A stretch of DNA of 63,529 bases, filler included, from Reclinomonas americana ATCC 50394 (taxonomy: Eukaryota): the NCBI GenBank assembly GCA_048213135.1. It is 11 parts of 10 records of this genome, joined end to end, with 100 filler letters (N's around TTAATTAATTAA, not from the genome) between each part and the next. Parts side by side here need not be neighbours in the genome. Positions count along the whole stretch, not along the records: positions 21,289 to 34,714 come from PS016003.1; 10 more parts are not named here. One strand, given 5' to 3'. Positions 1 to 63,529 of the stretch are shown piece after piece. The notes under the pieces were generated by a model, which ran no database searches, was not told the DNA's origin, and saw only the letters and a list, made by a program, of their open reading frames with translations. A program made the translations under genes and the position numbers. The number at the start of each line of letters is the position of its first letter. The stretch's first letter is position 1.

Positions 1-89
1 CTGGGAGTTGGTGTGTGTGTGTGTGTGTGCATGCATTGTTGATTGCATTCTGCGTGTGCATTGGTGATTCATTCGTTGCGCTTTGACAG

Positions 90-2163
90 GTTGGTGACTT
101 GAGTTCTGTGTATTTCCGCGAGTCGGTGGGCGGTGTCGAGGGTCGCAGCAAGATTGCCGCGTTGCGTCTGTTTTCTCCATTGTTCGTCCTTTGCTGTTCT
201 CTGACTCTCTGTGCAGGTTCGATCTCGACGAGTGCGTGGAGTTGTCTCTCTCTCTCTGCGTTCGTTGTGTGTGTGCGCGCTGACTCCCGATTGCAGTACG
301 CTGGTCCGCACGCGCTCCGGCAACACGTTTGCGAAGAATGCCAGTGACTGGCAGTGGTTGTACCCGCAGGTGCGATACAGATGAATCGACCTGCTGCTGT
401 CCACTCCTTCTCGTCGTGACAGGATGCCGGTGTCCACTCCTTCTCGTTGTCACACACTGAGATGCCTGCTACTGTCCATTGCTTCTCCTTTGACGCACAG
501 ACATGTCTTCTGCTGCCATTCTTTCTCGTTGTGACAGGACGCTATCTCGCTTCTGCTGCCAATTTTTTCTTTTGTGTCACACAGACAACTCTCCGCAGCT
601 GTCCACTCCTCGTCGTTGTGTCTCGCTGAAGTTTCGCTGCTGGTGTCGACTCTTTCTCGTTGTGCCACTCAGACAGCTCGTTTCTGCTGTCACTGTGACG
701 TGTAGACAAGTCGCTTCTCTTGTTGCTTCGTCTTGACAAAAAGCTCTCTCGCTGCCGGTGTCCACTCTTCGTTGTATCACTCCGACAACTCGCTGTTGCT
801 GTCATGCTGACAACTCTCTGCTTTCCACTCCCTCCCGTTGTGTCACGCTGACAACTCTGTGCTGTCCACTCCTCCTCGTTGTCGTCCTTCTCACTGTGAC
901 ACGCCGATAACTCTCTTCTCTTGTCCACTCCTTCTCGTTTCCCGTGCCTGTCCACCCCTTCTCACCCCATCAACAGGTCGTCGGCAAGCTGCGCGAGCTG
1001 CACGACGAGGGCTACAAGCTGGTGATCATCAGCAACCAGAATGCCCTGTCGGCCGAGAAGAAGGGCGGCCAGTCCAAGTCCAAAGTCGCGGAGACGCACG
1101 GCCGCTTCGATCAGGTCATGGCCGGCATCGATCGCCCGATGCAGGCGTTCATGGCGATTGAGAAGGACCGCTTCCGCAAGCCGTACACGGGCATCTGGGA
1201 CTTGCTGAGTGTGCACCACAATGGCGGCGTACTCATCGACAAGGACGCCTCGTTTTTCGTCGGCGACGCCGCCGGTCGCCCGGATGGATGGAAGGTGCTG
1301 GATGCACTCTATGTACGTATCCCTTTCTCGATCTCACGCACACGCCATGTCCACACCACAGAGCGGCCGAAAGAAGGACTTTTCGTGCACCGATCGCAAG
1401 TTCGCTCTCAACGTGGGCATCAACTTCAAGACTCCCGAGGAGTTCTACCTGGGCGAGCAGCCGGTCGACTTTACATGGGACGGCTTCAACCCGCACTCGA
1501 TTGACGAGTTGGAGGATCGCCATGTGCTGGCCGATGGCGGTCAGGTCGTTCGCCCGTCGCAGGAGGTCTGTATCTTTGCACTCTTTTTGTCATGCAGCGG
1601 GAAACTGCCTTCGCTCACCCATCCCATAGATGGTCCTGATGGTCGGCTTCCCCGGCAGCGGCAAGAGCACGTTTGCGCGCCGTCACCTGCTGCCCGCTGG
1701 CTACGTGCACGTCAATCGCGACACGCTGAAGACGCCGGCCAAGTGCCTGGCGGCGGCCGAGGCGGCACTCCAGGCCGGCAAGAGTGTGGTGGTCGACAAC
1801 ACGAACCCGTCGCGCGAGGCGCGCAGCTCGTACATTCGACTGGCCGATAAGCACTCGGTGCCGGTGCGCTGCTTCATCATGGAGGCCGACGAGGACTTGG
1901 CGCAGTTTCGTCTGCATCATTGCGTGGATTTTTCCACACTGTTGTTGATTCTTTTTTGTTGCAGGCACATGAACATGTACCGCGAGGCGGTGACGAATGG
2001 TGAGCACAAGCACGTACCGGGCATGGCGTATGGAGTCTACAAGAAGAGCTTCGAGGAGCCGGATCCGGCGGCCGAGCACATTGCCGAGGTCAAGGTCATC
2101 CGCTTTGTGCCGCAGTTCGACAGCGAGGAGCATCGCAAGATGTTCAAGATGTTCCACTGCTGA
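90..2163 (+). CDS. PNKP: Bifunctional polynucleotide phosphatase/kinase (5' partial, multi-exon)
   Basis: Spliced translation gives KIAAFDLDDTLVRTRSGNTF..DW, ISNQ, RKPYTGIW, FFVGDAAGR, KDFSCTDRKFALNVG, P-loop GFPGSGKST, VVVDNTNP. Confidence 0.93.
400..945. repeat. Degenerate intronic minisatellite (GTCCACTCCT..CGTTGT core)
   Basis: Repeated tgtccactccttctcgttgt / gacaactctc units inside the long PNKP intron 370-976. Confidence 0.7.
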
Positions 2164-2426
2164 TGATTTTATTTTTTTTTGCGTGGCGAGAGGAAAGGTG
2201 GCCGGGCCGACAGCGATTGGAATGGCGGGAAAGAAGGAAACGAATGAATGGATCGGCGTCACCTTATCATAAGAGAGACTGTGTACATTTGTTTTTGGTT
2301 TTGGTTGTGGTTTTTGATGCCGACGCGGTGCAGCACGGAGCGAGCGCAGGGGGGAAATGGGGGAACAGAGTATCGGGCCGGTTCAGTCGGGCATGCCGCG
2401 CGCGGAGCAACAGAAACGTGCTCTCC

Positions 2427-3829
2427 TTAGTTGAGCACGCACGACTCGTATGTTGGTACTGCATGCAAGAAAGAACAAGGCACGTGAGTATTTACGCTTG
2501 CAGCAGTGAGACGACAACAACAGGCGTGGTGACGTAACTCATGTACTTGATGTTGATCTGCGGGGAAGAGAGAGAGAGGGAGGGGGAAGGAAAGAGAGCA
2601 CGGTCAGTGACTTCACACAGAAGTGGCACGGTGCGCATGACTCACGAAAGCATCCTCGCCGCCATTGGTCTCCAGCAACTGCAATGTCTCGTCAATGAGG
2701 TCGCCGAGGTTGAGTCGCTTGCGCTGTCCGTATTCGATCGAGTCGCCAATGTTGCTGTTCTTGTTCTTGAAAAGGTTGAGCACCGGCAAGATCTGGCGGT
2801 AGTACGGCACCAGCGCCTCGCCAATCATCTCGCCACTCAGCACCAGTTGTTGCAGCACCTTCAGCACCGTGCAAATGATCTCCGGATCGCGTGTGTTCAA
2901 CGCGGCTGTGTTGGGGGGAGAATGGAACATGAGAAGGCTGGCTGGCGCGGGCGCCGGCACATTCTCGTGTTACGCAACTCTTGATGGGGATGATGAGCTG
3001 TGGAATGGTGCGCAGCACCTTGTTGGAGCCTCGCTCCAACAGATCCAGGGTGCCCTGCACAGCCAAGAAGCGGTACGGCTCCTCCTTCTCGNNNNNNNNN
3101 NNNNNNNNNNNNNNNNNNNNNNNNNNNNNNNNNNNNNNNNNNNNNNNNNNNNNNNNNNNNNNNNNNNNNNNNNNNNNNNNNNNNNNNNNNNNNNNNNGAG
3201 AGAGAGAGAGGGAGAGAAAGATAGGCCAAACTTACTGCTTCAAACGCTCACCACTCCGCCTTCAAACGCTCACCACTCCTTCAAACGCTCACCACTCCTT
3301 CAAACGCTCACCACTCCTTCAAACGCTCACCACTCCTTCAAACGCTCACGACTCCGTCTTCAAACGCTCACGACTCCGTCTTCAAACGCTCACCACTGCC
3401 TTCAAACGCTCACCACTCCTTCAAACGCTCACCACTCCGTCTTCAAACGCTGACCACTCCCTCGAGCACCCGCACCCTCCACATGCTCGCCATTCCTTCT
3501 CTCTCCCCTTCTCTCCCTCTCTCTCCCCTTCTCTCTCCCACTCCCTTCTCCCTTCCCCCTCACCCCCTTCTCACCTTATCCGCCGGCTTGGCGCCCCTCT
3601 TCAACGAGCTGGTGAGCCCACCAGTGCCCGTGTGCTTGTGCAAGAACGAAGTGCCGGAGATTCCGCGCGGTGGCGAGCTCGACCCGGCCGCCGCCGACGA
3701 CGAGCTTCCACCCGCCGCCGCAGTCGTCGACGACTTGCCCTTGTACTCGGCCGGGAAGTCACCAAAACACGACTCCGACGCCTTGGGCAGCAAATGCGCG
3801 TCCTTCTTCTTGCTGCGCGTGCGTGACAT
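2427..3829 (-). CDS. PACRG: Parkin co-regulated gene protein (axonemal), interrupted by a gap
   Basis: [57 protein letters not shown]. Confidence 0.92.
3238..3460. repeat. 18-21 bp minisatellite (CTTCAAACGCTCACCACTC) in PACRG intron
   Basis: About 11 near-perfect tandem copies are visible. Confidence 0.92.
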
Positions 3830-4540
3830 GGTGAGCGCGCGGGCGCGTGCTTCACTCTCACACATACACACACACAGAGTGATGAGACCGCACCTTCCGG
3901 GCTGCTTGCCGTCCCACGACAAGTGCGTCTTCACGTAATCTGTGAGTGCGTGGAGGAGGAGGGAAACACAGCAACAGGGGCAGGCATGATGCAAATGAGT
4001 GAAACCGTTGATCATGGCAGTTGTTCGAGTGAGTCATCACAAAGAGAGTCGCGATCACGCACCTTCAATGAGCAGCGATTGCGCCTGTGCACAGAGAGAC
4101 GCACACACACGGAGACAGAGAGAGCAACAGAGAGCGCGCGTGTGCGTGTGAGCAAAACGGCAATGTCGCACAAGGAAAAACACCCTTCACCAACACACAC
4201 ACACACTCACCGCAGACTTGTTTGCCATCGCCATGGTGAATGATGCAACGGAGTAAACCACACACACTAACACTACTAAATCACAGAGCACAAACAAACA
4301 AGCGAGCCCTTCTCTTCCCGCGAATGAAACGCTTGCAATGCGTGACGTCACATTGTCACCCCGTGTCGTGGGGGAAATTTCGAGTGTACGTTGGGCATTT
4401 TGTGGCACGCCGGGGGAAATGTCTGACCTGCGCGATATCACACCCGGGCGATCTCGTGTCGGTCTCTCAGAGGTACTACTCATGCACACAGGACGCGTCT
4501 TCAGTTGTTGCTGACTGCGTGCGTTGTGTAGTCGGTTGGC

Positions 4541-5701
4541 TTGAATCGCGGACCGCGCGGACCCTCTGCTGAGCCCATTAGGCGACATCAGCCTCAGCAG
4601 CAGCAGCATCAGCAAGAGGCGCCTGTGTCTCACGTGCCAGTGTCGTCCACACATGAGCGAGAGACACGCGCGTCGCGACTGCAGGCGTTCATCTCTGGCT
4701 CGCCGTATGCCTACCACGTGCGCACTTCGACGACGCCTTCATCGCCACTGCGTCGCAGTCAGCTCGATAGTGGGCCTCCTCCTTCGCAGCCCGCTGCTGG
4801 TGGGCGACCTCCATCGATGCCAGCGGAGCCTGTGCGTGTGCAGCAACAGCATAGGCGGCGGCATAGCATGGAGACTGCGGCGTCGGCGGCAGCTGCGGCT
4901 GCGGCCTTGTCGGCCACGGAAGAGGTGATCTTCTCTGCGGCACCGCATCTGCGGGCGGTGGAGTCGCCGCGGCATCCGATCAAGTATGCGTTGAAGGAGC
5001 GGGAAGAGTTTTACCAGTTGCAGGATCGATTGCGGTCGCGGTCGCCTCCGTTGTACCTGAAACGTGGCTTGGTGACGGCGACGACTGCCGCTGCGCCGTC
5101 GATGTTGGATCGCATGGCGGGATCGCCGGAGATTCGTCGCGTGTTTGATATGGAGCGGTCGCGCATGGCCGCGCAGAGGGATCTCGCTCCGCCCGCGTTT
5201 GACTTGTCGTCGGCGTCGGCGAATGGATTCAACAGACCGCCGTCCGGTGCCGGTGCTGGTGGCGCCTTCTCCACGCATCCGTACCAGTACAATGGCGCCA
5301 CACCGTCGCCGGCTGCCGGCTACAATGCGCCTCCTGGATGGCAGCAGCAGACCACCAGTGGTCCGCAGCGAGGTGGCCGCCCGTCGACGGTTGGTGGACC
5401 CGGTGGTGGCAGTGGCGCTAGTGGTGTGAATGGCGACGGTCGACCGCCGTCACGAGGCCGTGGTCGCGATCGCGCCTCACCGGCACCACCGTCGCCCACG
5501 CGTGGTCGGCGCGGCAGCAATGGGTCGCTGAGCGGCGACCGCACACCCAGCAAGGAGGAGATCTCGCAGTTGAAGGCCGAACAGGCGCGCTTGTTGGCCG
5601 AGATCGACCAGCTGCGCCACACAGAGATGCTGGTCAACGAGCACTTGGATAACAACCGGAACGACGTGGCCACGCTGCTGGCGCACCGGTTCCCCTACAT
5701 G
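4541..5701 (+). CDS. Long low-complexity exon with a short coiled coil; probably the N-terminus of the downstream kinase gene
   Basis: Open frame of ~385 codons with coding-like GC bias, ending at donor G|GTTTGT before a (GA)n tract and gap. Start codon unresolved. Confidence 0.5.
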
Positions 5702-5709
5702 GTTTGTGC

Positions 5710-5811
<102 letters not shown>

Positions 5812-5911
5812 NNNNNNNNNNNNNNNNNNNNNNNNNNNNNNNNNNNNNNNNNNNNTTAATTAATTAANNNNNNNNNNNNNNNNNNNNNNNNNNNNNNNNN
5901 NNNNNNNNNNN

Positions 5912-8900
5912 GTGTCTGGGTGGCGACTGACTCCGGCGCGTTGGGAGTGCAGGATAGTGAGCCCAAGTCGCGCATTCATGTGTCGGAGGTCAGCATGTTG
6001 GAGAAGGTGCCGGCGGCAGCTGCTGGACGCGACAACTGCTTCCGCATTGCATCGTCACGGTGCGTCTCGTGTCACTCACTCTTTCTCCCTCACACACACT
6101 CTCTCTTCCACGCACACGTGCACACTCACTTGCTCTTTCTCGTTCTCTCTCTCTCTGTTTCTCTCTGTCTGTGTCTGTCTCTCTCTCTCCCTCCCTGCCT
6201 CCCTCTTTCACTCTCTCCCTCTCTCGCTTTCTCCACATGACCAGCAACTCGTACGTGCTGGCGGCGACCAATGCCGGCGAGGTGGAGCAGTGGATCAGTG
6301 CCATCAAGCAGGCCAAGGTGGAGCATGCGGGCGAGCAGTCGTTTGCCGCCCTCACTGAGTGGTTCAACGCGTGCGGTGGCGACGAGCAAGTGTTCCTGCG
6401 CGGTGTGGTGCAGTCGATTGAGAAGATTGTGCCGAGCTACAACCACTCGCTACAAAAGATCCGCACCGATCTCTCCACTGTGTGTGGTCGGCTGATTCGA
6501 GAGGTTCATTGTTTTTTGCGACGCGAGCACTCCCACTCTCCTCTCTCTCTGTGTGTGTCACGTTCGTCTGACTGTGTGTGGTGGTCTCCGAGGCGCAGAG
6601 CTCGCACCACAGCCCCACTCCGAGCATGCAGCTGCCGGACTCGCCCGACGTGTCGTGCCTGCTTCGACCAGAAGATTTGCAGTTCGGCTCCAAAATCGCC
6701 GACGGTTTCTACGGCGAGGTGTACCGCGGCCGTCTGTGGGGCAAAGATGTGGCCATCAAGCGCCTCAAGCGCGACATTACGCAAGACGTGGTCGACGACC
6801 TCAAGAAGGAGGTCCGCGTGCTGAGGTATGTGTGGGAGGAGCTGGCACTTCACCTCCTTCGCATCTCACTTCTTGCTCGCGTTAGTGCACTGCGACACCC
6901 GAATGTGATCCTGTTCATGGGTTTCTGCGACCAACTGCCGACACCGAGTGTGGTGTTTGAGATGGCACCGAAGGGCAATCTGTACAACGCCATGCGCAAC
7001 GAGCCCATCACCGACGACATGCTGTGGCGCATGGTGATGGAGATCTGCGATGGCATGAACTACCTGCATCATCGTGGATGCTTGCACCTCGACCTGAAGC
7101 CTGTCAATCTGCTGGTTCGTGCATGTATGCTTGTGAGGGTGACTGGCTGTTGCTCACCGGTCGACTGCTGGCCGTGCAGGTCGACGACGACTATCACATC
7201 AAGGTCTCCGATTTTGGTCTCTCGAAGATTCTCGAGCCCAAGTCGAAGCGCGTGTCGCGACCGCGTTGAGTCTCATTTGTTCTCGCTTCGACCGCCGACC
7301 ACGTGCTCACCGTCATTTTGTGCGTGCAGGCTACGGCACCACCATTTTGTATCAGGCTCCGGAAATTTATCTTCATCCGGAGCGCGAGTATGGACTGGCA
7401 GGTGCATTTACCCGCATTCACTCTCTCTTTCTCCCACAACGCGTTGACCGTCGTCTGTTTGCCGTGGTGCAGCCGATGTGTTCAGCTTCGGCATGGTGCT
7501 CTTTGAGATTTTCTTTGTTCGTGAGCACCCGGATTGCGATTTCAAGGAAGAAGGTTTGGTCCTCGCGCTTGCCCTCTACATGCGTGCGCCTGGTGTGTGC
7601 TCATCCTGCCCTTCCCGGAATAGAGGACTACATTTTCCGCATTTTGCGTGAACCATTGGAGCGTGGTCAGGCACCTCTCATTCCGCCATGGTGGCCGCCG
7701 TACGTGCAGAATGTGATTCTGGCGTGCTTGAACAACCGACCGGAGCACAGACCATCGTTCGAGCAAGTGTTGCAGGCGTTGCGCCCTGTTGGTGTGTATC
7801 CACCGCTCCATGACTCCGCACTTTGTGTATGTTGGCCTCTGATGGTGTGCGCGCACACACAGATTCGTCGGAGTCGTGGTTCCTGTTCCGTTACTCGGCA
7901 CAGTTCATGTTCGATTTGGCCAAGCAAGGTACACAATCGTGTGATTCTGCTCGTAGCGCTCTCCTGTTCTCTACTCACTGTCCCGTTGCGTGCAGACATT
8001 TATGGCTTCAAGAAGCTGGAGGAGTTGAGACCGCACGAGTCGCTGGCGTTCATGATGGAATGCCCAGATCGTTTGGTATCACACCTGGTGGCCTCGGCTG
8101 TGGTGCTGGCCGAGTCGGCGGAGAATCTGGAGACCGCCATCAACATACTCAAGCGCAACGCCGGCTCCCGTGCGTCGACAGTCTGTGCGGCGAACTGAGT
8201 CTGCCTGCGGTGTGTGACTCACACACTTGTCGTGCAGAGGAATCCTTGGACTATGTGCTGTTCGAGGCACCGCTGGACGCCGTGTTTGCTCTGCTCACCA
8301 ACAATGCACCGAAACTCGCACTGGAGGGCCTGGAGATTGTGACCCTCTTCCTGCGCGTGTATGCCACGGGCGAGCAGGCGTGCCGCCGGTTGCAGGAGAT
8401 CAACTTGGCCGCCTACCTCGAGCGCTGTGCGCGCATGCACGAGGCGCACGTGTGTGGTCCAGTGCTCACGCTGCTCGGCCGCATCTTGGAGGTCGGCAAT
8501 ACCGGTGCGTGCTCCTGCTTGTGGCCACAGTCCCACTCTCTAGGATGTTGTGTCTAAGCTGGCACGCATGCACAGCGGGCCTGGCGTTTTGCAGCGGGTC
8601 ACCGATTTTCGAGTTGCTCATCGAATGGGGCAGCCGCACCAACGAGGCCGATCGTCCGCTGGCCGCCGCTGCGCTGCAGGTGTTGGTGAGCATGGTGGTG
8701 GCGGACGAGAGTGTGGCACAGCGTGTGGAGAAGCACGGCCTGCATCCGATGCAACTCGCCGCTCGCTGCATGACCTCCGCGCATGTCACGCATGTGCGAC
8801 GTCAATCGATGCGACGCGGACCCCCGGCTGGCAGCGGTACGTGGCGTGACGCATTGCTTGTGTGCAACCCTCTCTGACCGCGCAATCACAGCGGCTGCGG

Positions 8901-10502
8901 ATGTGCCGTCCAGTCTCCCGCTCAAGTTCCTACAGGCCAAGGGCAAAATGGAGATGCTGTCCGAGTCCCCCGGCGATCGCTCGTCGTTGAATCCTCTCGA
9001 TTTTCGGGAGTTCAAGGAGAAGCAAGGTTTTGATTGCTCTCTCTCTCTCTCTCTTCATTCTTTCGCTCTGTTGTGACCTTGTCGTTCTCATTTTCTTGTC
9101 GGCACAGAGGAGGTGGAGAGACAGGTGACGGACGACATGGTGGTGGACAAGCTGGCCGAGATCCTCATTGGCGTGGACATTGACGACATCTCGCCACTGC
9201 TCATTCGCCGACGACTGGAGGAAGAGCTCAGCATCGAGCTGGAGAAGCGGAAAAAATGGATTGAACAGTTTCGTCATCGCTTGGCGCAAGACAACCGGGT
9301 GTGGAGTACTGACGTGTGTGCGTGCGTGCGTGCGTGCGTGTGCAGGCAAATCTTCCGACTGGTGGGTCAGATGGAGTCGCCATCGCGGATCACCGAGTAT
9401 CTGTACCTTGGCAGTTGCGTGTTGTGCTGCTCGTCTCTCTGCGGCAATCGTACTCACCACGCGTGTGTATGTAGGCGAGTGGAATGCCTCGAATCTGCGC
9501 GAAATGACCAAGCTTGGCATCACGCACGTGTTCAACACGGCGATCGAAAGTCCCAACTTTTTCGGCGACAAGTTTGTGTACAAGAACATCAAGGTGTGGG
9601 ACCAGAAGCAGGTCGACATGTACTCGCATTTTGAGGACGCACACCAGTTTATCAGTTGTGTGATGGAGGGAGAGAGAGGGCGGGTGCCGAGAGAAAGCAG
9701 CAGCTCATTGATGTGTGTGTTTCTCTCTCTCTCTCTAGCCGACGTTGAGCGCAGCAATCAGCGCGTTCTTCTCCACTGCAAGTTTGGGCAGAGGTTCGTG
9801 GGCACGTGACTCTGCGTGCCACACACCGTCTCACTCTGTTGTCGCGCAGTCGGAGCACGACACTCGTGTTGGCGCATCTCATCAAGCGCAACCGATGGTC
9901 ATTTGATCGCGCGTTCGCCTACGTCAAGGAGCGGCGCTCACAAGTCTTCCCCAACTCGGTACGCACTGTTCTTATTCTTCTTCTTCTCCTTCACAGAGTC
10001 TTGACCGTGNNNNNNNNNNNNNNNNNNNNNNNNNNNNNNNNNNNNNNNNNNNNNNNNNNNNNNNNNNNNNNNNNNNNNNNNNNNNNNNNNNNNNNNNNNN
10101 NNNNNNNNNNNNNNNNNNNNNNNNNNNNNNNNNNNNNNNNNNNNNNNNNNNNNNNNNNNNNNNNNNNNNNNNNNNNNNNNNNNNNNNNNNNNNNNNNNNN
10201 NNNNNNNNNNNNNNNNNNNNNNNNNNNNNNNNNNNNNNNNNNNNNNNNNNNNNNNNNNNNNNNNNNNNNNNNNNNNNNNNNNNNNNNNNNNNNNNNNNNN
10301 NNNNNNNNNNNNNNNNNNNNNNNNNNNNNNNNNNNNNNNNNNNNNNNNNNNNNNCCGGCACTCGCAGGGCTTTGTCGAACAACTACGCCGATGGCAAGCC
10401 GCACTGAGCATCCCCAACGACGGCTCACCACCCGCACTCATCCCCGCCGTCGCTCCAATACAGCCAACTGACACGAGCGCCTCGGGAAGCGGCGCCCCAT
10501 GA
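5912..10502 (+). CDS. PH domain + tyrosine-kinase-like kinase + helical region + DEK-C + slingshot-like dual-specificity phosphatase
   Basis: PH (NCFRI..YVLAA..VEQWISAI). Kinase GFYGEVY, VAIK, HPNVILFMG, HLDLKPVN, DFG, APE, DVFSFG. SSH-like QMESPSRITEYLYLGSEWNASNL, catalytic HCKFGQSRS, FPNSGFVEQL. Confidence 0.8.
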
Positions 10503-10818
10503 CAACGCCGCTCATCGCCTATATGATTTCTGTACAGACGAGTGTATTCTCCGCTGTTCTTTTGTTTGCAAGCTGTGAGCAGTGCTGGTGCTCGAAGGGA
10601 TCGCACGGGCCTCCGCTGTTCTTTGTTTGCAAGCTGCAAAACGATGCAGGAACAGGAAGGGACCCTTCGTCGTTCTCGTTCTGATCGTTGCAGATTGCCG
10701 AGCTTCTCTCGTACTGTTCCTGGAACGTCTCACATTCCCACGACTGCGATCCTCATGCACCAAAGCTGAAGCCGATACCTCCAACGACCGATCGATCGCC
10801 TGACCGATCGCTCACACA

Positions 10819-13800
10819 ATGTCTCAACACCGCCGAGGTCGCTCATACGACGACGACGATGACGACGATGATGACGACCTGTATGCCTACGGAATGGACG
10901 ACACACAACACGCTCACCACCGCCACCACACCGCCTCCATCAACACCAGCTGGATGATGAACCAGCTAATGCTCGAGTCCTCCACTGGAGGCAGTGAGAG
11001 CGCTCTCATGACACCTCCTCCACCGCCTGTTCCTCTGCCTCGCCTGATCGCGCGACAACAACAGCAGGAGCACGCGAGCATCCCCGTGCTCGATGTCGAC
11101 ACGATTCTGCGCAACAATCGGCACCACTTGGACGTGACAAGCAGCACTGCGTCGAGCAGTGCGCGTGGAGGCCTTCCCGCGCACTCGACGGAGTGGGAAG
11201 AGGACGACACAGAGGAGCTGTTGCGTCGAGCGGGCTTGATTGACATTGGTCACGCGGAACGGCGGTTGCGCAATCAGCAAGAAGAGGATGANNNNNNNNN
11301 NNNNNNNNNNNNNNNNNNNNNNNNNNNNNNNNNNNTTAATTAATTAANNNNNNNNNNNNNNNNNNNNNNNNNNNNNNNNNNNNNNNNNNNNCGATTGACT
11401 TGCCTCACTTCTTCACGTCGCGTGCAGATGTCAACCAGCGCCGCGGAACGTGCACAGACGCAACTGAATCGTGCGCAGCACCAAATTGAAGTGCTGACGG
11501 CGGAGATGGCCGAGTTGGAGACGCGGCATCGCGATGTGCAGAGCAAGGTGTCACGCGGGGAGTCGCAGATCAAGAGTTGCGTGTGCGTGGATGGAGGCAA
11601 CGGTTGTGAACAGCAGCGCTGATGTTTGTGGCTGCAGTGCTGTCGCAGCAGCTGGACACGGCGCGTGCGGATACACGAAAGCAGCAAGACGGAAACGAGT
11701 ACTTGCGTGGCGAAGTGAGCGATTTGCAGGCCAAGCGGCAGGCGCTGGAGAACGACATGCGCAGCATTTTGCATCAGCAGCGCTCCGACCAGGCCACCCT
11801 NNNNNNNNNNNNNNNNNNNNNNNNNNNNNNNNNNNNNNNNNNNNNNNNNNNNNNNNNNNNNNNNNNNNNNNNNNNNNNNNNNNNNNNNNNNNNNNNNNNN
11901 NNNNNNNNNNNNNNNNNNNNNNNNNNNNNNNNNNNNNNNNNNNNNNNNNNNNNNNNNNNNNNNNNNNNNNNNNNNNNNNNNNNNNNNNNNNNNNNNNNNN
12001 NNNNNNNNNNNNNNNNNNNNNNNNNNNNNNNNNNNNNNNNNNNNNNNNNNNNNNNNNNNNNNNNNNNNNNNNNNNNNNNNNNNNNNNNNNNNNNNNNNNN
12101 NNNNNNNNNNNNNNNNNNNNNNNNNNNNNNNNNNNNNNNNNNNNNNNNNNNNNNNNNNNNNNNNNNNNNNNNNNNNNNNNNNNNNNNNNNNNNNNNNNNN
12201 NNNNNNNNNNNNNNNNNNNNNNNNNNNNNNNNNNNNNNNNNNNNNNNNNNNNNNNNNNNNNNNNNNNNNNNNNNNNNNNNNNNNNNNNNNNNNNNNNNNN
12301 NNNNNNNNNNNNNNNNNNNNNNNNNNNNNNNNNNNNNNNNNNNNNNNNNNNNNNNNNNNNNNNNNNNNNNNNNNNNNNNNNGCGACAGCTCATCTCCGAG
12401 AACGAGTCACTGACCAAGGAGAACAATGCCGCTCGCTCAGCCGTCTCACGCGCCGAGCAGGAGGCAGCGTACTCGCGCGAGGAGGTGCGCGCAAAGCAGA
12501 GCGAGCTGGAGCAGTCGAGGAGGGAACACAAGTTGCGTGCGACCACGACGATGACATTGTCGCTGCTGTTGGTGGTGGTTGTTGACACTTGGTTGTTGCA
12601 GGGAGGCTCTCGTGCATCGCGATCGACTGGAGAAGCAGATTGCACACTTGCAACAACAACTTCAATCGCTGCAGCAACGCTCCAACTCGGTCGACAACAT
12701 CAATGCTCCACCGTACTCGGCTGGTCCGGCACCCGCCATCGCCGGCGGTGTCGGTGGTGGTGCTGCTGCCCGTCGCTTCAACAGCGACGAAGCGATTCCG
12801 GCGGGCACTCGCACGTCGTCACAGTCGGTGGCCGCCGGTCTCAACATCTTTGCGGGTGCAAATACCAACAGCAACGGCCACGCCGCCGGTATCTCGCGAC
12901 AGGGGGCGGCAGCAGCCGGGGGCGGCGCCTTTGTGCCCACCACCGACGACATTGTGCACTTCAAGCGCATTCTGGAGTTCTTTGAGCGACAGCAACGACA
13001 ACCGGCGGGGACTGCGTCTGCGGGCACGAATGGCGGTCGGCGACCGCCGCCGTTTGCCACCAGTGTCGATGCGTCGGTGATGCCACCAGCCGGGCAGTCC
13101 ACCTCGCGCAATCGCGACTCTCCTGTTTTCCTTCCACCAGCCCCGATTCCGCCAGTCGCTATCGAGGGGCGACGCGCACAACCGGCCCCAGAAATGGAGC
13201 CGCGAAGACCTGCAGCATTGCCACCACCGCCACCACCATCCATGCAAGCGTACAGAAGACCACACGACGGCGACGCCGACGAAGATGGCGGGGACGGGGA
13301 NNNNNNNNNNNNNNNNNNNNNNNNNNNNNNNNNNNNNNNNNNNNTTAATTAATTAANNNNNNNNNNNNNNNNNNNNNNNNNNNNNNNNNNNNNNNNNNNN
13401 GCTGCTGCTGCTGTTGTTGTTGCATGGACGCTGCAGCGGCCACCGAGCGTTTCCGATCGGCGCTATTGGCACGCGCTCGTCCACTGGTGGGCGGCGGCGC
13501 ACCCCAGCTGCCACCGTCGACGGCCGCCGCCGGTCGCGATGGCGGCTGCATTCCCCAGGCCTCGGCCGGCTCGTAGGGTGGGCCCGCCGACTCGTCCTGC
13601 TCACGCACACGTGACCGGGGTGGCGATCGCGAGGCCCCTCGTGCTGACTTGGGCGGTGACACACTCTGCCGTTGCCTCTTGTCGCGCTCGATCTCGTCAC
13701 GCAGTCGCTTTCTCTCGCGCTCGCGCTCCTCGCGCACCTCCCGCTGCAGCCGAGAAAACTCGTCTTCCTCCTCCTCCTCCCCNNNNNNNNNNNNNNNNNN

Positions 13801-14621
13801 NNNNNNNNNNNNNNNNNNNNNNNNNNNNNNNNNNNNNNNNNNNNNNNNNNNNNNNNNNNNNNNNNNNNNNNNNNNNNNNNNNNNNNNNNNNNNNNNNNNN
13901 NNNNNNNNNNNNNNNNNNNNNNNNNNNNNNNNNNNNNNNNNNNNNNNNNNNNNNNNNNNNNNNNNNNNNNNNNNNNNNNNNNNNNNNNNNNNNNNNNNNN
14001 NNNNNNNNNNNNNNNNNNNNNNNNNNNNNNNAACAACAACAACAACAACAACAACAACCTCCGCCACCAGCAGCTGCTGTGGCCGCCAAGCCCACGGTCC
14101 GGTCGCCTCTGATTGAGCCGTCGACAAAACCGCCACAACCACCATCCCGCGTCGTTCCGGCCACCAACGCCGCCACCCGGCCGACACCAGCAGCCGCAGC
14201 ACCCGCCTACAATGACATGCCGGTGGGTCCGCGCCCATCGAGTGCAGCCGGTGCGCCGACGCTGGGTGGTCGGAAACCTGCTGCGGCATCGGCCATGCCA
14301 CTGTCGGCATCTGCAGCAGCAGCACCGCAGCCACCAGTCGCCGTTGCCGCTCCGCATGCCGTCTCCGACGCACCGTTTGCCACATCGAGCTCGCTCGCTC
14401 AGCAGCTGGCCCTGACGGCGGAGACCGAGTCGCGACTGATGCGGTTGAATTTGGAGCGCACGCAGGTGGAGGCTGAGTACAATCGACTGCTACCCACCGC
14501 CTCCAAGACCATCCAGTCGCGGCGGAGGATCAACGAGCTGGAGGAGCATTTGAAGGAGCTGTCGCGCAACATTGAGCAGGACAAGAGCAGGCTACGGCAG
14601 CTCGAATCCTTGCACAAGTAA
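10819..14621 (+). CDS. Coiled-coil/low-complexity protein with an MPHOSPH9/enkurin-like C-terminal helical domain (fragmented by gaps)
   Basis: Coiled-coil exons at 11400-12680. C-terminus ESRLMRLNLERTQVEAEYNRLLPTASKTIQSRRRINELEEHL resembles that domain. Several gaps. Confidence 0.45.
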
Positions 14622-14932
14622 TGAATGAAGGAGAGGCGATGATTTCTAGCGTAAACAAGCCTTGTTTTGCGCCGTACAATCTCGACACGAGCGAGTGAAG
14701 AAATAACGAGACAAACAGGTAACATCAGTGACTTACAACATCGTACACACGCACGCACCCACACACACGCACACGCACACGCACACATACATGCATACAT
14801 ATAATCCCACGCGACACGCCAAGGGAACACATGAAAAATCGTATAGAGCGGTGCTTCCAAAAGAAGAAAAAAAGAAGAGGGGGAATAAAAAGAAAACCTA
14901 TGCACAAGCACCAGAGAATGCACATCAGCCGA

Positions 14933-16699
14933 TTACTCCTTCTTCTCGTGACCCGACGATGGACTTGGCGGTTGCACGGGCAGAATGTCGGGGTACGTGG
15001 GTCCCTTGGCCGGCACCGATCGGCACGGCCAGTTGAGGTATGGACCGGGGAACTTGCAGCCGGACTTGGGATCCTCAAAGTCCAACAGCATCTTGTCCTT
15101 CTTCACAAACAGATCCCAGCACCATTGTGCAATCTCCTCGTCACCAGTCGGGATTCGATTCACCGGAATCTCCTCGCAGTAAATGTGAATGGTGACTGGC
15201 GCGAGGCCCTGCGACGACACACAGAGATCAGCGCGTCGGCAATCATCACAGAGAGACTCACATCCGCGGAGCACCCACCGTGAGCACCGACCACGCACTC
15301 GGGGCGCGGGTGGTGTACTTGAGTGTGAGGTCGTACACAGCATCGATGCGGTGCCTCAACTGCTGCACCGAGGCCACAATGCCCTTGGTGCGCGGCGCCA
15401 GGATGCGCTGGAAAACTGGTCGCTGGTTCTCGGCGCACCACTGTTGCGACTGCTCATGCTTGCGCCTCTCGAAGCGCGTTCCCTCGGGGAAGGTCACGAG
15501 CCAGAATGGCTGATCGCCAAACCTGCCAGCATATTTTCAAAGTGAGGACTGAGTCGAAGTGCGTATGTGTGTGTGTGTGTGTGTGTGTGATTGTTCGCAT
15601 GCTTGCTTGCTTGCTGCTACGCAACATCAACAGTCGCTGGAACACCTTGTAGACGCGCTTGGCGTCCACAAACCAGTTGCGCTTCACAAACACCATGTCG
15701 AGGAACAGCATGCCCCATCCAGTGGCCGGCATGTACTTGATGGCTTCCTTGGCGAAAAACTTGGTGCCCGCTGCCAAACACAACGCATCAGTCAGTCAAT
15801 CGGTCGGCAGCGAGAGCAACAGCTCAAAGAGGTGACGCACCAAGACGACCGCGACGCAGCGCAAACGCAAACACAATCATGGGATCGAGATACGAGCAGT
15901 GATTGGAGAGCACAATCGCGTTGCGACCCGGCGGCAACTCGTGGCCCTGGAACTTGAGCTCCATGCCACCGATCTCCAAAAACACATCAAACAGCCACAG
16001 CCACACGCTCTGGTACGCGTCGTTCCAGCTGCAGGAAGAGAGAGAGAGAGAGGAGGTGAGCAGACAGAAGAGAAGCGTTGAAACTAACAAGTACAACGAG
16101 AGAGAGAGAGAGAGGAGAAGAGTCTGTGCTACTTCACGACAAGCTTCAGATACAGAGAAGTGAGCAGACATAGAGACATCTCTCGTTCGTTCTTTCTCTC
16201 ACACAGCGAAAGAGACAGAGAGGAGAGACGCTTAGAAGCTGCTGCTTCTCCATATAAGTAAGAGACAAGTGAGAAAATGCTCTCTCTTTCGTTCGTTCTT
16301 TCTCTCTCTCTCACACACACACGCAGAAAGAGACAGAGAGGAGAAAGGAGTCCGTACTGCTTCCAAGCTGCATTCTTCCCCCTTCACCCACCGTCTGCAC
16401 AGGCGCGGATTGAACGGATGCACGACGACCCAAGTCATCATCTGAATGACATTGAAGCCGACTCCCGACAAGACGAGGAACGAGAACAAGAAGAACGCGC
16501 GCAGCTGGCCCAGCAACCATCGCGGCCAGGACACCACTCGCACTCGCTCGCCACGCGACGTCAATCGCTCGCCGGCCGGCAACACAAACGTCGGAGATAC
16601 CGCCGCCACCGGAGATGAAGGCGGAGATGATGCGGCGGCGGCAGTCACCGACGCCGTTGACTTGTTCGCTGCATTCGTGATGCCATCTTTGGCTGACAT
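14933..16699 (-). CDS. 1-acylglycerol-3-phosphate/lysocardiolipin acyltransferase (AGPAT3/4/5-LCLAT1 family)
   Basis: Motifs NHCSYLD (HX4D), FFAKEAIKY, FVKRNW, FPEGTRF, PRTKG, YDLT, FVKKDKML. Confidence 0.9.
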
Positions 16700-17334
16700 G
16701 GACGGAAGGGATGACGGAGTTGCACCACCACACACACACACACACACAAAAACACCAAGCGAGCTGAAGGAGAGAGAGGGGGGACACCTGTGCGCACCAG
16801 ACACACACAGAGTCAGTTGATGGCAATGCACGTGTGTGTGTGTGCGAGAGAGAGAGCGCGCGATGCATCGACATGTACGTCACACCCACGCGTGGTTACA
16901 ATGCAGCGGCGTGCGTGTGCACAGAGACACTCATAACACACATCGCACACACAACGTGAGAGAGAGATGACGTGTCGCGCGCACTCACCGATGTGTTGTG
17001 CGTTTGTGTGTGAGAGGACAGTTCGCGGCGGCTCGCGACGCAACTGTCCACTTCGACGACGCGCCGCAAATACGACAAACGAGTGTTGTTGAATGCAGGC
17101 AGACAGACAGACACAACGCGCTCTCACCAGCGCGCACACACGCAGAGACAAAGCTGTTGTCGCGTTTATGTGCTTGGGTGTTGAAGTGGACAGTGGCGCG
17201 GCTCGCTCTCAAACTGTCCCGACCGCATTTCCCCCTCATTGTGCAACCGCGCGCAGTAGGCGTGCGCGTGTGTGTGTCAGAGAGAGAGAGAGAGCACACA
17301 CATAGTGTGAGAGTGTGTGAGAGAGAGGCAGTGA

Positions 17335-20300
17335 ATGGCGATGGCGAGTGTCGCCTCTGATGTGGAGGTGCGTGTCCACATGTGTGTTTTTTCGGAAAGC
17401 GGCGCTCTTTTGCCGGATCTTTTTCACACTGTTCTTTTCACACTCTCTTGCACACTCACTCTCGCACGCACACTCGTCTGCACTCTGCGTGTGTGTGTGT
17501 GGCACACTCAATGTGCGCGTGAAGAGCTGGTCATTGTGTGCACCATAAAAGTGTGCCGATTGGCAACCGCCTCGTTTCATCTTCATTTTCGCTCATCTCT
17601 CGCACACGCACGCACTCTCTCTGCGCTCTCATGTGCACACATACATGCAATGCATGCATCGCTGTCTGTGCGCGCGCACACCACACACCGCGCGCTCTTT
17701 CTCTATTTTGCGCCCGAGTTCTTCCTTTCAATTTTGCCCTTGTCCACAACACCACTTGATCAGCAGGCGTTCTCCTCACCACTCTTGTGTGTGTGTGTAG
17801 TTTGCTCGTGAGAAGCGCGGGCACATTCCACACATTCGCTTCCAGTCGGTGACCGATGCCATTCTCGCCGATGACGAGATCATCAAGTCCACGTTGTCGC
17901 CCATTGGTGAGTGCGTCGCCCGACGAGGCAAGCACGTGCAGTTCGCAGTGAGAGAGTGAGAGAGTGGGAGCTCGTTGAGCATTGGCGAGGAGGAGAGAGA
18001 TTCTCCTGGTTGCGCGAGTGCGCTTTGTTGCAGTGCGATCGTGTCGATGCTTACATTTTTTATTCTCATCGTCGTCTGTGTGTTTGCGTCGCAATTGCGT
18101 GCAGGCAACAAGGTCTCGCCGCGACCGGTGAGCATGGATGGCACCAGTGTGCACATGACAGACATGTTTCGGTGAGTGCCGCGGGATTGTTTGTTGTTCC
18201 TTGGAGTGCCTGTGTGTGTGTGAGTTGGGGCGAAAACGGATCCGCGTGTGTGCTCTTTTGATCCTCTCGTACATGCTGCATTTGCGTGATTGTACACTCA
18301 TGCCTGTCTGTTGCTTTCCGCACTGGGCAGTCCGCAAGGAAAGGCCGAGGACTTGTTGCAGACGGTGGCCGGAGTATCTCCACGGTTGGTGTCGCCGGGG
18401 ATCTCACCACCGCGTGGTCCGCCAGGCACCGCAGCCGCTGCGACTCCGCCCACCTCCACCACGCCCACCACCACCGCCACTTCTACCACGACGATGATTT
18501 CGCCGCGGTTGACTGGCACGGGGGCGATTGAGGAAGTTGTTCCGGAGGCGCTGGGCAGTGGGCACGGCAGTCCTCGCAAGTCGTTCCGTCCCGATCTGTG
18601 GGCCTACCTGGAGAGCACGGCCGCCGGCGGAGCGGGCAGCAATGGCGGCGGTCTGGCCGGCAGCAACAGCAGCGGTCTGGGCGAGAGCGGGGTTGTGTGG
18701 CCAAATTCGGCACGCGACCACTCGACCAGTGACGACCGCTTTGAGTTGGACCTGATCAAGGACTCGCGCTCACGTTCACATCCGTGCTCGCCGCGTATCA
18801 ACAGCGATTTGGGCGATGTGGCACCACCGGCGTTGTCGTCGCCACGCACCCCTGGTGGCACGCCGTACGAGCACCCGCTGGGCGAGCATCCGTCGCGGAA
18901 TCTTTTCGTGCGCAACATCAGCAGTGTGGTGGAGGACGAGGAGCTGCATCGGCTGTTTGGCCAGTTTGGCCACGTTCGCAACATGCACACGCAGTCCAAG
19001 CATCGCGGCTTTGTGGTGGTCTCGTTCTACGACATTCGCGATGCGCGGGCGGCGATGCGCAGCCTGCAGGGCTTTGTGCTGCACGGGCGCAGCATGGAGA
19101 TCCACTACTCCATTCCCAAGGACAACCCATCGGAGCGCGATCAGAACCAGGGCACGCTCGTCGTCTTCAACCTTGATGCCTCGATCAGCAACGAGGAGCT
19201 GCATGCGGTGTTTGAGCGGTTTGGCGAGGTCAAGGAGGTGAGGGAGACGCCGAACAAGCGGCACCACCGCTTTGTCGAGTTTTACGACACACGGCACGCG
19301 GAGAACGCCATGCGCGCTCTCAACAAGTCCGAAATCAAGGGCAAGAAGATCAAGATTGAGCCAAGTCGACCTGGCGGCGTGCGCAAGTCGGGCGTGCCGC
19401 TCGTGTCGCCATCGCAGCTCTGGTCGGCCGAGTTCACCGAGGAGGATTTGGCGCGATTGAGTTTCGTCCACTCCGCCTCACTTGCCTCTGTATTCCTTTG
19501 CCTCATCTCACACTCTCTGTGCGTGCAGTTCCGTCGGATCCCACCTCACCCGACGCGCTCGGTCACTCAGCGTCTGGTCTCGGTGACCTCGTGCCACCGC
19601 TTCGATCGGTCCCCGCTGGCGCCCATCCGTCGTCAGCTCCAGGGTCGGCGCGATCCGAGGGCTCGCACTACAGCGTGCACTCGTCGCCGTCGGCGTCGCC
19701 ACACAGCACCCCTCGCCAACTGTACTCGCCCATGGGCCAGTCGCCACTGGCACACGCCTATGTCACGCAGACGGTGTGTATGTGTGTAACTTTTCTGTCT
19801 CTTTATTGACGTTGCGTGCACTCACTCGATTCTCCGTGCGCAGAACTCGGCCGACGACTCGCTTCCGAGCACAACGTCCATTCACCTGCCGCAGAGTGCG
19901 ACATCGCCTCGCCCCCGTGGAAGCCCGCGACAGCATGTGCCGCTCGGCTACTCGCCGCGGCGTCAGAGTCCTGCCACGCTGTACGACGAGCAGTCGTACA
20001 TGATGGTGGCGGCGGCAGCGGCGGCACTGGGTCCCGAAGATTTTGACGAGGAGGATGCCATATATTCCAATTCAGCTTCACCGCGTCGTCTCTCCGACGA
20101 CATCACCGCGCAGTCGCTGGGTGGGGCCGACGGCGACGAGGATGTGCTGGACAACAGCGCCGACATGTCGGGCATGATGGGCGGTGAGTCGGCGCACCAC
20201 AGCGTGATGGCGTCCGCCGTCAATGGCGGCATGGTGCATCCGCCAATGCCGCAGATGCCTGCGCCTACGGCGACGACGACGGCGGCAGCGACAGCGGCGG

Positions 20301-21598
20301 CGGCGGCGTATGGTGTGCCACCTGCGGCGGCTTACGGAGCGTACGGTTCCGTGTACTACGGTCAGCCCCCGGCGACGCACCACGCCCACCACGCGCATCA
20401 CCACCAGGCGGCGCAACAGCACCATCACCACCACGCGGCGCAGCAGCACTATGCGGCGGCTGCGGCCGCTGCCGCTGCGCAAGCTCACCATGCGTACGGT
20501 GCTCCATACGGCTACGCCCCGGGACCGCCACCACCGCCTCCACCATCTGCCTCTGCCGGTGGCTACGGCCCTGCGCCACCTGGTTACCCGATGCACCCGC
20601 ACCATCCGCACGCCCACCACCACCAGCACCTCGGTCCGCCCCCACCGCCACCGCCACCACAAGCACACATGTCGCCACCCGGTGCTTACATGTCGGTGGA
20701 GCAGCATCATCACCACATGATGTCATCGCCTCCGCAGCCGCAGCAGCAACAGCCACCACAATATGGTGGGTCGCCGTACGGCCCAATGACGCACCAGGGC
20801 ATGGGCTATGGACAGTCGCCTGGCTCGTCGCAGTCGCCGCCACCGTCGCAGCAGCAGCAGCAACAACAACAACAGCAACAGTATCAGCAAGCGCCACCGC
20901 CGCCGTTCGTGGTGTCGCCGCCGCCGAGCCAGGTGATGCAGTCGCCGCTGTTGCACCCGACTGTGGCCTCGCTGCAGCAGCACGGACAATCGGCGCCGCC
21001 GAGCATGGACACGTATCAGTACATGCCATTGTCGTTACGTCTTCATTTGCGTGCGTGTGCTTGTGCGCGTGCCTCTGCATTGTGCTCACCACATTCCTCA
21101 CACCAACACAGAGATCACATGTCGGAAGACTCGGGCGGTGTTGGCAGCACCGGCGGTGGTAGCAGTAGCGGGAACTGGTCCATGTCAANNNNNNNNNNNN
21201 NNNNNNNNNNNNNNNNNNNNNNNNNNNNNNNNTTAATTAATTAANNNNNNNNNNNNNNNNNNNNNNNNNNNNNNNNNNNNNNNNNNNNTTGCTGATTTGC
21301 ATGAGCGGTTCAACGGCAAGAAGTGGGAGCGGTTCAATTCCGAAAAGGTGTGCGCCATCACGTTTGCACGCATCCAGGGCAAGAACAACCTGGTGCAGCA
21401 TTTCCAGAATTCGAGTCTCCTGTTTGAGGAGGAGCAGTGCAGACCACTGCTCTTTAACGATGTCGGCGAGGAGGTGTGTGTGCATGACAGAGAACAAGAG
21501 TTGGTGTTGCTCAGTGTGCTCACTACTGTGTCTGCGCGCAGGAGGAATTCCCTGTTGGGCCTTACGCTCGCCGCCGCCGTGTGTCAACCGATCCGTGA
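17335..21598 (+). CDS. mei2: Mei2-like RNA-binding protein (RRM1, RRM2, low-complexity linker, RRM3 partly in gap)
   Basis: GEHPSRNLFVRNI, KHRGFVVVSFYDIRDA, NQGTLVVFNLD, FVEFYDTR. RRM3 signature FNGKKWERFNSEKVCAITFARIQGK..HFQNSSLL. Confidence 0.9.
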
Positions 21599-22401
21599 TG
21601 ACCACGCCGCTCTCTTGTCAGAAAAAGTGTGTCTTTGTCTCTCTCTCTGCTTAGGAAGAAAATTTGTCCCCCAACACACACACACACTGTCACACCTTGT
21701 ATCCTTTGTTTTTCTACCCCCTTCCCCCCCTTCGAGTAGTCTTTGTATCGATGTGCGTTTCACCAATCTACAACCCCCCTTGTCTTTTCCCCCCATTCCT
21801 GTGTGTGCTATAACGAACCACACACATGCCCCCGTCTTTCATCAACCCACAAAATAGTGTGCGTCCGTGGCCTCAGTAGTCGTCGTCTGCCGCGGCGTGC
21901 AGCCAGTCTCTGTTCTTTCATTCTGTATGTTTCTCTGTTTGAGTCGTGTTGTCCATTGTACACAAATCCTCATGATGTGGCTGGTTGTGGGGAAGAGAGG
22001 AGGAGGGAAGGGGAGAAGGGCACTTGTGCAAGTGCAACCTATTCGAATGATGTGGCTTGTCTTGGGAAGAGAAGAAGGATAAGAAGGTGCACCCAATGAG
22101 GCGGTCATCAACAGAGTGTGCATCACGCTGCAGCTAATGTGTTAAGAGCAGAAGAAAAGTCAAGGCACAATGCAAGCATTCTGTTCTTCCGACGATTGCA
22201 GCCAGCGAATTCGAAGTCATCTGCAACTTCGTGAGATAGCACATGGAGAAGACAGAGAAGACGCTTGCGGTGCACTTGCTGTTCGTCAACGCCAATGGCC
22301 TCACAGACAACACAAAAACGTCGCGTTGTGGACAACTGCGCTTGTCATGCACCGCAAGGACACCATTCACTCCCCCACTCATCATCGCAGTCAGAGCAGG
22401 A

Positions 22402-22548
22402 ATGATTACCTGGCTGCTTGGTCCCATTGCGTTTCGTAAGCTCTCCCTTGTGGCAAGCAACCGGTCATATACCAAACACTTGCATGCGCACAGTGTTCTC
22501 GTCGGTGTCTTGTGGCCCGCGTATGCCTCATTCAAGGTCTCACACACA

Positions 22549-22602
<54 letters not shown>

Positions 22603-23471
22603 CATTCTCTGACCGCCTTTCTCTCTTTCTGTGTGTGCTCCACAGGCGCTTGACACGTCATCTCCCGAGGACGACCGTCAATGGTGCACAGACACACACA
22701 CAGACGCGCGTGTGTGACTCACATTCTTCCGCTCACTCTCTTTGTGTGTGTGTGTGTGCGTGCACAGGCTGACGTACTGGGTGTGCTTTGGTGTCATCTC
22801 CGCTGTGCACAGCGTGCTCTCATACGTCGGACTTGGGTGAGCGCAGACTTGTCTCTCTCACACACAGACACTTTCTCTCTCTGACACTCTCTCACACACA
22901 GTGGTGACCTGCTGCTGCTCGCGAGCATTCCATTCTACCTCTGGCTGCAGCTGCCACAGACCAAGGTCTCTCTCTCTCTCTCACACACAATGCCTCTCTT
23001 GTGTGCTCTCACACTGCAGCGTACTCAGGGCGCCACTGTTGTCTATGAGAAGTTCATCCAGCCGTTCTTCAAGGCACGTTTACCTCGCGTTTTACTCTCT
23101 GTTTGGGTGCCTTACCTTCCTCTGTCTCTGTGTGCAGAAGCACGAGTCGCAGATTGATGGTTTGTTGCTTGTGTGCTCTTTGTCACTCTCACTTGTATGT
23201 TGACTGTATGTGGCGCAGGTGCTGTGAGCGACGTTCTGCGCAAGGGTATGCTCATTGAAAAGGGAGGAGAAGCTTGTGCTCGGGATGCTCATTCTGTTGG
23301 TGCACAGGCGTCCAGGTGGCCAAGGACAACGCCGGTCGCGTCATTGCTGGAGCGACCAGTGTTGCGTCTCTCGTCGCTTGTCTCCATCTCGTGCGCGTCT
23401 GCTGCTCACTTTTTTTTGGTTGTTTGCAGACCCTCATGCATGCGGCGCAGGAGGTCGAGAAGAAAGAGTAG
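22402..23471 (+). CDS. REEP/YOP1/HVA22 (TB2/DP1) ER-shaping protein
   Basis: Spliced LVGVLWPAYASFKAL..DDRQWLTYWV..FYLWLQLPQT..GATVVYEKFIQPFFKKHESQID. Confidence 0.85.
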
Positions 23472-23583
23472 CCTTTGGCGCTGAGTGCGCTCTCCTCGCC
23501 CATTGACGCGCGCGAGAGGAAACCTCCCCCAAGCAAGAATAAAGAAAGCTCAGACTCTTTATCACATGGCGCGCGTTGACACA

Positions 23584-25065
23584 TTAGAGCTCATCGTGCG
23601 TCTTGTGCGCGGTCTTGTCACCAACAGGCTGCGATGGTGGTGGAGGCGGTGGTGGTGTCGCCTTGACTACCTTTGCAGCACCCGATGCCGTCGTCGCCGG
23701 CTTCTTCGCCGCCACTGTCGTTGTGGACGACGACGAGGAGGAGGGCGCAGGAGAGGCGGGCACCGGCAGTGTCGCCGGCACAATGGTTATTGACTTGCCG
23801 TGCGTGTTGACAGGCGCACTGCCAATGGCCGCCGCATACGCCGCCGCACACTGCACGGCATCACGCGCTCCGCACACTGCCGAACCATGCAGCGCAATAC
23901 CACGTAGCGAGGGTGACCGCTGTGCGGCTTCCACCAGCAGCGCAATGGTCTCAATCGACAGCGCATTGCGACGCAGCTCCAGCACCTCCAATTGCTCCAG
24001 CTTGTCGAGCACCGGCACCAAGTGCTCCACCACGCCCGCGTCATCGATGCCACACTCTGCCCACATAAGAAGTGAGCACACGAGAGTTCAGTGTCAAGCC
24101 GCCAGGTGGGCACGCAACGCGACAAGGTCAGCTTCTGCAGACTGGCCAGATCCTTGAGGATGGGCGCCAAACGCGCCACCCCGCCCGCCCCAAAGTGCAC
24201 ATTCCCTCGCAAGTCCAGGTGCGTCACGCGGCCAAACACGCGTCTACGGAAGCCCATCGTGTACGCCAACGCAGGCATGTCGCTCTCCAGCACATCGCAG
24301 TGCGCCAGCGACAAGAGCGTCGGATCCTCAATGAGCTCGTACATGACACCAAACGCCGAGTGCTGCTTTGCTTGAATCGCGGCCTTCAGTGGGCATCCCA
24401 TGTCCTCCACGGTGTCGTGGAAGCCGGCGCCTTCCAGATACAGCCTCTGCACTCAACACACGCGCGCGCAAGTGTGAGAGAGGAAAAACTCTTAAGTTAA
24501 GAAGAGCGCGACGCACCCTTATCTGATCTTCATTGCCGACGCGAGCTGCGCGGATCAGCTGCAAGGCCAGATGCTCCTTTCGAGACGCACGCAACGCACT
24601 GGTCAATGCCGCGACAAGTGCGGCGTTGTTATTGTCAGTCGTCGCAGCGATGGGCGCAATTGAAGTTGTCGATGCGATCGCCGTTGTCGGTCCGGCAGTG
24701 CCGCGCGCCCACGCGCTCAGATGCCACAAGTACAGTGCGAGCCACACGGCCGACACAATGAGCACGAATTGAAGTACGAGCGATGGGCCTCGTGCAACGG
24801 TCGACATTGCGTGACCGACCGATGAGCTCATTGAGGAAAGCGATGGCGATGCTCGGCGAAGACGCTGATGATGATGATGATGTTGTTGGAGGAGAGGCGA
24901 TGAGCGCACAGACGACTCGTCTTCGTCTTCATACTCATCGTCGTCATCATCATCGTCCACACAGAGTTGATCGCACGCGTTGAGCGCCGCAGCGGCGCGC
25001 AACAAGGCATCGCTGCTCGTTGAATCGCCGCCATCGGTGCGAAGAGTGGCGCGCGTCTCTGCCAT
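23584..25065 (-). CDS. Single-pass membrane protein with RNI-like leucine-rich repeats
   Basis: Hydrophobic segment LVLQFVLIVSAVWLALYLW. LRRs VTHLDLRGN, LQKLTLSQCGIDDAG, LEVLELRRNAL. Confidence 0.65.
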
Positions 25066-25214
25066 GTGTCGCACACGAGTTGAAGTAAAGCGAGTGGATC
25101 GCCAATGGACGGAGCGATACTTCAACTGGGCTCATCGTCGTCGACTCTCGCTCACCAATGCCAGCGTGGCTGTTTGCCCGTGCGGGCAACAGCACGACCG
25201 TGGTCGCTGATGCG

Positions 25215-28200
25215 ATGGGCGATCAGAACGCAGAGATCGCTGCGATTTTTACAGAGCATGATCGGCAGGAGTTCACCAGCACGTTCTTACAGGTGTGCGC
25301 GTGTGTGTGTGCGCATGTGTGTGTAAGAGAGAGAAGGAAGAGAGCGCGAAAGAAAGGAGAGAGAGAAAGAGTGAGAGATTGCATTTGAAGTTTCTGAGAG
25401 ATACAGATTGCGTGTGTGCACGTGTGCCTGTGCGTGTGTGCGTGGCCTACGTGTGAGAGTGATCTGCGCAGATACCACTTTTCCCCCTCACTTTGTCAGT
25501 CATGTTGTGATATCGCGGCTCCACGCTCATTTTCTTGAAATAAAATCGCAGCTTGGCATTGTGGCACTCGGCTTATCTCTGATCTCGGCGTTGGTTCTGA
25601 TGGTCGGTCTCAGTCGCGGTCGACTTCGTCATTTGCCACTGTTGCGCACTTCTTCTTCTTTTCTCTCACTCACAAGAGAACGATCTTTCTCATGTGTTGC
25701 TTGTAGCATGTTTGCGCGCATCATGGACGCCAAGACCTTTGCGCGATGGGCTCTCTTTTCCACAATTGTCGTGTGGTTCTTTCTGATCATTGCTCCGCCG
25801 GTGTTTCTCATTGCCTGGGGCGTGGTGGTCAGTCGTTTTGTATTCTTCTTTTCTTCTTTATGCCATTGTGTGCGGCTCAACTCTCTCCACCCACCACCAG
25901 ACGGCGGCTCGAGTGAATCCGTATCTGATTGGTTTGACCATTATCCTGCTGTCGATTGGCACTGGCATCCTGTTGTTTGCCGTGCTGCGCTGGCGCCAGA
26001 TGCGCTTCCTGTTGACCGGTACGCGTGCTGCTCGTCTCGTCTCCTCCTTGCCTTGCCTTGCTCACTGACTGACTGACGGATGCGTGCGTAGCATTTACGT
26101 GGTGGCTGCTGGTGCTCGGCCTCATGTGCTTCCTGATCTATGAGATCGTGGTCGTGTACACCATCAACGTGTTCACCTACATTGGTGCGTCGTCGGTGTG
26201 GCTCTCCTTCAACGCCATCTTTGTGGTGCTGATTGGCCACGAGTTTGAAAAGAGTTGCGTCTCCCCCTCCCCTTCCTTCCTTCCTCCTCCTCCTCTCACT
26301 GCCTGCCTTGGTGCACTCATTCACTCGATGCACAGTGCACCTGAAGGACGTTGACACAATTCTGAACGAGAGCAACGTGAGTGGTGCCAGCGGCGCATCG
26401 CAGTACGGTCCGCCGCAGTTCGTGTCGGCCATGTTCACACGCTTCGGTCGGCTCAAGCCAGTGTTGCGTCTGCGGTGCTGATTGAAGCATGATAGCAGCA
26501 CGTCCTCACTTGTGCCTGAACACACGCAGCACGCGCATCATCATCTACTACATCATGGCCATTCTCGTCCTCGTCGGCTACATTGTGACCGTGCTGACTC
26601 AAGTCGACGACCGCGAAACCGTGGTGACGGCCACTGTGGTCGCCATTATCGTCGTCGGTCAGTCACGACAGCGACATGTGAACCATGCTCCGTCTCTCTA
26701 TCTCACTGCTTCTGTGACCAGATATTTTGCTCTTTATGCGCTTCATTGCGCAGCGTCAGGCGGATCCGGTGCTGCTTTCGTGGAAGGCCATTGCGGTGCG
26801 AGTGGCACTCATCTTTTTGGGCCAGCGGTCAGTGACATGGTTATTGTCGTCACCACCGTGATAATCACGAATTCATCTCTCTCCCCTCTCTGCTCTAGGT
26901 ACTACTTTGTCGCCCACACCGTCGTCTTTATTGCGTTCGGGTGGTACCTGGTCACCGAGGCGATTCTGCGTCGCTACCCGAAGTACTCGCAGTCTCGCAA
27001 CGAGATTGTGCTGGACGGCATGCAGCGAATCATGGAGGCCAACTCGCCGGCCGCTGGCACTGCCGCGGCTGCTGCGTGGAGTGACGCAGAGGCGGCAGGC
27101 GTGGGAGCGAGCAGTGCGGCAGCGGGCGCCAGTGACGATCCAAGCAGGTGAGGAGTGTCTGTGGTAAAACGGCTGACACCTGCGGACGGCTCATCGCACG
27201 CGCGACACAGACACGCGCCGTCTATCACACCCGTTTCTCCTACTGCACGCCGTGCCGCAACGCCGACACCCATCTCGCAGCGGGTATGTGTTGCCAGAGC
27301 TTTTTTGTTTAATCGCTCGCGTGTGTGTCGCTGACCCGTGTTCGACGCAGTGGTATCTCTCGCCCGAGTTCGTACTGCTGTTGCTGGTGCTCGCTTTCGT
27401 CATCGAGATGATTGTGACAGCACGAGTCGGCCACCTCGACAAGGTCCGCATCGTGGACTTGTACCACGAGCAGTGGCTTGTCGGCGTGTGTGGTATTGTG
27501 CGTGCAAATATGTTTCCCTTCACACACCACGTCTGCAGTTTTCTCAATCACTTGCAGATTCTGGTGGCCGACTGGGCTTTTATCGTGTGGACAGCCATGG
27601 TGTTGCTGTCGACCAACTGGTGTGCTGGCATGACGGTGAGCATTCGACTCGCCACTCTCCGCTTCAGTAACGTGCCTCATCTTGCATCTTGCAGTTCCGC
27701 ACATTTTTCGGAAGCGGCGCCGGCTGGTGCTTCTTCCTGTGCGAGGTCGCGATTGCCGGTCTGGGCCTGCTGGTTGTACTGGTCACGCGCTCGTACATTT
27801 TCCTGTTCAGCTCGATCTTTGCGTATCCCACTGGCCTCTTGTGCGCCTTTGCGTTGCACTGGTGGCGCGACAATCACTACAGTTGCGCCACAATTCGACA
27901 TTGGCAAGTGCTTTTTTTCTCTCTTCTCACGTCGCTGGAACGGCGCACAGATGTGCTGCAAGAGCCCAAGTTCCGCAAGGAGCCGCATCGCGCTCGCAAC
28001 TCATTCAGTGCCTTTTTGTGCTGCGGCCTCACTGGCGCCGACTACGGGGTTCGTGTCCACTGGCGTTGTGTATCCGCTCGGTTTATTGCTCATTTATTTG
28101 TTTTGTCGCTGCAATCAGATGTTGTTTGTGCTCCTGCTCATCTGCGGTCTGCTGGTGGCGTGGGGCGGCGGCATTGCGGCAACCATTTATCGTTGGGTGT

Positions 28201-31200
28201 TGTCGCGCTGTCGTGATACTGCTGGCAATCACAACCTGATGTTCTTTTGTCGACGCAGAGTCGTGGATCGGCTGGACCATTGTGGCTGTGCCGTTTGTCG
28301 TCGGGACCTCGGTGCGTCGTTTCTCTCTGCTTCCATTGTGCACGCCCTGGTTGTACTCATTGTCTCCCCCCAAACAGATCCTTCCCATGGTCAAGTGGTA
28401 TCACACACTGAATGTGTCGCGCTCGATTCTTTTCGGTCTCGTCAGCGTTCTGCTTTTCGCCTTTATCTGGACTCTGTTGCGTCATTGTCGTGATGCAATG
28501 ACTCTTGCCGTCGGTGTCTGACATGTTGACGCACTCAGCTACATGGCCCTCATGTATACGCGCATCATTGATCGCAACGACAAGAGTGCCAGTCTGGCAA
28601 TCCTCTTGGTTTACTTTTCGTATCCGACGCTGGTGCTGGCCATCAGTGCCTTTATCGTGTGGTGCGTGCGTGGCGTTCCTCTTTCTTCTTTTCTTGGTTG
28701 CCATTCAGCTGACACCCTTCCGCAGGCGCGAGAATCGCTGGAAGCTGACGAGTGTCGTCTTTTGGTGCCTCCTGCTGTGCGCACTTCTCGTTCTGGCCCT
28801 GGCCATTGCCGTCACGGTCGTGCTGAGTGTGGCAGCGGGTCTGGCGCTCTTTGGAGTGTTTGCGTTGTTGGTGGTGGCCGTCGTTGCGTGCTGTACTCCG
28901 ACAAATGTCGTGAACTACTGAATAGAGAGGCTAACTGCCTGGGCGGCTGCTGGCGATAGGTGTCGATTGTCATCTGGGTGCGACACGATTTCCAGGCGCC
29001 CACACTGCTGCGCCAGATCGTCGTCACCAGCGCACTGGTGCTGATTGCCGCCGGCATTGGCATCGGCTTTGCCGTCAACCAGGCGTTTGCCGGCTTTAGT
29101 GTGGCTTTCGGTGTGGCCTTTGTCGGTCTCCTGTTCCGTGGTGCTCGCTACGTGCTCGATCGGTATGTGGGCCCTGTCGCATGCTCTCGCTTCCCGTCAA
29201 CTGTGTTGACAAGATGTCCACACGCACAGGTACACGTTGAATCGCTTGTACTGCGTTTCGAGTCCATTCGTTGCGTGCTCCACATTTCGTCCTCCGCCAC
29301 TGCGGCGCTAACAATCGCCGGCACAGGTCTTCCCGCTGTTCAAGTACGACTCGACGAGCGACTCGGTCAAGTCGTACAATCGCAGCATCAGCTCCCTTTG
29401 TTGCGTCTCTCTTGTGCGGTCCGAAGAAGTGCGGTCTCGCGGTGTTCACATGCTGCCGCCAACTCAGACATGTCATTCTTCGTGCTCCTGTGGTGGGGTG
29501 CGGCGGCCACGGTGTTCCTCTCGCCTGCCTGGATCGGCATGGCCGTGGCGTCGCTGGCGGTGCTCCTGTGCTTCATCCTCACGCTCGACGCACTGCGCCG
29601 TCCCCAGGAGGCCTTTACCAGTGTGGCCGATTACGTGACACCCGCACTCATTGCGCGTGCCCACGAAGAGGTGAATAGAGAGGTGTGCGCACATATATTG
29701 ACCACTGATTGTCTGACTGGCTCGACGCGGTGGTGTGTGTGTGTGCAGGCCGACAGTCGCTTCTCCGAGTTCCAGTTGAACCGACTGCATCCCGACATGG
29801 ACGACCAACCGCAGCCACACGGTGCTTCGGGATCGACGGTGCCGGCCATGGGAGGCCACCCCATCAGTCCCACCAACATTGTGCTGAACGAGCCAGCTGA
29901 CCAAGGACCGCGCGGTGCCGGTCCCGCACCGGATGTCGCACCTGCGAGCGAGGGACCGGTGCCAGCGAGCGAGTTGGAGCGGCGCATCGGTGCCATGTCG
30001 CTGGGCTACAGAGAAGGCGACCATGCCAACTGGCTGCAGCTCCAGGAGTACAACCGCCTCATCAACGAGGCGCACAAGCAGGAGCAGCAGCGCATCGCTT
30101 ACTTCCGTGTTGCGTTGGGGCAGCGTGTTTTTCTCCCTTGATGGCTTGTGCTGAATTCTCGTGAATAGTTGCATGTGCTGATGGCCGCCAGTGCCGCCCG
30201 ACGCGCCGACGAGGCCGAGTTCAACGAATTCGTCGGCCTGCAGATTCGCGAGTTGCAGGCGCAGCAGGATGCCGCCAATGCCGCCATTGTGGCTGTTTCG
30301 TGCTTCTCCTCTTTCTCGTGTTTTTCTTATCGAGTCCGTGGCTCACTGGTGAGAACACGCAGGCGGGTGACGACCCCACTGCGCGACGCAATGCGGAAGC
30401 CTCGCGGGCGTTTTGCGAAAAGGCCATTCGCGTGTATCGTGACATTCAGACGGGCAAGCTGACGTTGCGCGCTGTAGCCTGTCGTTGTGGTGTCGACGAT
30501 TGACCGCTGACCATTCTTGTTGTTCTTGATTGTGTCGTGCAGTCGGGTCAGCGACCAGGATAACGCGCTCGTGCGTCACGACTTCCGTGCGTTCAAGGTC
30601 AAGCGCGAGGCTGAGATTGCCGAGCAACGCCGTCGCAAGCGTGAGGACGAGGAGGCAGAGCGACAGCGGTGAGTGTCTTTGTTTCCATTGTATGTACTTG
30701 GAAGTAGCATTGGCTGAGAGACCGAGACAGTCGTGAGTTGGTGCGACGGCAGCGCGAGGAGGAAGAACGCCGACAGCGGGAAGAAATGATGCGCCTCGGC
30801 GGCGGTGGCGGCGGCGATGGCGGTGGTGTCTCGCCGTCGGCAGTTGGCATGGCCGTGGCTGCGCAGGAGCAGCTCATTGCGCGCATGCGGCAGGAGTTCG
30901 ACGCCATGCTGCGCAGCGAGCAGCAACGTCGTGACGAGGCCGAGCAGAGGCGAGCTGCCGCAGAGACCGAGCTTACGCGCCTGCGCAACGAGATCAGTGG
31001 AGCGCATGAGGACCACGGCACCGCGCAGAGCCGCATCGCCGAGCTGGAACGGCAGTTGCGCGAGGCCTCGGCCATCGCCTTGCACCTCGACCAGGAGGCG
31101 GCGGAGGCTCGTCAGTCGCTGCAGGCAAGTGAGCAACGCGCGGCTGATTTGGAGCGCCAGGTGATGGAGGGACGAGCGCGCCCCGCCGACGACGCCAATC

Positions 31201-34200
31201 GTGCCATGCTGGAAGAGCTCACTGTGGCGCGTGATCGAGTTGCGTCTTGTGTCTCTGTTGCTGTCAATCGATCCTTTCCGTGATGCTAATCGCATGACAG
31301 GCCATGGACCAAGTGCGACAGTCCACAACGCAGCTGGAGCAGGAACGTGCACATTCGCAGTCACTGCAGCAGGAACTCAATACACTGCGCGCGCAAGCTT
31401 CGCGAAACACCGACTCCAGTGCCAGTGTTCCAGCAGCCACGCAGCAGCAAATTCAGTTGCTGGAACGACAATTGCGTGCGGTGCGTGACTGCATATGCAA
31501 CACAGTCTGGTGTTGTGTGCTGACACGCATTTTATTTCGTGTGGTTAGTCAACGGACCGTGCGGATCGGCTGCAGGCCGAAGTCTCCCAGCTGCACGACG
31601 CTCTGCAGGCGACTCAGACGGAGCTGCACACGGCGCAGGACCGTCTGCATGCTGCACTGCAGGTGTGCAGCGCGACATGAGTGGAGCGTGTGGAGCTCAC
31701 TGCTCACTTTCTCTCGCTCACAGAACACGTCGGCTTCGACGGCGGAGATGGAGGCTGCCAAGCGTGCACAGGCAGAGGTAACTTTTTCCACAGAGAGATA
31801 TCTTGCATCTGTGCACTGACACTGCGCCATGGTGCAGGCGGAGCGTCGCATGGCCGCGGCCACTTCCAATCTCGAGGTGGAGCGCCGACGAGTGTTGGAG
31901 GCGAGTTGATGCACCAGTACTTTCCTCTCGGTGGCCTCTCTTGTTCTCATGTCGCGCACCATTCATCAGTTGGAGAGTCAACTCGGCACCGCGCAAGCGA
32001 CAGCACGCGAGGCCACTGCACAGCTGCAACAGCTGCGCGTGCGTGCGGAGCGTGCCGAGGAAGAAGTGCGCAAGAGTCGGCAGGAGATCGCCACGCGGGA
32101 TGCACGCATCACCGAGTTGCAAGAGGCCACGCAAAATGCCCGTCGCGACCTGGTTCTCGCGCAGCGCCGCATTGCGGAGCTTGAGGTGCTGTTGGCGCAC
32201 GCTTCGGCCGGTGGCGCAGTGGGCGGTGGTGGCGGCGGTGGTGCGCCTGCGTTGATTCCTGTGGCTCCAGTCATTAGTGGAGGTGGATTGCGTCCGCGTC
32301 GCGGCCCCACCATCGAGTCGATTATTGCCGAGTGCAAGTCGGCCGGCCGCAAGTGGCGAGACACGACATTTTCGTCAAACGACTGCCTGCACATTAATCC
32401 GCGACGGCCCTCCAAGAGTGCGTTGTGTCTTGCATCGCTTCCCTTTCGCGTGGCTGGTCTCTCACTGCAACACTCGCCACAATTGTGTTTCGCAGCGTAC
32501 CAAGTACGCGAATGGAAAGATCCGTCGTCAATTGCCGACACACCAGCCGTGTTTGTGGAGGCACCGACAACCGATGCATTTGGACCCGGCACTCGCGTCC
32601 GTCAAGGGGTCTGTGTTGTGCTGATGTGGCATGAATCGATTGTTTGACTGACTCGTGGTGTGTTGGCAGTCACTCGGCGGTACTGTTCCCACATTGTACT
32701 GCTGTATTTATGACTGTGCAGAGTGACTTACATGTGCTTGTTTGCTTCCATGTGTGTCGCTGCGATTGTTGTTTGACGCAGAGTTGCGTCACCTTGATTG
32801 CATGTCTTCTGTCTTGCATCACTGATGTCTCATCCCACCGCGATCTTGCACAGTTGCTACTTCCTCAGCGCACTCTCGGTTCGTTTTATCACCACTTTTC
32901 TTCTGCTGGTGTGCGTGCATGTTGTTGACCATGTGCACGCCCGTACAGGTACTTGGCAAGTACGGCGACCGCCTTCGCGATCTGTTTGTGGTCAACACGC
33001 GCCAGCAGATGCCTGGTGAAGAGAGCACGGATGTGGGCGGACCAGCGGTGTCGCTTGACGACTGCATCAAGTGGGGAGTGTGCGTAACTGTGGTAGCAGT
33101 CTGCTTCATCGTGACTTGACGCTGATCGACATGCATGCAGCTTCAACATCAAGTTCTACAAGGAGGGCAAGTGGGTGTCGGTGTTTGTGGACGACAGGTG
33201 AGATGCTGCATGGCCGTTGTCCTCACTGGCGCGCAGCTCACTCACTCCCAAACACAGTTTGCCCACATTCAACATGCACCCGTCGTTTGGACGCTCCGTG
33301 CGCGATGACGAGTTTTGGGTTTCGCTGCTGGAAAAGGTTTGCCGCGGTGCACTGGTGTTGATGCAGTGCCCCCGTTGTCGCTGACTGGAGTGAGTTGCAG
33401 GCGTACGCCAAGGTCCACGGCAGCTACGAAGCCATTGTCGGCGGTCAAGTGTCCAACGGTGCCCATATTCGCTCGTGTCGTTTTCTGATGGTTGTGGGGT
33501 ACTCACATCTTGTCGAACAGCACTGGTGGATTTGACGGGCGGTGGCGGCACGCTGATCGACCTCACCGACACCAAGGTGAAGCTGGATGTGGACAGCGGG
33601 CATCTCTTTGATCAACTGCTGCAGTACTACAAGGCCGGTCATCTCATTGGCGCCGGCTCGGTGGATGGCATGGGTCGCGGTGATGCGGCCACCGTGCGTG
33701 GTATTNNNNNNNNNNNNNNNNNNNNNNNNNNNNNNNNNNNNNNNNNNNNNNNNNNNNNNNNNNNNNNNNNNNNNNNNNNNNNNNNNNNNNNNNNNNNNNN
33801 NNNNNNNNNNNNNNNNNNNNNNNNNNNNNNNNNNNNNNNNNNNNNNNNNNNNNNNNNNNNNNNNNNNNNNNNNNNNNNNNNNNNNNNNNNNNNNNNNNNN
33901 NNNNNNNNNNNNNNNNNNNNNNNNNNNNNNNNNNNNNNNNNNNNNNNNNNNNNNNNNNNNNNNNNNNNNNNNNNNNNNNNNNNNNNNNNNNNNNNNNNNN
34001 NNNNNNNNNNNNNNNNNNNNNNNNNNNNNNNNNNNNNNNNNNNNNNNNNNNNNNNNNNNNNNNNNNNNNNNNNNNNNNNNNNNNNNNNNNNNNNNNNNNN
34101 NNNNNNNNNNNNNNNNNNNNNNNNNNNNNNNNNNNNNNNNNNNNNNNNNNNNNNNNNNNNNNNNNNNNNNNNNNNNNNNNNNNNNNNNNNNNNNNNNNNN

Positions 34201-35324
34201 NNNNNNNNNNNNNNNNNNNNNNNNNNNNNNNNNNNNNNNNNNNNNNNNNGTGCAGGGCCATGCGTACGCCATTCTGGGTGTGGCACAAGAGGACTCGTAC
34301 CGCCTTCTCCGCCTGCGCAACCCGTGGGCCTCCACCGAGTGGGAGGGCGACTGGGGCGACAAGGACCGCGTGCACTGGACGCCGCGTATGAAGAGCAAGC
34401 TCGGCTGGTGCGTGTGACAGGAGAAGGAGAGTGTTGATCGCCAGAGGGACTCATTGGTGGCGGCGATGTGTTCGCAGGGAGGATGTGGACGACGGCAGCT
34501 TCTGGATGGAGTGGACTGATTTCGCTCGCTTCTTCGACACGGTGTATGTGTGCCGTCTGTTCGACGGTTGGAGACGCACACAAGTCAACAACAAGTGGGA
34601 GGGTGCGACCGCGGGTGGCTGCCGATCGGGCGCCGGCGATATTGCCAGCAATGTGCAATACTTGCTCAACGTGACGCAGACGACGCAAGTCTTTATTCAA
34701 CTCATTCAGGCTCCNNNNNNNNNNNNNNNNNNNNNNNNNNNNNNNNNNNNNNNNNNNNTTAATTAATTAANNNNNNNNNNNNNNNNNNNNNNNNNNNNNN
34801 NNNNNNNNNNNNNNGCTGGTGAGCTGGCTATCGACTATGAATCGTTGACGCGCATTGCTGACTCACATGTTACGCGCAGCGTGAGTCGCAAGCGTTCTCC
34901 ACGCACGTGACTTACGAAAACCACCCGATTGGCCTGAAACTGGTCTCCAAGCGCGGCAAGCGAGTGCAAAACGGTGCGTCAGCCATTGTCGTGCCGTGTT
35001 TTTGTGATCTCGTTGTGCTGACTGGGAGTGATTTTGGTGCAGTGTACACACGAGAGGTGGTGGCCACAAGTGGTTCCTTTGTTGCGTACACGAGAGTGGG
35101 CACAGCGGGTAGCGCGGCTCATCGAAAAACCAACTATGTACACGCACGCACAGATCAATTCGACACAAGTGAGCGTGGAGCTGGCGCTGGAGCCGTCCAA
35201 GTGCCCCGTGACCATTGTGCCATGCTGCTACGACAAGGGCGAGGAGGGTCGGTACACACTCATGGTGTTCTCCGACAAGGACGTGGACTTCCGCATGCTC
35301 GACAGCAGCGTGGCTGCCGACTGA
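25215..35324 (+). CDS. DEK1-like transmembrane calpain (large multi-TM region, coiled coil, CysPc, C2-like)
   Basis: Many hydrophobic exons at 25550-29600 and coiled coil at 30200-32200. CysPc: [61 protein letters not shown]2[10 protein letters not shown]. Confidence 0.85.
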
Positions 35325-35679
35325 GAACTGTATCTCCCTCATCAATAAACCCTCCTCCCGACAAGCACACCGGTTGAACTCGCTTTCGATTTACGTGCCG
35401 CCGACAAGAAACAAACGCATGCACATCACACACAGAGAGGAGGGGGAGAGACAGAGAGAGATGGTGGGGGGAGAGATACACACAAGCGACAGAGAAGAGT
35501 GGGAGTGGGTGAGAGACACCTCGCTCGTTCTCCTCTGCTCCTGCTCTCCTCTTCCTCCTTCCTCGTCTTCTACCACCCCCGCACCTCTGCGGCAACACAC
35601 ACACGACTGCTCCTTGACAAACGTCGCTGCTACACAAGCTGGAACTGGGTGCCCCTGCAGCCGAGGGGCAACGGCCCCA

Positions 35680-36629
35680 TTACTCACTGCCATCAGTGTA
35701 CTGCTGCGGGTACAGCATGACGCGGATGGGTGCGCCAAATGCCTGCGGAGGGACGTTCTTGCTGAAGCGGACGCGCACGACACCCGAGTTGCCGTGAGGG
35801 CGTGCAATGCGGCCCCAGATCACACGGCTCGTGGTGGCGCCCTTGATGTTGGCGCGGCCACCGCGAGGCTTCTGCTCACACAAAAACACGCATAATCAAC
35901 AATCGAGCTCAACGAAACATGCACACAAGAAGGCAGTGAAGCGAACCTGTGCGTTGGACTTCTTCACGTGGTACACGTATGCCACGCGCTGCATCATCAT
36001 CATGACACCATGTCAGTCAAGTCATGACTCCCCTCTCTCACTGATCTCTCATTCTTGCAATCACCTTGCCCAGGTAGTAACGAGCATCCTCGGGTGTGCG
36101 CACGCCCTCAATCTGGCACAGAGCGACGCTGAGGTGCTGCTTGTGGTGCGATCTGTGTGTTTGGAAGAGTGAGCGACATGGCGCACGGGCATGAACAACA
36201 CTCGCACAACGTTCTCTCTTCTGTCTCTCTCTCACACATTGAATACACACACACATGCAGACGATAGCAGTTGCACATGCACACACGCACACAGAGCAAG
36301 CCACAGAGTGCGTGAGAGAGAGAGAGTGAATGCGCGAGTACCGTGATCCGCATGCGCGCATGCACCACCAGCACCACTCGCCCCCAACGACTCACACACT
36401 CACATTCTCCACTACGCACACACACACGCACACCAGCAACACAGACACACAACACGCACACACGACTATTCACACACACAAGAGCAGTGCGCGTGACATG
36501 TGCCCTCCCCTCACTTCCACCACAAAGACGCTCAACGCGAAACAAAAACAGCCACACTCAGCACACGCACCGTTGGTAGCCGAGCACATTGCCTCGGACG
36601 TGCAGACGCGACGAAACCGACTTGGTCAT
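35680..36629 (-). CDS. RPL35A: 60S ribosomal protein L35a (eL33), 4 exons
   Basis: [57 protein letters not shown]. Confidence 0.95.
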
Positions 36630-36711
36630 TCCGTAAACAATCGAAAGTAAGTGAGTGATGGGACAGTTGCCGGCACGCGAGCCCGCACTGTCCTCTGTCC
36701 CTTCAATCACC

Positions 36712-39291
36712 ATGGCAAACTTTGTCACGATTCCCTCCTCGTCTTCCTCCTCCTCCTCCGCGTCCTCGTGTGAGCTTGGCTCATGCGGGCTTGTGTGGCT
36801 GTGTGTGTGCATGGTGCTCGCGAGTGTCGTGTTTGTCGCTGTCCGTGAGCTCGCGCGATGGATGCTGCAGCATGTGTTGATGCCCTCGGTGCCAAAGGGA
36901 ACTGCACTGGCCACTGCCTTTCATAGGTGAGAGATAAGAGAGAGAAAAAGAGAGAAAGTTGGGGAGACAAGGGAGGAGGGCGGACATGGAAGAATGTAGT
37001 GTGTGTGACGCAACAAGGAGGTGCTTTTGACTTGCAATGCTTTTTGTGATGACGTGTTTTTTGATTGCAGGTGCATGGCGAGTACAAAACAGTTTCCGGA
37101 CGGCATTCGATTGCCTGCACGACATGCGGAGTTGACCAAGAGGTGCTGCCCTCGTCATACTACAGTTGTCTTCCGCTGTGTGGGATATTCATCAATTTTT
37201 TTCGGTAGATTTCTTCCGCCGCACTGGCGACTGATGCTCGAGTGGTTCCCGTCGTTTTGCGTGAAACACCGCTTCTCGTACATGCCGGGCATTGGAGCGT
37301 GTGTGGTGGCGCGCACGCGGTATATTGATGAGGAGGTGGAGCAGGCGTTGCGCGATCCGCGGCCCATGGCGTCGCTGCCGGAGCGCGAGGTCAAGTTCCG
37401 CCAGTTTGTGGTGTTGGGCGCGGGATTTGATACGCGGGGGTGGCAGTATGCGGAGGAGTCGCGGCGGGCGGGGGTGAAGTGGTTTGAGGGTGCGGGCGGA
37501 GGGGGGAATGGAGGGGAAGGGAGAGGGGGAAGAGGGGGAAGGGAGGAGGGCGGTAGGATGTGTTGTCTCTCACTCCTTCTCTCGCCAAGAGTGTGAAGCA
37601 GTCTGTTCCTTCATTGTCTTTCTCTCACTCTTTCTTTCGATTGTGTGGCCAAGAGTGTGCAGTGGTCTCCGTGTTCACTCAGAAAGACGACGCAGTCGCC
37701 TTATCAGTCCCTCACTCTTTCTCTTCTCGATTGTTTGCTCGAGAACGTACTGTAGTCTCCGTGTACATGTTCAAAGAAAGAGGATGAAACCACTGCAGAG
37801 TCTGTTTCTCGCTCTTTCACTTCTCGATTGCGAAGCCAAGAGTGCGGCAGTCACTGTGTTCACTCAAAAAGACGACGCAGTCGCAGCAGTGTTTGTGTCT
37901 CTCACTCCTTCTCTCGCCAAGAGTGTGACGCAGGCTATGTTCCTTCAGACGTACTGCAGTGTCTTTCTCTCACTCTTTCTCTTCTCGATTGTGTGGCCAA
38001 GAGTGTACAGTTGCCTCTATGTTCGCTCAGAAAGACAGCGGTGTCTGTTTCTCGCTCTTTCACTTCTCGATTGCAAAGCCAAGAGTGCGGCAGTCTCTGT
38101 GTTCACTAAGAAAGACGACGCAGTCACTGTTGTCTCTCACTCTTTCTCTTCTCGATTGTGTGTGGCTCGAGAGTGTGCAGTAGTCTTCGTGGTCACTAAG
38201 GAAGACGACGCATGCGCAGTCACCTTATCAGTCCCTCACTCTTTCTCTCCTCGATTGTGTGGCTCAGGTGTGAGCAGTAGTCTCCGTGGTAACTCGAGAC
38301 GACGGTGCACGCACTCCAGTGCCTATCTCTCTTTCTCTTTCTCTTCTCAAGAGTGTGCAGTAGTCTCCGTGAGACGATGCAGTGATGCGTTCTGGTTGCA
38401 AGACCTCTCGTGTTACCTCCTATTCGTCTCTCTCCTCTTCATCTTTGTAGATTCAGTCGCTGCACGCATCTGAGTGTTGAGCAGTCATTCTCTTTCTCTT
38501 TCTTATCTGTCTCACCCTCTGTCTCCCATGCCCGCCGCGCAGTGGACTTGGCGCCCATGCAAGAGTACAAGAAGCAACAGCTGACGCCGGAGGAGCTGCA
38601 GGTTTGCTGAAGACAAACACTCCACCGTCACTCCGTGTTTCACTGACGCCCGCCCGCGCACAGATGGTCACCTTCATTCCGGTCGACTTCACCGCGGGTC
38701 AGTACGCGCTGCGCGATGCGCTCGTCAACTGCCCGTCGTTCGAGCAGAATGCACGCACACTGTACATTTGGGAGGGCGTGACATACTACCTGAAGCCGGA
38801 GGAGGTCGATGCGGTGCTTGTCAGCCTGCGCCAGGTGTCAGGACCGCGCTCGGAGATTGTCTTCGATTTCGTGTGGCATACGGATATCATGCGCCCCGAC
38901 CTGCCGCCGCCAACACGCTACGGGTACGTGTAACAAAGCGTGCCTATCTGTGGGGGGTAAGGCCACTCGCTGATTCACATTTCCCCTGATGCTTTCTGCA
39001 GCATGCGATTCCTCAACGAGGTCGTGCGTCAGCGATACGGCGAACCGCTGTTTTCCGGCATGCCCGACGGTTCGTGCAGCCAGCCTACCAGCTCCTCTGT
39101 GATGCCACCTCTCACGCCCTCGATGCCTCACATGCACAGGCAATCTGAGCACGTTCTTCGCCGATCGCGGATACCTCGTCATGCGCTGCGTGACACCCGA
39201 CGAGGCCCAGAAGCGCTACCTGACCGACAGCAGCGCCGGCATGTCAATCAAGCCGGTCAGTCTCAACTACGCCACTGTCTCACTTCTCTGA
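36712..39291 (+). CDS. LCM/ML2640-family SAM-dependent methyltransferase (start uncertain)
   Basis: TALATAFHR, ARTRYIDE, QFVVLGAGFDTR, FEVDL, TLYIWEGVTYYL, GEPLFSG. Confidence 0.85.
37560..38390. repeat. ~75-bp unit minisatellite in methyltransferase intron
   Basis: Recurrent ctcactctttctcttctcgattgtgtggccaagagtgtgcagt..gttcactcagaaagacgacgcagtc. Confidence 0.85.
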
Positions 39292-39397
39292 CAAATCCCT
39301 CCTCTCTCTCTCTCCTTCCATGCCCTCCCTTCCAACGTCAATGAACACCGCGGAGGATTGTTGTGAGTTGTCCTCCGACTCGATCAATCGCACAAGA

Positions 39398-42300
39398 ATG
39401 GACGCAGAGCTCAGTCACCTCGTGTACTTGGACTACAATGCATCGACGCCCATCTGCACAGCTGCACGCGAGGCAATGCTCCCTTTCCTCGGTGCTTTCT
39501 TTGGCAATCCGAGCAGCTCACACGCTTTCGGAGTCGCACAAGTTCCTCTCTCTCACACACTCTCACTCGTGTGTGTGTGCAGTCTCTTACTCTCTCTGTG
39601 CCACAGAGGAAAGCAATTGAGAAAGCGCGGCAGCAGGTGGCCAGTGCGTTGAGAGTGACTGGAGGTCCCGATGAGATCATCTTCACCTCGGGAGGCAGTG
39701 AGAGCAACAACTATGCGATCAAGGGTGCAGTGATGCGGGCGAGGTGAGGGGCACTGTGATAAGAGAGAGAGAGAGGAGGGGAGGGGGGGGGGAGGGAGGG
39801 AGGGAGGAGGAGGAGGGAGAGAGAGAGAGAGAGAGGTAGGGAGTGCGAGGACGAAGACGAAGAACGAANNNNNNNNNNNNNNNNNNNNNNNNNNNNNNNN
39901 NNNNNNNNNNNNTTAATTAATTAANNNNNNNNNNNNNNNNNNNNNNNNNNNNNNNNNNNNNNNNNNNNAGGCAGACTGCCTTACAGGCATACAGGCAGGC
40001 AGGCAAACAGACAAGCAGACAGACAGCCAGACAAGCAGACAGTACGACGTTCCCCCTCACTCCCTTTGCCTCTCCTTCTCTCCCCCTTTGCCCTTCTCCC
40101 TGGAACAGTGCTCTGTACCTCAACAACGCCGGCGGTCACATTATTACGAGCAACGTGGAGCATCCGGCTGTGCTGGAGGTGTGTCGCGCACTGGAAAAAT
40201 CCGTGCCGGCGTTCACTGTGTCGTACGTGGAGGCCGATGAGAGTGGTCTCGTGTCGGCCGACGCAGTCATGCGAGCGGTGCGCGATGACACGCTCCTCAT
40301 CACCATCATGCACGTCAACAACGAGGTCGGCACGGTGAACCCGATTGCGGAGATTTGTCGGCGCGTGAGGGAGCTGAATGCGGCGCAGCCTGGTCGCCGG
40401 GCGCCGGTGCTGGTGCACACGGATGCGGCGCAGTCCATTGGCAAGATCCCTACGTTTGTCGACGAGTTGGGTGTGGATCTTCTGTCGGTGTGCTCGCACA
40501 AGTTCTACGGACCGAAAGGTGTCGGGGCGCTGTACATTCGACGCGGTGTGCAGCTGGAGAAGCAGTTGCATGGAGGTGAGAGACTGTGTGTGTGCGTGAG
40601 AGCTGGTCACGGCCCTGAATGTCTCTGTGTGTGTGTGCAGCCAATCACGAGCGCAACATGAGACCAGGCACGGAGAATGTGTTGGAGATTGTCGGCATGG
40701 GTGCCGCCATTGAGGACATGGTGCGCAATCTCGACAAGAACGCGGCGCACATGCGACGCATGCGGGACGCGCTGCACACGGCACTCGAGGCAGCGTTTCC
40801 GCCGCCCCTCACACGCCTGAATGGCCACCCCACGGAGCGCCTGCCCAACACACTCAAGTTTCGTTGTCCAGCGATCATCTCGTTCTCTCTTCACTGCTGT
40901 TGATAGTTACTTCTGCGCGCCCCCACGTAGCATCGGCTTCCGCAACGTGGAGGGCAGCTCGGTGCTGGATGCGTTGAGCGACACGCTGGCGGCGTCCGCT
41001 GGAGCCGCCTGTCACAGTGGCGACGATGCCATCTCGTACGTGTTGCGCGCGATGCACGTGCCGGAGGAGTACTCTCGCGGCTCCTTGCGTCTGTCCACTG
41101 GCGTGCTGACCACGGAGGAGGAGCTGGAGCGCATTATGCCCAAGTTCATCGAGGTGGTGCGAGGACTGATGCCAAAGGAGGAGGCACAAGACGGGGAGGA
41201 GGAGGAAGGGGAGGCGTGTGCGTTTCTGCATGCAGATTTGAAGTTGCGGCATCGCTGTGCCGCAGTTGTGGTCTTCGTTTCCTCCAGCTGACGGTGCGTG
41301 GTGTGCAGGTCGATTCGACTCACCACCACCACCCACGGTCTGGGCTGCGGGTGCAAGCTGCGTCCGCAACTGCTGGAGCAGGTGTTGCGGAATCTGCCGC
41401 CCCCCTCCGATCCCAACGTGCTGGTGGCCACCTCGACGGCAGACGACGCTGGCATCTACAAACTCAGCGACACGCTGGCCCTGGTGCAGACCGTCGATTT
41501 TTTCACACCCGTGGTCGACGATGCGTACATGTTTGGCGCCATTGCCGCCGCCAATGCCATATCTGATGTGTGCGTACACTTGTGGCGGTGCATTCCCCTC
41601 GATGCTCGTGCCAACCACCTCTTCCTCCAGGTATGCCATGGGTGGCATTCCGCTGACGGCGCTGAATATCGTCGGCTTCCCGTCGTCTCGATTGCCGCTG
41701 GCGGTGCTGGAGGCGGTGTTGCGGGGCGCCGCAGACAAGGCCGCCGAGGCTGGCGTCTCCATTCTTGGCGGTGAGTGCAGTGCAGATCGCAGTGCTTTCT
41801 ATGGTGATGCTTATTGCGGGCAGGCCACTCGGTGGAGGACCTGGAACTCAAGTTTGGCATGGCGGTGACGGGAACAGTGCACCCGGATCGTGTGTGGTCG
41901 AATGCCACCATGGAGGCCAACGACGTGCTGATTCTGACAAAGCCACGTAAGTTTTTTTCAGCCCATTTTCTTTGTGCTCTGTGTGTGCGAGACTCACGTG
42001 CTGTCGACAGTCGGAGTTGGCATTCTGAGCACAGCGGTGAAACGGCGAATGGTCGACGATAGCACGGCGCAGCTTGCAGCGCGAACCATGGCTCATTTGA
42101 ACAAGTACGCCGCCGAGTGTGTGCTGAAGACGCAACTCCGTGTCACTGTGCATGCGTGCACCGACGTGACGGTGAGAGAGTGTCTATGTCGGCGGCTGTG
42201 CGATCGTGATCTGATATTGACTCTCAACAGGGATTCGGTCTGCTCGGCCACCTGCGCGAGATGGTGGGAGGCAGTCGTGCGCGGGCAGGTCACGAGCAAC

Positions 42301-42704
42301 TGGTGTGCGAGTTGTACACATCGGCAGTCCCCTTCCTGCCGCACGTGGAGGAGCTCGCTGTCGGCAATGTGGCTATTCCGGGCGGCACTCGCGACAATCT
42401 CGCATACTCCGCCTCCAGCACAAACTTTGAGCCGAGTTGCGCCTCACGTATAGTCGCTTGCTACTGACTCGAAACTCACACACTTTCCGTTGGTGCAGGC
42501 ATTCCCCAACACATGCGCCTGATGCTGGCCGATTCGCAGACGTCGGGCGGTCTGCTGCTGTGCGTGTCTGGCGAGGATGTGGAGGCACTCGTCGACGAGC
42601 TGCGCAGTGTCACTGACGGCGTCGCGTGTGTGATTGGGCGTGTGCGGAACGGCAGTCCCGACGAAGCACCTGTGCAGGTGCTCAGAGAAGCGCCCGCTGA
42701 ATGA
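39398..42704 (+). CDS. Selenocysteine lyase/NifS-like domain fused to a Cys-type selenophosphate synthetase (SelD/SPS)
   Basis: [60 protein letters not shown]. Then spliced to [60 protein letters not shown]. Confidence 0.88.
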
Positions 42705-42729
42705 AGGAGTCGGAAAGCAACACAATTGT

Positions 42730-45700
42730 TTATGAGCATGGACATAATCGGGTGGTGTGCGGGTGCTGACTCGTGCACTGCGGCACCTCCTCTGTGATGA
42801 GACATCGTTCTGTGGAGACACACACAAAGGGGATGAGGAGGCAGGCTTCTGCATAACTGCAATCGCAGGGAGACGCACGATAGTTGCGGTCGCGAGATTC
42901 GGGCACATAGACGGGGATTTCCGTGCCCCATTCAAGGAAACAGCCTACAAGATGGTCGTGAGCGACGCAGCTCGTTTCGGCAAGCGTGCAACACAAACTT
43001 CGTACCTCGCTGACTGCCGCATTCAAAGAACTCATACAACGTGTGGCAGTGGTTGATGTAATCAAAGCTCGACGACTCGCACGACAGACCGACATTGGCA
43101 CACGCTGCACCAAACACAAGAATTGAACACCCACCACGTGTGGCCCCGTTCTCATGGATTCCAAGCCACACGCACCATTGACGCAGTTCTGATCCCGCTC
43201 CGCGCGCACAACTTGAATGTTCTCCAACGCCTTTTCCAAATCGTTGGCATACGTCTGTGTACCCGCGCGTGAGCTAACAATGCCACTGCCTCTTCTCTCT
43301 CTCTCTCTTTCCAGCCTCGCACGCAACTGGAACGTAGGGCGAGAGCGTGGCACTGGCCAGAATCAGTACGTGCTTGCCGTGCAAGTTGTAGAGGATCTGC
43401 GCGTGGCGGTGGTGCGCACGCGGGGTGGACCACAGGCCGAGTGCCCCGGCAATGCCAGCGAATGCAGGCTTGGCGTACGGAACCAGGAAGACGCCGGGCG
43501 CACGACTCTCCAGCGACTGGAAGTTGGAAAAGTTCGTCTCCAGCACCGTGGCCATCGAGAGCAGTTTGCGCAAGTCCCGTTCGTGTTCCTGCGAGAGGGG
43601 GGAGGTGGGGAAAGGGAAGGGAAAGGGTAAGGGGAAAGGGAGGAGGGGGGAGGGGAGAAGACCGAAGGGGGGAAGGGGGGAGACCGAAGGGGGGAAGACC
43701 AAAGGGGGAAGACCCAAGGGGGGGACCGAAGGGGGAAGACCGAAGGGGGAAGCCCGAAGGGGAAGCCCGAAGGGGAAGCCCGAAGGGGGGAAGGCGAAGA
43801 GGGACTGAGAGGAAGAGGTCCATACCTGGAAAAGCATACGAGAGACATCACCGAGATAGACGTCGGGCTTGTCGGCAAATGCCACGTTGCGGAAGAAACG
43901 ATCGTACTCGGCATTGTTCACGTCTGCTTGACACAGGTTGAGAATGTGTCTGCTCGTGTACGCACGAGTCCAGCGACGCAACTGGTGCCTGTCTCGCCAA
44001 TGTTGTAATTGCGCGAGATCTCTGGAACGACACACTGGCGTCCACGATTCACAGAGTCGATGCGCATGCCGTGGTCCCAGTGGTCGTTGGACCATGAGTT
44101 GCGAATCTGCATGAATGAAGACAGACAAGGTGTGAGCCACAGCACGATAGAGACGAGGTGAATGCTTTCGACTACCGAGGAGAGTCTTCGCACAACAAAC
44201 CTCCATCCACACTTCACGACTGAGCATCCAACCGAGACCCGGGAAGAAGCTGGTTCTTCGCAACCGTGCCAGATTCTGCTCCACCAGATGGTTGAAACCG
44301 TTGTCGTTCCACGTCGACACGCACCACAGTGACGGATCGGCAGCCAGCAACGGCGCCAGCTGCTCGAAGAATTGCAGCAGATCAGGCGAGAACAACATGT
44401 CTGCACACAGTCGTGTATGAGAGAGAGAGAGAGAAAGAAAGGCTGCGCTTTGCCCGCATACAAAGCCACCAACCGTCCTCGAGCAGAATGGCGTGCGTGT
44501 GCTTCTTTTGCACAAACACGCGATCGAGAGCCTCCCTGCACCACGCGCTCATGAGCACAGCAAAATGTGTACGCCCGACTCGCAACGCGAGGTGACACGT
44601 ACTTGTAATGCGCTGCAATAAACGCCGTGCCAGTCTCCTGTGCGCCCGGAAGACGTACGTGATCGCGCTGCACGTGCACGAAGCTCGGATTTGCGGCCTG
44701 CACCAGCGGCCCGATGCGCCGTCCGCGCCCATCCTCCGACACATACACCGTGATGTCTCCCACAAGACGCACTTTGTTCAGACTCTCCAACGTGCGCTGG
44801 AGGTACGTGGTGCGATCATACGTCAATACGATAACAGCGGCGTCCTTCAAGTACTTGAGCGATTGCTGTGCGAGAGAGACAGGTCTGAGCGAAAACGACT
44901 AGCGTTCGTCACAGCGTGACGTGGAGACGAAACTGGAGCCTTTCCGCTCTCAATGTACACACTATCGACCCTCTCAGCCGCCACCCACTCGCGCGTGCCC
45001 GGCAGCCGTCGTTCATGCGACGCCCGCACCAGATCCAAGTACGGCAGATACTCGGGAAAGTCCCGCTGCGATTGCGCCATCACCTGCACCAACAGCAGAG
45101 TCAACACGCGCCGCACAGTCTCTCACATGCCATGCACAACTCGCACCATCCGCAGCTGCACGCCCTTGCCGGGCGGGAACAACTTCTTCGGCATCGCATC
45201 CGGTCGGATCAACACTGGCTGCGTGACAGCTGCGCCCTCCTCCTCACCACCTGCATCATCCTCATCCCCACCAGTCGACGACGACACTGGCGATTCCACA
45301 GGCGGTTCTGGCTCCACAGAAGGCGGTTCCAGATCCAGCGGATTCTGCTCACACCAACGATTAAGCGGTGGTGGATTTCTCATTTCTACTCAATTGCAAA
45401 CTGACCGATTCCTCTGTTGTCTCGCTCACTGGTGGAGGAGGTGGAGGAGGTGCAGGTCGCCTCTTCTTTGACTTGCCACCACGTCGTTTCCTTCGCTGTT
45501 TTTGCTGTGGTGTTGGCGACTGCTCTTGTTCCTCTCGTCGTCGACGAATGTCATCCAACTGAGCTGCGTATCGATCAATGCGCTGACGGAAGGCCGCAGT
45601 GCCGGGAATGTCAGCGGAGGCTGTCTGTGACTCCTCCTCCTGTGACATGTCACCTCCAGTTGAGTTGTTGTTGTTGCGTGTGAGCTGGAAGAGGAGAATG

Positions 45701-45771
45701 AGGCCGGTCAGGCAGAGAATGGCGGTGATGGTGTGTGTGCTTGTCCATTGGCGACGGACGAGCAGTGCCAT
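42730..45771 (-). CDS. GT13 (MGAT1/POMGNT1-like) N-acetylglucosaminyltransferase with a C-terminal Cys-rich domain
   Basis: Type II TM anchor. VSEDG, IAAHYK, ILLEDDMLFSPD, CVSTWNDNG, RTSFFPGLGWML, WDHGMR, PEISRNYNIG. C-terminus ..RLCPCS*. Confidence 0.87.
43595..43805. repeat. G-rich short tandem repeat (GACCGAAGGGGG-like) in GT13 intron
   Basis: Repeated (a/g)ccgaaggggg(a) units. Confidence 0.75.
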
Positions 45772-46328
45772 CGTCGCGCGCGTGCCAACACAAAGTGATT
45801 CGTGGCAGGACATTTCGTGACAAGTGTCACTTTCGTTGAATGTGAGTGTGTGTGTGTGGCGAGAAGGGTAGAGGTGGAGTGGTGTACTTGGCTTTCCCGT
45901 CTACATGCGTTCTTGGTTGTTTCTGAGAGACGTCGACGTCGATCGATATCGCGACGTTTATTGCTTGCAACACGAACAGCACCGATTCTCCGTTTACAGC
46001 CACGAAAGCAACTGCGTGGTAGTGGCTCTGGTGATCGAGTATCTGCAACGCACACACCAGAACGCAAAGCGTTGGCAGCTGCATTGCAGTAAAAGGAAAA
46101 TCCGTCCTAAATCTTGCAACGTCGCCTGGTTTCGCATGAGCACGATGGAGCACGGTAACAGAGGCATCTTCTAGCTGCTGCGGACGTGGACCTTCCCACA
46201 GATCACGACTCAAAATTCTGTACTGTATTTTTTGCTAAACAATTGCTTGGTTTTCTCTTCGTGCTCTTTCTCTCAAAACTTTCTCTCTCGCTCGTCCACG
46301 CCGCGGACTGGCTCGCCAGGTCGACCGC

Positions 46329-47355
46329 TCATGTGGCCATGTGCGCTCGTCGCGACGGCACCGCGTCTTCGACCACCGATCCACCCGGTGACATGACATT
46401 GATGGTCGGCGGCGACTTGACATCGTCGTGCGACACAATGCCCGAGCCACCGACTCCACCACTCTGGCCGCCAACACGCACCGCGGGCACGGTCAGCGAC
46501 GAGGACTTGGGCGACTTGCTGCCGGCAGCACCGCCCGAAAAGTGCTCCTGCATGATCATGCGACCCTGCTCCGCCATCTGCTTGGCCATCGCTCGCAGCT
46601 GCACATCGGTTTGGATCTGTCGCAGTCTTCTGCGCACCGGATCGCTCTTCAGCTTGCCACCACCACCACCCTGTATCGCGTTATTCCATGAGATATCGAA
46701 TCCGGACACAACACCAACAAAAGAGAGCACAAAGACGCACCGTGGTGGACGCCATGCTCTGTGGAGTCGACGGCCGCCCCGCTCCACCTGCATGACTCGG
46801 CGACAACATCGCCGCCTGCTGTGCAGCAGCTGTCCTGGCACTCTCCAACGCCGTCTGCAAGCCCAACACCTCCATCTCCAGCTGCATAATGCGCCGATCG
46901 CGCTGCGCCATCAGCTCCTGCAACATGAGGTTCTCCGCCCACAGTTGCCGATTCTCATCAAAGAGTGTGTCGCCTTCCATGGTCGCCTGACTCAGCGCGT
47001 CGCGAAGTGAGGCTGCCTCGTGATCGGAAAAGTCCTGTTAGGAGGGGGAAAGGCGGAGAGTGAGCGGAGTGTGTGAGGCAAGTTGTGTGTGTGTGTGTGT
47101 GTGACACAGAGTGTGTGTGTAGAGAAGAAGGCTATGTTTGGCACGAATTGTGTCCCAACCTCAAGTGAGGGCGAGAGTGTGTCTCTGTGTGATCACTCTC
47201 TGTCTCTCTCTCTTGTGTGTGTGTGCGTTGTGAGAAGGTGTGTGTTGTGTGTGTGACAGAGTGGAAGACGAGGTCGCTTTTGTGTGTGTGTCTGACTGTG
47301 TGTGTCTCACCTCTGTCGCGTCGCCCGCACTGTGATCATCCACGAAATCCATCAT
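46329..47355 (-). CDS. Hypothetical coiled-coil protein
   Basis: Spliced MMDFVDDHSAGDATE|DFSDHEAASLRDAL..ENLMLQELMAQRDRRIMQLEMEV. Good splice sites. Confidence 0.55.
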
Positions 47356-47684
47356 TGCGCGCTGTTCTCTCTCTCTCTTTCTGTTTGTGTGTGTGTTGCG
47401 CGCGCAAGTGTGTGTGTTGCTTGTTCTCTCTCGCTCACTCGTAATCAATTTGTCGGAGAAAGTTTATGGTGTTTGTTATTCCGTGTGTACTCTCTTGCTT
47501 ATTAGTGATCTATTTTGGCAGTGTCGACGACAATGAGTGGTGATGAGGTTGTTGTTGTTGTTGTGGATTATGACAGTGCGATTGATGGGAAGATGACGGT
47601 GATGGAGGAGGCGGTTGTGGGTGATGATATGGATGGAAGGGCGACGAGAGTTGCGTGATTCCAGGGAGGAAGGAGGAGACGAGC

Positions 47685-48425
47685 TTCTGTCTCGAGTCTG
47701 TTGATCTCGATCTTCATGTGTGAGAAGCACTGAAAGTGCTATCTGTCCGTCCGTTGATCGTGAGCGTGTGAGACCAGGAAGCATGATGAAGAAGGAGGAG
47801 AGCGAGAGAACACGTCTATCCTCTGTCTCGAGTCTGTTGATCTCGATCTTCATGTGTGAGAAGCACTTTAAAATACTGTTGCCCCTGCATGGAGGATCTG
47901 TCTCGAGTCTGCTGATCGTGAGCGTGTGAGACTGGTTGATGAAGAAGGAGGAGAAGGAGGAGAACACGTCTATCCTCTGTCTCGAGTCTGTTGATCTCGA
48001 TCTTCATGCAGGAGAAGCACTGAAAGTGCTGTCTGCTCTGCATGGATGATCTGTCTCGAGTCCGTTGATCGTGAGCTTGTGAGACCAGGTGATGAAGGAG
48101 GAGAACACAGCTATCTGTCTCGAGTCTGCTGATCTCGATCTTCATGCAGGAGAAGCAAAAGTGCTATCTGCCCTGCGTGAATGATTTGTCTCGAGTCTGC
48201 TGATCGTGAGCGTGTGAGACCAGGAAGCGCGATGAAGAAGGAGGAGAAGGAGGAGAAGACACTAGATCTGTGTTCAGTCTCAGGGAGAGCAGTCTTTTGT
48301 ATCGTTTGCACTTTGTGTGTCGAATCTGTGAGTCAATTGTCGTGCCTGTTGAGAAGGGCAGAGAAAGTACTGTCCTCCTTGCCTTGTCTCGAGTCTGTTG
48401 ATCGTGAACGCGAGACCAGGAAGCG
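47685..48425. repeat. Complex higher-order tandem repeat (TGTCTCGAGTCTG-TGATC core)
   Basis: Alternating units tgtctcgagtctgttgatctcgatcttcatg and gatcgtgagcgtgtgagaccagg..gaagaaggaggag, ~5 cycles. Confidence 0.85.
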
Positions 48426-48692
48426 CGGCGAGTCCGCTGATGAATAGGAGGCGAGAAAACACCTTTCATTTCCCTGTTCTGTACATGCCATTCTGGCCTC
48501 TGTATGCCTTCCTGCTCAGATCGTTGCCACTGCTCCTCTCGTGCTCTCTGTCCTTCTTGCTTCCTTCCACTCTCTCACATCGCTCATTGCTTTTCCCCTC
48601 GATCGCAGTGCCCGGAATGGTGCGACGATCATCCCTCCACCCATCCACTCTTGCTCGTGTTGTTCTCACGTGACTCCCTCATTTTGTCGCAG

Positions 48693-49398
48693 GGGCGTGG
48701 AGTTTGAGGGTGCCAAACACGCGTTCTTCCACATGACAGCTGAAACGTGGGAGGCCATGGTACGCGAGGGCAATCGGTGTGAGCGGACTCGGTTGGTGTT
48801 GGAAACGGTGCGCGATCGATGTGGACATTATACGTATCGCCACGCTCATATTCTCACCTCGCATGTCACATCGCAGTTGTATCTTCTCACAGGGGAGCGA
48901 TTCTGCATCGGTGCCAGTGCCGAGGGGAGGTGAGGATGCATTATCGAGAAGGGCAGTCGCTTATCTTCCCACTCAAACCGCCTGCTTCTCGCAGGTGGCA
49001 TGACGTGTTGCACGCTTCACGCGGCGCTCATCCGACTCCTCTTCTGCGAGGTGAGCGGTTGTGGTATGTGTGACGAGCACTACATCCGAGTGTTGCTCAC
49101 CCGCGTTGACAGGAATTCGTGACACATCGGTGGAAGACTTTGTTCGCGGTATGTGTGTGTGCTCTGCGACACCGTGCTCATGCCGCCGCCACCACTGACT
49201 TCGTCTTCTCTCTATGCAGACGAGCCCCGTGTGCAGCGGTATCGGCAACGCATCAGCATGCTACAACGTGCCGATCTATCCACCGTGTCCAACACTGTCC
49301 GACAGGCTGCGGAGTTCGCGCTGCGTGCGTGGGAGATTGTGCTCGAGCAAAAGGAGGCGACGCCGACCACGGCACTGCAGCGTATGACGTCGGCATGA
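48693..49398 (+). CDS. Hypothetical protein (5' end unresolved)
   Basis: Chain of short exons with GT-AG introns ending ..TTALQRMTSA*. No family recognised. Confidence 0.4.
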
Positions 49399-49563
49399 GA
49401 CACTTGGGATGATCCATTCTCGACACGCAGACACGGCCCGCCATTGCATCGGCCAACACAGCGGCGATCACCAACTAACAAGATCGCGGAGCCTTTTTTA
49501 CCATAGGATGATTTCCAATGAGACTGAGAAAGAGAGAGAGACGAGAGATGGGAGCGCACACTT

Positions 49564-50734
49564 CTAGATCCACTTGATGGGTTTTGTGAGCGGCAATGAA
49601 AAGTTGAGTTCTGACTTGTACAACTCGGCCACACCTGACCACGAAAGAAAAGAACTTTAGCATAGTTTTCCCAGCCGTGATAACATGATGTGGTGTACGC
49701 ACCCAAGTAGATGGCACCCGCACCACCAGCAAAGCCAAAATAGCTGCGCGTGGACAAGAAGAAGACGATTACGACGTGCGATGGCGGACAGACAAGCATT
49801 CCAACTCACCCTGCAGCCTTCGTGGCGTCTGCGTGGTGCTCGCCAATCGACAGCAGGAAGAAGGTGAGGAGAATGGCGACAAAGATGGAGACCAGTGCGG
49901 CGTTCTTGCGCAGTGAGACCACCATGAATAGCGTTGTCAGTACACCCCACAGGATGAAGTAGAGTGTTTCTCCGGTGACGGTGGAGATCGGGTTGACGGT
50001 GTTGGTGGCGGCCAGGATGTTGCGCACAAAGAACGACATCCAGAACGTGCCGTATCTGCGCTTTGCGTCGCGTCAGAAGTGACAAAGGCGGAAGAAAGAG
50101 TGTGTTGGTGCACATACAGGGGACGCAACGATGAAAACACCACAGCCGGGAACGTCTCGCCACGAACAAACTCGAGAATGCCGCCGACAAACTGGCCAAT
50201 GCCGCCAAAGAGCAGAGCGTATCTGTGATGTGCAGAGTGTACGGTGAGTGCGCTGCCCGGGAGGCATGAGGCGAGGCTGTGACACTACGCAACGCGTACA
50301 CCGTGCCGAGGAACGGTTTCTGCGGCAATCAGAGGGAGTAAGGATGGGCATTTCTCGTCGTCAAGCACCAAGACGTCGCACGCAACCTCCACCCAGCCGG
50401 TGAGTACAAACGTCAGCATGCAAGTTGTCATGCCAAAGCCGAGCAGACCAAGCTGAGGCGGGCACTCGTGAGCAACCAAGATTAATATATATGAATCCTC
50501 CTCGACATTGGCAGACGCAACAGGACCCGAGTTGCCCATGGAGGGCGGGTGGATCAGCGCCTCGCGCACACCGGCAGCTGCCGCGGCAGCCACCTCGGCC
50601 ACCTCGTCGGCTGTGATGTGACGCATGGAGAGCGACTGTGCTGATGGCGAGCGATCCTGCATCTCAATGTCCACATTCGTGACATCGACATCGCGTCCGG
50701 CCGCCGTCTTCTTCATCGGCACCGCCACCTCCAT
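49564..50734 (-). CDS. GPR1/FUN34/YaaH (AceTr/SatP) acetate transporter family
   Basis: GNSGPLGLLGFGMTT, FGGIGQF..GILEF, FSSYGTFW, AAGYFG..YLGVAEL. Confidence 0.9.
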
Positions 50735-51039
50735 GTTGGATCGTTGTTGTGTGCGCGCCGTGCCATTGGTGCCAGCTGTGTGTGTGGTGAGCGGCACTGG
50801 CCACAGGAGGATGATCATGACGACGACATTAGAAATACCTGCATCGTTGAGGGACGCCACCCCCAAGCTCTGGTCCAAATCGTGCCACAGTCGCATGAAG
50901 CTGGTGTAGGCAGCCGAGTTGGGCGTCTCTGGCTCTCGGGGCGGTAGCCGTGAGGCCAGCAGGTCAATGCACAGCAGTCTGTCGGATAGAGGGAGTGAGG
51001 GGAGGGCGTAGGGAGAAGAAGAACTGTGAGTGGGAGAAA

Positions 51040-52102
51040 CGAAACTTCGAGTCCGACTCGCCCGCTTCTCGTGTCGCCGCGGCAGTGACGAACGACTGCA
51101 TCATGCTGTCGGTGATGCCTGCAGCCGCCAATTCGTCCTCGAGCTGGCTCACGCGCGCGGCGTTTTCGGCACGCACCACGTCGTCGGCCTGGGAGATGGA
51201 TGAACTGCGCGAATGACAATGGGTGTCAAGACTTGGTGTGCGAGGAGGCAGTGTGGATCGAAAGCGCAACGCAACAGCAGCGCCTCTTCCGAGTTGTCAA
51301 TCTGCCGCCTCTCGGCCAGCAGCTCGGAGCGCATTTGGTTGATTGCTTGGCGTTTGAGGTCGGCGGTGGAGGTCTAAGAGAGGGGCAAAGGGAGAGTGAG
51401 GAGGAGGAGAAGGGAAGTGAGAAGGGAGAAGGGGGAGCGAAGGGAGAAGGGGAAGTGAAAGGAGAAGGGGGAGGAGGAGAAGGAGGAGGAGGAAGAAGAA
51501 GGAGGAGGAGGAGGAGGAAGTGAAGAAGATGGAGAACAAGAAGAACAAGGAGAAGATGAAGAAGACAAGTGCAAGAAGCAGAAAAGAATAATGTGGGAAA
51601 GAGCAGAGAGAAAGAGAGAGAGAGAGAGAGCTTGCAACATAAAGGCGGATGGAATCAACAAAGAGTTAAGATACGCGGAAGAAGAGGGTGGGCAGCAAGA
51701 AACACAGAGATCTGCATGACAGCGATCAACAAACAGACGCCGGAGAGAGAACACTGACACGAGTATGGGTACATGCAAACGACTGAAATCGCAGGCAGAA
51801 ACATGGAGGAAGAAGACAACGACAGAAAGAGAGAGAGAGACGGAGAGAAGCAGTGAGACAGACAAGCCGGAGCCCTGACGACCGCTCTCGAATATCGAAA
51901 AGCACGGACGCTGACAGAAAACGGGAGAGAGAGAGAGAGAGAGCGAGAGAGAGCGAGAGAGAGCGAGAGCGAGAGAGAGCGAGAAAGTGAGAGAGAGTGA
52001 CAGAGAGAGAGAGGGAGGAGGAAGGAAAACAGCACAGATGACAGAGTTCGAATATCGAGAATCACGAACACATGCAGAGATAAGATAGGGGAGAGAGAGG
52101 GA

Positions 52103-52133
<31 letters not shown>

Positions 52134-52660
52134 CAAACAAGAGGACAACAGAGATATGCAACCGCACTCGCCCACACGATCGTTGCGAATTGATCAACCA
52201 ATCATCATGACAACAAACGCACCGTGGAAGCCGGCGACGAAAACGAGGCACCGCCCTCCGCCATTCGTTGTGCTCTCGCATGCACCGCCACTCGTTGCGC
52301 ATTGATGCACTGCTCACGTTCCGCACTGATCGAAAAGTTAACAGTGAGCGCTGCGAGTGCTGCAATCGCATCTTTTTTCTCCTTGCCACTCACCCACTCT
52401 CTCTCCCTCTCTCACTCACTCACCCACTCTCTCACTCACTCACTCACTCACTCTCTCTCTCTATCCCTCTCACTCTCTCTCCCGCTCTCGTTCTCTCTCA
52501 CTCACCGGAACGCCGCACGGATGACACGCTGTCGGTTGATTGCGTCGACGGTGGAGGCAGCCAGCTCCGCGCGCACCACTGTCAGCTGTGTCAACAGACT
52601 GGCGTTCTGCTGCAGCAGTGCTGCTGTGATGACTCGCCCTGCAATGTGTCATGATGATGA
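51040..52660 (-). CDS. Possible hypothetical coiled-coil protein (fragmentary exons among GA-rich tracts)
   Basis: Helical segments LLQQNASLLTQLTVVRAEL and MRSELLAERRQID..VRAENAARVSQLEDEL, with plausible splice sites. Confidence 0.3.
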
Positions 52661-53571
52661 GTGACGCTTTGCAGTGAATGAGCGCGAGGAGACAGGTGAG
52701 GAGAGGACGTGCCTTGTTGTTGTTGGTAGGATTGTCGTTGTGCCATGGCGTGCTCGTGGGGAGGGAAGAGAACGATTGAAAGCGTGCATGGGAATCTTTG
52801 AAGATGCGTTGTCCTGAATGGAAACGAACAGCGTTCATGTTGCCCGGTTGGGCTGGTCGTCGGTGGGCGGTGGAGTGAGGAAATGGTGCTATGAGGCTGT
52901 GGTGCACGCTGACGAGGCGATCGGAGAGGGCAGGGAATGCGGAGCGTCCTTATATCTGCCATATCGGACATCATGCAATGCATTGCAATTGTCGAGATTG
53001 AAAGCATTGTGGACGTAACACGCAGTGGAAGTATGCCGAGAGTGGCAACACACTGACTGATGGGTGGTCGTCAGGATCCGCAGGCTGGACTCGGAGTGTC
53101 GAATTTCGCGATCGCGCGTGAACTCTTGCAATTGCTGTGCCTTCGATCGCGATATCCCTCCAAGGTTGCATGAAGGCAAGCATTCGATTTCATGTGGGAG
53201 GCCAGGTGTGTTGGTGGTCAGGGGCTCGCTTGCAGACGAACCGGGATGCTCCATCTTGTGGCGATTTGACGCGATTGCAATTGAAACCGCAGCGATAGCA
53301 GTTTCGATCCGGGATCGGTCCCTTTCGCGAGAATGGTTCGCAAAACGGAGAGCTTTGTGCACACCAATTTACCTTTGCTATGAGCCTGGCTGCGCATGCC
53401 CTGCACTCTAGCCGCAAGTCATCGTTCCGATATCGATCGCGATCGGAACGAATTTCAGCGTGGCTGCCTGTNNNNNNNNNNNNNNNNNNNNNNNNNNNNN
53501 NNNNNNNNNNNNNNNTTAATTAATTAANNNNNNNNNNNNNNNNNNNNNNNNNNNNNNNNNNNNNNNNNNNN

Positions 53572-55133
53572 TCACTGGTGGATGAACAGACGATCGGCGA
53601 CTACTACCGCACACATGGCCTCACGCAGTGCCCGTATGCATGCGAGAGATGTGGACAACAGATGACGCTCGATCGCACCGCGGAGCACGAGTGGAGTGGA
53701 TGCTTGCGCGAGTGTCCACTCGGATGTGGAGCAAGGATGGCACTGAGTGAGATGGTGGAGCACAGCTGGAGTGGGTGCATGCGAGCGTGCCCGCGTGGTT
53801 GTCAGCAGCGATGTTCGCTGGCGGAGATGCAGCGCCATCTTGGTGAGTGTTTGCTTGAAGAACAGAGGTGTGTGTCATGACGTTGACGTGTTGTCTCTCG
53901 TGGCAGAGACGGAGTGTCGACTGCAGCACACAGTGTGTCGTGGTGGTGAACTGGGTTGTGGATGGCGCGGTATTGTTGGTGAGAGGGAGGAACATGAGCG
54001 AGTGTGCGATGTACTGCGAGTGGAGCGACCACTGCGAGAGGTGAGTTTGGAATGATGGGCAGTGGGTGCTGCTGATCGTTGAAGCAGCTGAGTGGGTTCT
54101 GTTTATGTGCACAGTTGCATGGCCGAATGCGAGAGCTTTCACAGCTGGTGGCTCTGGAGAGGGAGGCGAGACAAGCTTCCGATGAGCAGCTCGTCCAGTG
54201 CCGTCAGCAACTGCAGACAACAGATGAGCGACTTGCTGCGTGCACTGAGCAACTTGGATCTGAGCGTCGCATGCGCGAAGCTCTTGAGAGAGGTGTTGCG
54301 GAGGTGTGTTGCATGAACCCCACTGAATTATTCGAGTACTCCCCTCACTCCTGTCCATCTTCAGCTGCTTGCCCGTCTCGAGCCACTGGAGATGCGTGAA
54401 CGAGCGATACAAGAACGAGAGGCGGCTGAACGGGAGCGTCTGGCCAGAGAGCAGGAAGAGCGGGAGCGGCAAGCCAGAGAGAGGGAAGTGCGAGAGCTGG
54501 CGGAGAGGAAGATTGACAGCGATCTGCTGAGTGCGGCGGATGGACGAGTGGTGCTGCAATGGGTGCAGCAGGCGCGAGGCGGTAGAAGTGTGCCCAAGTT
54601 GACGTTGCTGTTCAAGGGCAGTCGAGATGGATTTGCTGCAGCCACATTCCATCAGCGATGTGACAATCGTGGGTAAGTGATAAAGGAGAGGAGGGAGAGG
54701 CAGCTTGTCTTGCTCAGTGACTGAGTGAGTAATCGTGCGCAGACCAACACTCGTCGTCGTCAAGTCGTCGACAGGACGAGTGTGTGGTGGGTACACGCCT
54801 GTCTCGTGGCAGTCACCTGCTTCATGGGGTCTCTTCGCCGATCCGTCTGGCGCCAGCTTCTTATTCTCTGCAGCGTGGAGTGGTGCGAGTGCGCGGCGCT
54901 TTGCTCTGAAGGGTGACAAGAAAGATCAAGCCGTTGCTCACCACTCTGGATACGGACCATGGTTTGCAGGCGGAAATGACCTTATCTTGTTCGAAAACTG
55001 CAACGGCAACAGCAGCAGTTACAGCAGCCCACGTAATTACCAGAGCACCGACGGTGGAGCATATGACAACACAACCCTGATGGGAGCGCAGTACTTCCAA
55101 GTGGCAGACTACGAAGTATTCCTCGTTGAGTGA
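53572..55133 (+). CDS. TRAF-type zinc finger + coiled coil + TLDc domain protein (5' partial)
   Basis: Repeated CPxGC..HxxxxC fingers. TLDc LLFKGSRDGFAAATFHQRCDNRGPTLVVVKS..GGYT, YGPWF, YEVF. Confidence 0.85.
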
Positions 55134-55481
55134 AAACAAGAACGCGCATGCATGCGTGGTGCCTGCATCTCGCAGCCACGCAGCGCTGCTGCCCCTCTAT
55201 CAATGCTTGTCTCGAGCCTTGCGATAGGTTTCTGTTGCAGAAATGCCAGTATGCAATCACTGTGTCTCTATCTGCTGCTCACTCAAGATGGTGCTCATCA
55301 GGGCTGCTATCTCCCGCCACATGTACACCTCATACACCGAATTTGCGCACCCACAACCGGCAATTTTCCGCGCGCGTTTTTTTGTTTGGCCGCCACGCAC
55401 GCGCCTCATTGCGGCGCACGCAGCCTCCCTAAAAAAGCTCCCTCTCTCCCACAGCAGACAATGGGTGTGCGCACACGCAAA

Positions 55482-55877
55482 ATGAGCGCGCACCCCGCGC
55501 TCTTGCAAACTCCGTGCACTGCTGCAGCCCGGTGAGCGCACACCACCAGTGTGGTCGCAACACACACACGCAGCCACACTCACACTCACATCGATGGAGA
55601 GCGCACACGTGATCTCACACACTCACACACAGAAAGCGACTGCTGCACCTGATCAGTCATGAGTGAACGTTGCGTTTTGCTCTCTTTCTCTCTCTCTCAT
55701 TGTGTGCATGACACTCACTGACACGCTCTACAGCGGAAAGCATTTTCGCGGGAGCCAATCGTTGCGACTTCTTATCTCTCTCTTTCTCTCACAGACTCTC
55801 ACACTCATTCTCACACACTATGTGTGTGTGTGTGGTGCACAGCGCTGCACACGACACTCGGCCTGTTCCTCGTGCAG
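55482..55877 (+). pseudogene. 5' fragment of a second CPA2 cation/H+ antiporter paralog, cut off by the inverted-repeat element or the gap
   Basis: Exons 55734-55760 (ESIFAGAN) and 55843-55877 (LHTTLGLFLVQ) match exons at 59086-59112 and ~59205-59239. No continuation is visible. Confidence 0.6.
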
Positions 55878-55913
55878 GTGCGTGTGTGAGAGAGAGAATC
55901 TCGAGTGCGCCTA

Positions 55914-57997
55914 CACAGCCAGGACTGTCCCGTGTCGTACGGCACCGTATCAATTCGGCAACGGTGCCGTCCGGCACCGTCCGGTGAAAATCCTCCCTTA
56001 GTGAACCCTTACATGCAACCAATGAATACGGTACCGTCCACGGTACCGGCTCGGCACCGTCCGGGCACATTTCTCCCACTTCCCTCTGCATAGCCCGGCC
56101 CGGCAGTCGACAAAAAAGGAGAAAAAACTCACCAGTTCTGCAGAATGAAGCTCATCCGGCGTCGTCCGGTGCCGGCACGGTGCCCATTTTTAGCCGCGGC
56201 TGCCCGCCCCCGGCCGCCCCCGCCCCCGCTCCGCTTTGCATGCGCTCCCTTGCCCCACCACCCACCAACTGCAACAGGCGATGGATTCACTCATACACAT
56301 TNNNNNNNNNNNNNNNNNNNNNNNNNNNNNNNNNNNNNNNNNNNNTTAATTAATTAANNNNNNNNNNNNNNNNNNNNNNNNNNNNNNNNNNNNNNNNNNN
56401 NCCACGTTGTTCCCATCGTGTGAGTGAGGACTTGTTTGTTTGAGCATTTTTCCGAGCATGTCACTCACCGAAGAGACCGTTGTCTGTAGCAGCGCAGTGA
56501 ACCACTCTGCACCTTGGCACTCTGCACCCTTGGTGCGTGCCTTGCTACCTGCGAGCTTGTGGCGACGCACATCATGCATGATCTCTTTGAGGTTTGGCTG
56601 TTGTTGTGTCCTCGCACACACTTCTCATCTCATGTGAGCACTCGTAACCTCTTGCGCCATCTGTTCTCTCTCTCGTTGAGCAGCTTTGGCACCAGTGCTG
56701 CAATGCTCTACATGCAGCGATCGGTGTGACTGAGCCTGTTTCCAGGAGCCCTCATTGTATCTGGCCCGTCTTCTTCTCCGCAGCGTCGTCTTCGTTGTTA
56801 CGTTTTGACACCGTTGCAGTGCCACTCGTGTCGTCGGTATCCATGAGTAGTGCGTGCTCCCGGCGACTGCGATGTGCGCCGTGGTGTGCTAGTTTGTGGC
56901 AGACATGTCTCCTGGTAATGTCTCCGTTCTCTACGAGGTTAGCAAAAGCTGTGAAGTGCCATGTGCTGCATGATCACGGTTGGTTGACACTGAATCGCAG
57001 TGGCTTCTTGCTCAACCGAGCAACAGCATTGACGATGGCGCAGTCGAGGAACCAAGTGGCACAGACTGCATTCGGCTTGATGGTGAGTCTCACTCTCCGC
57101 TGCAGTCCTCCTGCTGACTTGATGCACAGATGCATTGCGAGACACTGCGCTCTGTACGAATTGCACGTTCTCATGCGATTTTCGCCGTGCAGATACTCGC
57201 TCATCTTCGTGGAGGCTCAGTGGAGTTCGTTCACGGCAATGTGTTTCAAGACTTGACTGCATCGCTGCCGAATGACGGGTGCTTGCGTCTCCGCTTGACG
57301 GTGGATCGGCTGTTTACGATCGTGCCCAGACTTGCTTGTGGAACGCTTGTGACGCTGGATGGCTCTTTGCATGTGCTGCTTCCGAGCTGTTACAAGGAGG
57401 AGGTCGATCTCGTCTGATGACAGTGATGCGGAGGTGCTGGATCCTTCTGGAGTGGAGCTGGATTGTGCTAGCAGTTCGTGTGCCACCGATTGCTGGGTGA
57501 TGGATGCTTCTCGTGATTGGGGGCGCTTCCTGCGTCAACACTGCGCGAAGGACTTCACGAGTTTCCGACTCTGGCGTTTTTCTTTGTTTTTCTCTCGTAG
57601 AGCATTTTAAATGTGTATGAGTGAATCCATCGCCTGTTGCAGTTGGTGGGTGGTGGGGCAAGGGAGCGCATGCAAAGCGGAGCGGGGGCGGGGGCGGCCG
57701 GGGGCGGGCAGCCGCGGCTAAAAATGGGCACCGTCCCGGCACCGGACGACGCCGGATGAGCTTCATTCTGCAGAACTGGTGAGTTTTTTCTCCTTTTTTG
57801 TCGACTGCCGGGCCGGGCTATGCAGAGGGAAGTGGGAGAAATGTGCCCGGACGGTGCCGAGCCGGTACCGTGGACGGTACCGTATTCATTGGTTGCATGT
57901 AAGGGTTCACTAAGGGAGGATTTTCACCGGACGGTGCCGGACGGCACCGTTGCCGAATTGATACGGTGCCGTACGACACGGGACAGTCCTGGCTGTG
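55914..57997. mobile_element. Putative non-autonomous DNA transposon ends: 388-bp inverted repeats (55914-56301 and 57610-57997) with CACAGCC termini flanked by TA
   Basis: Near-identical inverted arms (TA|CACAGCC...GGCTGTG|TA) with internal CGGCACCGT/ACGGTGCC motifs. No transposase motif found. Gap inside. Confidence 0.7.
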
Positions 57998-58726
57998 TAG
58001 AGTCGTATACAACGATCATGAACTGCTCCGTCGTCAAATAGATTTGCTGACGCAATGAGCGCAAGTGCCAGCGCCGCAGCTGGCTCAAGTTCGAGTGACC
58101 CTCCTGCGCATCAGCGTGAGGATGTGTATGTGGTGCCTGTCGATCGCGAGGGTGGCCGTGGCTCGTCGTCGTCGTCGCATTTGTTGCGGCTCCTTCTTGA
58201 GTTCGTTGACGACACAACAGATTGCAGTCTCGTCCAGTCAGTTGCACATGGCATGCTCGTCGCACTCGCAAACGCCAAGAAAGGCGCTCAAGACGTCTCA
58301 TGCGAGGCCATTCTGAAAGCAACGGTGCGTATGTGTGTACATGTGACGCTCCGCGCCGATCAATCACAAATTCTCTCACTCACACTTGCCGGCCGCGATG
58401 CCACAACACGAACGCACAGCGCTCCATCCTCCAGAGCAAGATCACTGCAACCTGGACTGATGGAGGCTATTACTGTCCAGCCGATCGNNNNNNNNNNNNN
58501 NNNNNNNNNNNNNNNNNNNNNNNNNNNNNNNTTAATTAATTAANNNNNNNNNNNNNNNNNNNNNNNNNNNNNNNNNNNNNNNNNNNNCGTAACGTACGTA
58601 CGACGTAGACGTAGACGTAGACGTAAGTAACGTACGTACGTACGTTACGTTACTACTACTACGTACTACTACTACTACTACTACTCTCTCTCTCTCTCTC
58701 TCTCTCTACGTACGTCGTCGTCGTTC

Positions 58727-58798
<72 letters not shown>

Positions 58799-59085
58799 CA
58801 CTCGCCATCACATAGATCGTCGCTCTTCATGATCATCAGTTTGCGCTCAAGTGTCTGTGACAGTCAATCTTGTCATGAAACTCACTGTCTCATGTCTCAC
58901 TCTCGCAGTTGTCTCTGGCGTCGGCAGCTGCATACTTCCACCCCTTGTTGACACAGGAAAGCACAGCACAGTGCGATGGGAGACAGTTGCGCGCGAATAC
59001 GACTGATGCAGTGATTCTTGAAGATGCGATCGACGTTCTTTTTTGTGGTGCTCATTTCTCTCTCTGTGTGTCGCGATGCGTGCAG

Positions 59086-60612
59086 CGGAGAGCATTTTCT
59101 CGGGTGCCAATCGTTGCGTCGCACCTTCTTTCTTTGACATGCTTGCGAACGCAGCAATGTATCTCTTGCTTATTGCATGCATGACAACTCGCTGGTTTTC
59201 GCAGCCCTGCATACGACGCTCGGCTTGTTCCTCGTGCAGGTGCCGTCAACTGCGCTGTGCTCTTTCTTATGCTTGCATGCAGTGAATTCACAGAGCTCTC
59301 TCCATTCCACACACAGGTGGTCGTCATTCTCACCTTCACCCGCCTGCTTGCCGTGGTGTTGGCCAAGGTCCGGCAACCGAAAGTCATTGCCGAGGTCATA
59401 GGCGGCATTCTATTAGGTGCGCTCTCGTCCACCCCTTCTCTCTCTCTCTCTCTCTCTCTCCGTGTTTCGCTCTGTCCCGTGTCTCGTGATTCTGCGCATG
59501 GCCTCCCTCCCTGCAACTTGCTGACATTGGGATGCAGGACCCACCGCATTGTCACACATTACCGCCTTCAAGGAGACCATCTTCCCCGAGAGCAGCCTCA
59601 ATGTGCTCACGCTGGTGGCCAACCTCGCCCTGCTGTTCTTCTTGTATCTCGTGGGACTCGAGATGGATGTGCCGTACCTCAAGAAGAACTTGCGCTCGGC
59701 CATTATCGTTTCGGTGTCGGGCATCGTCCTCTGCGGAGTCCTCGGCATTGCTGTGGCCAAGCTGCTCTACGATTTCATGGATCGACCCTCCGTCGGCTTT
59801 GTACCATTTCTGATCTTTGTGGCGGTGGCACTCTCCATCACGGCCTTCCCTGTGCTGGCACGCATTCTCACTGATCGCAAGATGGTGCAATGCTCGGTCG
59901 GCCGTGCCACACTGTCGGCTGCCGCCTTTGGCGATGCTGCTGCGTGGTGTTTGCTGGTGCTTGTGGTGGCCATTGCCGGCAACACTGGCGACTATCTGCT
60001 GGTGTTATGGGGTGCGTCCGTACTCCGTCTTCTGTTGTTCATCACTTCTTCCCTCACCTTTCCATAGTGCTGCTGGCCGTCATTGGATGGGCGCTCTTTC
60101 TCTTCATTCTGGTGAAGCCTGTGCTGGTCAAGTTCCACAACTGGGTGCGCACACCGTCAGACAGCGCCCCTCCACTGATGGTATTCGCCATTCTGCTACT
60201 GGTTTGCATCTCCTCCTTTGTCACGCAAGCCATTGGTGTGCACGCCATTTTCGGTGCCTTTCTGGTCGGCATCATCACGCCACACGAGCACGGCTTCTCC
60301 ATCAAGCTGACGGAGAAGTTTGAGGATTTTGTCACCATCTTGTTCTTGCCGCTGGTATGTGTGCGCTGATCATCAACCATCACGAGGTGTGGCGCCTCAC
60401 CACTCTTCTCCCCTTTCATGGGCAGTACTTTGTGTCATCCGGCCTGAAGACTCGTTTCGACCAGCTGAACTCGGGCACTGCGTGGGGCCTGGCCATTTTG
60501 CTGGTGGTTCTCTCGTGCATTGGCAAGATTGTGGGGTGTGGGTTGAGCAGTCGTTGGCTCGGGCTGAAGTGGCGCGAGGCGTGGGTGGTCGGCTTCTTGA
60601 TGAACACTCGTG
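59086..60612 (+). CDS. CPA2 family K+(Na+)/H+ antiporter (KHA1/CHX-like), partial
   Basis: RQPKVIAEVIGGILLGP, FLVGLEMD, SITAFPVLARIL, GVHAIFGAFLVG, FLPLYFVSSGLKT, GKIVG, LMNTRG. Confidence 0.9.
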
Positions 60613-61002
60613 GGTACGTTGCAGGGAGAGAGAGAGAGAGAGAGAGAGAGAGGAGGAGGAGGAGGAGGAGGAGGAGGAGGAGGAGGAGGAGGAGGAGGAG
60701 GAGGACGACGTACGCTCGTCGGTACGGAGTACGTCGGTCGGTCCGGTTCGTTTCCTTTCCTTTACGTTTTAGTTCGGACTCGTCGTACTACTCCGCCTCC
60801 TCCNNNNNNNNNNNNNNNNNNNNNNNNNNNNNNNNNNNNNNNNNNNNTTAATTAATTAANNNNNNNNNNNNNNNNNNNNNNNNNNNNNNNNNNNNNNNNN
60901 NNNCGTCTTCCCCCTTCTCTTCCCCTCCCCCTTCCCCCTCCCCCTCCCCCCTTCTCCCTCCCCCTCCCCCTTCCCCTCACGCTCCCTTCTCCTACCTCAC
61001 AG

Positions 61003-61707
61003 ATCCCCGACGAAGACGCCGACGAGGACGACGAGTACGTGCGCTTGCGAAATCAGCGCCTGGCCGAGCTCAAGGCGAGAAAGGACAAGATGCAGCGCAA
61101 CTTGCAACTCGGACACGGCGAGGTGCGAGAGATTAGCGAGGAGGAATTCTTGCCGGAGGTCACCTCGGCCGAGCTGTGTGTGGTGCACTTTGCGTCGCGC
61201 GAGTTTGAGCGGTGTAAGATCATGGACCATCACTTGAAGAAGCTGGCGCCGCGGCACTTGCTCACCAAGTTCCTGCGCATCGAAGCGGTGGGTATTTTTT
61301 GTTTTATTGTGGATCTGCGTGCCCCCTGCTCACACACCACCGCCGAAACAGGAAAAGGCACCATTCTTCTCCGGCAAGCTGAACGTGCGCTCGCTGCCGA
61401 CACTGATCATCTTCCACGATGGTGTGTGTGAGAGAGAGAGTTCCTTCCCCCTTTGCACATTTCGCATTCCCCTCACTTCGTAAATGCAGGTGTGGCCAGG
61501 GATCGCGTGGTGGGCTTCCAGGACTTTGAGAATTGCGACGAGTTCCCCACGGCTCTGCTGGAGAAGCGCCTGGCCATTGGTGGTGTGGTGGAGCCGGAAA
61601 AGGTCGACGACGTGGCCATTGATACGTGGAAGGCGTCAAGGGCACGCGGCAGGACCAACGTGTTCTCGTCGGGCACCGGCGACGACTCGGATAACGAGGA
61701 TTTCTAG
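61003..61707 (+). CDS. TXNDC9: Phosducin-like/thioredoxin domain-containing protein 9 (5' partial)
   Basis: GHGEVREISEEEFL..VVHF..FERCKIMDHHL..EKAPF..LPTL..DRVVGF..LEKRL. Confidence 0.88.
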
Positions 61708-61878
61708 GTCGGCCTCGCTTGCCACACTGCCCACAGCTAATCGTCTCTTTCGCGCCTCCCGTCAGGAGCGCGCTTGTTACGCGTCCCAATACAGAAACTT
61801 ATGAAAAAATCAATGGTGCAAGAAAACAAGATTATACTGTGAAATGGATGATGGTCTAAAGGGCGCGTAGGCGTACAA

Positions 61879-63529
61879 TCACACGGGAATGTGTGCAGAG
61901 GAGGCGGAACGCCGTAGGTACCCTGACGACGCACCATCCGGCTCCTCGTCCAGCAGCTTATGCCTGCCCACGGTGGTCGACTGCAACTCGACGGCAGTCG
62001 GAGCCGCGTGATGGGCATTCTTGGACTTGCACAAAATCACCCCTCGACTGCACAGCATGTACATGATGCTGAAGAGGATGGTGGAGAGCAGCGCCACGCC
62101 GAGCGAGAGCCACATCAGCGAGTAGGGGCCGGACGCCGAGTCAAACATCTTGCCAAAGAAGAGCGGAATCGCCATCTCGCCAAAGGCCGCGCCGACCACT
62201 GCAGAGAAATGTCAGCGAAAAGCGCACAGGAGACACTTGTGCGTGCGCTTCCCTCACCAAACACACTGGCCGCAATGCCCGTGACCTCAATATACGTCTC
62301 GGCAAGGTGCACCGCAGAGGGGAAGATGCACGACATGCCGGCACCAAACAGGAACGATCCGACCCACACCACTGATCTTGAGTTCGGCATCCATGTCATC
62401 AGCACCGTGGCGAGAATGCAGCACGTCAAGTTGCCGGTGAGCAGCTTGCCGGGTGACAACACAGTGGCCAGGAAAATGGCCGCCACACGTGCTGCCGCGA
62501 AGCTTCCCCAGAACACACTGGTGAGCAGAGCGGCTGATTCCTCTGTATGGAGGAGGCGGAGAGCATGTGTGAGAGTGTGATGGGCGGAAGCAGAAGAAAA
62601 TGGACATGCACATACCCGTCAAGTGGATTGGACTCTTGACGCCGTAGGCGTAAATGTAACCGCCATAGCCGACCTCCATGCCGACGTACAGGAAGAAGAA
62701 CACGAAAAGGAAGCTCTGCGGCAATATGTGTGAGACACAGCGCGGCATCACGGATAGAGTCTCAAGAAAGCAGATGGCGTCACGTACCAGCGTCTGAACT
62801 CTGAATCCGCGATCCCTGCGCACCTCGTCGGGGAGCGAGGCGTGCACCACGTGATTTTGTGCCTCCGCACCAGTGTCCGAACTGGCGGTGCCATTGCTGG
62901 TCGTGGCTGGTGCTGCGGTGGCCGTCGGCGACACATGCACGTGCACATTGGAGGCCACTCCGCGGAAATGATTGATGAGGAGCCAGATGGCGGCTGAAAT
63001 GGGTGTCACCGCACCGATGAAGAAGGCGTAGCGCACGGTGGAGTTGGTGAGGCGCATGTCGGGATCGGGTGAATCGGTGAGGAAGGGACTGGCAATCAGC
63101 GGGGCCACAAAGGCGCCAATGCCAAACGAGGCGTGCAGCATTTGCATGTACGGCCCGCATCCAGCACCCCACAATCGCAGCAGCAACACGTTGCCGCCCG
63201 TGTCTGTGTGTGCGTAGTGAGCAATTATGTGGACGGGCGAATCACTCGCACACACTCTCACCGAGGAAGCCCATGGAGATGCCCTGCATGGTACATGAGA
63301 GCGCCAGCAGCAACAGTGTGGGAGCAATCGGTGTCAATATGGTGCCGGCCGCCGTCACCGCCAACGAGATACTTAGGACGAGTTGTGTGGGAAAGCGGAA
63401 TCGGTCAAAGGCGAAGCCACTCAGAATACTGCCGAGCAGGTAGCCGGTGCTGCGGGCCGTGAACGCGTACGCCATGCTGTCCAACTCCACGCCGAGAATG
63501 AGCGACAGTTCGACCAGTGTCGGACCCAA
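61879..63529 (-). CDS. MFS transporter, MFSD4/NaGLT1-like (5' partial)
   Basis: LGPTL, GFLDTGGNVLLLRLWG, MQMLHASFGIGAFVAP, FLYVGMEVGYGGYI, FWGSFAAAR, GAAFGEMAIP. Confidence 0.85.

Follow-up and report, generated by a model that had tools for sequence, protein, structure and literature searches.

A candidate single-nucleotide exon in the catalytic motif of a DEK1-like calpain gene of Reclinomonas americana

A calpain gene and the exons around its catalytic cysteine

We analysed a window of 63,529 nt (the whole joined stretch of DNA, filler included) from Reclinomonas americana ATCC 50394, a patchwork draft in which 20 runs of N44 form 10 N44-TTAATTAATTAA-N44 linkers and five other gaps occur. 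It contains a calpain gene (Table 1) that neighbours a MEI2-like gene and is broken by assembly gaps at 33706-34249 and 34715-34814. The gene is colinear with the 1991-aa protein P0275 from 25531 to 35279 (tblastn), and its model combines homology with a simple dynamic-programming parse that gave a bonus to GTTGCGT donors. With curated introns, and with exons of 10, 1 and 25 nt included, the model comprises 1872 open codons in 25450-33705.

The catalytic triad of calpains is formed by a Cys in the motif QGxLGDC[WY], together with a His and an Asn. Both the His (GHAY) and the Asn (RNPW) are intact in the exon at 34250-34417, where they align to calpain homologues. On the Pfam profile Peptidase_C2 (PF00648; cut-off 23.8 bits), this exon scores 46.2 bits with an E of 4.1e-12, and the exon that follows it scores 23.1 bits. 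After the protease core, a match to calpain domain III (PF01067) that is interrupted by an assembly gap reaches 17 bits, below the cut-off of 21 (E 0.0074). The catalytic Cys is encoded only if the 10-, 1- and 25-nt exons are joined.

Table 1. Features of the calpain gene and of the region encoding its catalytic motif. Positions are those of the window; slashes mark exon boundaries.
Feature	Positions	Strand	Remarks
Host gene, large membrane-anchored (DEK1-like) calpain	25450..35324	+	At least 40 short introns; ~10 kb
Exon before the micro-exons	32496..32608	+	Last codon complete (CAA GGG), GT next
Intron, 61 nt, GTCTGT..GGCAG	32609..32669	+	CTGAC 18 nt ahead of 3' end
10-nt micro-exon, cag/TCACTCGGCG/GTACTG	32670..32679	+	Ser-Leu-Gly plus G, first base of Asp codon
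Upstream intron, 102 nt, GTACTGT..TTTGACGCAG	32680..32781	+	Atypical length, donor and branch-motif position
Second candidate A, GTGCAG/A/GTGACTT	32722..32722	+	Implied introns 42 and 131 nt
Perfect 7-bp inverted repeat, TGACGCA and TGCGTCA	32774..32791	+	Minimum-free-energy fold
Proposed single-nucleotide exon A	32782..32782	+	Middle base of Asp codon GAT; CAG/A/GTTGCGT at 32779-32789
Downstream intron, 71 nt, consensus-class donor GTTGCGTC, acceptor CACAG	32783..32853	+	
25-nt micro-exon, acag/T TGC TAC TTC CTC AGC GCA CTC TCG/GTTCGT	32854..32878	+	
Intron, 70 nt, GTTCGT..GTACAG	32879..32948	+	
Exon with lineage-specific insertion common to P0275	32949..33079	+	

The 25-nt exon starts with a T that completes the Asp codon as its third base; it then encodes CYFLSALS, including the catalytic Cys. 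Folding of the inverted repeat into a hairpin leaves a 4-nt loop, GAGU, made up of the G of the acceptor, the A of the proposed exon and the GU of the donor.

An exhaustive HMMER search with a 55-aa exon of the gene returned 2231 protein matches, the best at 62% identity, with no protein of the same or a close species among them; the best relatives come from diverse protists and from metagenome or transcriptome contigs, and lie on intronless contigs. A word-based search of longer proteins with a 62-aa exon gave nothing at E <= 0.001, and a junction probe allowing a gap of 0-3 nt found no matches in metagenome contigs. The one related locus suggested by a search with the lineage-specific exon proved to be no calpain, its TLDDCIKW match having arisen by chance; protein and related-locus searches thus found no genomic orthologue in which AG/N/GT could be compared.

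Reading frame and fit to homologues

The first-pass annotation placed the 10-nt exon at 32670-32679 and the start of the next exon at 32854, one base out of phase, and this placement holds: joined directly, the two give a frameshifted product, ..QGSLGVATSS... It further proposed that the A at 32782 restores the calpain motif and that using the A at 32722 as well would shift the frame. Either A alone is indeed in frame, with no stops through 33705, while both together run into a stop 72 codons into the segment translated from 32498. The A at 32722 may represent an alternative route, a decoy or a chance occurrence.

We enumerated internal exons preceded by AG, followed by GT or GC, and of a length that restores phase. 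Among these, only a lone A (32782 or 32722, both in the context GCAG/A/GT) restores the motif. The first-pass annotation reported stops or frameshifts for the other AG/GT combinations that it tried. As a qualification, the enumeration yielded seven further exons of 4-34 nt (five with GT donors, two with GC donors) that are in frame and free of stops; each of them, however, inserts 1-11 residues between the motif Gly and the Cys and breaks the conserved Q-x5-C spacing. Among possible exons ending at 32782, the single nucleotide alone is in phase and without stops: longer ones fail, the 61-nt and 113-nt versions by containing TGA and the 59-nt version by being out of phase.

The spliced model aligns with the intronless orthologue P0275 without a gap across the motif, where it faces RVNQGALGDCWFISAISVLA, at 38% identity over 350 positions (E 3e-64). 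A motif search of 150 homologues gave 53 matches in 48 of them. The Cys is preceded by D in 41 matches, by T in six and by N in five, and by V or A in none; the sole G belongs to a non-homologous match. A single-nucleotide exon with an Asp codon split G/A/T over three exons, as originally suggested, agrees with everything that can be tested on sequence alone, namely with the phase, with the gapless fit to the orthologue, and with the intron lengths and donor class described below, although such agreement falls short of proof.

Splice signals, intron lengths and competing readings

The donor that would follow the A was labelled by the first-pass annotation as one of a "shifted class". It is not an unusual or feeble donor: its hexamer, GTTGCG, begins 11 of the 38 other introns, more than any other donor hexamer of the gene. 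The heptamer GTTGCGT has ten sense-strand and zero antisense copies in the gene, and every one of the nine copies besides that at 32783 is the donor of an intron of 57-82 nt; the peptides across these junctions agree with P0275 and keep the frame open. Across the window it occurs 37 times, compared with 13.9 +/- 4.2 times in dinucleotide shuffles, a count reached in 0 of 100 shuffles. Because the GTTGCGT at this position belongs to the main donor class of the gene, an exon end at 32782 is very probable.

Exon-side positions carry little information in this gene, with 0.01, 0.07 and 0.34 bits at donor positions -3, -2 and -1 and 0.01 bits at acceptor position +1 (36 introns). With these values close to zero, an exon of one nucleotide would miss nothing that the splice signals need. 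In a position-weight matrix built from the same number of introns, the acceptor at 32781 scores above 28 of 36 true acceptors, while its score is equalled or exceeded by 18 of 404 background AGs. The donor at 32783 scores above only 10 of 36 true donors, with 148 of 708 background GTs as high, but the matrix has little discriminating power, as it combines donors of two registers; a first matrix, trained on eight introns from which the GTTGCGT class was absent, was misleading.

The two introns flanking the A differ in their signals. CTGAT and CTCAT lie 28 and 21 nt ahead of the CACAG acceptor in the 71-nt intron, whereas the only branch-like motif (YTVAY) of the 102-nt intron lies 5 nt from its AG, as compared with 9-32 nt in 28 of 31 ab-initio introns. 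The donor of the 102-nt intron, GTACTGT, has a T at +5, which is found in one of 36 introns. U12-type (minor) introns have the donor RTATCCTT, which neither GTACTGTT nor GTTGCGTC matches.

One competing reading is a different splice solution, either a non-canonical GGCGG/TACTGT junction (giving ..LGGCYF..) or another micro-exon, such as a 4-nt TTGC at 32784-32787 or a 10-nt exon at 32724-32733. U1 can pair in shifted registers, and a shifted pairing register is imaginable for GTACTGT, which has a GT at +6/+7; the seven additional in-frame exons also speak for this reading. We nevertheless consider it very unlikely, since these solutions lengthen by 1-11 residues, or change from Asp to Gly, a motif in which homologues retain Q-x5-C and D, T or N, use donors outside the enriched classes (GTCACCT, GTGCTTG and others), and require downstream introns of 66-120 nt. 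Moreover, all nine other GTTGCGT introns have canonical GT..AG boundaries in frame.

An acceptor-like triplet directly ahead of a real donor is not in itself a rare thing. YAG-N-GTKGCGT occurs three times in the window against 0.86 expected, and a scan for paired intron-like segments yielded a false 1-nt "exon", the T at 26462, with which an ordinary exon of 127 nt ends. The 38 other introns of the gene measure 57-88 nt (median 66.5), and the undivided span of 174 nt is longer than all of them; divided at the A, it yields a typical intron of 71 nt and one of 102 nt, outside that range. An apparent 250-nt intron in a second gene parse re-parses as introns of 63 and 67 nt. Within the 174-nt span lie two of the seven plus-strand copies of GCAGAGT in the whole window. 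In 200,000 first-order Markov simulations, the probability of AGAGT in the span was 0.07 for at least one copy and 0.002 for at least two. The span holds two YAG-N-GT and one GTTGCGT, compared with one and none, respectively, in the interiors of 37 other modelled introns (2338 nt). The coincidence of sites in this span is greater than expected by chance. A tandem-duplication origin of the two GCAGAGT sites was rejected, their flanks being unlike and no repeat family lying over them. Pairing of intron ends through terminal inverted repeats was likewise rejected as a general feature (helices averaged 3.47 bp for true pairs and 3.38 bp for mismatched ones), and no Rfam match at E <= 1, to a snoRNA or any other known RNA, was found in 32400-33200.

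These observations bear on the possibility that the span is a single intron and that one base is missing at an exon edge, either because the sequence is wrong or because the genome itself recently lost 1 bp there. Three versions can be formulated, namely loss of an A after 32679 or before 32854, GG for GGG at 32678-32680 (Gly), and TT for TTT at 32854-32855 (Val). The fragmented draft with its linkers and gaps makes an error conceivable, GAT would be recovered by adding one base at either of two positions, and neither the weak GTACTGT donor nor the lack of a well-placed branch motif in the 102-nt intron would then need explaining. On the other hand, a missing base leaves to coincidence a consensus-class GTTGCGT inside the intron (at ~1.1e-4 per nt per strand, ~0.02 for the span), exactly AG+A ahead of that donor (roughly 1 in 64 more) and a second GCAGAGT in the same span, and the intron would have double the length of the longest among the 38 others. 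The Gly or Val of the homopolymer versions is found in none of 52 homologous motif instances. In addition, the 1872 codons of the same contig piece contain no other frameshift or frame problem, and there is thus no sign of an indel-prone assembly here. On balance, we regard a missing base as unlikely.

Alternatively, the Cys motif might not be made at all, because the gene is a very recent pseudogene or because the 10-, 1- and 25-nt pieces are skipped to give a Cys-less pseudo-protease. Skipping all 36 nt does keep the frame (..RVRQG/VLGKYGD..), and a first ab-initio parse omitted the 10-nt exon and the A and merged the 25-nt exon into a longer one; a second parse omitted the 10-nt exon too. 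This reading appears highly improbable, as the 10- and 25-nt pieces encode a perfect motif with canonical AG and GT on both sides, which would not last unused, and a pseudogene with intact triad His and Asn and 1872 intact codons would have to be extremely young.

Taken together, the observed phase arithmetic, homologue fit, splice-signal statistics and intron lengths make it likely that the calpain gene is functional and that A32782 is one of its exons, a real one of a single nucleotide. The catalytic motif would then probably be encoded by successive micro-exons of 10, 1 and 25 nt, with introns of 102 and 71 nt between them.

A possible splicing route and related single-nucleotide exons

We infer that the A would be retained in the mRNA as follows. 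Splice sites of this genome appear to be defined almost wholly by intronic sequence, such that each short intron may be recognised alone (intron definition). The introns flanking the A cannot hold spliceosomes simultaneously, so they would be removed one after the other. In the order that seems most likely, the consensus 71-nt downstream intron would leave first, by virtue of its GTTGCGT donor and the branch-like motif 21-28 nt before CAG, leaving a 26-nt exon ATTGCTAC... Its loss would also destroy the 3' arm of the hairpin, which may make the acceptor TGACGCAG accessible, so that the weaker 102-nt intron could be spliced out next. Splicing in the opposite order would amount to a recursive-type re-splicing of GGCGA/GTTGCGT and would give the same mRNA.

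The first-pass annotation also envisaged skipping of the A as an on/off switch for protease activity. This idea finds no support here, skipping of the A merely yielding a frameshifted message. We hold as quite unlikely a broader scheme of a regulated, error-prone relay, in which 32722 and 32782 would be alternative routes, the hairpin would set the order of steps, and use of neither or both A's would cause a frameshift, such that splicing of one nucleotide would decide whether active protease is made; under this scheme, single-nucleotide exons might be common and unannotated in this intron-dense genome with its wholly intronic splice signals.

Recursive splice sites, or zero-length exons, are known from long Drosophila and vertebrate introns of tens of kilobases, which are removed stepwise with nothing kept in the mRNA. 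The calpain locus resembles them in having a donor immediately after an acceptor, and in that removal of the upstream intron first would regenerate a 5' splice site in GGCGA/GTTGCGT. Conversely, the calpain exon would keep one base that is required for the frame, and its introns measure only 102 and 71 nt.

Only two nuclear single-nucleotide exons appear to have been described so far. Full-text literature searches retrieved no spliceosomal 1-nt exon besides those of APC11 and CYP621A, and one placozoan mitochondrial case. For exon A333 of Arabidopsis thaliana APC11, proof came from sequenced cDNA, from resequenced genomic DNA and from constructs in which the base was changed (A>T, A>G) or deleted (Guo & Liu 2015, PMC4674806). 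In both APC11 and the calpain gene, a lone A lies between AG and GT in an apparent single intron and is required for the frame, the APC11 exon being described as constitutive (PMC4674806). The plant exon resides in a 422-nt host intron, whereas the calpain introns are of ~60-100 nt and the candidate A lies between two further micro-exons.

The 1-nt exon of Fusarium CYP621A was deduced because phases clashed, the intron exceeded twice the median length and AG/G/GT was present; SRA reads later confirmed it (Nelson & Syed 2026, PMC12940212); that paper calls its case the second example, after Arabidopsis APC11. The calpain case offers the same clues, namely phases that disagree at a conserved motif, an intronless family member as a marker of length, an intron more than twice the median and AG/N/GT, and in both the single nucleotide takes the middle position of a codon that belongs to an invariant motif (PMC12940212). 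In CYP621A, however, the single base is a G (AGGGT) that 24 genes have in common and that SRA reads confirm, while the calpain base is A and comes from the sequence of one genome.

If true, the calpain A would be the third nuclear single-nucleotide exon and the first outside plants and fungi, and the lower limit of one base for the spliceosome would not be a plant or fungal curiosity. It would also place such an exon amid the catalytic motif of a protease, beside exons of 10 and 25 nt. Standard annotation pipelines would label the gene for this ~2,000-residue calpain as a pseudogene or predict a product that lacks the Cys. Further single-nucleotide exons may hide behind introns of approximately double length in a genome such as this, where exon-side splice information is absent.

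The host gene and its surroundings

The candidate single-nucleotide exon, an A at 32782, lies in a gene spanning 25450..35324 on the plus strand. Exon 34250-34417 of this gene matches Pfam Peptidase_C2 (E 4.1e-12, 46.2 bits against a cut-off of 23.8) and the next exon does so more weakly, while an exhaustive HMMER search with the 55 residues of the former returned 2231 hits, all at most 62% identical, the best named matches being calpains of diverse protists. An Andalucia relative carries the source name 'calpain-type cysteine protease ADL1'. Positions 25531 to 35279 of the window run colinear with the 1991-residue protein P0275, whose 7.4-kb metagenome contig leaves no space for introns; the match takes in the protease core and the C-terminal domain as well as a coiled-coil stretch and hydrophobic N-terminal segments. 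P0275 and the window gene also have the lineage-specific insertion ..LDDC[IV]KWGV in common. By domain match, homologues and colinearity, the gene is a large DEK1-like membrane calpain. Homologue, junction-probe and related-locus searches found no genomic orthologue of the locus.

Eight introns of the catalytic region were set by hand. Those upstream came from a dynamic-programming parse that combined codon bias and simple splice scores with bonuses for homology, and were then checked by junction peptides; one '250-nt intron' was dropped, as it splits on re-parsing into 63 + 67 nt. With exons of 10, 1 and 25 nt included, 25450-33705 reads as 1872 codons with no stops (42 and 29 in the other two frames), and the last 330 residues of the model align with P0275 at 38% identity (E 3e-64), crossing the catalytic motif without a gap. 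Apart from the two introns at issue, the 38 introns measure 57-88 nt (median 66.5) and end in CAG (32) or TAG (6).

The gene is cut by a gap at 33706-34249 and a linker at 34715-34814. Contig joins are N44-TTAATTAATTAA-N44 linkers with stops in all frames, and the window also holds five ordinary gaps of 106-581 N. The intron-free MEI2-like frame, whose product has MEI2-like best relatives (56-72% identical over about one third of the query), contrasts sharply with the adjoining intron-dense calpain gene. Two further open frames match the Pfam GNT-I family (N-acetylglucosaminyltransferase I) and are probably exons of one gene.

Features of the calpain locus and of the remaining window
Feature	Position	Strand	Basis or remark
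Exon upstream of 10-nt exon	ends 32608	+	sequence; ends ...CGT CAA GGG (complete codon)
Intron, 61 nt	between 32608 and 32670	+	sequence
10-nt exon TCACTCGGCG	32670-32679	+	flanks cag and GTACTG
Catalytic Cys exon, T TGC TAC TTC CTC AGC GCA CTC TCG	32854-32878	+	flanks acag and GTTCGT
GTTGCGT/GTGCGT-register donors, examples	26254, 26463, 28476, 28883, 29270, 29400, 30109, 31239, 35081	+	donor words
GTTGCGT/GTGCGT-register donors, examples	50129, 50293, 50386, 50521, 51275	-	donor words
Candidate micro-exon, 6 nt	24517-24522	-	pair scan, consensus-type donors; inside long open frame, may be plain coding sequence
Candidate micro-exon, 6 nt	36908-36913	-	pair scan; intron-like segment with consensus-type donor on either side
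Candidate micro-exon, 12 nt	55657-55668	+	pair scan; intron-like segment with consensus-type donor on either side
Candidate micro-exon, 10 nt	57987-57996	+	pair scan; intron-like segment with consensus-type donor on either side
MEI2-like RNA-binding protein	18290-19789	+	intron-free 499-codon open frame, RRM_1 4e-26
Two open frames, Pfam GNT-I	43274-44898	-	8.9e-21 and 9.3e-11
Linkers	5812-5911, 11292-11391, 13301-13400, 21189-21288, 34715-34814, 39869-39968 + four more		N runs

Phase clash at the cysteine motif

Joined straight to the Cys exon, the 10-nt exon leaves one base missing and gives QGSLGVATSS...; the exon positions and one-base shortfall described in the first-pass annotation were reproduced from the window sequence. 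Two GCAG/A/GT sites lie between these exons, with the A at 32722 and 32782. Either A alone restores the calpain Cys motif and keeps translation open through 33705, and both together shift the frame, as had been claimed, with a stop 72 codons into the segment translated from 32498. Within the 340 nt of 32609-32948, just 12 residues are encoded, by three micro-exons set among four introns (61, 102, 71 and 70 nt). The gene's 33 remaining internal exons measure 40-641 nt, so those of 10, 1 and 25 nt form a micro-exon cluster exactly at the Cys motif.

The donor at 32783 had been assigned to a 'shifted' class, but its word, GTTGCGT, is a main donor word of this genome: the window holds 37 copies, where dinucleotide shuffles give 13.9 +/- 4.2 (0 of 100 reach 37), and nearly all have a YAG 54-93 nt downstream. 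All ten copies within the calpain gene lie on its sense strand, and the nine besides 32783 begin introns of 57-82 nt with junction peptides fitting P0275 (e.g. ..SPF^VFPLFKYD against ..SPFLFPVYQYQ, and ..IAYFR^LHVLMAAS against ..EVYFQLTLIMLAEG). Among the donor hexamers of the 38 other introns, GTTGCG is commonest (11), with GTGCGT at 6. Because the other copies in the gene are true donors of the main type, an exon very probably ends at 32782. Its candidate starts are the AGs at 32720-21, 32722-23 and 32780-81, or read-through from 32670; the 61-nt and 113-nt versions contain a TGA, the 59-nt version is in the wrong phase, and the 1-nt version alone combines an open frame with the right phase. 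We therefore regard the A as likely to be a genuine single-nucleotide exon.

A base missing at this locus would be an unlikely substitute for this reading. Although the assembly is a patchwork broken by gaps and linkers, the contig piece 21289-33705 is free of N, and no second frame problem arises over its 1872 codons. At the position that homopolymer versions would fill with Gly or Val, the 52 homologous motifs carry D (41), T (6) or N (5), and a missing base would also make coincidences of the donor, AG+A, second site and double-length intron. Some other splice solution is more improbable again: seven more micro-exons fit the frame and an intron starting with TA can be envisaged, but every one breaks Q-x5-C or swaps out the Asp. 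Least probable of all is a Cys-less product or pseudogene, for although skipping all 36 nt (10+1+25) preserves the frame, it would leave a perfect Cys motif with four canonical splice sites unused. The on/off switch proposed in the first-pass annotation is speculation; skipping of the A gives only a frameshifted message.

Splice signals, predicted folding and proposed order of removal

Inside 37 other modelled introns (2338 nt of interior sequence; one intron was re-parsed later), YAG-N-GT occurs once and GTTGCGT never, against two and one in the 174-nt span between the flanking micro-exons, which also holds two of the seven GCAGAGT copies on the plus strand of the window. At the shuffle rate, the probability of a background GTTGCGT within this span is about 0.02, and AG+A directly before it adds, by our own arithmetic, another factor of ~64. 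The donor word at 32722, GTGACTT, lacks enrichment (6 copies against 3.3 expected), and we judge 32782 far more likely to be the real exon; comparison of both sites ruled out that they are duplicates of each other. A single position-weight matrix scores donor 32723 high and donor 32783 low, the latter exceeding 10 of 36 true donors; this matrix pools two donor registers and separates true sites poorly from background. These registers, GTGCGT and GTTGCGT, have a TGCGT core in common, offset by one base, an unusual splice-signal architecture. A scan for paired intron-like segments listed four candidate micro-exons and also yielded a false single-nucleotide exon, the T at 26462, which indicates that acceptor-like triplets ahead of real donors are not rare in themselves.

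Exon-side information across 36 introns is close to zero (donor -3 0.01, -2 0.07, -1 0.34 bits; acceptor +1 0.01 bits), so splice-site recognition rests on intronic sequence and a 1-nt exon is therefore tolerable here. The acceptor at 32781 outscores 28 of 36 true acceptors, and in the 71-nt downstream intron the branch-like motifs CTGAT and CTCAT precede the CAG by 28 and 21 nt, as in neighbouring introns. The upstream 102-nt intron is odd under every reading. Its donor is GTACTGT, and its sole YTVAY sits at a distance of 5 nt from the AG; in 28 of 31 ab-initio introns such a motif lies 9-32 nt away. The sequence between 32724 and 32779 contains no AG, and a branch near GTGACTTAC (32723-31) might conceivably still reach the AG at 32781.

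The candidate exon is bracketed by TGACGCA (32774-80) and TGCGTCA (32785-91), the arms of a perfect 7-bp inverted repeat, and the predicted hairpin would hold the acceptor G, exon A and donor GU in its tetraloop. Helices of at least 7 bp form in 18 of 1406 mismatched donor/acceptor 12-mers. The 191-nt stretch 32670-32860 folds with z = -3.0 (0 of 200 shuffles fold as well), and in its predicted MFE structure 32712-32721 (GACUGUGCAG, the 32722 acceptor region) pairs with 32846-32855 (..UUGCACAGU.., the final acceptor region). Reverse-complemented, the donor word GTTGCGTCA becomes TGACGCAAC, two changes from the observed TGACGCAGA, which may hint at the origin of the acceptor. Because the 102- and 71-nt introns abut the same nucleotide, they would be removed sequentially under intron definition. 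We hypothesize that the consensus 71-nt intron leaves first, whereby the 3' arm of the hairpin would be lost and the upstream acceptor freed.

Comparison with known single-nucleotide exons

The nuclear single-nucleotide exon A333 of Arabidopsis APC11 was proven by cDNA, genomic resequencing and mutant constructs (PMC4674806). For that of Fusarium CYP621A, presented as the second example, the clues were clashing phases, AGGGT, comparison with an intronless relative and an intron of 139 nt where the median is 56; 18 SRA reads then confirmed it (PMC12940212). A placozoan mitochondrial 1-bp exon has also been reported. A full-text literature search found no published spliceosomal 1-nt exons beyond APC11 and CYP621A. 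The calpain case matches the logic of CYP621A point for point; the Fusarium exon has read confirmation and conservation in addition. If real, the calpain exon would belong to a very rare known kind and be its first member outside plants and fungi, placed within a catalytic motif and in a run of three micro-exons.
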